Shown one piece after another: positions 1-64,000 of a DNA stretch of 64,000 bases. Within the stretch, counting starts at the first letter, position 1. The number at the start of each line of letters is the position of its first letter. The DNA is from Octopus sinensis (Eukaryota). Below the pieces are notes generated by a model. It did no database searches. It saw only the letters and a list, made by a program, of their open reading frames with translations, and was not told where the DNA came from. The stretch lies in assembly GCF_006345805.1 (NCBI RefSeq), contig NC_043000.1:102734001-102798000 (forward strand). Reading direction: 5' to 3'. The position numbers and the translations under genes were made by a program.

Positions 1-399
1 TGGAAAAATTTGTGTGTATTTAGATACTTTGTTGTCGTTCGTCACGTGTTCACGGCGTTCGAGTGTGTGTGTGTGCGCGCGCGCATGTTATTTTTGTCCT
101 GCCTGGTATAAATGTGTGTTTATGCAATTCGCTTCTCAACGAGTAGGGTCCATGTTCGATTCCACTTTGCCCAGATCAGAAATCATTATTAAGGCTGTGA
201 GCTGGCAGATTCATTAGAATAACAAGCAAAATGCTCAACGGCATTTCTTCCGTCTGTTTAACGATTTGAATTCAAATTCCGTTGGAGTCAACTTATCCTT
301 TTCTCCTTTCGGAATCTATAAAACACTGGGGTCGATGTAATCGACTTAGACTCCACCCCTAAAATTGCAGGCCACGAAACTATTATTATTGCTGTTGGC

Positions 400-644
400 G
401 GTGGCGAGCTGGCAGAAACGTTAAGCACGCCGGGCGAAATGCGTAGCCGTATTTCGTCTGTCGTTACTTTTCGAGTTCAAATTCCGCCGAGGTCGATTTT
501 GCCTTTCATCCTTTCGGGGTCGATAAATTAAGTACCAGTTACGCACTGGGGTCGATGTAATCGACTTAATCCTTTATTTGTCCCCTCTGTGTCTGTCCTT
601 GTTTGTCCCCTCTGTGTTTAGCCCCTTGTGGGTAGTAAAGAAAT
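400..644 (+). mobile_element. tRNA-derived SINE, family B
   Basis: Pol III A/B-box-like head (ggcgagctggcagaaacg...gagttcaaattccgccgagg). Related copies near 190-380, 9420-9630, 11730-11890, 27560-27720, 43085-43310, 55790-55960, 59340-59750 and 60260-60460. Confidence 0.8.
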
Positions 645-1201
645 ATTGTTGTTGTTGACGTTATTGTTTCATACAAGCTGTTCCAAGCCGCAACAGCAAG
701 ATGGACGTTTTACTATGAGTGCTATTTATGATTAGCGATGAAATATTGTAGGGGAGGAAGACCAGAATTTAAGAACTAAGATTCAGTTATATTTGTATTA
801 TTTCAGTTTTGAATGAGTTTGAATAAAATCAGGGATTTTAAAGTTACCAGTGTCTTTCTTAGGATGTGGGCAGTTCCCATATTTTTTTTTATTTTTATCT
901 TTTGTGTTTGTTTCAGTTATCTGACTGTAGCCATACTGGGGCACCGCCTTGAAATTTTTGTCGAATATATTGACCCCAGGACATTTTTTTAAAGCCTGTT
1001 ACTCTGTCGATCTCTTTGGCCGAACCTCTAAGTTACGGGGACTAAATGGCCTATAGGAATCGTATATCTGAATCACGAAACTATTGTTCACCAAATGCCT
1101 GGCCATAGAAATCTGTTTATGATTTATGTTTATGGAAATCTGTTTTCTATAAAATATGAGTATGGGTATAACTTTCAGAGATATTCCCACCATAACTTTC
1201 T

Positions 1202-1423
1202 TTATTTCTTATTCTTTTACTTGTTTCAGTTATTTGTTTGCGGCCATGCTGGGGCACCACCTTGAATGGTTTCAGTCTAACAAATCGACCCCAGGACTTA
1301 TCTTTTTTTAAAACCTAGTACTTATGATATCGGTCCCTTTACCGAACTACTAAGTTACGGGGACATAACACACCAACACCCGTTTCAAACGGTGGTGGTA
1401 GGATAAACACAAACACAGGCACG

Positions 1424-1457
<34 letters not shown>

Positions 1458-1606
1458 CGACAGTCTTCTTCCAGTTTCCGTCTACTAAATCCACTTACAA
1501 GGCTTTGGCCTGCCTGAGGCTATAGTAAAAGACATTTGCCAAAGGTACCATACAATAGGACTGAACCTGGAACCATGTGGTTGGGAAGCAAGCTTCTTAG
1601 CACACA
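1202..1606 (-). mobile_element. tRNA-derived SINE, family A (CORE-like ccttgggcaag motif)
   Basis: Reverse complement of the ~400 bp family consensus seen at 5577-5977. A partial copy lies at 880-1050. Confidence 0.8.
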
Positions 1607-2306
1607 CTCAAACCTTAGAGATGTATATTCCTGGAATTAAATTTACCAGAAAATTCATTTTAGATGGTGTAGTTTACGATTAGGTAGGTAGGTGGGGGGA
1701 GTGGAATTTTTTAGGATCATTTATCTAATAGTTCTTTATTAGATGTGTATTTTTATCGAAATTTTCTGGAGATACGTTTTCGACAGCGTAGATTACTGTT
1801 ACCTTGACAAAAATTGAAGAAAAGAAGATTGATTAATAATTAATCATTATTGGTGTAACCTATGCGTGTGGTTGTGTGGTAAGAAGCTTGCATCCCAACC
1901 ACATGGTTCCGGTTTCAATCACACTGAGTGACATCTACGGCCAGTGTCTTCTATTATAATTCTAGGCCGACCAATGCCTTGATTGGATTTATTACACGAA
2001 AACTGAAATATATATGTATTGTTATAATGTTGTTTTTTTTTAAATAAATAAATAGATATAATATAATGTCTAAAAGTTGATAAGTACCACCTCTTGATCC
2101 CCTCCATTTTCTTATTGCTGTATAAATTAAGGGTAAAACAACTTTTTACCCTCACCCATTTATTACATTCAGTAGTGTAATTGCCATGCAATGAAAAAAA
2201 AACTTGGGTATTAATAATTGGGTATTCTACCAGCGGTATATTGGATAGATATTATCCCTTAGTTGGTTGGATTCACAACCTCTAGCTCTTGGAATTATAT
2301 AATATA

Positions 2307-2308
<2 letters not shown>

Positions 2309-2373
<65 letters not shown>
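2309..2373 (+). repeat. (TAA)n microsatellite, left flank of the RLE LINE
   Basis: Pure AAT repeat directly abutting the truncated LINE. Confidence 0.95.
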
Positions 2374-3673
2374 CCTTAACTGGACACGAAATGAACTGTC
2401 CAAAATAGATAGGAAAACAAGAAAAATACTGACAGGATCTAGGATGCATCACCCAAAATCTGACATAGAAAGACTATATATACAACGTATAGAAGGTGGT
2501 AGAGGCCTTATACAGCTGGAAAACTACTATAAAATAACCACCATAGGACTGCAAAAATACCTACTTCAGAAGGAAGGAAAACTGATCCAGATAGCAGCAA
2601 AACACGAGCAAAACAAAAAACTGTTCTCAGTATTTAAGGAAGCTGACAAATACAAACAAGAAATCATACCACCTAATAAACACAAAGAAGAAGAAGAAGA
2701 AGAAGATGATGAAGAAACAACAAAAGCTATAAAACAAATGAAATCCAAACTAAAAATAGAACAGCAACGAGCCATGATAAAACGATGGCAAGAAAAGCCC
2801 CTTCATGGTAAATACTGCACTAAACTAAACGCAAAAGAAATAGACAAAGAAAAATCCCAGCAATGGTTGAGAAGCTCAGGACTCAAAGCAGAAACAGAGG
2901 GATTTTTAATTGCAGCACAAGACCAAAGCCTCCCCACCAGAAATTACCAAAAACATGTAATGAAAAGAAATATTACAAGTAACTGCAGAATATGTGGAGA
3001 TGGACAAGAAACAATAAATCATATTATCTCTAGCTGCCCAGTCCTGGCTAAGAAGGAATATATTCACAGACATGACAGAGTTGGAACCTACATACATTGG
3101 AAGCTATGCCAACATTATGGAATAACAACAGAAAAAAGATGGTATAGGCACACACCAGAAAAGGTCACAGAAAACGAGAAAGCAACCATACTCTGGGATA
3201 TGCCGATACACACAGATAGAGAAATTAAGGCCAACAGACCAGATATAGTTGTCAGAGATCATGAAGAAAAAAAATGCTTTCTAATTGATGTATCAATACC
3301 GGCAGATGACAACGTTTCTCTAAAAGAAATGGAGAAACTCTCAAAATACAAAGACCTGGAAATAAAGGTAACTAGAATGTGGAACCTGAAAACAGAAACA
3401 ATTCCTATCATAGTAGGTGCATTAGGCATGATAAAAAAATATTCAGACAAATACATAACAAAAACACCAGGACTTACAAACACATATAACATACAGAAAA
3501 TTGCACTACTAGGCACTGCACACATCCTACGCAGAACACTTTCCATACAATAACCATCAGAGCATCACAAATCACAGCACATACCCAAGGCATACAGAGC
3601 TGCGCTCGGTAGTGAAGTGAAAGCACGCTATAAAAATAAAACTACTGAATAATAATAATAATAATGATGATAA
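2374..3673 (+). mobile_element. R4/Dong-like LINE, 5'-truncated, with 3'UTR and (AAT)n tail
   Basis: ORF as above, ~95 bp 3'UTR to 3647, then (AAT)n. TAA repeats on both sides. Confidence 0.85.
2375..3553 (+). CDS. 5'-truncated ORF of an RLE non-LTR retrotransposon (R4/Dong-like): RT thumb region, CCHC knuckle and restriction-like endonuclease
   Basis: Stop-free frame from 2375 (LNWTRNELSKIDRK...). Contains LYIQRIEGGRGL, CRICG..ETINHIISSC (CCHC), RHD and RPDIV...LIDVSIP (PD..D RLE motif). Confidence 0.9.
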   Translation, partial: LNWTRNELSKIDRKTRKILTGSRMHHPKSDIERLYIQRIEGGRGLIQLENYYKITTIGLQKYLLQKEGKLIQIAAKHEQNKKLFSVFKEADKYKQEIIPPNKHKEEEEEEDDEETTKAIKQMKSKLKIEQQRAMIKRWQEKPLHGKYCTKLNAKEIDKEKSQQWLRSSGLKAETEGFLIAAQDQSLPTRNYQKHVMKRNITSNCRICGDGQETINHIISSCPVLAKKEYIHRHDRVGTYIHWKLCQHYGITTEKRWYRHTPEKVTENEKATILWDMPIHTDREIKANRPDIVVRDHEEKKCFLIDVSIPADDNVSLKEMEKLSKYKDLEIKVTRMWNLKTETIPIIVGALGMIKKYSDKYITKTPGLTNTYNIQKIALLGTAHILRRTLSIQ

Positions 3674-3779
3674 TAGGGAGTATAACTCCAAACATACAGG
3701 GAAAAATTCAATTTAGTAATCATTCAAATTTCACAATATAAATATATAATATATATAAATTAGAGAAAAACCACTATTA

Positions 3780-4320
3780 TGTAATTCAAACAATGATAGA
3801 CACAAACCAAATCATAAAGAAAAACATAAAATATATTATAAAACTAGATCACAAAAAGTACAAAAAAGACTACGTACGTTTCGTGGCTATAACTTCTATT
3901 CGAATTACAATTAAATTTAAATTTAATCGAAACACAATTCAGTTTAAAAGTATAGTCACTCCTCAGGTCAGCAATAGTAACAATAATAATTAAATAATCA
4001 AATAGAATTAAACAATATTTCATAAATAAATAAAATCACGATTGTTTTTATAGAAGAAACTCCGTTAACTAAATTTGAAACTTAAAAAGAAGTATGAGGT
4101 GTCTATAATACATTTATCATGTTAAAAACCTAAGGTAAAGAATAGAGCAAATAGATAGAAAAATGTATTTATCTGTGAAGATATAATTTAGCTTTGAGAA
4201 TAACATTAACAAACTATAGAATATCTTTTCACTAGCTATACTCTAATATTTTACGTTACAAACTATTTTACAAAACAATCACACTTAATACTTTTAGATT
4301 TTAGTTCATACTATATCTTC
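3780..4320 (-). mobile_element. Degenerate Penelope-like element 3' end
   Basis: Minus-strand remnants resemble the GIY-YIG C-terminal region (SEKIF..LFSKLNY). A hammerhead motif follows at 3868-3969. Confidence 0.5.
3868..3969 (-). ncRNA. Type I hammerhead ribozyme motif
   Basis: Minus strand reads gac-CTGAGGA-gtgactata...tatagccac-GAAA-c(gtac)g-TA-gtc. Core, stem II, short palindromic stem III and a 3-bp stem I are present. Confidence 0.55.
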
Positions 4321-4332
4321 GGAAAGTATATA

Positions 4333-4417
4333 CAACGCCTCGCCCGGTCCAGGAATCGAAATCACAATCTTACAATCATGAGTTCAACACCCTAACCACT
4401 AAGCCACGCGTCTCCAC
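4333..4417 (-). mobile_element. tRNA-derived SINE head (family D)
   Basis: gtggagacgcgtggcttagtggttagg...gatttcgattcctggaccgg has A and B boxes. Related copies at 45575-45900, 47965-48270 and 51050-51200. Confidence 0.7.
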
Positions 4418-4424
4418 TTTAATG

Positions 4425-4720
4425 ATCTCTGGAGTTGCGTTACTCGAAAGGGTTCGTAGCTCGGAGATCAGGAAGTTTCTTCAGGTCGATCCGCTACTTC
4501 TCCGCATTGAGAGGATACGGTTCCGGTATAACGGCCATATGATTAGGATATAAGACGTATTCTTCAAGCCGGGCCAGCTTTACAGGAAACCCAGGGAGAA
4601 GACCGTGAACGAGAAGGGTGGATGATATCCATGGTCATATTTGGTTACAGCCAGAAGGTTTAATGACAGCTGGGGGAGGTGCTTCAGAACTCTACTCTCA
4701 CGAATCTTCCAGTAATAGTG
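4425..4720 (+). mobile_element. Degenerate RTE-type LINE 3' fragment
   Basis: Translates with stops and frameshifts to ERVRSSEIRK..IERIRFRYNGHMIR..PGRRP..WMDDI, typical of the RTE C-terminus. Confidence 0.6.
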
Positions 4721-4907
4721 TACGGAGAAAATGGATGGATGGAAAAATTTGTGGGGATACAAAAGTAGGCATGGGAGGAGGCACTTTTTTGTTTATGAAG
4801 GCAGACAGAACAAACTGAATCGTTTATACGAAATAATATGTATGATACAAAATAAGAAATGTGTATGCTTTTGTGTCTAATTTTATGTCTGCGTGTATGC
4901 GTCTCTA

Positions 4908-4910
<3 letters not shown>

Positions 4911-4966
<56 letters not shown>

Positions 4967-5006
4967 TGGTGTGTGTGTGTGTGTTGTGTGGTGTGTGTGT
5001 GTGTGC
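4911..5006. repeat. (GT)n microsatellite
   Basis: Direct observation. Confidence 0.95.
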
Positions 5007-5576
5007 GAGTGCGTTTAAGTTTAACATGCGGCATGGAAGTCCGAAAACTTTAAAAAACACTTTTCGAATTTGCGGATATGTTTGTATTCTGAAAAGATAA
5101 GTGTCAAGAAAAGTTAATTTTCATATGTTTGAAGAAGATTCCTGTCGCCAAATCAATCAATAGTTCCTGAAAGGGCGAGAGAGATTTGGTGAAAGCTGGT
5201 GGAGGGAAGCAAGTAAAAAGTTCAAGGCCAGAGCTCTCCTCCTTCTCCTCCTAATAGCTTACTCCATTTCTGCCACTTTCCTATTCACGCTCGGAACAGC
5301 GGGGCTGGGGACAGGTTTTTTTTTACAGTTTTATTTATTTATTCATTTATTTATTTATTTATTTATTCAAGTAAAGAGAGTGGGTGAAGGTATATAAAAT
5401 AACATTAGCAGCCATGGTATGAAAGTTTTAATGGTTTAACAGTACGGAGTTAACCAATGAAAGCAAAAGAAATAAACGGGGATAACTAATGATAGAAAAA
5501 AAATAGATAGGAGTTGGGAGGAGAAAGGAATAAATGCAAAGGCAACATTTAAAACCCTGTAAGAAATATAAATAAA

Positions 5577-5977
5577 GGAGTGGCTGGTGGTAAGTAGCTT
5601 GCCTACCAACCACATGGTTCTGGGTTCAGTCCCACTGCGTGGCATCTTGGGCAAGTGTCTTCTGCTATAGCCTCGGGCCGACCAAAGCCTTGTGTGGATT
5701 TGGTAGACGGAAACTGAAAGAAGCCTGTCGTATATATGTATGTATGTATGTATGTGTGTGTATATGTTTGTGTGTCTGTGTTTGTCCCTCTAGCATTGCT
5801 TGACAACCGATGCTGTTGTGTTTACGTCCCCGTCACCTAGCGGTTCGGCAAAAGAGATCGATAGAATAAGTACTGGGCTTACAAAGAATAAGTCCCGGGG
5901 TCGATTTGCTCGATTAAAGGCGGTGCTCCAGCATGGCCGCAGTCAAATGACTGAAACAACTAAAAGAGTAAAAAGAG
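5577..5977 (+). mobile_element. SINE family A, full-length, CpG-retaining
   Basis: tRNA-like head, cttgggcaagtg core, internal TA/TG microsatellite and gtaaaagag-type tail. Confidence 0.9.
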
Positions 5978-6394
5978 TATATATATATATATATATAGTG
6001 GGTTCTCCCGTTTGTTTCCATGTATGAGGGTCTAAAAGAGAATATTATTGCACAGCGAGTATTATTGCTGTTAGACTACTCACGCAAGATGGTTAGTTTT
6101 CAGTGGTGAAGGCAGCCTTGTGTAGGAAATGCCACATTTATTGTAAATGCTGATGGTAAAAAGTTTGAGCAAGCGTTTGCTTACAAAATCAGTGAGCAAC
6201 GTACCTTAAGGTTTCCGTTTAGAGTTCTTCGTTTCCTGGATTTGTGACCTTCGTTACGAATTAGAGAGGAACCCAACCTGACAGGCTAACAAGAAGCAGA
6301 ACGAGTTATTTCTAAGCCCTCGCTCATAAATACATACATGCATAAACGCATGCATACATACACATAAATGCATGAATACGTATATCTACAACTA

Positions 6395-6432
<38 letters not shown>

Positions 6433-6456
6433 ACTATCTATCTATCTATCTATCTA

Positions 6457-6492
<36 letters not shown>

Positions 6493-6679
6493 AAAACTTT
6501 ACATATATAAAATATAAATAACGTGAAATACACGAAGGGACGAACATGAAAAACAGACAGGTCATTCAAAGCCTTCATTCTTCAGTCAGAAACCGATTCA
6601 TCATTGCAAATTTCGGCTGTTATATATATATATATATATATATATCGGCAATCTTTCGGTAAAAGTCTATGACGTCATG

Positions 6680-6980
6680 AGTGAGTGTATGACATTGTCT
6701 GTCATCTATTTGACAAAGCTGAACGGGCAAACACATACTTGCACATACTCTCCCTCTCTCCTGAGACTCACCTCATGTACTAGTACCGAAACATTGACTA
6801 CTTATCATGTGATTGAATGGGCATTGGCGCTCTTGAGCTCATCCATCCTTGGACAGGTTATGTTTATTATCCCACAGTGCGTCCCAAAACTACACCCCCC
6901 ACTAAGCAGGCTTGGTTGCCAGATTAGTCGCCGATGGACCGAACACGCAACACATTGAACTCAAAAGTGACCTGAAATAC

Positions 6981-6990
<10 letters not shown>
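6680..6990 (-). mobile_element. Fragment related to the 5' part of the RTE-derived element at 20272-20800
   Basis: Shares gcttgg..ttgcc.g.ttagtcgccga..gaccga and aaagtgacctga with 20700-20800. Confidence 0.5.
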
Positions 6991-7029
<39 letters not shown>

Positions 7030-7031
<2 letters not shown>

Positions 7032-7200
7032 AATGCTCGAAATGAGGAGTAGATAGACAGCCGACAACTGATGAAGGATCGTTCTTTATGTTACTTGTCC
7101 AGTTTTCCATTTGTTTCTCTCGTTGTTTGCGTGTTGAACTCCTTTGTTTTCATATTTCATGTTGTTTACTGTTGGTGACGTCCTGTACCCATATATGTAT
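7030..7200. repeat. Dispersed repeat, also at 36660-36830
   Basis: Shared caatgctcgaaatgaggag..caactgatgaagg..ctgtacccatatatg. Confidence 0.75.
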
Positions 7201-7228
7201 ATAATCGTATATATATATATATAATTTA

Positions 7229-7277
<49 letters not shown>

Positions 7278-7419
7278 GGGGGATCAAATTTTGGCCGTTG
7301 CCCATATAGGGGGCTGTAGTCCCCCCCCCCTATACGACCCTTCCAATTTTTTTCCAGCGGTTTTGCACTTTTCATAACACTAGTTTCACTTTTATTCTTT
7401 CACGTTTCTTTTACTAATT

Positions 7420-8450
7420 GTTTCACTTTTACTCTTACTCTGTGTGTGTGTGTGTGTGTGTGTTTCCTCTATTCACGGCCAAACCGCTGGATCAATCTGT
7501 ACCAAATTTGGCTGTCTGGAAATTACAACAGCTTTGTCTTTTGGCTTTGAAGGTAAACGATTCTGAAACGCTTTTTGATTGTGATAATGAAACAAGAGGT
7601 TTAAAGAAAAAAAAACCAGTAAGGCTTCTAAATAACGAAAGGTCTTCATACGGATACACGCTTATACACTGTAGGATATCTATCAATTTATACAATAAGC
7701 TTTATAAATTTTAAAGTTCAATGTGCCCGTGGCATAAGTTAGAGATATCGACATGAGTTATTCAAATGATTGTTCGTGGAACGGACCTAATAAAATTAGC
7801 TAGAATACACTCGATATTTCATATTTAAATCCGATGTGACTATTTCTACTTGGATATTGGTCCTACCTCAGATTCGAAATCGAATCTACATTTTCCCTCT
7901 AGCCATACGGCCTATTGTTCTGCACTAAATTTTAAACTTTTTTTCAAAAACAGAAATATGTTTTACATATCTGTCGAATACGTCGGTTTTGTTTTTTCGC
8001 TTAAAAAGTAAACGATTCTGATAGAAGCAAACACGATATTAAATAATTCTCCGCCATACGGCAACGACCCCACCTTTTTTTTTTTAAGATAAACGCTTTT
8101 TAATTGTGATAATGAAACATGAGGCTTAGTCCTTACCGCCAAAATTCATTTCTCTTGGGAAATATAAGGGTGACGATGTCTTCATTCCACAGATCCCATT
8201 AATCGTATCTGACCTCCCCTATGAATTTAAACGGTTCCAGTTTCCAGCGAAACTAAGTTTTGCTATGTCCATAAACAAATCTCAAACACAATCTCTCAAC
8301 GTTGTTGGACTTAACCTTGCTTCTTGCTTCTCTCATGGACAATTATATGTTGGATTATATGTAGGATGTTAGGAAGTCCCAAAACTCATTTTCTTTATAC
8401 ACCAATTAAAGGGCACACTGAAAACATCGAATATTTAGAAGTTCTACAAA
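7420..8450 (+). mobile_element. Internally deleted Helitron with PIF1-like helicase C-terminal remnant (about 8130-8450)
   Basis: FIPQIPLI..DLPYEFKRFQFPAKLSFAMSINKSQTQSLNVVGLNL..CFSHGQLYVG..TENIEYLEVL matches Helitron helicase C-terminal motifs. The left boundary is tentative. Confidence 0.8.
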
Positions 8451-8499
8451 ATTAAACTGTGATTGGAGTTCAGGATTTGTTTTAATAATTTTGTTTATA

Positions 8500-8782
8500 C
8501 TCACCTCATAAGGGCCGGTTTCCCAGTTTCCTTGGCGTATAGGTTCCTCACCTGGACGGGACGCCGGTCCGTCGCAAGTGAGCTGCAAGATGCAGGAGGA
8601 AAGAGTAAGAGAAAATTGTGGCGAAAGAGTCAGCAGAAGTTTGCCATTACCTTCTGCCGGAGCCGCATTGAGCGTAGGTGTTTCGCTCATAAACACACAC
8701 ACATCGCCCGGTCTGAGATTCGAACCCGCGATCCCTCGACCGCGAGTCCGCTGCTCTAATCAGTAGGCCATGTGCCTCCACC
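8500..8782 (-). mobile_element. tRNA-derived SINE, family C
   Basis: Head gtggaggcacatggcc...gggttcgaatctcagaccgg. A related copy lies at 28310-28630. Confidence 0.75.
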
Positions 8783-9689
8783 TTGTTTATAGTAGTACTA
8801 GTAAAAAGAAACGTTGCTGTCGAGCTGTAATCTCCGGACTACTCACCGTACGGTCAAAATCACACTCATTCCCAACTGCATTGTCTGCATTCTATCTTTA
8901 ATTAATTTTAATTAATTAAAATTTCTATATTGTAACCCAGCTTTTCTGAACAGCTCTTAATCGTTCCCATCACAGGTGTAATTTAAATTAATTAGATCCA
9001 TTAACTCACAACAATAAGTATATATATGCATATGATGTATACATCTACATATATTATAGGAATACTTACGTACGTACGTATATACATACATGCGTGTGAT
9101 TTTCTTTGGGATTTATTTAATTAATTTATTTATTTATCTATTTATTTATTGCAGAATTCAAACCGGTCATTAATAGAGTAACGAAGTTCTTTTGCTGAAG
9201 TTAAGACAGCTCCTTGAGTTTGTGGTTATGTAAATTGGTTAGTACGTGCGTATATGTATGTAAGGATAAACTTGCGCTCGCGTTGCAGCTGTGTATGTCA
9301 TTTTAAAGCGTGCGTACATCATTGAAGAGGATGTGTGTGTTTACGCAAATTCGATATAAGCATATGATTGTATTTTTGAGGTCCTATTCAACCCAGGACC
9401 TCAAAATTGTGATTCCTTAAAAAATTTTACCAATTTTCACAGAGCCTTTAATTGATAATACCGGTTTCAAATTTTGACACAAGGTCAGCAATTTTGGTGG
9501 CGGGGGGGTTAAGTTGATTACATCGACCTCAGTACTCAACTGGTACATATTCACAGGACGTGAAGACAGACGAAATGCAGCTAAGCATTTTGCTCTGCGC
9601 GTCAACCAGTCTGCTATCTTGTCGCCTCCCTGTAATTGCTAAAATGTGATTTAGCTTGCTTTGTTCTTTCTTTGCGAATTCGAGCTTTT

Positions 9690-10135
9690 CTAAGCAAATA
9701 TTTTGTTATATAGCCCAGTGTCAGATACAAATAAAAGCCTATTGACTGGATACAAGAACTGTCCGTCAATCTTACATTAGCTCTCCAAAAATGTTTTCTA
9801 TTTCCTCAATTTTTGACGCAACATTCGCATTCACCGAGCAGCTTACCTCTGCAACGGAACAGTAGTTACGCGCCCTGTCCCATATAACAATATTTGGCCT
9901 GCTGAGTTTATACCGAGTAGATTCTTTTATTGAAATGTTACGCCCTTATTCTGTATTTTTAAAGGTGTGGATACATTCTTGTTCTGGCGTGCCTTTGGTA
10001 TGGCCGTCCGGAAAACATAAAATTGTTGATGGTTTTAGCAACAGTATCATGTCTCAGGGAAAGGTCGTATTTTAGTGACATTTCTGGACAGGAGGTGATG
10101 AATCAAGAGATACCTTTCACATGGCTACGACGCAA
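9690..10135 (-). mobile_element. Degenerate RLE LINE 3' fragment (second family)
   Basis: Frameshifted motifs SCPEMSLKYDLSLRHDTVAK, RPNIVIW and CSVAEVSC..NVASKIEE. Confidence 0.65.
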
Positions 10136-10336
10136 TCAACATTTTTTTATCTCAGCGTAGAGGTCTAGAAACACTCTCTTGTTGATGAGAAATGTAAGGG
10201 TTATCTCCAGTTCCTGGATAGTGAAGATGTAGAGTTCTAAGTGATATTCGATGTATCTATTACAAGAAGTTGCTGTTTTCGTCATTGTTGGTGGTGTATC
10301 TATGCGTGAGTATGCGCGCATGTATGTGTTTGTTTT

Positions 10337-10337
<1 letters not shown>

Positions 10338-10426
<89 letters not shown>
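10338..10426. repeat. (GATA)n microsatellite
   Basis: Direct observation. Confidence 0.95.
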
Positions 10427-10428
<2 letters not shown>

Positions 10429-11138
10429 TTCTCACATACATGTATCCATACATATACGCATAAGCGTTTGTCTAAAAAGAAACTAAACTTGAAAAGAAAT
10501 TCATTGCTTTAGTTATTGGAATGCGTTTTCATGACCTGTGTGTAGTTCTCGGAGCAGATTTTCTTCTATCCTCTGAAATCAGCGAGCTTATTTAAACTAG
10601 GGTAACAAAAAAAAAAAAAGGAGAACTTCGCAAAGGCCAAAACCGGGGAGAGCGGTTAGTGTTTTTCTTCCACCATCGTTTGACAACCGGTGCCGGTTTG
10701 TTTACATCCTCGCAACTTAGTCGTTCAGCTCCGTTAGAATAAATACCAGACTCTAAAAAAAATAAATAGAGGGTCGATCTATTCAACTAAACTCTTCAAA
10801 GTGGTGCCACAACGTGACCGCAGTTCAAAGACTGGAACCAATAAGAGAATACATAAAAGAATATCTCACAAGTATTTGCAAATATGTTGACAAGCAAGAA
10901 ACCCGACACATTTCAGCCGTGGTCACTGGAGTTTTTCGAAGGAAGGGCACAAGGTCAGAAAGGAATACAATTCCAGGAGAAAAGGGCGTAATAACATTAC
11001 TTAGAAGGACGCACTTCTTTTCTTGAGTTGGGGGGGAGTACCCCTCGGGTCCCCCTTGGGCCCGTCCATGCAGTTCACCAAAGACTAGGTGAGAAAGCAT
11101 TTTAATATCTATATATAAGCAGTAGAATTTATGAGATT

Positions 11139-11585
11139 CTTTCTTTCTTTTATTTGTTTCAGTCGTTTGACTGCGGCCATGCTGGAGCACCGCCTTTAGT
11201 CGAGCAAATCGACCCCAGGACTTATTCTTTGTAAGCCTAGTACTTATTCTATCGGTCTCTCTTACCGAACCGCTAAGTGACGGAGACATAAACACACCAG
11301 CATCGGTCGTCAAGCGATGTTGGGGGGGGGGACAAACACAGACACATAAACACACACACACACACATATATATATATGGCCTTGCTTTTTGAACCCAAAA
11401 ATTAACTTAACTTAACTTATATATATACAACGGGCTTCTTTCAATTTTCATCTACCAAATCCACTCACAAGGCTTTAGTTGGCCCGAGGCTATAGTAGAA
11501 GACACTTGCCCAAAGTGCCACAAAGTGGGACTGAACCCGGAACCATGTGGTTGGTAAGCAAGCTACTTACCACCCAGCCACTCCA
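11139..11585 (-). mobile_element. SINE family A with short internal insertion
   Basis: Matches family consensus, with extra sequence at about 11375-11420. Confidence 0.85.
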
Positions 11586-12479
11586 GATGTCAAATAATAT
11601 CCGCATTTTTCCAAATAAGAAATAACATAAAAGATTTTATATTCAATATAAACTTACATCTCTAATATAAATTTGATAATTAAACTAATTGCAAGTAAAG
11701 GTGAACACAGACTAATCTTTTCTACTATAAATATAAAGACCGAAATTTATTTGGGAGACGCGGGCTAGTCTATTACATCGACCTCAGTACTCAACTACTA
11801 CTTAATTCATCGACGAAAAGCACAGTCAATCTCGGCGGAATTTTAACTGAGAATGTAAAGACGAACGCAATCCCGCAAAGCATTTTGTTTAGTGGACAGA
11901 AATATTGCATGCCTTACAAGGATTCTAATGGCATGAAAATTCAAGAGTTTTATCTTCAATTTAATTCAATTAAAAATTCCTTGATCAATGAAAAATTAAT
12001 GTCAATAACAATGTAACTTCTTAACCACTTATATTGTTAAATGATAAAAATATATTATGTTCCTTTAGAGACCAAATTAATTTACTAAGCCCAGTATTGT
12101 TGCGTTTATTGATATGTCTAAATGTAGAACAAAGCTGAAATATTAATCAATTCCTGCTTGGTTTTTGTGCAGAGCTAGTCCTTGAGTACATTTCTGAAAT
12201 TTCCAATTCACGTAAAAAATGAGTACATTTCGACAACTGAAACGAAGAGCTGCCTTTATAAAAAAAAAAAAAAAAAAGACATCAGAACCGGAAGTGATTT
12301 TTCATTGATAAACAGTTTCAAGTCTTAGAATTACTGCCAAGGAAACGAATTCGATTCGAATTTATATCAGAAATAATATTGTTGTTATTATTGTTCAAAG
12401 AATGGTTAGTGTTAATAATAATATCACTGTTATTTTTTCATTAAGTGGATTTGTAACTTATGGTTATGTGAAGAAATGA

Positions 12480-13400
12480 TTTGTGCAAGGTTTTTGGTGT
12501 TTTAAAAACCTATCGTAATTCGGTGTGAATTGACAATGGAATGCTTTGTTGTGTTCAAACCAGAATGCTTTGTTACTGTACTTAACAAAGCACTCTGGTT
12601 TGCACACAATAAAGTAGGTCTCACCCGAAATGAAATTAATGTGGTGTTAGCTGCCAGAAAATCAATCATTAAATTTGAAAATAAGTTCTGGATCCGTAAA
12701 AATACGCCTGATAGTTTTGATGTCACGATAGGAAGTTGTGACTCAGAACAATTGGCTGATTTGGTCGGTATATATATCTTTCATGAGATGGCTGACCAAT
12801 TCCCAAACATCAATGGAGGTTTATATTGTGATGATTGTCTACTATATCTTCAAAATGTATCTAACCAAAAATTACAACAGGTTAAAAATAGGTTGTTTAA
12901 ATTATTCGGAAGCATGGGCTTAAAGTACTATTTTCGATGATGATATAAATAAAGCCAACTTTTTAGATATTACCCTTAACTTATATAATGATTCATATTT
13001 CCCACACCATAAACCCTCAACTAATTTAAAATATATTAGCCTTTTCAGTAATCATCCGAATACTATTACAAGAAACTTAGAAATATTTCACTTAGACTTT
13101 CTAGATTATATACTAATGTTGATCTTTAACGATATAGCCGAATTTTATAACTCTGCCTTACTTAAAGCAGGCTATAAAGAAAAAATTACGTATATCAACC
13201 CTATTGACATTAATTCTGCCTCTATTAATCAGGACATGAAAACACATCATAACGGTAATAACAATATAAATTTTAGTTCGAATAATAACGGTAAATCGGA
13301 AAATATATTTTTGCAGCGTAAGGGAGATAACCGTTCTTTATTTCCCTTTATACGTAATAAAATTAAATCTAGGACTTTAAAGATAATTACCTAAATAACA
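12480..13400 (+). mobile_element. Penelope-like reverse transcriptase fragment, frameshifted
   Basis: FDVTIGSCD..LADLVGIYI, GLYCDDCL, NFLDITLNL and SNHP motifs typical of PLE RTs. Confidence 0.85.
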
Positions 13401-13436
13401 AGGTGGATTCTAGTTAAACAATTTGGTTGATCGTTC

Positions 13437-14535
13437 CATTTGATAAGCAGATCAAATCCGACCATCCTTATCAGTTTTGTGCTCTTTCAAAGGTGTCGAT
13501 CCCCTCCTTAACCTGCTTCCTCCATCTATGGCGATGGTAGGCATTGCTCCCCCAGTCTGTCACATACATATCACAGACCTTTAATGAGGATTTGACACAG
13601 TCCTTAAATCGCAGCCTTGGTTTCTGCCGGAGTCTCTTTCTACTAACAAGTTCTCCATATAGCATCTGTTTAAGGATTTTGCTATCCTTCATTCTAATAA
13701 GGTGTCCAGTCCAACGTAACTGGTGCTTGTGCATCATCACCTTAATACTCAAGATATCAGCTCTCTTCAGGACCTGTGTATCTGGAGTTTTTAAGGTTCA
13801 GCCAATATTCAGAATGCGCCCCAGACATCTCTGATGAAAGCGTTCAAGGACTTTTACATGACGTTTGTAAAGGGTCCATGCCTCACAGGAACGATATCAG
13901 TACACATGCACGGTACACAGCAATTTTTGTTTGCCTTGTGATGCCATGCTGGGACCAGACACGACACTCAAGAGACCGGAAGGAATCAGTTGCTCTCTAC
14001 AGCATGAAATATATTTCATCATCCAGAGAGCAAGAACGGCTGGGTGTGCTGCCCAGGTATACAAACTTGTCAACCACTTTCAGTATTGTTCCTTCAACCA
14101 AGATAGCTGGTTCCACTTACGGATTTTTTGGTGCAGGCTGGAACGTTACAACAGTCTTGTCCAGGCTAAAGTTGAGCCCAAATGTCTTGCACGAAGCAGA
14201 AATACGATCCATGAGTATTTGCATGCCATCTACCTTATGAGTGACTAAGTCACAATCATCTGCATAAAGGAGGTCACGAATAAGAGACTGAAAACTTTTG
14301 AATTGGCAGTAAATCGGCTCAGATTAAAGAGGCGGCCAGGATATCGTTAACCGGACATATATTCCCAGAGAGCTAACCTTAGCAAAAGCATGAGTAAAAG
14401 CAGCACCAAAGTACAAAGAAAAGAGAGTTGGGTCAAGGATGTCACTCTGCTTGACACAATTCTCAACAGGAATGAGTCCCTCCATGCCACCACCAACATT
14501 GACCCAAGCCTCCACCCTATCATGAAATGATTTAA
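13437..14535 (-). mobile_element. RTE (BovB-like) LINE, 5'-truncated and degenerate
   Basis: VKQSDILDPTLFSLYF, LLYADDC and LRWTGHLIRM..KQMLYGEL..PRLRFKD across frames. Confidence 0.9.
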
Positions 14536-14537
14536 TT

Positions 14538-14917
14538 ATACATACATACATACATACATACATACATACAAACATACATACACACACACACACACACATA
14601 CATACATATACATACATACATACATACATACATACATACATACATACATACATACATACGTACACACACACATACATACATATATACTTACACACATACA
14701 TACATACATACATACATACATACATACATACATACATACATACAACATACATACATACATACATACATACATACATACATACATACATACGTACACACAC
14801 ACATACATACATATATACTTACACACATACATACATACATACATACATACATACATACATACATACATACATACATACATACATACGTACGTACGTACAT
14901 ACAAGCATACATACATA
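14538..14917. repeat. Compound (CATA)n microsatellite
   Basis: Direct observation, with repeated internal interruptions. Confidence 0.95.
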
Positions 14918-15403
14918 TAATGTAAGTTTGGACTTGGTAAAAATCCATTGGTAAAATCTCAGCGTATTCACAGATAAGGTCAAATATGTTCCATCCACTG
15001 TTTCAGTCTCATAGCTGCGGTCATGCTGGGGCACCACCGTTGATATACATCATATTAATATCAAGATTTCTATAACTAATAGCCAAGCAAATCAATCAGA
15101 GCCAGCTGCTGTGCATGCAGAAATACCATCACATAACCAAGTAATTAGTCAAGTGATGCAGAGACACTTACCTCCAATAAACCAAAGTGGAAGTCATCTG
15201 CACGAAACTAAAACTGGAAACTCTACAGAAATGCTATATGGGCATGATAAAAAAAAACATGTAACAAAATTGTATAATTACAACTGATAATTAATAGGAA
15301 ATACGACTTTTTTAAAGTGAATTGGAAAATCTGAGAGATTGAAGTTATGTAAAAACGGAAGAAGAGAATGTGATCAATGTAAGTCTAAGAAAAGTTCTTT
15401 TAA

Positions 15404-16763
15404 CTCTTTCAAGCTGAGTGGTACAAATAAAGTATCACTTATTTGTACCAGTTTAATGAGTGGTGGTATATAATTCGTACCGAAACTTAAAATTCTTTTC
15501 GCTGCATGGTCGGTAGCTCAGAAAACGCACCACTTCAACTATCAGCCAATCAGAGGCTACCCTTACATCTGGCAACAATTTCTGCGATACAAACGGAATA
15601 TTTGTTCAGTTGAACCCATTTTGTGCCAAAGGTGAGTCGACGAAAAAACAAGAATAAAAATTTTTGTTATAAATTTGTTTATTGAAGTGAAGGTAAGAAG
15701 TTTTTTTTAATATATATTTTGCTTATTAAATGTATTTAGCATAATTATAGGTAAATTATTGAAATTTGAACGTTTATATTTAGTTAAGTTGGTGGTACGT
15801 TGTTAGAGCTACTGAGCAGCCAAATAAACAAACACGTGTTCGTGCAATGAAGAGTTGATTTAGGATTGAAGAATTAATATGTATTTTTTATACTTTTATA
15901 CAATATAAACGTTTGTATGAAATTGAAAAGGGTGAAATTTCCTCAATCTTATAAGAATGACAAAGACTTGGAAAGAGGTGAACATGACTGGTTTATTTCT
16001 GATGATGGGATTTCGGCTAAGAGAGTGATATATGCTACTTCAACTTTTCACGATCCCACTGAAATATGCCAAGTTTCAAGGTGAGGAAAGCTCCAAATAA
16101 ACTGTCCACTTATGATAAAGGATTACAACTTAAATATTAATTGTGTAGATAAGTTTTACCAGCTAAAGAAAATCTATGAAATAGACCTTAAAAGTCACAA
16201 ATGGTGACACAGAATACTTTTTACTTTCTTGATGCAGCAATTGTAAACGCTATCATACTTCATAAGAAGTACAGGACAGCAATGTGACACTGAAAAGCAT
16301 TCAGATTGGAAGTTATTGATGGCTTAGCAGCAGAATCTATTGTACTAAAGAGAAAGACAAAAGGGCTTTCAGTATAAAGGGCGAGAGCCTCATGCTTTAG
16401 AGATTAGAAAGAGTCGGATCAATAAGAGGAACTAGAAGGAGGCGTGCTTTGTGCAGTTCAAAAGCTAGACAAATCAGAACAGAGTGTAAATGTTCTATTT
16501 GCGAAGTTCCTCTCTGTCTTGTTAAAAAGAAGCAATGTTTCCAAGATTATCACAAATAAAGGTGTACCTATTGTTTGGTGGTACAAATTTTAGACCACCT
16601 CCACTAAGTCAAAGTTATATATATATTTTGTAATTTCCAACTAGAAACGCTTAATTTAATTAATAATAAAGGACAAATTTATGTGTGGTCAATATAAGGT
16701 CAATGAATAAATTTTTGCCCTTCTAGATTTTTTTTTAGCCTATCTATCTCGCCCCTGAAAGAC
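15404..16763 (+). mobile_element. Internally deleted piggyBac-type DNA transposon
   Basis: TTAA at 15400-15403 and 16764-16767. Short TIRs are CTCTTTCA and GTCTTTCA. Remnants include IKDYN..CVDK, FLDAAIVNA and a Cys-rich C-terminus (CSICEVPLCL..CFQDYH). Confidence 0.85.
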
Positions 16764-17131
16764 TTAAAGCTTTTAACTTTCTAAGCTCTAGATCTGAAAG
16801 TTTCACAAAATACCAGGACTTTGACAAGCACTTTGAAACACTGGAACTCGTTGTCATCACTAGACTATGCTATAATCCTTATGATCACACGCAACCCATC
16901 GGATTTTTACCCTCCTATTCCGTACATCTGAACTCTTCATACTTTTAAATTCATAAATAAATGTATATATGGGTTTAATATGCGTGTATTCCTATAAATA
17001 TCTATGTATGTGTTCATGTTCCTATACATACAAAATATATTAACAAATAGTATTGAATTAACCTTAACTCCACAAATAATTAACATTCTTGATTTCCTTT
17101 CACGCTTTTTACTGTCATATTTTAATTTCGT

Positions 17132-17165
17132 TATTATTATTATTATTATTATTATCATTATTATT

Positions 17166-17210
<45 letters not shown>

Positions 17211-17255
17211 ATCATTATTATTATTATTATTATTATATTATTATTATTATTATTA
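17132..17255. repeat. (TAT)n-(GTT)n-(TAT)n compound microsatellite
   Basis: Direct observation. Confidence 0.95.
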
Positions 17256-18610
17256 TACTTAAATTCTCCTTCTTCCTTTTCGTATCCTCTGTATCCCATT
17301 TTTCCTTTTCTCATCCTAACTTCTCTTCTCACCCTTTTCATTCTCTTCCTTTTAGCCATTTTTAGACGTATTCTTCCATATTTTTTTGTTGTTGATATTT
17401 TCAAATTTTCTAACAATAAAGGGAACCAAATTATTTTATCTATTAAGAGTTATTTCCTCTTACAATGGTCATATCCCAACATGCAGCAACTGGAAGTTGT
17501 ACATACATATATGCATACACTCACATACATACACACATACATAGATACACAGACGCATACACATCTTCAAATGATCCAGTTTGAGCTTGATCAAGTAAAT
17601 TATCCGATGCGTGTCTAATAGTTTAATTACGTAGGAAACTCATAATAACAAGGCATATTATTTTATAATTAGTATTACTTTATATCTGTATGCGCGGGCT
17701 CGTGTATGTTTATTTTTCGCCAACGTATATCATCAAAATATATAAATATCAGTTTGGAGACAGTAACAAACTGACGGGAGAATACTTTCCTCGCTGGTGG
17801 TCTTCTGCAAGTGTTGGAAAATTTTATCTAAAACTGTTGGGCAAATACTTATAATTTATCATTTCAAAACCATGTCCGCACGCCCATAATGTAGCTGATG
17901 GCTATTTCTTTCAGCCCGGTCATGCTTATATTGCAGCTAATTATATCAGGTAGTTTTCCATGAAATTCGTAACTTTTAGTTTTCACCTATAATTTATTTA
18001 TTGCTTATTTTTATTTCAATTGTATCTCTCAGTCACTGCTCCGGCATTTATTTTTTGTCGTTAATTTCCTAAATTGGCTTTTCATTTCGTCCACACAACT
18101 GGGGCACAATTCCAAGCTCAAAGTTAAAGAACAATACAATAAAATTGATAAAGTATTGTCACCATAAAAACTATTTCTCACTATGTTAAATTCAGACAGG
18201 CGTTAGAAATCGGGTGTCGTTTGTAACAATTAGAAAAGCAATCGCTTTAAATACCACCAGAAAAATTCTGTATGTGTATGAATTCGGAAAAGACTGCGGT
18301 AGGTAAGTAAATTGGTTCTGTTAGACATAATGTCATCCCACCACTGTTGAATGGGATAATGCTGTAAAGAAATAGAATGAAAATTACACAAACTGGGGTC
18401 ATTTTCTTTTCCTTTTTCTTCCTTTTACTTTGTAAAAAGTGTTGCTCGAAAGAAAAAAAAAATCTTTTTTATCGTCTGTGCCTGATTTCAGCTTTATTTA
18501 CGGCAGTCAAATAGTCAAATAGAATAGAATAAGGTGTAAAAATAGGGTAATAGAGAGAGGCAGAAAGAGAAACGGAAAGAAAGATATAAAATACACAATC
18601 AAAGAGGGAG

Positions 18611-18646
<36 letters not shown>

Positions 18647-20271
18647 ACGCGATGAATGAAGAAAGACAGTGTGAGCAACCAAAAAAACACACAAAACAAA
18701 GCAAAACAAAAAACGAGAGAATGTGAGATAAAGGGGCGGGGCAAGAAGAAATAGGATAAATATGCACGTAGAAGAATGATTAATGATTACGAGAATATAG
18801 TGATTCAAGAGATTCTAGTTCTAATTGCCTTCTCCAGGAGCGTGGGTTCATTTGAGTCAACCATCGCAAGCTAATGACTTTTTTTAGGAAAAAAGAACCG
18901 CTTGGCATTAATGCTCTGGCCTTGCTGTTTATGAAAGTGAGTTGTATTTTTCACTAAGACAAGTGGGCTTCTTAGGATTGAGTATCTATATCTAGTCACA
19001 GTACAACGCAGATGAAGTCAATCGAACCACCAGAAACCTTTGGTTGAGAAGTTGTTAACTGAAAAATCTTTCGGCTTTAGGCATGCAGATAGCAGTTGAG
19101 TAACTTAATCTGTGCCAACTAATCTTGTACGTTTACTCAGTAAGGATTATTCGATATTTCTTATGTCATTACTGCGATAAGTATGGTAAAAGGCTGTATT
19201 TCGCAGATGTTGTTATAATAAAGCCGAAACATGCTAGAAGTTATCATCCATACTTTCCCAAAAATTAAAATTCACATTTTTTAATGGCTAGTATGCTTTT
19301 TTTTTCTATCACGCTACAGTCACTACTACTATGCTTTTTAATAATACTCTATATTAAATACGAACTAATATTTTTCATACGCATGGCGTCTCTGAATATA
19401 TTATTCTCTAAGGAATTCTGATTTTCTACGCTACCAGTGTACAGTTTTGTACATTCATTTATTCAACCTTCTTCGGCAAATACGAAGAGAGTTATCTTTC
19501 GTTGATGAAATCATAAGTCCGAACTATATTTGGAGTCGCCTCCCGCACTTGTCGAAAAGTGAAAATAACATTCACCATTGATTAGCTTAGTTTTCTATTC
19601 CTCGCAAGTAATTTTATCTTGCTTCTTGTTTAACGGTCCTTAGTTTACTTATTTTAACATTAATTTAACTACTTAAGTATAGATTTGGGTTAAGAAAGAC
19701 GATAATAAATATTGTGGAGAGAAAGCACTGTGATCTACAATACAACACTTTCTCACAGCCAAACATCTAGGACGCCTAAGACGGCTATCCGTGCCCAGTA
19801 CGACGATGCTCACAAGCTCACTTCAGCCTCTGGTTCAGTGATTGCCTTTCATCTAATTCTGTCTTTTCTACTACTACTACAGCGACCTCTGCTCTTTGCA
19901 AGTAGCTGATATGTTCCACCTTTACCTAGTCCGACACAGTTCATTCGAAGATGAATATTCTTTCTCTGATGACGGTCTAATAAGATAACAAACTAATTAA
20001 ATTGAGCCAACGTGCACTGTACTTCTAAGAATTGATGGCAGTGAGATTTGGTTTCTATGCGGCGAGCGGACAGCTATCACTGAAGAGACGCAATACGACG
20101 AAATAATATGATCTGGCAGTTCAGCCGACCATAGCTGACGATTCTCGTCAGTCAATAATATAAACCTGTGTGCTTTTATGCACCATGCGTCCATATGCAC
20201 AGTATTCGGTTTTATAACAAAACATCCACGTTAAGTTCGATCTAAAGATACTTACATACATTTACATATAT

Positions 20272-20797
20272 ATACATGGTGGCTGCCCCTTCGTTATCGA
20301 GTATGGCCATCGTACGAAGCTTAATCAATCTTGTTATCGTGCAATGCCTGTGCAAGAACATTTTTTTAAAGTGAGGAAAGGCTGTGCACTGAGTCAATCC
20401 CACTCACTAAGCAACATCAGCCATAATCCGAAAAGAAGAACAAGTCAACATCATCGGTAACCACTGAGCCGTAGTTACCTTCTCCTAGAAGGATGCCCTA
20501 ACAAAGGCTAGGAGTCCTTCACTCCCAATGGTTTAACCGCGCGATCGGGCATTCAGTCCGATTATTTCTATGTTCCCGCGCATGATACATCCTTAAGACA
20601 TTTATTGGATGGCCGTTGACTCTCAAGAGTTCCTCCGCCCTTTGACGGGTTTTGTTTTTCAACCCGCAGGGTGTCCAATAAACACCCTCCTCACCAAGCA
20701 AGCTTGGTGGGGTTGCCGGTTTAGTCGCCGACGACCCGACCATGCAACAGGTTGTACTGGATTACATGTTACCAGTAGCACTCGAAAGTGACCTGAC

Positions 20798-20800
<3 letters not shown>
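20272..20800 (-). mobile_element. Short non-autonomous RTE-derived element (5'UTR-like region joined to an RTE 3' tail)
   Basis: The last ~50 bp match the 3' tail of the RTE fragment at 49370-49425. No RT coding remnant is visible. Confidence 0.55.
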
Positions 20801-20879
<79 letters not shown>

Positions 20880-21082
20880 CATTTATTAAAACAGGCATAT
20901 TTACATGCCTACATATATTCATATATATGTATATATATATTATACACATACATACATACATACATACATACAAGAAGAGAGGATGAGGAGAGAGAGAGAG
21001 AGAGAGTAGTGAGGAGATAGATAGACAAACAGATCGTTCATGTTGCACTCGTTAATATTCATTTATCAATATATATTTATAT

Positions 21083-21312
21083 AGACACAGACAAAAACAT
21101 ATTCACAGTAATTACATCTATTCACTTACAAAAATGATATTTTCGTGTCTTCAGCATTGTATATGCAATATGTACAAAACCAAAGAAAGAGATTATTGCT
21201 AAATTTTCGTGTTGACGAATAGCTGTTTTATTTTTGTGTTATTTTCTTCTTCTTCAGTATATGAGAAATTTTCAGGGTATAATGAATCCATTATAAGGAA
21301 AGGATACTATTT
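21083..21312 (+). repeat. Local direct duplication, copy 1 (copy 2 at 22072-22302)
   Basis: ~230 bp, roughly 90% identical by eye. Confidence 0.85.
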
Positions 21313-21596
21313 TAGCCAGTTTGTAGTTGGAAATTCTGCCACAGATATCATTGGAAATGCCTGCCAGCAATCGCTATTAGTAATAGTTTGTTAAAAATTG
21401 CAAAACAATCTTTAAAAGATGGGATCCTTTTCTGACGGGCAAAAACTACATCTTCTGGAACCGGGGATGCGTGTTCTATTACGAAGCAATGTATTTTATA
21501 ATTCTTACTTAACGTACCAGATACCAGTGAATCCAAAATCTATTTAGGTCATCCTGAAAACCCCACTAAAAAAGGATTATCTCAACTTATATATAT

Positions 21597-21900
21597 GCGG
21601 TGTGGCTTGTGGTAAGAAGCTGACTTTCCAACCACATAGTTCCGAGTTCAGTCCCACTGCGTGGCACCTTGGGCAAGTACCTTCTACTATAGCCATGAGC
21701 TGACCAAAGCCCTGAGAATGGATTTGGTAGATGGAAACTGAAAGAAGTCCACCGTGTGTATGTATGTATGTATGTGCGTTTTTGTGTCTGTGTTTGTTCC
21801 CCAGTACCGCTTGACAACCGGTGTTGGTGTGTTTACGTCCCTGTAACTTAGCGGTTCGGCTAAAGAGGCCGAGAGAATAATTACTTGGCTTTAAAATTAT
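21597..21900 (+). mobile_element. SINE family A, 3'-truncated
   Basis: Head and core match the consensus. It lies between the two duplicated segments. Confidence 0.8.
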
Positions 21901-22034
21901 TATAATCACAGGATGTGAGTACGAGTCTCATGGCTGGCCACCGACTCATTTTTCTGCAAAATATGGGTAGTTTATCCTGTTCATGCTTATATAAGCATTA
22001 TCCTGCGTTTGAGAATAAAATTATTTCCTGATCT

Positions 22035-22080
<46 letters not shown>

Positions 22081-22869
22081 AAAGCATATTCATAGTAATT
22101 ACATCTATTCACTTACAAAAATGATATTTTCGTGTCTTCAGCATTGTATATGAAATATGTACAGAACCAAAAAAAAGAGATATTTGCTAAATTTTCGTGT
22201 TGACGAATACCTGTTTTGTTTTTGTGTTATTTTCTTCTTCTTCAGTATATGAGAATTTTTCAGGGTATAATGAATCCATTATAAGGAAAGGATACTATTT
22301 TAGGGTTTTGGTCGATTTGTTCGACCAAAACCCTTTAAGCAATCAAATGACTGAAATAAATAAAAGATTAACGATAAAAGATAAAAGGTGAATTCAAAAA
22401 ACCCAAAAAGCCACTCTATCATCTTACTACTGGAGTATATATTACACGTGCGAGCGCGCACACATACACATACATACAAACACACACATACACTCACACA
22501 CACGCACACACATGCATTAGGCTAGGGCAGCTTTTAAAAAAGTTTTGGAACTTGTCTTTCTCTTCTTCTGTATGACACATAGATGTCAATTGTCAGGCTA
22601 ACTGATCACCATATGTGTGTGTGTGTGTGTGTGGTGTGTAAATATATATGTATATATATTTTCTCTCTAGTTCAGCTCAGAGCTGCGGCCATGCTGATGC
22701 ACCGCCGTTCATATATATATATAAGTAGGTGAATGAATTATCCTATGTTTATCGTCAGCATGGAAAATTCGTTTAACCGAAACCTGGGTAGCAAATTCAC
22801 GTCAGAAAACACGGTTGAAGCGACCTGTCAAGGGTAGAAACTCCGAGTTCATGTGCAGAAATTTGTGTG

Positions 22870-23850
22870 TTGTATATGAATAAATGAAAAGAATGGAGTC
22901 GAACGAAGATGTTAACAAAATTCCTTTACTCTCGACACATGTTTCGAAGACAGCATATTTTCATTCCGAAGGAATAAAGAGTGCATTATGCAATCTTCTC
23001 ATCAGGACAGTAAGGGAGCCTCTCTCGACAACAAGACAAACAAAAAATTTCGATGATTGCCTACATGGTAAACAGAGCGATAATGAGTGGTTTTTTTTTA
23101 ATCCGTTAGGAGAATTGACGTCAAAAATGTAGGGGACAGTATGTTTGCTGTATGTATGGAAATATGTGGGTGTGTGCTTGTGTTAATGAGTGCGTGTGAT
23201 TGTGTGTATGTGTGTGTATAACTGTATTTGTGTCTGTGTGTGTGAGAGAGAGACAGACGTCAAAGATAGATAGTAGTAAGGGAAGGCTTAGGAAAGAATT
23301 TCTCTATAGCAGTGGGGTGGACGTGAAGCTTATTGTTCAAACCACAGTGACAACCGTTATCATTTATATGAGTAGAAAGTGTGTTTCTGCCAGTGTTTAC
23401 ATTTGTACGATTTTTCTATGAGTGTGTTTACTAGGGGAACCTTAGCGAAAAGAATATGGAAGAGTTCAGAGTTACAAATGTTACAAAATCTCCTGCCCTT
23501 ATTAAAAGGAAAGGATACAGACAATATGAACCAATCTAACTTGAAAATTATATTATTGTCTTTAAGACGCCAAACTAATTTACTTAGCCCTGTACTATGT
23601 CGTTTTTTCCTATCCCTGAATGTCGAATAGTGGTTAGAAATTCTCTTGGATAACTGAGAAGTGGACGCTCCTATATAAAAGAAAACGTCGGTACCGGAAG
23701 AAATTCTACACTGGTAAATGGAATTCTTAATCTTAGAAATAGTGTAGTGTTTAGCGCTAATAATAATAGAAACAACAATCATAACAATAAAAACTTCGTC
23801 TCGATCTCGGAGGACAACCCTAACAGAATTAATTTTTTGTCTAGTAATTC
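22870..23850 (-). mobile_element. Penelope-like 3' portion with GIY-YIG endonuclease ORF (23360-23782) and 3'UTR
   Basis: SIYQC..FFYIGAST..KRISNH..LSKLVWRLKD..CNICNSE is a GIY-YIG domain with the PLE C-terminal Cys motif. Confidence 0.85.
22923..23015 (-). ncRNA. Type I hammerhead ribozyme motif
   Basis: ttactgtc-CTGATGA-gaaga..tcttc-GAAA-c(atgt)g-TC-gagagtaa. Confidence 0.7.
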
Positions 23851-24211
23851 TAAGATTAAGAATTCCATTTACCAGTGTAGAATTTCTTCCGGTACCGACG
23901 TTTTCTTTTATATAGGAGCGTCCACTTCTCAGTTATCCATACTTTCCCAAAAATTAAAATTCACATTTTTTAATGGCTAGTATGCTTTTTTTTCTATCAC
24001 GCTACAGTCACTACTACTATGCTTTTTAATAATACTCTATATTAAATACGAACTAATATTTTTCATACGCATGGCGTCTCTGAATATATTATTCTCTAAG
24101 GAATTCTGATTTTCTACGCTACCAGGGTACAGTTTTGTACATTCATTTATTCAACCTTCTTCGGCAAATACGAAGAGAGTTATCTTTCGTTGATGAAATC
24201 ATATGTCCGAA

Positions 24212-25077
24212 CTAGAATTTCTTCCGGTACCGACGTTTTCTTTTATATAGGAGCGTCCACTTCTCAGTTATCCAAGAGAATTTCTAACCACTATTCGACA
24301 TTCAGGGATAGGAAAAAAACGACATAGTACAGGGCTAAGTAAATTAGTTTGGCGTCTTAAAGACAATAATATAATTTTCAAGTTAGATTGGTTCATATTG
24401 TCTGTATCCTTTCCTTTTAATAAGGGCAGGAGATTTTGTAACATTTGTAACTCTGAACTCTTCCATATTCTTTTCGCTAAGGTTCCCCTAGTAAACACAC
24501 TCATAGAAAAATCGTACAAATGTAAACACTGGCAGAAACACACTTTCTACTCATATAAATGATAACGGTTGTCACTGTGGTTTGAACAATAAGCTTCACG
24601 TCCACCCCACTGCTATAGAGTATTTTTGATGTCTGTCTCTCTCTCACACACACAATCACACACACAGACACAAATACAGTTATACACACACACATACATA
24701 CATACACACACAAACACACGCACTCATTAACACAAGCACACACCCACACATTTCCATACGTACAGCAAACATACTGTCCCCTAGCCATTATTACTTTATC
24801 CCTTTCCTTCCTCCTACTATCCATTTTTGACGTCAATTCTCCTAACGGATTTTTTAAAAAAAACACTCATTATCGCTCTGTTTACCATGTAGGCAATCAT
24901 CGAAATTTTTTGTTTGTCTTGTTGTCGAGAGAGGCTCCCTTTCTTTCCTGATGAGAAGATTGCATAATGCACCCTTTATTCCTTCGGAATGAAAATATGC
25001 TGTCTTCGAAACATGTGTCGAGAGTAAAGGAATTTTGTTAACATCTTCGTTCGACTCCATTCTTTCATTTATTCATA
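24212..25077 (+). mobile_element. Inverted second copy of the Penelope 3' portion
   Basis: Reverse complement of about 22870-23705, with several indels. Confidence 0.9.
24938..25030 (+). ncRNA. Type I hammerhead ribozyme motif
   Basis: CTGATGA at 24948-24954, stem II gaaga/tcttc, GAAA at 25008-25011 and GUC at 25017-25019. Stem I is ctttc/gagag plus ccttt/aaagg. Confidence 0.75.
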
Positions 25078-25079
25078 TA

Positions 25080-25153
<74 letters not shown>

Positions 25154-25209
25154 ATATATTTTCTCTCTAGTTTCAGCTCAGAGCTGCGGCCATGCTGATG
25201 CACCGCCGT

Positions 25210-25259
<50 letters not shown>

Positions 25260-25748
25260 TAATTAATAAATAAATAAAATGTAGTATATATACGTTTTAT
25301 TTCTTCTTCTTCTTCTTCTTCTAATTATTATTATTATTATTATTATTATTATTTTGCACATTACTTAATCATTGGTATATGTTTTATCTTATATTTAATC
25401 TTAACTTAAACAATACAACTTGATCGCGTGTGGTAGTTGTTTCTCATAAATTTCAAAGTGAAAAAGTTGAGAAAGTTAGGAAAGGAACAGATAGAAAATG
25501 TTGAATTGGTTTCGAATCCTGACTTAGAATCTAAGGAGCTATTTATTACACACACACAAACATATATATATATATATATATATTATAATATATATATATA
25601 TATATATATACATATACATAAACACGAATGTTAACGCGTACAGCATGAACGATCTGTCTATTTATCTATCTCCTTACTATTCTCTTTCCTCATCCTCTTT
25701 TCCATGTATGTATGTATGAATAATATGTATATGTATGTACACATACAC

Positions 25749-25793
<45 letters not shown>

Positions 25794-25797
25794 TTGC

Positions 25798-25845
<48 letters not shown>

Positions 25846-26056
25846 GTATGTATATTTACACATGCATACACATATATGTGTGAATGTATATGTGTATAAT
25901 ATAAGTACACTAAACAATGACTCTTAGACCGGTCTTGCTTCTTAGAATTCGTTGTGGATTATTACAGCAAAGTTTGGTACATACACACATACATATGTAT
26001 GTATACACACACACACAAGCACACACTCATGCACACACATGCACACTCATGCACAT

Positions 26057-26087
<31 letters not shown>

Positions 26088-26238
26088 AAGATATATTTGC
26101 TGTTAAAAAGGTTAAACAAACATCACACTACAATGCCAAAATAACATCTTTTATTACCTTTCCTTCGTTCCTTCAGTAACTGACTACATTTCGTTGAAAC
26201 ATGAAACTAGGAAACTAGCTGTGGGATGACAACTCATC

Positions 26239-26283
<45 letters not shown>

Positions 26284-26577
26284 TATGACGGAGCGAAATA
26301 GACAGAGGAAATAGGGTGATAAGGTAAGAGAGAAAATGGCAAAGACGGAAAGCTGAATAGAGATACATAGAGAAATAGAATTCCTTTAATAGACACACCA
26401 CATCAATGCTTCTAGTGAAGAATACATGGTAACATACCTTCTTATTAATGATTTTGTAAATTAATACAGACGTACAAATATTGGTTTCAAAGTTTGGCAC
26501 AAGCCAACAATTTCAGATAGGGTGTAAGTCAGTTCCATCTCAATTGGTACTCATTTTATCGACCCCCTTTTTTTTTC

Positions 26578-27000
26578 AAGTCTGCGCTGGCTTGGTCATG
26601 TATATCACATGCCGGACGAGAGGATCCCAAAAGACCTGTATGGCGAATTGGCTACCGGCACAAGAGCAATCTCATCTTCGTTTCAAGGACGTTTGCAAGG
26701 GAGATATATAAAGTCAATAGGTCTGGACGTTCTATGATGAGAAGAGGTTGCAAATGATCGCCCACGTTGGATGCAAATGCTACGCCAGGGGAAAAGAAAC
26801 TGGAACTTGCCACCAAAGAAAAGCGCATTTGAAGAAAGGAAAAGTTTGATAGCGCCGGTGGAGAGCTTCTTCAAATGCAGTCGCTGTATGACTGCCACTC
26901 CTGTGTGAGCCCGTACGGCCACAGCAGACGCTGCACCGCTGTCAGCAGCTGACACAAATTCTCCGGGTCCAGATCCATGGTCTCCCGAAAACGACGTATG
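26578..27000 (+). mobile_element. Degenerate RTE LINE 3' fragment
   Basis: LRWLGHVYHMPDERIPKD..YGELATG..LRFKDVCK and a C-terminal Cys/His knuckle. Confidence 0.8.
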
Positions 27001-27141
27001 CTTATCTATAAAGGATGAAAGGTAATGTCGACCTCAGCTGAATTTGAACTCAGAACGAAATACCGCTTAGTATTTTGTCCGGTACAGAGGTACAAATATT
27101 GGAAAGAGTCTTCTTATATTTTCATATATCTGTTTCAAACT

Positions 27142-27181
<40 letters not shown>

Positions 27182-27221
27182 TGGTGTCCCAGCATGGCCG
27201 CGGTCTAATAACTGAAACAAG

Positions 27222-27285
<64 letters not shown>

Positions 27286-29047
27286 GACGGGCTTCCATAA
27301 ACTTCCTGTCTATCTAATTCACTCACAAGGCATTGGTCGACTCGACCAGGGCCTGTAGTAGAAGACACTTGCCCAAGGTGACATGCAGTGAGACTGAACC
27401 CAAAACCATGTTCTTCTAAAGCGATCTTTAGCTTTGATTGATGGGGAGAGGTTGTAGCCCCTCGATGAACCGTGGAGAAAAGGACGTTGTGAGTAATTCC
27501 CCTATGGCCCTTCTCAAGGCACTCTGCAGACAATACTGGTGAAAAGAAAACGCGGCAAGATAGGAGAATCGTTAGCAAGCTTGGTAAAATGCTTAGCGGC
27601 GTTTCGTCCATTTTTACGTTCTGACTTAAAATTCTGCTTAGCTCTACTTTGCTTTTCATCTTTTCAGAGTCGATAAAATAAGTACCAGTTGATGTAATCG
27701 ACTTACCAAAGGCACTCAAGATGCCAGGTGGTTGTGTTAAACTGGACGATGAGTTAAGTCTATTATCCAAACAGAGAATTGCGGAATTAGAACTTAGAAC
27801 GCAAAGAGATGGTATCTGGTCCGACGTATTTACAGTTCCACCCATCTATTGATTTGGATTGGTATTTTTTTTTATCGAACCCGGAAGGATAAAAGGCAAA
27901 GGTGACCTCGATAGAATTTGAAATTAGAGCATAGCCAAAGTCAACGCTCTAACGACTATGCCCGTTCGCCGCCTTTTCACGTTCATATCATGGTTTGAAG
28001 AGATGACCGAAATCTGTGCTTTCTAGAGGAGCCTTAACGCAGTCAGTCAACCAATTAGGAATAGCAGTCAAATCTCCCTCAAATCACAATCCATTGTCCT
28101 GGAGAAGTAATGAACGCACACTGGATAATTAAATCCCATATACTCTAAAAAAGAAGGATGGTCATGCCTGGAACTCATTTGAACATATATTTTCAAGTTT
28201 CATCCTTTACTTGCTTCTGTCATTGGACTGCGGCCATGCTGGTGTACCAACTTGAATAAAACGGCCCCAGAACTTGTTTTTTTTAAAGCCTGCTGTTGCT
28301 GTTGAGCGAACGGTCTTCGTCCCAGAGCTCGCAAGATGGGAGAAGTCCGAAACGTGGTCCTTTGCTATTCGTAAGACCCGCAGAAGAGAAAGCAGGCCAA
28401 TCCCCGACACCGAGAGCATCGACGGATGGATGAATGCGCATCCAGGCTCAACGGTTGCGTAGGAAGTCGGGGACAAGAAACAGGAAGAAAGGGTGAGAGA
28501 AAGTTGGAGCGAAAGAGTACAACAGGGGTCGCCACCACTCCCTGCCGGAGCCTCGTAGAACATTAGATGTTTTCGCTCAATAAACACACACAACGCCCGC
28601 TGCTCTAACCACTGGGCTATTGTGCCTCCACTGCTGTTGCTGTTTGGTCAGCACTGGGCAATTGTAAAAAAAAAAAAGAAAAGACTTAGCCCTCGGCTAT
28701 AGTAACAGGTTATTTAACCAGCTTACTGTGCAGTGGGACTGAACCTGAAACCACATAGCTGGGAAGCAAGCTTCTGTTTGCAAATCAAAATTAAACATTG
28801 ATTACTTACTTATTCTGACTGCGCATGCTCACTGTCACACGTGAACTGGAGTATGCTCTATTAAACATATTCCAGTTCTATAAAACATCGAACGAAATAA
28901 ACTCTCACACTATCCAAGTTTTATTACTCTCCATCCTGATTTCAAATTTCATCAATGTGGGATGCTGCCCTTCGTTCCACGAAGTGGTGTTGAAATACGT
29001 ATCGGTAATATACGAAGAAGGTCAATCCAAACTGCTTGCGCGCGCGT

Positions 29048-29085
<38 letters not shown>

Positions 29086-29223
29086 TACTACCACCTATTT
29101 TTTTAAGTTAGTTGCTTTGAGTATAGTTCAGCAGAAATTATTTTACGGCTTGAATTCATTGTAGAGAAATGAGTCAACAGCGAGCAACACACTCCGCACA
29201 TTAAATAAATAAACAAACAAATA

Positions 29224-29254
<31 letters not shown>

Positions 29255-29889
29255 AGAAGGCTTGAAAAGTAAATCTGAAAAAAAAAATGGAAAACGGAAT
29301 AAGTAGGTGTTGTTAATTGAGACATTAATATTTATAGCCAAGTTCGCTTTTCTCCCTCATCCAACTAACTTCAGAGAATAGAACAACACAGAAAAACGAT
29401 GAGTCGAGAATTTATTTATTTGTTTATTGCATACTAATAAAAGTAAATACTCTTAAAATAAATAAATAAATATATGTGTATGACACCTGGTGTAGAGAGA
29501 TGCGAATGCGTGTTGAATTCACAGTCGGATGAATCCAGATTTTTATGTTAAACTATTCTATGCAGCATTGACCAAGATTTAATAGATAATTTTCGCTCAG
29601 GCGTCATCTTGGGTTGAAGCAAAGTGGGACGGGCCCAGTATCTGGCGCCACAAATCCGAGACAAGACACTGTGTAAAAGATGTTTATTCATGCATAAGGT
29701 ATCCCTCCCATCAGCTGGGGGGTGTCCGACATTGACACACGGTTACCAACAATCAATGTCAAGTCACAAACAGTGTAAATGAGAGAAAAAATAAAATAAA
29801 ATTCCATTTCTACGATTTACACTTTCGATTAGTGACTGATTCGGTCGACCAGTCTTGTTCAGTTATAATTCCATTCACATGTGGGATGC

Positions 29890-30300
29890 AGGCGCAGGCG
29901 TGGTTATGTGGTAAGAAGTTTGCTTACCAACCACATGGTTCGGGTTCAGTCCCACTGCGTGGCACATTGGGTAAGTATTTTCTACTATAGCCTCTGGTCG
30001 ACTAAAGCCTTGTGAGTGGATTTGGTAGACGGAAACTGAAAGATGCCTATCGCATATGTATGACATACACACTCACACACACGTGTATATGTGTGTGTGT
30101 ATTTGTCTCCCCTCCCCAGTGCTTCACAACTGGTGTTGGTGTGTCAAACACCCCCATAACTTAACGATTCGGCAAAAGAGATTGATAGAATAAATACTAG
30201 GCTTTTAAAAAATAAGTACTGGGGTCGATTCGTTCGACTAGAATTCTTCAAAGTGATGCTCCAGCATGGTCAGTCTAATGACTGAAACGAATAATAAATG
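29890..30300 (+). mobile_element. SINE family A
   Basis: Consensus head, core and tail. Confidence 0.8.
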
Positions 30301-30659
30301 AAAGACTAGCAAATCTAGTATTTGACAACTACTTAATTGTATCGACCCGACCCAAAGACACCCAAGAATGACAACAGGTAAAGCTGACTTCGGCTGGATT
30401 TGAACTCAGGACGCGATTTCAAGAGACGTAAAGCCAAAAACAGAAGAAAAAAAATTCAGAAGAAACTGGGAGGTGAAAATAAGTTGTGGTGGCAGAAATT
30501 ATACTGGAATATTGTTGGAACTGGATAAGTTGTGTATGATCTGTTCAGTTTCACTCACAGATTTTGTAATTGTTTTTAAAAAACTAAACAGTTTGAAACT
30601 TCGTATACTGGTGTTATTTCTCACACCGAACACAGTTTATGACAAAATATCGTATTTTA

Positions 30660-31175
30660 GAAGTTATTTCGTATTGAAGTTGTCGTATTTGGGTAATTTT
30701 AACCAATCAGAGACGTGTATTTATTTAGTTGAAGAAAGCTACTGCTGTTTGCGATAGTAATCGAAGCGGAACAGGTTCCGGGTCATCTCTACTAAATATC
30801 ACCACTCTGTTCTATTCGTATGTCAAGCTAAGGGCCGCAAGAAAGACGATGCCACCTTTATCCTTTCTTCCATTCTAGTCAGCACCATGCATTCCTTACT
30901 CTTTCACTCTCTACTGGCAGAGAGCCACTTCTACACTATCAACTCTATGTTTACTGGTAACTCCGACGCGAGAACCAAAAAAAAGTGTAATATGCAACAC
31001 AGACAGTAAACAAACAAAATATAACAGAGTGGTGACATCTGGTAGAGATGACCCGGAGTTGTTCCTCTTCAATTACTATCGCAAACAGCAGTAACTTTTT
31101 TCAGCTGAATACACGTCGTTGATTAGTTAAAATTACCCGAATACGACAACTTTAGCACGAAACAACTTCAGCAGA
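30660..31175. mobile_element. Fold-back / MITE-like element with ~155 bp imperfect inverted arms
   Basis: 30660-30815 is an approximate reverse complement of 31020-31175. Confidence 0.7.
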
Positions 31176-33112
31176 CTTATGACCAAATGTATTCTAGCCA
31201 TCATCATCACGGCATTTTAGAGATATGTAGGGATTCTGTTACCTAATATGTCTTGACATTATATAAGACCAAATTTTGTTTTTTTTTCATCATATTTAAT
31301 TAAAATCCTTGATCAAAAGTGTAGACCACACTTTCGACTGAACAAAGCACATTTTAGGAGTTCATGTGTAAAAGCCATTGTTGTTATTCCGTCCTTGGTT
31401 AGTCTTGACTGGGCAAATCTGTGATCAAAAGTATTCTAACTATGACCATCCCGTCTTTTTAAGGATATGTATGAGTGCATAATATCTAATGCGTCATTAT
31501 GGTATGTAACCATATTTTGAAGGTTATCTCTTATCTTTTACTTGCTTCAGTCATTTGACTGCAGCCATACAGGGACAATGCCTTGAAGGGTCTTAGTCAA
31601 ACACATTGACTCCAGTAGTTTTTTAAAACCCAATTACCTATCCTATTGGTCTCTTTTGCTGGACTGCTAGGTTATGCGGATGTAAACAAGCCCAGACCAG
31701 TTGCTAAGCGGTGAGGAACAAACACAAAGATGCGCGTGTGCACACAATCACACACACACGCGCGCGCGCGCGAATAAAAGTGGTTTAGGTGTTGCACTCA
31801 CGGTCGCAAGATTGTTATCTCGCTTCTCGGACCGAGGGGTACGTTATGCTCTTGAGCAAAAACACATCCTTTTATGTTGTTCCAACCCACTCAACAGTAA
31901 ATGAGCAACTCTGCAACGGATTGGCGTCCCGTTCAGGGGTAGAGCGCAGGTGATTTCGGTCACTTATACGCCAGAGTAACTTCGACAGAATCACTCTAAC
32001 CAGTTTAAAAGCGAATAAGTTTTCTATTTTCTGCTATCTATTATCTTCTTGTACACATTTTCACTTTATAAACACGAACACATGAACGTACATTTTTTTA
32101 TAAAACTTTCTTCAACACATTACTCTATGAATTACATTATCACAACACATTTGTGTAAACTAACCTCGTCTGTTATTGTAAACAAAGATTTTCTGAATTC
32201 TGTCCATTCACCTGGAGGTTCCAGGACTACAGAACTACAGGACTACACGTTATACTTTTCAGTATAACGTGGAGTATTTTTGAGAAGGTCCTTCTTACTC
32301 ACCCGGAACGTGCAACTGTCGTTTCGGTTCGTGTGAAAAATTCCACATAATGCCACAGCCAGTTGCAGCCTTTAAAAAGAAACCTAGTCTTATGGTTACC
32401 ACCAGCAGTGCTACTAATTATCTCAAGTCATTAGCTATTCATAATGCTATCCTATAAATTTTGGATGGAATTTTAATTTCATCGGAATTTCTTACGTAGA
32501 CAAGGGATAATTTTTTTTATTCATTTGCATAGAATTACTTTCCATTCATCCGAAGTCATTGGGTCACTCACGGATTTTACGGTTTGACCCAAATTCTCCT
32601 CTTAGACATGTGAAAATATATACTGGGTTGTGAATGATGTCATTGAATCATAGGATGCATGCATTTCCGTGTTTTGTTCGTCAGCTACATACACCAAATC
32701 TGTCATTCACAGTTCGGTAAGAACAAATTTATTCTTATTAAAACATCATGCGTTTGTTTGTGAGCGTAAAGCTTTGTAAACAAAAGAAACTAATTAAATA
32801 ATTTTGCACGAAGCAGCATTGAATAGAATGTACACGCTCGAGTACTTTCGGACGTGTGAAGACTGCCTGCTGCGGTGATAGTCCCAGGAGAAAATTCTCC
32901 TCCTAGTCGACGTGCATTATTGGGTTGGGAATTATAGATTTAATAGCCATAATAGTCAGGACAAAAGAACACAGAAACGCATACGCCCTACGATCCAATA
33001 TTTAAAACAAAGTTTATTTTAAGTATCAACGTGAAACAATCTCATCCGAAGAAGCCAGCGATGATTGGTGATGGTAAATAATAAATGCAAAATTTACCCA
33101 AAGCGGAATAAG

Positions 33113-33535
33113 CGGATCTTTTCGGTTTGAACGGCAGTTTTTTCTAGCGGTGTCATATGAAATTGTCACCCATAATTATGACCCTAGTATCGATTTATTG
33201 CATTTCAATCTGTTTTAGAGTGAGGGTTAGTTAGGGTTAAGGGGGGGGGGGTATTTTTTTTCTTCAGAAATGTAAATAAACCCAATCTGTTTCTTAAACA
33301 AGGGACATATTCATACGGCACAGAATGTTTTCACCTCAATAGACGTCATTGATTGGTTGAAATTGCAGAAATTGAAGAAAAAAACAACAAATATCTTACA
33401 AACTATAAAATTTTCTCAATAAAGCCAAGAGAAAAAGATGTTTTATAAACACATTCTACCAGTATACGAAGTTTAAAAGTGTTTAGTTACATGGAAATTA
33501 TTTTTAAAAACTGCCGTTCAAACCGAAAAGATCCG
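33113..33535. mobile_element. MITE with 30-bp TIRs and 6-bp TSD (AATAAG)
   Basis: TIR cggatcttttcggtttgaacggcagttttt at both ends. AATAAG at 33107-33112 and 33536-33541. Confidence 0.9.
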
Positions 33536-34299
33536 AATAAGCTATATGAGATTCGGAAAGAATCGATGAAATCTTACGTAATGGACAGGAATCCTGTTTT
33601 AAAAGTTGTTGATTTTTTTAAACTCCTTCACTGCGAAATTAAATTTCACGGTTATTTTAGTAATGATATTAAATATCTATCAAAAAATAGAATTGGTATT
33701 TTCTGCAAGTTACGTTGCTTCAATAAACTTCACATACCTCAAAAAAAAAAAAAAAAAAGATTAAAATACAACATTGCTCAACAAAAGACTAGACTGGTAT
33801 ATAAAACTGCTTTCGGCAGTTAAGAGTAATGAAATTTTGAGAGGGTATATCTTATTTTCGCAGTAAAAGAGTTAAGAATGGTATTATTTGAAACTGCAGA
33901 TGGTTAATCTGATAGAGTGCCTAGACTTTGAGTCAAATACCTTTGTGGTTCATAACCTGTGTCCTGGGTCAAGCTCAGATAGATGTAAAGGGAGTCAGTA
34001 CAGTTCAGCGGCGGCTGAAAGCTGAAGAACATAATTGATGAGTTTTGTATAACTTGCACAAAGAAATTCACTCTTTCCGCAGATATATATATATAGCCTG
34101 AAGAGTTATGAGACCGGTGAACCTACTGGAAATAGCAGACAACTTTCCTTCAAATCTCACTTTATCTTAAATAAAGAAATTATCAGATAATTTAGTCCTA
34201 CATACCACGAAACAAACAATAGGACTGACACGACAGAATTGCCTCTAATTACAGGCTTGTTCCAGGGCATCTGTGTTGAGACAAAATTCATCAGTTGTT

Positions 34300-34640
34300 A
34301 CTCTCTCTTTTACTTGTTTCAGTCATTTAACTGCGGCCATGCTGGAGCACCACCTTTAGTCGAGCAAATCGATCCCAGGACTTATTCTTTGTGAGCCTAG
34401 TACTTTTGCTGAACCACTAAGTTACGGGGACGTAAACACACCAGCATCGGTTGTCAAGCGATGTAGGGGGGGGGGTACAAACACAGACAAACATATGTAT
34501 ATACATATATACGACGGGCTTCTTTCAGTTTCCGTCTATCAAATCCACTCACAGGCTTAAGTCGGCCCGAGGCTATAGTAGAAGACACTTGCCCAAGGTG
34601 CCACGCAAGCTACTTACCATACAGCTACTCCTGCGCCTTT
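34300..34640 (-). mobile_element. SINE family A with internal deletions
   Basis: Matches consensus. Confidence 0.8.
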
Positions 34641-34774
34641 CCACTGGATACACATTTTAAAATACATTACACTTGGTATCTATATGATTGTATATTAATA
34701 TTGTATATTAATAATAGTAATGTAACAGATTGTCAATGCTCCCTGCATTAAATAGGCTAAAACTAACGTAATTC

Positions 34775-35190
34775 TCTTTTACTCTTTACTCTTTTACTTG
34801 TTTCAGTCATTTGACTGCGGCCATGCTGGAGCACCACCTTTAGTCGAGCAAATCGACCCCGGGACTTATTCTTTGTAAGCCCAGTACTTATTCTATCGGT
34901 CTCTTTTGCCGAACCGCAAAGTGACGGGGACGTAAACACACCAGCATCGGTTGTCAAGCAATGCTGGGGGACAAACACAGACACACAAACATATACACAC
35001 ACACTTATATATATATATACATATATACGACAGGCTTCTTTCAGTTTCCGTCTACCAAATCCACTCACAAGGCATTGGTCGGCCCAGGGCTATAGCAGAA
35101 GACACTTGCCCAAGATGCCACGCAGTGGGACTGAACCCGGAACCATGTGGTTGGTTAGCAAGCTACTTACCACACAGCCACTCCTGCGCC
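34775..35190 (-). mobile_element. SINE family A, full-length
   Basis: Matches consensus, CpGs largely intact. Confidence 0.9.
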
Positions 35191-35914
35191 TAATTGTTGT
35201 TTTCCGTATGGATGCCATTTTTGAATTTGGAAATAATTCCGTTTTTGTCTGCCAAACAGCGCAAACAGTTGTATATTTACTTAATAGCTAACTCTTTCAA
35301 AAAGCAAGAGTCGTTAGTCCGTGCTTTGCTGATGAGGTCGTGTGCGTAAGCATAATTGTAAACAACATTAATTGTAAACAAATGCCACCGTAAATCAAAG
35401 CATGCTCGTTCGTTTGCAAGACTAGGAGAAATATTACCTAGGTTGAATGGTAAAGGCTGGCAACAGGAAAGGCATCCGGCCGTAAAAAATCTGCCCCAAC
35501 GAATTTTCTCAGATCCATTCAACCATTGGAAAAGTAGACGTTAAAACGAAAATGTTGGTCAGTATTGCTGATATGGTCATGTTCATAAGTATATATGTAT
35601 ATTTGTTATTGTAAACAACTTTAATTAAAAAAAACAAAACACGCACTGTGAATCAAAGCAGTGTCATTGGTTTTGCAAGACTGGGAAAGATTACCTTGCC
35701 TGAGAAGTGGAGGTTGGCAACATGAAGAACACCATCATTGTAAATTCGCCTCAAAAGATTTCGTCTGACACATGAAAGCACAGAAAAGTAGACGTTAAAT
35801 CGAAAATATCGGTCAATAACCAATATTGCCTTTTCCTCACCGCAAAGTTATTTTCAGTTTGAATTTAAATGTTCCTTGCATTAAATATGTCAAACACTCT
35901 AATTCAGTTATTAT

Positions 35915-36134
35915 ATACTCTTTTACTCTTTTACTTGTTTCAGCCATTTGATTGCGGCCATGCTGGAGCACCACCTTTAGTCGAGCAACTCGACCCCGGG
36001 ACTTATTCTTTGTAAGCCCAGTACTTATTCTATCGGTCTCTTATGCCGAACCGCAAAGTGACGGGGACATAAACACACCAGCATCGGTTGTCAAGCGATG
36101 TTGGGGGGACAAACACGACACACAAACATACACG

Positions 36135-36170
<36 letters not shown>

Positions 36171-36341
36171 CATATATACGATGGGCTTCTTTCAGTTTTC
36201 CGTCCACCAAATCCACTCACAAGGCTTTGGTCGGCCCAAGGCTATAGTAGAAGACACTTGCCCAAGGTGCCACGAAGTGGGACTGAACCTGGAACCATGT
36301 GGTTGGTAAGCAAGCTACTTACCACACAGCCACTCCTGTGC
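35915..36341 (-). mobile_element. SINE family A, full-length
   Basis: Matches consensus, CpGs largely intact. Confidence 0.9.
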
Positions 36342-37815
36342 CTACTATACACTATATTTGAAAATATTAGCCTGCAGCTTTGCCTGAGGAAACATGTATG
36401 CAGAATCCTAAGTTCTATAACAACATTATATCGTTTATCTTGTTTCAGTCATTGGAATGCGACCATGGTGGTGGCACATCTTTCAAGGGATTTGTTGAAT
36501 AAATCAATCCCGGTACTTGTTTTTAATCTGGTACTTATTCTATTGGAACAAAATCGTCTCCACTGTTCGGTTTTTGATCCTAACTTTGACCCTCCATAAA
36601 TCACAAATTTTATTTTGGTACTTATAGGAGCAACTGTTTTCCATGACTCATATTGTCGTTCAATGCTCGAAATGAGGAGCAAATAGACATTCAACAACTG
36701 ATGAAGGGTCGTTCTTTATGTTACTTGTCCTGTTTTCCATTTGTATCTCTCGTTGTTTGCGTATTGAACCCATTTGTTTTCGCATTAAATTTTGTTTACT
36801 GTTGATGACGCCCTGTACCCATATATGCATGTGTATGTATATATATATATATATATATATATGTACATATGTATATGTATGTGTATATATATGTATATAC
36901 ATTATTTATATTATTATTTGATTGAACGCTACATGCATCCATTTCCAAGTATATATACACACACGCATATATAGATTAACTGAAATGTATAGTATTAAAT
37001 ATCCATCACAGCTGATCTTACCAACTGGTTTCGGGTAAAGAGTACAATGGAGTGTTAGGTAACAGACTGGTTATATAACTTTACACTCATCAGAGTTAGC
37101 CAATATTGAAGGGTGTAATATATATGTGAATGGCATCTTTCAGTTTGACACTTATCTATGGTGCTAAGCAGTGGGACTGAACTCAAAACCATATGGTTGG
37201 GAAGCAAACTTCATTTCACAGAGAAATAAAAACTTCCTTTATTCTAGAAATAACAAAGAAAGTGAAAATCCAGACGACAAAAGGATATCATCACCATCAT
37301 CCTTTAATGTCTGCTTTCCACACTGACATGTGATGGGTGGTTTGACTGAGAATTGGTAAGCCGGAGAGCTGCAGCAGGTTCCAGGTTGATTTGGCATGTT
37401 TTCTACAGCTGGATTCCCTTCCTAATGTCAACCACATTCGAGGGTGTACGGGGTGTTTTTAATGTGCCACTGGCATGTCATATATATTTATTTATATGAA
37501 ATGAAGAAAAAGCTCATGATTAAGAAAATTTTCCGTAAATTTTAATGCAAATGAGAAAGGAAAAAATATTTCGCTGAGTTTGACAGAAATTTTGAATGTA
37601 TTATTTTCTTGTCTTTTGATGATAAGTATTTGTGTTATGACACAATAGGTTACATGTTATTTACCAAATATCAATTTTTAGGTCACAGATGATATGATTA
37701 ACAAAAAAAATTCATTATAGCATTCGGTATGTATTTCTTGTAAAAATATACACACATTGTCATTATATATATGTACATATACATTATGTACATACATATA
37801 TATAAGATATATACA

Positions 37816-37839
<24 letters not shown>

Positions 37840-37859
<20 letters not shown>

Positions 37860-38147
37860 TTATATATATGTATAAATACATATATGTATGAATACATATA
37901 TGTACATATGAATACATATATGTACATATGTATATATATATATATGCATATATATATATGTACATATGTATATATATATGTGTGTGTGTATGAGGTGAAG
38001 CAAATAAAGTTTGTATTAGAAAATGTGTACAAGATCAGTGAAAAGCACCAAGTTTTGATTCCAAGAAAGGTAAAGAAAAGCAATGATTTGAGATAAAAAT
38101 ACCCACATACACACACACAGATATATATACACATATATAAATATATA

Positions 38148-38195
<48 letters not shown>

Positions 38196-38807
38196 TACAT
38201 ATATATATATATGATATATAAAAATACCTCATTAACCCAACAATGAAGACCAAAATAAGCACTGTGTATGGGGTAGGTGGGTTTGTGGGTAGAAATGGTG
38301 GATGTGGGTAGGTATAGTCAGGAAGGGTGGAGAAAAACAATCTGTTGGGCAATGGAATTTAGGTGGGGGATTGTCAAAAGCCAAAAGCACCAAATGTTAA
38401 CCATTATGTCAGGTCTTTTATTTCTGGTTTTGTATGTAGGTACGTGCGCGTGCGCACACACACACACACACGGATATATATGTATATATATATATATATA
38501 TAATATATATATATATATATGTATTATATATATGTATAAATACATATATGTATGAATACATATATGTACTATGAATACATATATGTACATATGTATATAT
38601 ATATATATGCATATATATATATGTACATATGTATATATATATGTGTGTGTGTATGAGGTGAAGCAAATAAAGTTGTATTAGAAAATGTGTACAAGATCAG
38701 TGAAAAGCACCAAGTTTTGATTCCAAGAAAGGTAAAGAAAAGCAATGATTTGAGATAAAAATACCCACATACACACACACAGATATATACACATATATAA
38801 ATATATA

Positions 38808-38847
<40 letters not shown>

Positions 38848-39168
38848 GATATACATATATATATATATGATATATAAAAATACCTCATTAACCCAACAAT
38901 GAAGACCAAAATAAGCACTGTGTATGGGGTAGGTGGGTTTGTGGGTAGAAATGGTGGATGTGGGTAGGTATAGTCAGGAAGGGTGGAGAAAAACAATCTG
39001 TTGGGCAATGGAATTTAGGTGGGGGATTGTCAAAAGCCAAAAGCACCAAATGTTAACCATTAAGTCAGGTCTTTTATTTCTGGTTTTGCATGTAGGTACG
39101 TGCGCGTGCGCACACACACACACACACGGATATATATGTATATATATATATTATATATATATATATAT
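37840..39168 (+). repeat. Tandem duplication, ~660 bp unit x2, TA-microsatellite bounded
   Basis: gaggtgaagcaaataaag recurs at about 37992 and 38654. Units are nearly identical. Confidence 0.9.
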
Positions 39169-39539
39169 TTACATTTAGTCAATTCAAATGAATGATTAAA
39201 AAACGAATAAAAAGAATGAACGTGCACAAGCAATGTATTGGTTTGACACTCAGTGAAAGGAGAGAGTTATCTATATACACACATACATATATATATGTAT
39301 ATACATAGTTAATCCAAACAAGAAAGCACAAAAAAACACTACAATGCGAGGACGTGGAACAAATATAGTATTATTGGATGCTCAGGAAAGAAGGAGGGTT
39401 TAACGTTTCAAGCGGAGCTCTTCGTTGGAAACATAGGAGAAGGAAAGATCCAGAGAAGGGAAGACAGGGGAAAAAAAATCGCCAACGGTACACACGAGGT
39501 CACATTTTGAATGTATATATATACATACATACATGTATA

Positions 39540-39822
39540 TATGTATTCTTTTAATATGGTCATGCTGAAGCACCACCAGGACTTATTCTTTGTAAACCTA
39601 ATAATTATTCTATTGGTCTTTTTTCTGAACCACTACACATACACACACACACGCACACACATATACGATGGGCTTCTTTCAGTTTCCGTCAGCAAAATCC
39701 ACTCACAAGGCTTTGGTCAACCCGAAGTTATAGTAGAAGACACTTGCCCAAGGCACCATGCAGTAGGACTGAAACCGGAACCAAGTGGTTGGGAAGCAAA
39801 CTTCTCACCAAACAGCCACTCT
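39540..39822 (-). mobile_element. SINE family A, partly CpG-decayed
   Basis: Consensus with deletions and CpG transitions. Confidence 0.75.
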
Positions 39823-40149
39823 TGACAGACACACACACACACAGACACACACACATGTATAGATGTTTAAAATAAACAAAAAAAAATGAGGGGGCTGTAG
39901 GTGTGGAGGGAAAAAAGGAAGAAAAAAGAAATTAAAATTAGAGTTGGTAGAGACAAACTCACATATATACCAGACTAACGCAGAAACATATGTAAGTCAC
40001 ACTACTATGCATCTGCGTCATACAAAAATTGTTGTTTTGTAGCTTTTGTATTTCTAAAAAAATCTAAACAAGAAATCTCTGAGAAATCTATATATACATA
40101 TACATATACATACAAACAAACAAATATATATATATGTATATATATATAA

Positions 40150-40240
<91 letters not shown>

Positions 40241-40379
40241 TATATACATATATATATATATGTACATATACATATATATATATATACCTGTATATATACA
40301 CACGCACACACATATACATACATTACATACATATATATATATCATCATCATCATCATCATATATATATATACATATAAG

Positions 40380-40433
<54 letters not shown>

Positions 40434-40739
40434 CGCATATGTCCATGTACATATTTATCAAATTAAGCACACAACTGAAAGAGCTACTAATAGTTTCATG
40501 CTATTATGATACTTGAGCAGGCATATTTATAAAACATACCATGTATCTTAAACCAATCTTTAAAGCTCTGTTTATGTGTTATATATAATTCTTGAATATG
40601 TACATATTTAAATATATTATTATACAATTTTATATAGAGGTTGTTAACTTTAACAATACTCAGAAACAGGCTAGAATTGAAGTGCTCAAATTGAGCTAAG
40701 TTCCAATTTATAATTTGAATGGAGGCAAGATATTTAAAT

Positions 40740-40740
<1 letters not shown>

Positions 40741-40773
<33 letters not shown>

Positions 40774-40968
40774 CACGAAGCTTTGTCAGTGAACAGGTCG
40801 CGGTCTCAAAGCGACGAAAATATTTTGACAAATTGAATTTAAATGTTTAAGTGAATCTAACGGTTTTGTGTGTTTCTTAAATGGCTTATAAACACTTCCA
40901 CACTGCAATTGTTTTCGTTCCAGCACACGATCTCAGATCAAGTCACTTGCTACGCAAGTACATCTCTG

Positions 40969-41007
<39 letters not shown>

Positions 41008-41698
41008 TATATAGATATACATTATACATTTATATACATACATGTATATAATTTTATAAATATATATGTATATACACATAGTTACACACAAACACACATA
41101 CGTGTGTATGAGTGTCTGTCTGTCTCTGTGTGTATCCTTGTAAAGGTGGAGGAGGCAATGGAGAACAAGAAAGAGAAACAATGAAGTAATCACACAAATG
41201 CTTATTTCATCAGAATGATTGAATATTGGACAATCCAGGATTTAAAAAAGTAAATAGTTTCAATTAAGGTCTTAGTCACAACCCATTCTATGTATAATAT
41301 AACTATACATACACACATTAATATTTATACTATATTAGTACAGTGTGTGAAACCAACTGGTAAAATTGGCTGCAATGGATCTATAATACTGTGTAGTACA
41401 AATATTCAATGTACGTACTATACTGATAAATAGTCAAGTGCTGTTTTTCTGACTTATGGATTCTTATACACCTATATATATATATTATATATATATATAT
41501 ATAACACGAAGCTTTGTCAGTGAACAGGTCGCGGTCTCAAGCGACGAAAATATTTTGACAAATTGAATTTAAATGTTTAAGTGAATCTAACGGTTTTGTG
41601 TGTTTCTTAAATGGCTTATAAACACTTCCACACTGCAATTGTTTTCGTTCCAGCACACGATCTCAGATCAAGTCACTTGCTACGCAAGTACATCTCTG

Positions 41699-41739
<41 letters not shown>

Positions 41740-42203
41740 TATATAGATATACATTATACATTTATATACATACATGTATATAATTTTATAAATATATATG
41801 TATATACACATAGTTACACACAAACACACATACGTGTGTATGAGTGTCTGTCTGTCTCTGTGTGTATCCTTGTAAAGGTGGAGGAGGCAATGGAGAACAA
41901 GAAAGAGAAACAATGAAGTAATCACACAAATGCTTATTTCATCAGAATGATTGAATATTGGACAATCCAGGATTTAAAAAAGTAAATAGTTTCAATTAAG
42001 GTCTTAGTCACAACCCATTCTATGTATAAATATAACTATACATACACACATTAATATTTATACTATATTAGTACAGTGTGTGAAACCAACTGGTAAAATT
42101 GGCTGCAATGGATCTATAATACTGTGTAGTACAAATATTCAATGTACGTACTATACTGATAAATAGTCAAGTGCTGTTTTTCTGACTTATGGATTCTTAT
42201 ACA

Positions 42204-42206
<3 letters not shown>
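40741..42206 (+). repeat. Tandem duplication, ~731 bp unit x2
   Basis: aacacgaagc at 40772 and 41503. Differences are limited to 1-bp indels and TA lengths. Confidence 0.95.
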
Positions 42207-42237
<31 letters not shown>

Positions 42238-44013
42238 GTCTGGAGCAAAACGAAATATATATATATATACATATCTATATGTATATATATATAAATATCT
42301 TCATTTGTGTGTGTACATATATGTATATACATGAGTATGTATGTTTATATATATATATTTACATTAGATATATATATCAAAGCGTAGGCATAAACATGTG
42401 ATGAAAAAGTTTGCTTCACAGCCAAGTAGCTGCTGTTTCAATCACATCGAATTGTACCTGGGCCAAATGTTTCTATGTAGCTTTGGTGGAATTTGGTAGT
42501 GAAAAAAAAAAAACATCATACACACACACTTACATTTATGATGGTTATGAGTACTGGTGTAAACTACTGGTGTGTCAAACTGTTTTGTATCCATACATGA
42601 TTTCATAAAATAAGCACACAAACTGGAGTACTGGGATTGATGTGATCAACTAAAACCCTTGAAGGTGGTACTCCAGCATGGCCACAGTCTAATGAGTGAA
42701 ACTAGTAAAAGAATAAGGATATACCAAGTTCACTGTCTCATATATCTTCATCTCTGTTCATCACAGAGAATATTGTTTCACATGTTGGAGAAAATAGGTT
42801 CAGGCAACATCTAAATGTCGCTGCCATGTGGTTAAAAAGTTGGTTTTGCATCCATGTGGCTCCAGCTACATGTTCAGTTTCATGGTACAATATCCTGGTG
42901 GGGAGGGGGTCTCTTCTACTATAGCCCTGGTCTCTTCTACTATAGCCCTTGTGAATGAATTTGGTAGTAGGAAACTATAGGAAGAACATTGTGCATATAT
43001 ATATATATGTGTGTATAAGTGTATGTATATATATGTGTGTATATGTGGGAATATGCATGAACATTTGATATTTCATGGCTTGTGAAGACAGCAAGCTGGC
43101 AGAATGGTTAGAACACTGGACAAAATGCTTAGCAGCATTTCAGCTGTCTTTATGTTCTGAGTTGAAATTCTATCAAAGTTGACTTTGACTTTCATTCTTT
43201 CAGGGTAGATAAAATAATTACCAGTTGGACACTGGGATCGTTGGAACTGACTTACCCACACTCCCAAAATTGCTGGCCTTTTGCCAAAATTTGAAACCAA
43301 TGTTTCATGGCTTGTCACTGCTCGAATGAAATGGTGATGGTGTTTGTAGTCTTGTTGACATTACGACCAGCTGCTCTGCACTTTCAAAGGCCTTTGGAAT
43401 AAAAAATTCCTTTAGAGCAAAAGGTAAAGGTTGAGTGACAGGAAAATCACCCATCTGTAAAATCCTGCCTAAAATATGTCCCCATCCAACTTATGCTAGC
43501 ATGATAAACTGGCCATTAATCAAATCAACACTGGACAAAGGTTAGGATGTGGATCTGGAGATAAGATTTACCATAATCTAAAATGAGAATTTACTGCTAA
43601 TTGGTGTATATGATTTAATAACATTCATAATAATGAGAACTAGAAATAAAGTATTGCCATGGACAGTTAGAGAAAGAAAAATAGTCAGTTGCTGATGGAA
43701 TCTTAATAAAGTTTGAGACTGATCACTCTTTTTCTGCCTGCAGTGAGATTGCATAAATTAAACAGACAGTCCAGTGTTTTTTTAATCAAGTTTAATTAAC
43801 ATACATATACTGTGTAGGCTAAAACCAATAGATTTATTTTGTAAATGTTATAGCATCAAAGTTAAATTAATCAGATCCGTACTTAACCTTTTTCATAACA
43901 ACTTGCTCGAGACTGCTTCTGATTCCATGATACAAATTTTATGTTTTCAAGTGATCAAACTTTTTTGCAAAATTTCATTTTAGTTTTTGTTCCAAACTAT
44001 AAATTAAGATACA

Positions 44014-44402
44014 AGAGTGGCTGTGTGGTAAGTAACTAGCTTACAAACCACATGGTTCTGGGTTCAGTCCCACTGCATGGCACCTTGGGCAAGTGTCTTC
44101 TACTATAGCTCTGGGCCAGCCAAAGCCTTGTGAGTGGATTTGGTAGACGGAAACTGAAAAGAAGCCCATCATATATATGTATATGTATATATATTTGTTT
44201 GTGTGTCTGTGATTGTCCCCCCCAACTTCACTTGACAACCGATGCTGGTGTGTTTATGTCCCCATAACTTAGTGGTTTGGCAAAAGAGACCAATAGAATA
44301 AGTACTAGGCTTACAAAGAGTAAGTCCTGGGGTTGATTAGCTCGACTAAAGACAGTGCTCCAGTATGGCTGCAGTCAAATGACTGAAACAAGTAAAAGAG
44401 TA
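44014..44402 (+). mobile_element. SINE family A, strongly CpG-decayed
   Basis: Full length, with many CpG to TpG/CpA changes. Confidence 0.9.
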
Positions 44403-44824
44403 AGTAATCTTACTAAATTCTTCACTATTTTGAAAATTGATTAAAATGGAGACATTGTATTTCATTAGAAATATGGTACCAAAAAGGTTAAACAAATAGC
44501 TTCTAAAAGAACTTCAAATTAATTTTGAGCTACAAAAAAAAAAAAAACTTTTTGCCAGGCAGCTAACACACTCAGAAAGGAAGGCATGTAACATACAACA
44601 AAGGAGATGAATCATTATATCAGTAAGAGGAAGCATTGTAAATAATTAAACCTGGAATTGCTGAATAAAAGATCAGGATTCTGTTGTGATGAACAGGAAA
44701 GAATATCCTTTGTAAGAATAAATGATAAAGATACTTTTCAATAAGGAATAATTATGTTACTAATGCAGTTTGGCAACAGATTTTAAAAGGGCTCTAATGA
44801 AATATTTGAAACAACAGGACTTAA

Positions 44825-45045
44825 CCCTTTTGATACCAACCTGGCTGCAACCGCCTCTGGCCTTGTAATACAAATGTCTTGTTTGCAAAAGTCCGGAATT
44901 AAAATCTTCCACCAAACCTTAGTCACAATTTATGTTCCTAACACTAGCTTACTTATAACTAAGTTATTTTACTAAATTCTTTGTTATATTTAAAATAATT
45001 GAAAGAAACGCAGAGCATCTCAAAATAAATACAGTAATGAAAGGG
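44825..45045. mobile_element. piggyBac-type MITE
   Basis: TTAA-CCCTTT...AAAGGG-TTAA (44821-44824 and 45046-45049). Related ends near 43885 and 61042. Confidence 0.8.
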
Positions 45046-45574
45046 TTAAGGACATGAAATATCTTATTTTCTTAAGCTGTTTACAAATAATGCAGTTAAA
45101 AATGAATACTTTTGTTGTGGCTTCAAAGTATTCACGGGAATAAATTTTGCCCCATTTTATTATTACCTACAAGACCCTCTGTCTTGTTTAATTACATGAA
45201 ATAAATGAATGAGAATGTTTTTACTTTGCCCTAGAGGGAAGAGAATGGAAAAATAAGTCAGTAAAACAGTTATCTGAGCACCAGATTAAGCAAACTTGAT
45301 CTTTGAAGCCTCTGTCATTCACTGATACATTTAGCATTAATATGGAGTGTGTGTGTGCATGTATGTATATATACACATACACATAAATGTTTAGGCTTCT
45401 ACAGTTTAATTTGATTAATGTGAATTGTATTATGATAAGCAAAATAGTTGTCAATTGTTAAGTAAAGATAGTCTAAAGGTAAGACAAATGTTATGTTGAG
45501 GGGCACAAGTCATGCATAGAACAGACAAGCCAGGATGACAAATCCATACTGATAAATACATATTATTGGGGTAA

Positions 45575-45900
45575 CCAGAGTGGTTAGAGTGTCAGGCTCA
45601 CAATCATGAGGTAGTGAGTTCAATTCCAGACCAGGCTGTGTGTTGTCTTCTTGAGCAAGACACTTTATTTCACGTTGCTCCAGTTCACTCAGCGGTAGGA
45701 ATGAGTTGTGACGTCACTGGTGCCAAGCTGTATTGGCCTTTGCCTTTCCCTTGGATAACATCAGTGGTGTTGGTGTGGGGAGGGGGAGACTGGTATGCAT
45801 GGATGCCTGTTGGTCTTCCAGAAACAACCTTGCCTCGACTTGTGCTTTGGAGAGTAACTTTCTAGGTGCAATCCCCTGGTCATTCATGACTGAAAGGTGT
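45575..45900 (+). mobile_element. tRNA-derived SINE family D (cttgagcaagacact motif)
   Basis: tRNA-like head plus central domain. An inverted copy lies at 47965-48270. Confidence 0.8.
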
Positions 45901-46904
45901 CTTTAACCTTTATCCTTTTAATCTCAGTTTATTGCAATATCATTTCCTCTCACTGATCAGTTGAATTAGATCACATAGGGTTTCTGGGCTATAAGTAATT
46001 TATTTATTGAATGTTTAATATAGGAATTGCACTTTAGAACAGACTAGCTTGACAAGAAAGAAAAGCAACGGGGTACCCTATAAAAAAATTATCAGTGAAA
46101 TAAGCTCTATCTTCTGTGTCACAAGTTTGAAAAGAAGTTTGGCATCCATAAAGGAGAAAAGTAGTTGATATATCAAAATGAAGAATTGGAGAAAAAATTA
46201 ATTTTCTGAGTAGTGCAAGGACATTGTCAAATTGGATGGGTGTTGAAGAAATAGAGATAACGATAGCCAGGGCTAATCACTCAACCATGTGCGCTGTTCA
46301 GCAGATAAATGGCTAGCATGGATAGAGGTAAAGCCTTATTCGGCAAGCAAAAAATGGATTGTAGTAGTAAAACAGTGACTCCTCTATTTCAAAATTAATC
46401 AATATTTGTGTGTTGGCAAACTTAGATTAACTGTTTTTAATAATATATTCAGTCTTGGCAGTCTTGTGAAACAGTTTTGGTTTGTTTATAGTTGATTTCA
46501 AATAATAGCAAGAGATGATTTCCTCTTGAATTAATGGGAATGGGTCCTCACTCATTTTAATAAAAATGATTCCAGAATGCTGGAAGAAGCATTTTTAACT
46601 GCATAGCACCAATTAATGTTTGTGTCAATATAATAAACGATGAAAAAATGTTAGGTATACAGAATGAAAGAAAGGGACAGATGAAAATACATGATAGTAT
46701 TAGGAAAACAGCTAAAATTAGCTCAATACTTTAATATGGGAGTTAAGTACATGATTCTAGGGTCAACTCTGTTGTGTAACACATGGAGCAAATATTTTCT
46801 ATTATAGATTTGTGTCAAACAAAGCCTTGAGAATAAAATTTGGTAGGTAGAAATTGATTGGCAGCATGTCAGATTATGAATGTGTGTGTGTATATATTTA
46901 GGCA

Positions 46905-47300
46905 CAAGTTTAGCTGAGTGGTTAAGAAGCTCACTTCTCAACCATGTGGTTTTGGGTTTGGACTCAGTGCAGTACCTTTGGACAAGTGTCTTCTACTATA
47001 TCCCTGGGCTGACCAATGTCTCATGAGTGAATCTGGAAGATGGAAACTGTATGGAAGCCTGTTGTGTGTGTGTGTGTGTGTGTGTGCACAGGCATGTTTG
47101 TGTTTGTCCAAGGGACCAATTGACAACCATTGTTGATTGTTCATGTCCCTGAAACTCAGTGTTTCAGTAGAAGACACCGACAGAACAAGTATCAGACTTC
47201 AATATGAAAAAAATTATGTAATGAGGATGTTTCATTCAACTAAAACCCTCCAAAGCAGTGTCCCAACATATCCACAGTCCAATGACTGAAACAAGTAAAT
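46905..47300 (+). mobile_element. Old SINE family A-related copy
   Basis: Diverged head, core and tail, CpG-depleted. Confidence 0.7.
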
Positions 47301-47646
47301 ATATATAAACATATATATATAACTCTTCCCTGAAGATAGAGGCTGGTGTTATCCGATAATGGAATCAAGTTACAATCATTATTTTGGACCACTTTACCTC
47401 CAGAAACAGCTGTCGGCCTTGTAATGATTCAATCCCTTTAATCCCTGACATCATTCCTATTCTGTGTAAGTCGGACTTCTTTATATGTATACATATGTAC
47501 ATATTTTTGTACTAAATGTGTTCAATATTTTTTGTATATTGACTTACCTAACTTGCTTATCCCTTACATTTACTCCTCTACCTGCTCAAGTTCAAATCTC
47601 TTGAGCACTATGATATGTATTCGATATAAAGTTCCGTTTCTAACCT

Positions 47647-47685
<39 letters not shown>

Positions 47686-47717
47686 CACACGCACACATAT
47701 ATATAGACACACACACA

Positions 47718-47936
47718 CAGGGTGATTGAAAAGTAACTCCCTATTTTAAAATACTTATAAATTACTTATTAATTGTAATGATTTTCTCAAATTATTTTTG
47801 TGTTTGTTCTTTGAAGTATAAATAAAAGCTCATGCTGAAAGCTTTCCTTTCATATCCATTTTTTTTTGGTAAAAATTACAATTAACAAATAATTTATAAG
47901 TATTTAAAAATAGGCAGTTACTTTTCAATCACCCTG
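47718..47936. mobile_element. Tc1/mariner-type MITE with ~60 bp TIRs
   Basis: cagggtgattgaaaagtaact.cctatttt.aaatacttataaatta at both ends. TA on the right flank. Confidence 0.85.
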
Positions 47937-49174
47937 TATATATATACACACACACATATGAGACCCCCTTCAGTCATTATTGACTGAGGGATTGCACCAA
48001 GAAAGTTACCCTCCCAGGCACATGTCCGGGCAAGGTTGTTTATGGAACACCAGCAGTCGCCCATGCATACTGGCCTCCCCTCTCCACGCCACCAGTGTTA
48101 TCCAAGGGAAAGCCGATACAGCTTGGCACCCATGACGTCGCAACTCATTTCTACAGCTGAGAAATAAAGTGTCTTGCTGAAAACACAATACGCAGCCTGG
48201 TTCGGGATTCAAACTCACAACCTCATGATCGTAAGCTCGACGCTCTAACCACTGAGCCATGCGCCTTCACAAATTGCATAAGTATGTATTTACATGTGTG
48301 TACTTCCAAACAAAGAAAAGCTCTTGTGTTGGGTAAACAGTGATCTACTGGTTCAATACAAGCTTATTTGCATACAATCACAATTTAAAAATATATATAT
48401 ACACACATACACTCATATACAAAGATATCCATATGAGCACCACAAATAAAATACACATCTGTGCAAAAATAACATACATACCACGAAACAGAATTATTGT
48501 TTGTAACATGTTTATCTAATGTCCCCAAGCTTATATATATCAACAATAGAAACGAAAATACACGCACACATACACACATATGATGGCAGTATATAAAGAT
48601 ATTATATAAAGACATTGATGTAAGTATATAAAGATATATAGCAGAAAGAGGTTAATAGTTAAGTTATTGTGTGGTATTGTTGCTGCTGTCGTTTAGCCCC
48701 AGGTTAATCCTGACTGACTTGACAGACCTATTATCTATATACATAGCAGTCGTAACCAACTCCTGATATATCCATTGCTTTTTTTTTTGTTTTAAGATGC
48801 AATGATAAAATTCAAGGAAGGGAGAGATAGCTGCTATTTCTATCAACTTGAGCAGCACATTAAACAGTCCCTCCTTATAGTGTTAACATATCCACTTTGA
48901 TTAGATCTTCATACACATATATATACTCGCCAATCTTCTTTTCAAATGCATGCAACAAATGTATTTTTTGTAGCTGTTAACAACTCTTGGTCTCACAAAC
49001 ACTGCTGAAATAGGGTGGTGTAGCAAGGTTGGGACAATTCTATAGAGAACAGTCCAAGGACTGCAAAATACACAACAGTAATCTACATTGTTATTCATTG
49101 ATAGTATTAGAAATTATGTATGTACACATGTGTGTATACATACAACCTGGCAACTGGTGGTGGTGTTACACACG

Positions 49175-49425
49175 GTACTAATCATATGTCAGGCATGTGG
49201 AAGGGAGTGTAATTCGGCAGGAGGACTTAAACAACATGCAAAGGTACATGAAGCCCAGTTACAACTACAGCCGGCTATTACAGGTAAAGGTTTTAGTTGC
49301 CAATTCTGTACAAGACATTGTAGATCTTTAGCTGGGCCAAAAAGTCACATTCGATCACGGCACCAATAACAGTTAAGCTTTGTGCAATGGCCATACTCGA
49401 TAATGAGGGGGCAGCCATCATGTGG
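49175..49425 (+). mobile_element. RTE LINE extreme 3' end with two C2H2-like knuckles and 3' tail
   Basis: ICQACGRECNSAGGLKQHAKVH and CQFCTRHCRSLAGPKSHIRSRH, stop at 49367-49369. Confidence 0.65.
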
Positions 49426-50084
49426 GGATGCATTATGTATATACATATATTTTAATCGGCAGGAGTTACTCAAAGGCCCTTGATCCAATACAAAGTGACT
49501 CAAGGATTACTGAGTCATTTTCTAACATTTGCTAGGGAGGTCATCTGGATATACAAAACCTACCATACAAATAGTGGTACACATATGTAAATACATTTTT
49601 TTCGGTAGGCACAGGTATGGCTGTGTGGTTAGGGAGCTTGCTTCCCAACCACATGGTTTCAGGTTCAGTCCCACAACATGGCACCTTCGGCAAGTTTCTG
49701 TCGTGTGTGTACATGTGTGTATAAGTCCTTGTGCCTCCTAACAGAGAGGAGGGGAAAATACATAAATTCATGATTTGTGTTCTATTTATCTAGTTTATAG
49801 TAACAAATCTATCTGTCTATCTATACATTATACACATGGACACACACACATCTCTGTTTGTGCATGTTTGTGTGTGTCTGTATGTACATGCACATGCAGG
49901 AGTGGCTGTGTAGTTAAGAAGTTTGTTTCACACGGTTCCAGATACAGTGTTAGTGTGCCATTGTGGATGAATGTCTTTTACTATAGTCGTTCAAAGCTTT
50001 GTGAATAGATTTGCTAGGTGAAAACTCAGAAAAAGTCAGTGAGTGTGTGCACGTATGCATGTATGTATGCATGCATGTATATAT

Positions 50085-50840
50085 CTTTTACTTGTTTCAG
50101 TCATTTGACTGCAGCCATGCTGGGGCACCACCTTTAGTCGAGCAAATTGACCCCAGGACGTATTGTTTGTAAGCTTAGTACTTATTTTATCGGTCTTTTT
50201 TGCCAAACCGCTAAGTTACGGGGATGTAAACACACCAATGTCAGTTATCAAGTGATGGTGGGGTACAAATAGACACATAAACATATACATACTCTTTTAC
50301 TTGTTTCAGTCATATGACTGCGGCCATGCTGGAGCACCGCCTTTAATCGAGTAACTCGACCCCGAGACTTATTCTTTTGTTAGCCCAGTACTTATTCTAT
50401 TGGTCTCTTTTACCGAACCGCTAAGTAACTGGGACATAAACACACCAGCATCGGTTGTCAAGCACAGACACACAAACGCATATATATATATACATATATA
50501 CGCCGGACTTCTTTCAGTTTCCGTCTACCAAATCCACTCACAAAGCTTTGGTCGGCCCGAGGCTATAGTAGAAGACACTTGCCCAAGGTGCCACGCAGTG
50601 GGACTGAACCCGGAACCGTGTGGTTGGTAAACAAGCTACTTACCACACAGCCACTCCTGCGCATATATATATATATATACACAACAGGCTTATTTCAGTT
50701 TCCGTCTACCAAATCCACTCACAATACTTTGGTCAGCCCAAGCCTATAGAAGAAACTTGCCCAAGGTGGCATGTAGTGGGACAGAACCCAGAACCATGTG
50801 GTTGGTTAGCAAGCTACTTATCACATACCCACTCCTGTGT
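50085..50840 (-). mobile_element. Tandem cluster of SINE family A: 3' half, near-full copy (50290-50660), 5' half
   Basis: All in the same orientation. The middle copy retains CpGs while the flanking halves are more decayed. Confidence 0.85.
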
Positions 50841-51369
50841 ATATATATATATATAATATATATATATATTATACACACACACATATACATCATTATTTAA
50901 CGTCCGTTTTACATGCTGTCACAGGTTGGACGGTTCAACTGGGGTCTGGGAAGCCAGGAGGCTGCACCAGCCCCCAAGTCTGCATTACTCTGTAAGGTTG
51001 ATTTCTCAAGCATATATATACATATTCCATCCTGGATGGGACACTGGCCCATCACAGGTTACTCCTTTTTACGAGCTGAGTGAACTGGAGCAATGTGAAA
51101 TGAAATGTTTTGCCCAAGAACACAATGCATTGCCCGATCCAGGAATTGAAACCACAATCTTGTGATTATCAGTCCAACACCCTAACTTCCAAGGCATGAG
51201 CCTCGGCTGAAATATATAATGTGGCTGTGTGGTAAGAAGCTTACTTTCTAACCACATGGTCCCTGGTTCAGTCCCACTGCGTGGTACCTTGGGCAAGTGT
51301 CTTCTACTATAGCCTTGGTCTGAGCAGAGCGTTGTGAGTGAATTTGGTATATAGAAACTGAGAAGAAGT

Positions 51370-51407
<38 letters not shown>

Positions 51408-51409
51408 TG

Positions 51410-51865
51410 CAGTAATCACGTCATATCGCGGTTCACCTATCACACCCTCAGTACATTGCGGATTTTTCTGGCTAATATATTTAAATTTATATCGTGAACT
51501 CCTCTGTATATCATGGGTTTCTGTGGCCGATAATGTATTTATATTCTTTTAGATTTTTATTATTTCTGTGGTAAAATAAGCATTTTCATGCCTAAAAATT
51601 AATGAATAAAAATACAGTACTGCACTGTATAACATTTGATATATATTAAACGAAAATACATAGTGTAGTGTAGATGAATAAACAAAGAATCACACATACA
51701 GTATGGAAAATGAAACTTGGGATGTGAGTGTGTTTTGCATTTATAATAAAATAAATATATGCAAATTATAAAAATACACAGTAGAGTAGTTTCTACTTCA
51801 CGGATTTTCACCTTTCGCAAGGCTGGGGGTAGAATGTAAGTCCCATAATAGCTGAGTGATTACTG
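51410..51865. mobile_element. Tigger/pogo-like MITE
   Basis: TIR cagtaatcac / gtgattactg, TA on the right. SINE A 5' half (51218-51375) and 3' half (51895-52117) flank it, so it inserted into the SINE. Confidence 0.75.
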
Positions 51866-52673
51866 TATATATAAAAGTATATGTATATATCTATGTGTGT
51901 GTGTGTCTTTGTTTGTCCTCCCATCACCACTTGACAACCAATGGTGTGATTACATCCCTGTAACTTAGCAGTTTGATAAAAGAGACCAATAGAATAAGTA
52001 CTAGGCTTAAAAAAATAAGTCCTGGGATTGATTTGTTCAACTAAAAAAAATAACAGTTCAAGGTGGTACTCCAGCATGACCACAGTCAAATGAATGAAAC
52101 AAGTACAAGAATAAAAGAATTTTCACTGTACACACACCAAGGCATATAAATAATTTGTTCAAAACAATGTGAATAAATAAGTATTACATTTGACAGTAAT
52201 TTAAATGCTAGAGGTAATCAACAATAATAGTTAAAAAAAAAAACTCTCTCTAATTCCTTAAATTTCTTTCATTTTATGCTTTTTCTTTACCTCCATCTAC
52301 TCCATTACAGTATTGTGAAACATCCATCCCATTTTGATTACAATGTACACAAACACACTGTTCTTATGTCACAAACATTCTTGCCAATGAATAAATATAT
52401 TACACTAATAATCATGACATGACTAGATATTATAACTAAGTTATCTAGTTATTTACTTATTTATTATCATTATTAGCACTGTCGTTATTGTATCACCAAA
52501 GATTAAGTCGCTGACCTTTGGTTTCAGCTTGTTTGAGGCACATTCCTAGCAAGAAACTGTGTTGATATATTTTAGATGTTTACTGTATGCTGCAATCATA
52601 AAAGGTTACATATATATGATATATAAATTTATATATTCTTTTATATGTTTCACCCTTGAAGCTGTAGCTACCA

Positions 52674-52719
<46 letters not shown>

Positions 52720-52954
52720 ATATGTAAAAAAATACAAACTGGGACAAGAACGCAAAACATTTAGAAGATGATACAAAAAACACGGACGGGACATTCGAAG
52801 CCTTCAATCTTCAGTCAAGAACCGGATCATCCTCGCAATTTCGGATGATTATATATATATAATTAAAATGAGGGTGAAAAATTGGATATTAATTTGATAA
52901 CATCAATTTAACACCAGTGGTCTAGCATATTAAAAAACTGAAGGTTCAGTAAAT

Positions 52955-53203
52955 TATATTACATACATATGAGAGGGATGACCACTATGTGGACAACCCT
53001 AATGCTAGAAGTAGATCTGCGATGGTCTTACCACTAAGAAATATTCTCTAGAAAATTTAGCTAACACCAGAAATGTAAGTGAGCAAAACAAATGAAAAGT
53101 AACAAAAATATAGATTAATCATTTCTTAGTGGTAAGACCATAGTGGATCTACTTCTAGCAATAGGGTTGTCCACATAGTGGTCATCCCTCTCATATGTAT
53201 GTA

Positions 53204-53208
<5 letters not shown>
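52955..53208. repeat. 88-bp inverted repeat with 78-nt spacer
   Basis: 52955-53042 versus 53121-53208, 4 mismatches. Confidence 0.95.
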
Positions 53209-53235
<27 letters not shown>

Positions 53236-53986
53236 ACAAGTGTCAATTATTTCAACCAAACCAGTGTTAAGAATTAACAGTTAAGAATTATATTTTTTTT
53301 GTGAAAGGAAAAACATAATTCTAATACAAGAGATTAAAGAAATAATGAGTCCAACAAATTGCGTGAAAAGTTCCCATTCTTTTCATTCTTTTTATTATTA
53401 TTATTATTAGTTAGGTCTGGAGGAAGGGATTATACCCAAGACCTTTGCAGGCCCTCCAAGATAGATGAGGTGAAATTGTAAATGAGTTGGATGTTAAGAT
53501 GATATTTATTAGAAAAAAAAAAAAAAAAAAGTAAAACAAACAAACAAACAAAAAAATGAGGGTGGGTTTCTTTTCTCTTTCTTGTATTATTCATTTCATT
53601 TGTATTTTGTACATGAGCTATTTTCTAAAGCAAGATAAGATTAGAAAAAAAAAAAAATACAAAAAAAAATATATTTTGGTGGATGTGTTAGGGAAAAAAA
53701 AAACAATGTCAGATGCAAGAAAACAATAACAACAACACCAACAAAAGCTGCAGCTTATTATTGACATTAGTATACATGTGTGTCACAAACCTCCACCGCC
53801 ACAGAAAAAAAAAAAGTAACCCCACCCCCACCCCATACAACTGAGCTGAAGTTATTATATACAAAGGCACAATGATAAAAAACACCCCCTGCACCCCATT
53901 TTTTTTGTGTATTATTACATGTATTTTTTTTTTCATCTTCATTGTGGTAACAAGAGGATTCTGTAAGAGTTAAGTTGAGATTTTAG

Positions 53987-54042
<56 letters not shown>

Positions 54043-54214
54043 TGCATACATACTCATATATGTATATATATATATATACACATACATGTATGAGCATATA
54101 TATATGTATGTATATATATACATACATATATACACTCATATATGTAATATATATATATATATATTATATATATATATATACACATAAATATGCACATACA
54201 TACACACATGTATC

Positions 54215-54280
<66 letters not shown>

Positions 54281-54409
54281 GACAACAAAAGAATGAAAGA
54301 GACCTCAATATTATGTAAATAGAGGAATTTATCTGTATACATATATATATATATATATATACATGTCTTTTTATATATACACATGCACATACATATATAT
54401 ATCTGTATG

Positions 54410-54441
<32 letters not shown>

Positions 54442-54722
54442 TATATACATACATATACATATATCAACTGTTCATTCATACATACAACACACCACATATG
54501 CAGCTAACTTTTTTTATTATTCAATTTTTTTTTTCTTTCAAAGGCACATTATTATCATCATCATCATCATTATTATTATCATCATTATTATTATTATTAT
54601 TATAATTATAATTAATATTATTATTATTATTCCAAAAGACCTGAGAGGTGAATGAGATAGATATAAAACAGAAAAACGCTCAAATAGCTTTGGCTTTTAG
54701 TTTTATAGCTTTGGAAAAATTG

Positions 54723-54999
54723 TTAGTGTTTCAGAGTCAAGCCAGATCTCACTGACGATGAAGATGGAGATTCATTTGCTTCGGTCAAATGTTCAGATAA
54801 TCTAGAAACTGGGCTCTGTCTGGCTGAAGAAGTGGGAGGTGGTGTGCTACTGTGGGCGCTGATTACATTTGAGGAACTCTGTGAAGGAAGCTGATGTGAT
54901 TGCTGTGACGAAGATGATGACGATGATGGCGAGAGATGAGGGCTTGGATTGTCATTATTACAGTTGTTACTATTATTATTACTACCTCCACTATTACTG

Positions 55000-55035
<36 letters not shown>

Positions 55036-55559
55036 ATAATAGTACAACTGCCACTACTACTTGTGTTATTATTGTTGGTGTTATTATTATCATTATTATT
55101 GTTATTACTACTATTGTTATTGTTATTATTATTATTTGAACAACTGGTAAAGTTTGAACCAGCTCCACTAATGGAAGAAGCACCAATAAATGTGCTTGAT
55201 GTAATGATTGGAGAATTCGGTGAGTGCTGAGCAGTTGTTGACATTAATTCAGTTTGTTGCTGGTGTTGCTGTTGCTGTTGTTGTTGTTGCTGTTGCTGCT
55301 GCTGTTGTTGTTGTGGCTGCTGCTGTCCTGTCTGAACAGAAAGCTGGTTATTGGTGGGTGTGGTAGACCGAGCCTGTGCTTGCGCCTGAGCCTGTGCTTG
55401 AGCCCACTTTGGTAAAATCCTTCGTCGTGCATTGGTGAACCAGTAGTTGATCTGATTGATAGTCAGACCGGTTTGCTTTATAAGCATGGCCTTCTCGTCA
55501 TCATTGGGATAAGGGTTATCTTTATGATTTCGTAGCCATTCTAGCATTATTGCCACAGC
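54723..55559 (-). CDS. TALE-class homeobox gene, terminal coding exon (most of the homeodomain plus low-complexity C-terminus)
   Basis: Acceptor ctttattgtag|[55 protein letters not shown] contains the PYP loop and WFxNARRR. TAA at 54725-54723. Confidence 0.95.
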
Positions 55560-57935
55560 CTACAATAAAGGAGAATAGCAATAAAATCAGTTATCAATCA
55601 TGGAAAATATTAAGAAAATGAAATAATTATATATATATAAAAAATAAAATAAACCCTAGAATTTACACATACAGAAAACTGCATTATGAGGCACTAACAG
55701 TGCACATATCAAAGATACACAATACTGCATTACACTCAGTTCTGCTGTGAATGTATGCAATAAACATAACTGAAATAAATATTTCTAACATGGGCACAAG
55801 GCCAGAAATCTGGGGAGAGCGGTTCAACTCCAGTACTTCATGGTACTTTATATTAAAAACTGTGGAAGGATGAAAGAGACAGTTGACTTTATAGGGATTA
55901 GAACTCAAACAAACACCACGAGGTATTTATTTATAGGTGCTTTAACAATTCTGTCAATCATCCCTCATTATGATAACTAAGAACTGCTGGTGGCACAAAA
56001 AAGGTACCAAGTACATGCTTTGAAACGGTTGGCATTAAGAAGGGCATCCAACTGTAGAAACCATGCCAAAGCAGACACGAGAGCATGATGCAGTTCTTGA
56101 ATCCATCAGATCCTTGTCAAACCAGCCAACTCATACCACCATGGAACATGGACGGATGCTAAATGATGATGAAAAATGATATTGTAACCTAGGCACGAAG
56201 CCAGAAATTTAGAAGAGAACACATTTGATCACTGCACTTAACTGGTAACTATGTTATCAACATTGGAAGGATGGAAGGAACAGATGACATCAGAAAGAAA
56301 TGAACCCAGAATGTAAAGTAATGTAATGAATGGAAACCACAAGTGAAATAGGTGGTGATAGGATCGACTATCAAGCTGTAGGAATCATGTCTAAAAAAAC
56401 TAAATAACGGAGAAGTGAACTCCATAAGCCACACTGTAATAGATAATGAAAAGGCCAGCATATCCAAATAAAATCTTATACAATGTAGTGAGGAGTGATT
56501 CAGCTTTTCCACTGAGGAATCATCTAATCCTTGTGAAGTGGAAGAGACCTTTTGAAACTCGTCCAATCAAAGCAAGCTAAGGAAAAACAAATGTGAAAAT
56601 GATAGCAATCGTTGTGATATTTTCTTCACCACAATTCCAATTTAGCTAATCTGCCACCCTTTTTATGCTACAAATACAGTATTTTTCTGTATTTTAAAAA
56701 AATCTTTAGTAATAATAATTTAGGCACAAGGGACAAGAATTTTGGTGGGGAGGAGAACTTTTTTTTTCATTGACCCTTGGAAGGATAAAGGTAAATCCTG
56801 ATCTGGATTTGAACTAAAATGGAACAAATATTGTAAGGTGTTTTGTCCAATATTCTAACACTTCTTCCAATCCACAGCATAAAAAAAAAAGCTCATTTGA
56901 TGTCTGTTCTTCCATTAGTTGAAGACTGAGCCATTATTTTGCAATTGGATTTTTACTCGTCACTAAAACTTTTTTTTTTTTACTTTTAAAGGATTTTTAT
57001 TCTGCTTGTCTTAGAATAAGCAGAAATTTGGGGGCAATATGCTGACAGGGTGATTTCCCACACACATGCCAGGGCAAATGGCTTCTATACTGGGACTGAA
57101 CCTGGAACCATGTGGTTGTTTAAACAAACTTCTTAACTGCACAGCCATGCATAATGATGATTAGTATAGGCCAGAAATTTGAGGTAGCTGCAACAGTTGA
57201 TTATCCTGAGTACAGTACTTGATAGGTACTTTATTCTATTGACACCTGGTAGGATTTGTACAATAAGAACTGGAACAAATACTTGGAAGTATCCAATCCA
57301 ATGCCATTACCACATATTTTCAAAGAAAAAATTGTCAATCTCACAAGTAGGTGAAAATATGTTATGATACTTGCATGTAAAATTATTTTAATTTTGGTAA
57401 TTTGTACAAATTTTAATTTCTTTTTTACCCTTTCCGAACACTTCACCTGAAATTTTTCTATAACAAGGTCTAAAGAAATTTGGATGCTTTCTCATGAATG
57501 TGGAGGCAATGTATAAGTGTTTAGCATCATCCAATTCTACCATACAAAAGATATATTGCTATTTATTCAACTATATACACACATACAGTTATATATATTT
57601 ATACACACAAATAGCATTCCAAGACTACCAAATTTCTTTGATTGAGTTATCATTATTCCCATTAGCTGTTAAATAAACAGGTGTATACCTCAATTACACT
57701 AGGTATTCATGAGAGATGGCATGAGCTCAACAGGTGCAGTTTCCACTTAGCATTGGCAACTGATGGATGTAGATGATGGAGATATTTACACACACACACA
57801 CACAACAATATTAGATTCACGAATGAGTCAACTGCTAGTTGTTTATATAACACCTCTCTGTCCTTTATCTAAGATATTTATTTCTGTATGTTCCATATTG
57901 ATAAAGAATCCAATAGAACTATTTATGTGACATAC

Positions 57936-58046
57936 CTCTTTAGGCAAACTAGGATGTTTCTTTGATTCTGATTTGGCACTATGGTTACTGCTACTGCTTA
58001 CAACACTACCAGTGTCACTCATGCTGTCTGGTTGCTCTTTTAAAAC
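57936..58046 (-). CDS. TALE homeobox gene, internal coding exon (N-terminal arm, ..SKKHPSLPKE)
   Basis: Acceptor tcttttgtag and donor GAG|gtatgt. 111 nt, phase 0-0, joining in frame to give LPKE|AVAIM. Confidence 0.9.
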
Positions 58047-59767
58047 CTACAAAAGACAGAGAAAAAAAACAACATTTATATGAAAACAAACAGCCAGATA
58101 GCATGCTTTAGGTGAACTACTTTTTAGTCAGAGTTAAATTCAAATCAAAAGAAAGAAGTAAAACATTAATTACTAATTAAAGTTTACCATTGATTTGTGG
58201 CCAAGGCAACTTAAAAATAAACAATTCCAGCCATGGCAAATCTTGAGAATACTTAAGTTTCAGAGAAGGAGGTGCAGGCATACAAAATTTGTTTTCCTTG
58301 GAATCACTCACTGCTTAAGGTCTGATTAGAATATTAATCATGAATAAACTAACCCAACCCATAATGGATAAAAAAAAATTGTTTGTATTGCAAAAACTCT
58401 TGTATAGAGGGAGTGGATGGTCAAATTAAGAAATGAGAAATTCACTACACTGACCCAGTAATTATAACAACAGACAATTCTTCTTGGCTATGCTATCATT
58501 CAGCCAAACAATATTGTTGTAGATAGATAGATAGAAGCTAACTTTTGCGAAACTAAAAATAGTAAATGACAGACAAGTAAGATATGAAGCCAAATTGTGT
58601 AGAAATAAAAATAAAATGTAGAAAAAATAAAAAATAAAAAAAATATAAAAAGCCATTTTTTTTTTCTCATTTACTTCTCAAAATCAAAGAAACTGAACAG
58701 AAATACAAAACCCCAAAGTCCAGTACCATGAAACCATAATTAACAAAATAACAAACTTAAACATAAAACATGTTTTTCCAGATGTAAAGCATCCATTAAT
58801 GGTTTTTATTTAATAACTAAGACTAAGGAAACCAGGAAATGGCCATCACCATTTTTAGTGCCACTGAGATTGGTCAGAAGGAGTTCAACCCAAAACCAGT
58901 CACTTAGCATGAACACTTCCAACAAACAGGACTCTGTTTGAGGCATCTGTAAGCCAGTTGATTCAGCAAAACAGAAATGATCCCAAATTTTAACCATAAA
59001 AGTCAACCTGAAGCTATAGAAGAAGACACTTGTCTAAAATGTTAAGTGGTGGGATTGAACCTGAAACCATGTGGTTACAAAGTGAACTTTTAACCATAAA
59101 ACTTTGCTTGCACCATAACAATAATTAATGGTTGCAACTCCCTCACTTTTGTTTTACTGTAAAATTTTACCCAAAGTATTTTAAGCTACTCCATGGTGGT
59201 ACTCCAGCATGACCATGGTCACATGGCTGAAATGAGTAAAAGAGTATAAAATAGTAGGTTCTTTAGAATTTAAATTAATGTTTATGTCCCCTACCCACCC
59301 ATAATTACCAGCTACAGAATAATCTTTTACTTGGTTTATAAAAAAAAGCATTATAGTCTTTCTGAGTTCAAATTCTGCCGAGGTCAGCTTTGACTTTCAT
59401 CCTTTTAGGTGAGCACTGGGGGTCAATGTAACTGACTTACTCCCTTCTCTGAAATTGCTGACCTTGTGCCAAAATTTGAAACTATGATTATCATTATTAT
59501 AATGATTATTATTACTATTATTATTTTAAGGTGGCAAACTGGGAGAATCATTAGCACACTGGGCAAAGTGATTAGCATTATTCCACCTGTCACTGCATTC
59601 TGAGTTCAAATTCTGCAAAGGCCGGCTCTGCCTTTCATCCTTTTGGACTCGGCAAATTAAGTACCAGTGAAACACTGGGGTCGATGCAATCAACTAGTCC
59701 CCTCCCCCAAATTTCAGGCCTTGTGCCTATGGTAGAAAGGATTATTATTATTATTATTATTACATAC

Positions 59768-59893
59768 CTCTAAAGGTAAACGAGGGCCTTTTGTTGGGTC
59801 TGTCAAGAAAGCATTTCTGCAGAAAACCTGGTTACCACATGGTTGACCACTACTAGCTGAATTACCATGGATACAAGCTCCAGGATCCATTGA
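59768..59893 (-). CDS. TALE homeobox gene, probable first coding exon (ATG at 59890)
   Basis: Acceptor cttcctttctag and donor GAG|gtatgt. 126 nt open in phase 0: SMDPGACIHG..RLPLE. Confidence 0.75.
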
Positions 59894-59997
59894 CTAGAAA
59901 GGAAGTAATGAGAGAGAATATTTAAAACCAAAGTCTAAGTAACCAATTTCCAATAGCTCCCATGTTTCCTTGCTATCTTTGTGGAATACATATACAA

Positions 59998-60029
<32 letters not shown>

Positions 60030-60489
60030 TATTCCTCAAATATTCACAACGATTCACTGGATAACAAGCAACATTTCAATTTTAGTCCTAAAGCAAATGA
60101 GATATTTTCAAACTTTAAAATCGCTCTTTTCATTAATGCATATATTCTAAAAGAATGGAGCTAAATATATAATAAATTATTTTACTGGAAAAACATATAT
60201 TAAGGCACAAAAATATTTTTAAGTCAAACATTTCGGACACCACTGATTATACTTGTAATAATATTGGTTTCAAATTTTGGCACAGGGTCTGCAATTTCTG
60301 AGAAGCGTGTAAGGTGATTGCATTGGCCACAGTACTCAAAGGATGAAAGGCAAACTTCAACATTGGCAGAATTTGAACTCAGAATGTAAAGACAGGTGAA
60401 ATGCCACTAAGCATTATACCTGGCATGCTAATAATTTTACCAGCTCACCACCTTAATCATATTCATAACATTAAACAGCATTCTTTTTT

Positions 60490-60701
60490 TCTTATTCTTT
60501 TATTCTTTAACTTGCTTCCGTCATTTGACTGTGGCCATGCTGGAGCACCACATTTAGTTAGACAAATCGACCCCAGGACTTAAACTATTGGTCTCTTTTG
60601 CTGGACCGCTAAGTGACGGGACGTAAACACACCAACATCAGTTGTCATACGATGGTGGTGGTGGTGGTGGTGGTGGGGACAAACAGATACAAATAACAAA
60701 G

Positions 60702-60736
<35 letters not shown>

Positions 60737-60868
60737 CGACGGACTTCTTTCAGTTTTCGCCTACCAAATCCACTCACAAGACACTTGCCCAAGGTGCCAT
60801 GCAGTGGGGTTGAACCTGGAACCATGTGGTTGGGAAGCAAGCTTCTTACCACACAGCCACTCCTGCAT
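60490..60868 (-). mobile_element. SINE family A in intron
   Basis: Consensus with deletions. Confidence 0.85.
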
Positions 60869-61185
60869 GGCTAAAATACATTTAGGAGAGGGTACAATCA
60901 ATTCTGTCAACCTTGGAAGAATGAAAGCTAAATTTGACTCCAGTGGGATTTAAACCAAAACCATTAACGGATGTAACTAAATATCACCTGTCGACTGCTC
61001 TACTAATTCTGGCTTTTACCACTTTTATGTTAGATATAGTATTAACCCTTTTGATACGAACCCCCTGAGACTGCCCCACTATGTAGAGACCCCTTCCTTG
61101 ACTTGTCAGTTATTCGATACAATACATATGCAAATAGACACATATATCTGTCATAAGGTAATGTTTCTCTAGTGCAAGCAGCTAC

Positions 61186-61251
61186 CTATAGAAGACTGTA
61201 CCCCGGGTTGGCAGTTTTCAGATTTGAAGAGAGGCTTTCAAATGAAAACAC
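61186..61251 (-). other. Candidate 5'UTR exon of the TALE gene
   Basis: Very long polypyrimidine tract ending cttaag|GTG. Donor TAG|gtagct, with an alternative donor at 61201. Confidence 0.45.
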
Positions 61252-61624
61252 CTTAAGATAAATAAAGAAAGCAAGATAGAAATGAAGACAGAGAGGTAAG
61301 GAAGAGAGTGTAAAATATTAAGTTGCCGAATATTAATTATATCCTGATATAAGTTTCAGTAATTTTATCTTTCAAGTCTATTTAGGTATCTTACTGGTAG
61401 GTGTAACATATATAGGAGAGCTGTTGCTAAAACAATTTCAACAGTAGCCTTAGGATATTTCCTGGGGCAATGAGAGAAGGGAGGAAAGGATAGATAGAGG
61501 AGAGGAAATGAGAGGGAGAAAAGGAAAGGTTGTGTGTGTGTGTGTGTGCGCGCGCGCTTGTGTATATGTTAGGCAGTTTGAATTTGTAAGGCCAGGTTGA
61601 TTCTTGATTTCTCTCTTTACATAC

Positions 61625-61713
61625 TCTCCTTCTTCATAGTTGCCTGCAATCTTTTCTGATGGCAGACAATAAGTAATGAAGCCTACCATGATGACTTCCT
61701 TTGGCACACTCAA
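61625..61713 (-). other. Candidate 5'UTR exon of the TALE gene with uORF start (ATG 61689)
   Basis: Acceptor ctttatgtag and donor AGA|gtatgt. In-frame TGA upstream of the main ATG. Confidence 0.45.
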
Positions 61714-61980
61714 CTACATAAAGACAAAAGCCTTCAGTAATTAGCCACCCAGTGGCCCATTAAAGATGATTACCAGATGTTTTCCATATCTCACACACAC
61801 ACACAAATAACAACCATTGTACATCCTTTCCCAATGATTGTATGGGTGAAATAGTTTACTGGTTTGAACATTTGTGTTTCTTTTCCCCTCTACAGCTGAA
61901 TGCTGCTCTTCCTACTGCTAACCACTGAACTGTGAAGTGGGCTGTTTTTATTTATTTATCCTCAACATCAACATCATCAT

Positions 61981-62011
<31 letters not shown>

Positions 62012-62679
62012 AGCAGCCAAGCAAACTACATTAAGCAGTAAACAGCTATTAGGTATCTGGCTTAGGTGTACAAAACAAGACAATTGCAATATCCTAAACT
62101 TCTGGCTACTGGTTTAGTGGGCTAACACTTTTAACCTCACAGTCAAATATAGATGCTCTTACATTAATTACCCTTTCAAGTCATTTTTCACAAAGCTCTT
62201 TAGTTTTAATTATGCAAATTCCTCTATGATAGAAATGTACTAAATAATTTTTGAATACATAAAAGTTTAAAAATTGATCTGGAGGCAAGTTACAATTAAA
62301 CTAATATGATGAGGTCAAATTCATACTGAAACACAGTGTCCCTAATTGTCCCTAGTCTCTAAACAAATAGCAGACTTTTCTTTTGTTTCCCAAGTATGCT
62401 CATCCAATTAAGAATATATTTTTGATATCTTCAAATTCCCTCCCTTCCTACTTTCAGCACTGCTAATGATTACTGCTGGAGGCCGTAGCCCAGCATATCA
62501 TACCATTTTGGAATCAGGCCAACTCTGTGAGTAAATTAAAAACATTCCAGACCGAATCTGGACCTATAATCCTGAAATTCTGGATACCCAAGTTTTCCTA
62601 ACTTGGAAATAAATTTTGAGAATAATTGAAATTAATTGCAAAATCCAGCGATTATTTTCTGCAATTTTTTTTACTTAAT

Positions 62680-62775
62680 TTTTTTGTGACGAATATGACC
62701 ATCATTGGGATATGATTCTGGAGGAAGCAATTGCAACAAATTCTCCAAAACAAGTCAGAGATCTGTTTGCAGAAC
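62680..62775 (+). mobile_element. Short Helitron RepHel coding remnant
   Basis: DHHWDMILEEAIATNSPKQVRDLFA resembles the Helitron W..TLEEA..SP.QLR.LFA motif. Confidence 0.6.
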
Positions 62776-64000
62776 TTCACATTTGGGTTCAGTAACTTAG
62801 AAGCTGCACCATCGGGTGGTTGAAGTTTTGCGTATCAAATTAAGCAGAAGTTTGTGTCATTTGGTCCCTATGCATGTTTCACTATTGTGGTTATTGTAAC
62901 CTCTGCATTGCAATTGCATGCAAAATGACAACAGATCATCAGGGGAACACTTTGTTGCACTATGTTACGCAGATCCAAAGCTTATATGTGTGTGTGCAAT
63001 ATGTGTCTGTAATTGTGTTTCTCTCAGCTTGATAACCAGTATGTTAGTAAAAAGGAGCTAAGTCAATAATAAGTGCTAGACTTAAAAATTTGGGTTCAAT
63101 TTGAGTAAGTAAAACCTTCAAAGCAGTGCTCCAGCATGGAAACAATTCAATGAATGAAACAAGTAAAAGAGTATTAACACACACACACACATTTATATAT
63201 AGCTTCTATATAAGCCAGCAAAAATTAATTAAGTGAAATTAATACACAACAAAAGATAATTACTTCTCTGTTAAAGAAAAAAAAAAAAGAAACTAAGAAA
63301 AATCTGCCAATCTCTGTCAATAAATAGTTATTTAGACTGACTTGGGCCATAAAATACCTTAATATAGATAATAAAAAAAATCCTAATGTGGGGGAGAATG
63401 GTGGCGGGGTAGTCTTCATTACACAAAACTAAAATCCATTAATTTATGTGCAATGATAAGGAAAACAGCAGAACCATGCTGATAAAGTTACAAGGACTGG
63501 ATATATATATATATATACATACACACACTAGAACTTATGCTTGTACCAAAATTACTCCCATGGGTCTTTAATAAAAAAAAGAAGAAAAAATGAAGTGGGA
63601 GGAGGAGGAACCAATAAGGGTTAGCAAAAGAATTCAGCTGGCAGAGTAAGGAAAATGTAGTTTATTCCTTTTCCTGATTATACAATTCTAGCCATAGTCA
63701 TGTTGGCTTTGCCATGCAGCTAAGTTTTGCGTATCAAATTTCAAGAACTCCTGTTCAGTATATTGCCTTGTTAACTAGTTGGCAGCAGTATCGGACCCTC
63801 TCTCTGTTACATGGGTTGCCAGAGATAAAACATGAACAACAAAAGCCAGCGTCAACAGTTAAACACACAAATACATACACATACACACAAACATACGCAA
63901 CATAGCACAAAGCAAAGCATAGAATAATGAGTCGATGAAGAAAGTTCTATGTGTTCTCAGGGCCAGCTAGAAATACCAGCTAAATCACATTAAAATCACA

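What the first reader, a model, noticed from the sequence alone, without database searches (positions are those of the whole stretch)
54723..59890. Divergent TALE homeodomain with Y47/T50 and no N-terminal-arm arginines
Seen: reconstructed HD SKKHPSLPKE|[52 protein letters not shown], with a phase-0 intron after LPKE. Known: TGIF/MEIS/PKNOX have N47/I50, PBX has G50, IRX/MKX have A50, and lineage-specific TALE expansions exist in spiralians. It looks TGIF-like ([12 protein letters not shown]) but differs at DNA-contact positions. Inference: a lineage-specific TALE with altered specificity rather than canonical TGIF.
Basis: partly seen in the sequence, partly recalled or inferred. Interest (0 to 1): 0.7.

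Follow-up and report, generated by a model that had tools for sequence, protein, structure and literature searches.

The report
Cephalopod TALE-I homeobox gene, 3′ end
These are the last three coding exons of a cephalopod copy of TALE-I, a homeobox family that is already catalogued but functionally unstudied; the gene is an ordinary member, though the family looks older and more MEIS-like than the published surveys say.

Summary
On the minus strand, an exon ending ...ESKKHPSLPKE (58046-57936) is joined by a phase-0 GT-AG intron to an exon starting AVAIMLEWL... (55559). Together they encode an intact TALE homeodomain with Y47, T50 and H5.

It is not new. The homeodomain is 62/63 identical to oyster Cgi_TALE2, the founder of "TALE Clade I" (Paps 2015), also called "TALE-I" (Barton-Owen 2018). 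It falls inside that clade (87% bootstrap), apart from Tgif. Y47/T50 is the family signature, seen in 76 of 87 retrieved homeodomains.

A Sepia esculenta mRNA encodes a 1,315-aa orthologue, and the window holds only its last three coding exons.

Three points go beyond the surveys I read:
- The proteins are about 1,100-1,300 aa long.
- They carry a ~120-aa domain before the homeodomain that resembles the MEIS/PKNOX (MEINOX) domain at profile level (hhalign 85%, E 6e-6; controls far lower).
- Relatives with this domain occur in Priapulus (Y47/T50 kept), in decapod crustaceans and, without a homeodomain, in amphioxus. The family is therefore probably not lophotrochozoan-specific.

DNA specificity remains untested.

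The parts
59768..59893 (-). Internal coding exon (third from last), phase 0 at both ends: SMDPGACIHGNSASSGQPCGNQVFCRNAFLTDPTKGPRLPLE. It encodes a weakly constrained linker.
   Evidence: tblastn of the Sepia orthologue P0076, residues 1036-1078, E 2e-12. Acceptor ctttctag| and donor |gtatgt. 10 synonymous versus 17 non-synonymous codon differences to Sepia.
58047..59767 (-). Intron (1,721 nt, GT-AG, phase 0) containing SINE-like fragments at 59003-59128 and 59553-59695.
57936..58046 (-). Coding exon (second from last): a Ser-rich linker plus the homeodomain N-terminal arm, positions 1-11 (ESKKHPSLPKE).
   Evidence: blastn to Sepia mRNA L005 3370-3486, 80% identity. 18 synonymous versus 2 non-synonymous codon differences.
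55560..57935 (-). Phase-0 GT-AG intron (2,376 nt) between homeodomain positions 11 and 12. The position is conserved across the family.
   Evidence: The same break (..LPKE | (Q)AV..) is seen in loci L001-L003. It also shows in many read-through gene calls that begin ...Q-AVAIML (P0011-P0016, P0018, P0029, P0045, P0058).
55404..55559 (-). Start of the terminal exon: homeodomain positions 12-60, including the TALE loop KDN, Y47, W48, F49, T50, N51 and R53-R55.
   Evidence: Pfam Homeobox_KN E 2e-18. PDB alignments. 51/52 aa identical to Sepia, with 24 synonymous versus 1 non-synonymous codon differences.
54723..55403 (-). Rest of the terminal exon: a C-terminal tail of ~225 aa (AQ repeats, polyQ, polyN, polyS) and the stop codon TAA at 54725-54723.
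   Evidence: It partly aligns to the Sepia mRNA 3' coding region. Bivalve and gastropod orthologues lack it and end KWAQ(Q)CK(T).

Best explanation
The region holds the last three coding exons of the cephalopod orthologue of TALE-I (TALE Clade I; oyster Cgi_TALE2). This family of TALE-class homeodomain transcription factors is already catalogued but functionally unstudied.

Shown:
- The homeodomain is intact and under strong purifying selection.
- It sits inside the TALE-I clade and outside Tgif.
- Y47/T50 is the family signature.
- The gene is transcribed and spliced this way in a related cephalopod.
- Full-length orthologues are 1,100-1,300 aa long. They have a conserved acidic N-terminal motif, a long low-complexity middle, a conserved ~120-aa domain before the homeodomain (...AFRSHPLFPLLRDL...VESVIMDALRYAHSSLIEKI...AIEEFCEKFD), and the homeodomain near the C-terminus.

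Supported at profile level:
- The pre-homeodomain domain is a divergent MEINOX (MEIS/PKNOX N-terminal) domain.

Inferred mechanism:
- The protein is a sequence-specific DNA-binding factor. Its helix 3 keeps W48, F49, N51 and R53-R54-R55, the set that reads TGACA in TGIF1, so it probably recognises a TGACA-like core.
- Y47 and T50 sit at two of the three primary specificity positions. Together with H5 in place of the minor-groove R5, they would shift flanking-base preference or affinity.
- The MEINOX-like domain suggests heterodimerisation with a PBC/PBX partner.
- In oyster the orthologue is expressed from egg to blastula, which suggests an early developmental role.
For: - Peptides, splice sites and stop codon.
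- Pfam Homeobox_KN E 2e-18.
- 62/63 identity to Cg_LTCI_TALE2, with the same [15 protein letters not shown] in Lottia, Patella, Pinctada, Capitella, Helobdella, Spirobranchus and Platynereis (Lingula has V50).
- NJ tree of 82 TALE homeodomains: window inside TALE-I at 87% bootstrap and in the mollusc subclade at 56%; Tgif is a separate clade at 71%.
- Oyster has a separate Tgif (CGI_10023491) and Cgi_TALE2 (CGI_10008335). TALE1-4 are expressed from egg to blastula.
- Full-length orthologues: Sepia esculenta transcript P0076 (1,315 aa; runs identified through PMC9538352), Biomphalaria XP_013066235.2, Mizuhopecten XP_021362489.1 and Owenia CAH1774614.1.
- The window's exons map to P0076 residues 1036-1166.
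- Homeodomain exon: 24 synonymous versus 1 non-synonymous codon differences to Sepia.
- Y47/T50 in 76 of 87 retrieved homeodomains.
- MEINOX similarity: hhalign gives 85% probability, E 6.3e-6, score 41.2 over 98 collinear columns. The best of 32 reversed or shuffled controls scores 17.0. Reciprocal HMM searches reach 21.6 and 16.4 bits against 1.4 bits for the best decoy.
- TGIF1 reads TGACA through R219-R221 (homeodomain 53-55), and the R167A/R168A arm mutant loses only 2-fold affinity: PMC6158717.
- Positions 47, 50 and 54 are the primary specificity positions: PMC11006913.
Against: - No binding data exist for any TALE-I protein, so the target site and any change in specificity are inference.
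- Pfam's own Meis_PKNOX_N model (PF16493) does not hit TALE-I proteins at E<=1.
- hhalign probability is 85%, not above 95%, and the invariant HPLFPLL heptad contributes much of the signal.
- The MEIS/KNOX-type intron at homeodomain position 48(2/3) (PMC6219170) is absent here, because positions 12-60 lie on one exon.
- The N-terminal ~1,035 residues, including the MEINOX-like domain, are not in the window. Their presence in this species is inferred from Sepia.
- The source organism is not identified. 'Cephalopod' rests on the closest relative (81% nucleotide identity in exons).
Confidence: 0.85

Rival explanations
1. It is the species' single, fast-evolving TGIF orthologue.
For: LPKE and NARRRILP resemble TGIF. 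TGIF1 is among the best PDB matches (E 1.7e-15). UniRef labels the scallop orthologue 'Homeobox protein TGIF2LX'.
Against: PKNOX1 scores slightly better than TGIF1, and MEIS scores nearly the same. The NJ tree separates TALE-I (87%) from Tgif (71%). Crassostrea, Lottia, Patella, Lingula, Spirobranchus and Platynereis each have both a canonical Tgif and a TALE-I. Orthologues carry a MEINOX-like domain, which is not a TGIF feature.
Confidence: 0.02
2. The homeodomain has lost sequence-specific DNA binding (no Arg in the arm, T50, bulky Y47). It would then serve mainly as a protein-interaction module in a large scaffold-like protein.
For: H5 replaces the minor-groove Arg. Paps et al. list I/A/G as the diagnostic position-50 residues in TALE genes, so T50 is non-canonical. 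The TGIF1 homeodomain also binds Smad MH1 (PMC6158717). The amphioxus relative keeps the pre-homeodomain domain but shows no homeodomain within 10 kb.
Against: W48, F49, N51, R53, R54, R55 and Y25-P26 are all retained. The whole helix 3 is invariant from molluscs to Priapulus. The homeodomain exon shows 24 synonymous versus 1 non-synonymous codon differences. In TGIF1, loss of two arm arginines costs only 2-fold affinity, and K3/K4 remain in the arm here.
Confidence: 0.1
3. It is a member of the spiralian SPILE-type expansion of fast-evolving, early cleavage-stage TALE genes.
For: The oyster orthologue shares the egg-to-blastula expression of most novel oyster TALE genes. It was first described in the same surveys.
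Against: The homeodomain clusters with the Meis/Pknox/Tgif group (WF-x-NARRR), not with the SPILE/TALE-II to IV, VIII and XVIII group (WFANKRNR), which sits with Pbx in the tree. The family is slow-evolving and was a single gene in most species surveyed. It has ecdysozoan relatives.
Confidence: 0.03
4. It is a pseudogene or a stray gene fragment in a repeat-rich region.
For: Only the 3' third of the coding sequence is present. The window is full of SINE-like copies and microsatellites.
Against: The reading frame is open across all three exons with canonical splice sites. Substitutions are strongly biased to synonymous. The exon structure is identical to an expressed Sepia mRNA. The missing 5' exons are most simply explained as lying beyond position 64000.
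Confidence: 0.02

Closest known systems
TALE Clade I (Paps et al. 2015, PMC5322547) = TALE-I (Barton-Owen et al. 2018, PMC6118893); type member Crassostrea gigas Cgi_TALE2 (CGI_10008335)
   Same: The homeodomain is 62/63 identical (only N22 versus Q22 differs). It has the same ESKKHPSLPKE arm, the same [15 protein letters not shown] helix 3 and the same intron break after LPKE. It groups inside the clade at 87% bootstrap.
   Different: This is a cephalopod copy, a group the 2018 paper lists as undersampled. It has a ~225-aa polyQ/N/S C-terminal extension, whereas bivalve and gastropod proteins stop 5-7 residues after the homeodomain. The surveys treated only the homeodomain and called the clade trochozoan/lophotrochozoan-specific. 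Here, full-length proteins show a MEINOX-like domain, and relatives appear in Ecdysozoa and amphioxus.
TGIF1/TGIF2 (TALE class, Tgif family; PDB 6FQP)
   Same: It is a 63-aa TALE homeodomain with L8-P9-K10-E11, N51-A52-R53-R54-R55 and ILP after helix 3. It probably recognises a TGACA-type core.
   Different: It has Y47/T50/H5 where TGIF has N47/I50/R5, and HKDNPYP where TGIF has HRYNAYP. It forms a separate clade and coexists with a true Tgif in the same genomes. The protein is large and has a MEINOX-like domain. None of the sequences examined was assigned to Tgif by any test run here.
MEIS and PKNOX/PREP (MEINOX TALE proteins; Pfam PF16493 + PF05920)
   Same: The architecture matches: an HPLFPLL-containing bipartite helical domain N-terminal to a TALE homeodomain with WF-x-NARRR. 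Profile-profile similarity covers both halves of the MEIS/PKNOX homology domain (85%, E 6e-6). PKNOX1 is the best PDB homeodomain match.
   Different: The Pfam MEINOX model does not detect it. It has Y47/T50 instead of N47/I50. The MEIS-type 48(2/3) intron is absent, and an intron at 11/12 is present instead. About 800-1,000 residues lie upstream of the domain. PBX binding is untested.
SPILE and other spiralian TALE expansions (Morino et al. 2017; TALE-II to XIX)
   Same: They were described in the same spiralian surveys. The oyster member shares their early (egg to blastula) expression.
   Different: They have a different helix 3 (WFANKRNR type) and occupy a different part of the tree. Those clades duplicate and diverge rapidly, whereas TALE-I is conserved and was a single gene in most species surveyed.

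Membership tests
TALE-class homeodomain | [quoted passage not shown] | tested here: met
   Homeobox_KN E 2e-18. Gap-free 63-residue alignment with the TGIF1, PKNOX1 and MEIS homeodomains, with loop residues K-D-N.
TALE-class homeodomain | Core residues W48, F49, N51 and R53 | tested here: met
   ...[10 protein letters not shown]... read directly from 55442-55419.
TALE-I / TALE Clade I | Homeodomain groups with Cgi_TALE2, Lgig, Pfuc and Ctel Clade I sequences | tested here: met
   NJ tree with 200 bootstraps: 87% for TALE-I including the window. 62/63 identity to Cg_LTCI_TALE2. This was NJ on 63 columns only; ML or Bayesian analysis was not run.
TALE-I / TALE Clade I | Signature helix 3, [16 protein letters not shown] (Y47, T50) | tested here: met
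   Identical in the window. Present in 76 of 87 retrieved family homeodomains and in all published TALE-I sequences except Lingula, which has V50.
TALE-I / TALE Clade I | Phase-0 intron between homeodomain positions 11 and 12 (my addition, not a published criterion) | tested here: met
   Window, loci L001-L003 and read-through gene calls.
TALE-I / TALE Clade I | Conserved ~120-aa pre-homeodomain domain (AFRSHPLFPLLRDL...EEFCEKFD) (my addition) | not testable with these tools
   The exons lie outside the window; tblastn of P0004 and P0076 finds nothing upstream of 59893. The domain is present in the Sepia orthologue and in Biomphalaria, Mizuhopecten, Owenia and Priapulus.
Tgif | Homeodomain groups in the Tgif clade and has N47/I50 and R5 | tested here: not met
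   It forms a separate clade and has Y47/T50/H5.
Tgif | It is the sole Tgif-like gene of the genome (orthology) | tested here: not met
   Tested in other species only. Oyster, Lottia, Patella, Lingula, Spirobranchus and Platynereis have both Tgif and TALE-I. This could not be checked in the genome the window comes from.
MEIS/PKNOX (MEINOX) | MEIS/PKNOX N-terminal homology domain (Pfam PF16493) | tested here: inconclusive
   Pfam gives no hit at E<=1. Profile-profile comparison gives 85% probability, E 6.3e-6 over 98 columns, and controls score 17.0 or less. Reciprocal HMM scores reach 21.6 and 16.4 bits against 1.4 bits for decoys. All of this was tested on orthologues, not on the window.
MEIS/PKNOX (MEINOX) | Homeodomain with N47/I50 that groups with Meis or Pknox | tested here: not met
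   It has Y47/T50. TALE-I is a separate clade whose relation to Meis, Pknox and Tgif is unresolved.
MEIS/PKNOX (MEINOX) | Intron at homeodomain position 48(2/3) (PMC6219170) | tested here: not met
   Positions 12-60 are encoded on one exon.
SPILE / spiralian TALE expansion | Homeodomain groups with the SPILE clades (helix 3 of the WFANKRNR type) | tested here: not met

The most novel reading that the evidence does not exclude
TALE-I is not a lophotrochozoan novelty. It would be a third ancient MEINOX-type TALE family alongside MEIS and PKNOX, at least protostome-wide and possibly bilaterian. It would be a large protein with a divergent MEINOX domain and a distinctive Y47/T50 recognition helix. 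It is retained in molluscs, annelids, brachiopods, priapulids and (modified) decapods. In amphioxus only the pre-homeodomain domain is found, and the searches here returned no insect, nematode or vertebrate member.
Probability: 0.5. Interest if true: 0.6.

Novelty: new member of a known kind. Interest (0 to 1): 0.35.

Why it matters
The locus itself is an ordinary orthologue of a catalogued family, so the first-stage flag does not point to a new kind of gene. The family is still worth attention for three reasons.
1. It differs from the other TALE families compared here at two of the three primary specificity positions. That difference has been held fixed from molluscs to a priapulid, yet no binding site, partner or phenotype is known for any member.
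2. If the pre-homeodomain domain is a true MEINOX domain, animals outside insects and vertebrates have a third potential PBX-partner family. That bears on how Hox-cofactor networks are wired in spiralians.
3. The published label 'lophotrochozoan-specific novelty', which is used in arguments about new genes and the developmental hourglass, would need revising for this clade.
Public annotations of orthologues are also misleading and could propagate. They include 'trithorax group protein osa', 'TGIF2LX' and 'Meis1-like'.

Tried and rejected
- Looking up the window's own terminal-exon ORF (from the ATG, MLEWL...) in the assembly index found no record. The source species stays unidentified.
- tblastn of gastropod and Sepia full-length proteins found no upstream exons in 59894-64000.
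- Pfam gave no domain other than the homeodomain in eight full-length relatives.
- The PDB holds no solved MEINOX domain and gave no significant match to the pre-homeodomain profile. I therefore did not spend structure prediction or fold search on it.
- From memory I suspected that the shorter relatives (P0139, P0141 and others) might be vertebrate ANHX. The look-up showed they are decapod crustacean proteins. The only ANHX text found says nothing on this, so I dropped the idea.
- No text on amphioxus 'Atale' as a possible counterpart was found in the held supplements. The amphioxus relative shows no TALE homeodomain within 10 kb downstream.
- I looked for published TGIF intron positions to compare with the 11/12 intron and found none. 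Only the MEIS/KNOX 48(2/3) and PBX 44/45 positions were found.
- Contigs carrying P0016 and P0060 come from unnamed ENA assemblies and add no taxonomy. A third cluster look-up added no new named phyla.
- Rfam found nothing in the window.


Full report
**1. What is in the sequence**

SKKHPSLPKE is at 57965-57936, and [52 protein letters not shown] is at 55559-55404. The first exon ends AAAGAG|gtatgt and the second begins ttgtag|GCTGTG, so a phase-0 GT-AG intron of 2,376 nt separates them.

The joined peptide matches Pfam Homeobox_KN at E 2e-18. It aligns without gaps to the 63-residue TALE homeodomains of PKNOX1 (E 9e-16), TGIF1 (1.7e-15) and MEIS1/2 (1.7e-14) in the PDB. In standard numbering the intron falls between positions 11 and 12. 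The arm is E1-S-K-K-H5-P-S-L-P9, and helix 3 reads N46-Y47-W48-F49-T50-N51-A52-R53-R54-R55.

**2. Gene model and correction of the 5' end**

Upstream lies a third exon at 59893-59768, with acceptor ctttctag| and donor |gtatgt. It is not.

A phmmer search of 1.84 billion representative proteins used the region upstream of the homeodomain of a gastropod relative. It showed that this region lies at about residue 830-1170 of proteins 1,000-1,300 aa long. One of these, P0076 (1,315 aa), is encoded on poly-A RNA-seq contigs. The run accessions SRR19578112 and SRR20545808 belong to juvenile Sepia esculenta libraries.

tblastn of P0076 maps only residues 1036-1166 to the window, in exactly the three exons above. 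blastn of the mRNA gives 80-81% identity and the same junctions. The window therefore holds the last three coding exons of a much larger gene, and about 1,035 codons lie beyond position 64000.

Substitutions against Sepia were counted by codon:

| Exon segment | Synonymous | Non-synonymous |
|---|---|---|
| Homeodomain segment of the terminal exon | 24 | 1 |
| Arm exon (58046-57936) | 18 | 2 |
| Linker exon (59893-59768) | 10 | 17 |

This is a functional gene under purifying selection, not a relic. The terminal exon continues into a tail of ~225 aa rich in AQ repeats, polyQ, polyN and polyS, ending at TAA 54725-54723. Bivalve and gastropod orthologues stop 5-7 residues after the homeodomain, so the tail is a cephalopod feature.

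**3. What family it is**

The supplementary alignments of two homeobox surveys contain this homeodomain almost letter for letter. Cg_LTCI_TALE2 reads [63 protein letters not shown] and differs only at position 22.

Paps et al. 2015 named the group 'TALE Clade I', with Trochozoa distribution and 99% support. It contained oyster Cgi_TALE2 (CGI_10008335) and Lottia, Pinctada and Capitella members. Barton-Owen et al. 2018 renamed it TALE-I and added Patella, Lingula, Helobdella, Spirobranchus and Platynereis.

I built a neighbour-joining tree of 82 TALE homeodomains, using their alignment plus the window and my database hits. It places the window inside TALE-I (87% of 200 bootstraps) and in the mollusc subclade (56%). 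Tgif (71%), Meis (99%), Pbx (99%) and Mkx (99%) form their own clades. The SPILE-type spiralian clades sit elsewhere, with Pbx.

The oyster has a separate canonical Tgif (CGI_10023491), and so do Lottia, Patella, Lingula, Spirobranchus and Platynereis. The gene is not new, however. Y47/T50 is the family's signature, found in 76 of the 87 homeodomains I retrieved.

**4. What the surveys did not describe**

*(a) Size and architecture.* Full-length orthologues were named through cluster look-up:
- Biomphalaria glabrata XP_013066235.2 (1,300 aa)
- Mizuhopecten yessoensis XP_021362489.1 (1,181 aa)
- Owenia fusiformis CAH1774614.1 (1,083 aa)
- the Sepia transcript (1,315 aa)

They share an acidic N-terminal motif (LPNELLDEICEDIGMK..MELDF), long low-complexity stretches, and a conserved ~120-aa block before the homeodomain. 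That block reads ...FIxHLIxDxSxAFRSHPLFPLLRDLxIADMNF...LPxDFxxLLQNFLxRNPP...AVESVIMDALRYAHxxLIEKI...AIEEFCEKFD. Pfam annotates only the homeodomain.

*(b) MEINOX-like domain.* The block looked like the bipartite MEIS/PKNOX homology domain, so I tested it. I collected real Meis, Hth and Pknox N-termini, all carrying PF16493, and aligned 18 of them (A2). I aligned 14 pre-homeodomain domains (A3) and ran hhalign.
- The result was 85% probability, E 6.3e-6 and score 41.2 over 98 collinear columns. These pair HPLFPLL with HPLFPLL, AVE-VIMDALRYAH-LI with ELD-LMVQAIQVLRFHLLE, and EEFC-RFD-VR with ELCDNFC-RYISCLK.
- Thirty column-shuffled and two reversed controls reached at most score 17.0 and 23 columns.
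- The MEIS/PKNOX HMM scores family members up to 21.6 bits in the two expected segments. The TALE-I HMM scores Meis and Pknox proteins up to 16.4 bits. The best reversed decoy scores 1.4 bits in both directions.

I read this as good but not conclusive evidence for a divergent MEINOX domain. No MEINOX domain has been solved, so a fold comparison was not possible.

*(c) Distribution.* The same pre-homeodomain domain occurs outside Lophotrochozoa:
- Priapulus caudatus XP_014666189.1 has it, followed by a homeodomain that keeps [11 protein letters not shown].
- Decapod crustaceans have it (Cherax, Panulirus, Penaeus, Procambarus, Petrolisthes). Their homeodomains have Q/H47 and T or I50.
- Branchiostoma floridae XP_035657441.1 has it, but no TALE homeodomain is found within 10 kb downstream.

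On homeodomain alone, Priapulus joins TALE-I at 59% bootstrap and the decapods join at 43%. That support is weak on its own, but the shared flanking domain reinforces it. The 'trochozoan/lophotrochozoan-specific' label is therefore probably wrong for this clade. I found no paper saying so, but my literature access is partial.

**5. How it most likely works**

In the TGIF1-DNA crystal structure the TGACA core is read by Arg219, Arg220 and Arg221, which are homeodomain positions 53-55. Tyr191 and Pro192 (Y25, P26) make water-mediated contacts. Arm arginines enter the minor groove, and mutating two of them costs only about 2-fold in affinity (PMC6158717). All of N51, R53-R55, W48, F49 and Y25-P26 are present here. 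Binding to a TGACA-like core is therefore the default expectation.

Positions 47, 50 and 54 are the primary specificity positions of homeodomains (PMC11006913). Two of the three differ from every canonical TALE family compared: Paps et al. list I/A/G as diagnostic at position 50. These two residues are fixed across phyla. That argues for a distinct, selected binding preference, at the flanks or in half-site spacing, rather than decay.

The MEINOX-like domain suggests heterodimerisation with PBC/PBX proteins, as for MEIS and PKNOX. The oyster orthologue is among the novel TALE genes expressed from egg to blastula, and the Sepia transcript is present in whole juveniles. Everything in this section beyond residue conservation is inference. 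No member of the family has been assayed.

**6. Against and open**
- Pfam's MEINOX model misses the domain.
- The MEIS-type 48(2/3) intron is absent, and a family-specific 11/12 intron is present instead.
- The relation of TALE-I to Meis, Pknox and Tgif is unresolved in my trees.
- The trees are NJ on 63 columns.
- The source species is unknown. The closest relative found is a cuttlefish at 81% nucleotide identity.
- The 5' two-thirds of the gene, and the presence of a separate Tgif, could not be checked in this genome.

**7. Verdict**

The feature is nonetheless an ordinary new member of a published family, and the gene start was mis-assigned.

Two leads came out of the follow-up: the MEINOX-like domain, and relatives in Ecdysozoa and amphioxus. 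These are the only parts that may be new, and they concern the family rather than this locus.

Noticed in passing
window 54726-55403 (-): The cephalopod TALE-I has a C-terminal extension of ~225 aa (AQ repeats, polyQ, polyN, polyS) after the homeodomain. Bivalve and gastropod orthologues end KWAQ(Q)CK(T) 5-7 residues after it. The Sepia orthologue has a shorter, divergent version.
   Followed up: partly
window 22888-25065: A large, nearly perfect nested inverted repeat: arms 23297-23608 / 24314-24625 at 99% and outer arms 22888-23097 / 24856-25065 at 98%. It encloses an ORF (23360-23782, minus strand) with a faint GIY-YIG hit (E 0.009). It may be a Penelope-like or other mobile element.
   Followed up: no
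window 2444-3553 (+): A 369-aa ORF with a zf-RVT domain (E 1e-5). It is probably the C-terminal part of a non-LTR retrotransposon ORF2.
   Followed up: no
window 34785-35200, 35922-36350, 50079-50680, 11141-11600, 1210-1634, 60501-60883; fragments 59003-59128 and 59553-59695: A SINE-like repeat family of ~400 nt with at least 10 copies in both orientations. Two fragments lie inside the TALE-I intron 59767-58047, and one copy lies just upstream of the first exon in the window.
   Followed up: no
window 14464-14935 and many other sites (e.g. 37783-38200, 40088-40466, 54054-54500): Long microsatellite tracts with an 8-nt period and of TA/CA type. They generate spurious '[12 protein letters not shown]' ORFs in every frame.
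   Followed up: no
L004 (Branchiostoma floridae CM022901.1), gene at 10001-16959: Amphioxus LOC118403088 (670 aa) carries the TALE-I-type pre-homeodomain domain but no homeodomain. No TALE homeodomain is detectable within 10 kb downstream. Either the homeodomain was lost or its exon lies farther away.
   Followed up: partly
P0070, P0071/P0170, P0134 (public records): The public names of orthologues and relatives are misleading: 'trithorax group protein osa' (Biomphalaria), 'Homeobox protein TGIF2LX' (Mizuhopecten, UniRef) and 'homeobox protein Meis1-like' (Penaeus).
   Followed up: yes
P0064 (189 aa, Logan assembly, organism unknown): An unrelated TALE-like homeodomain that also has T50 ([15 protein letters not shown]). 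Its helix 1-2 loop is two residues longer (WLLSPEHFTHPYP). It lies outside TALE-I in the tree.
   Followed up: no
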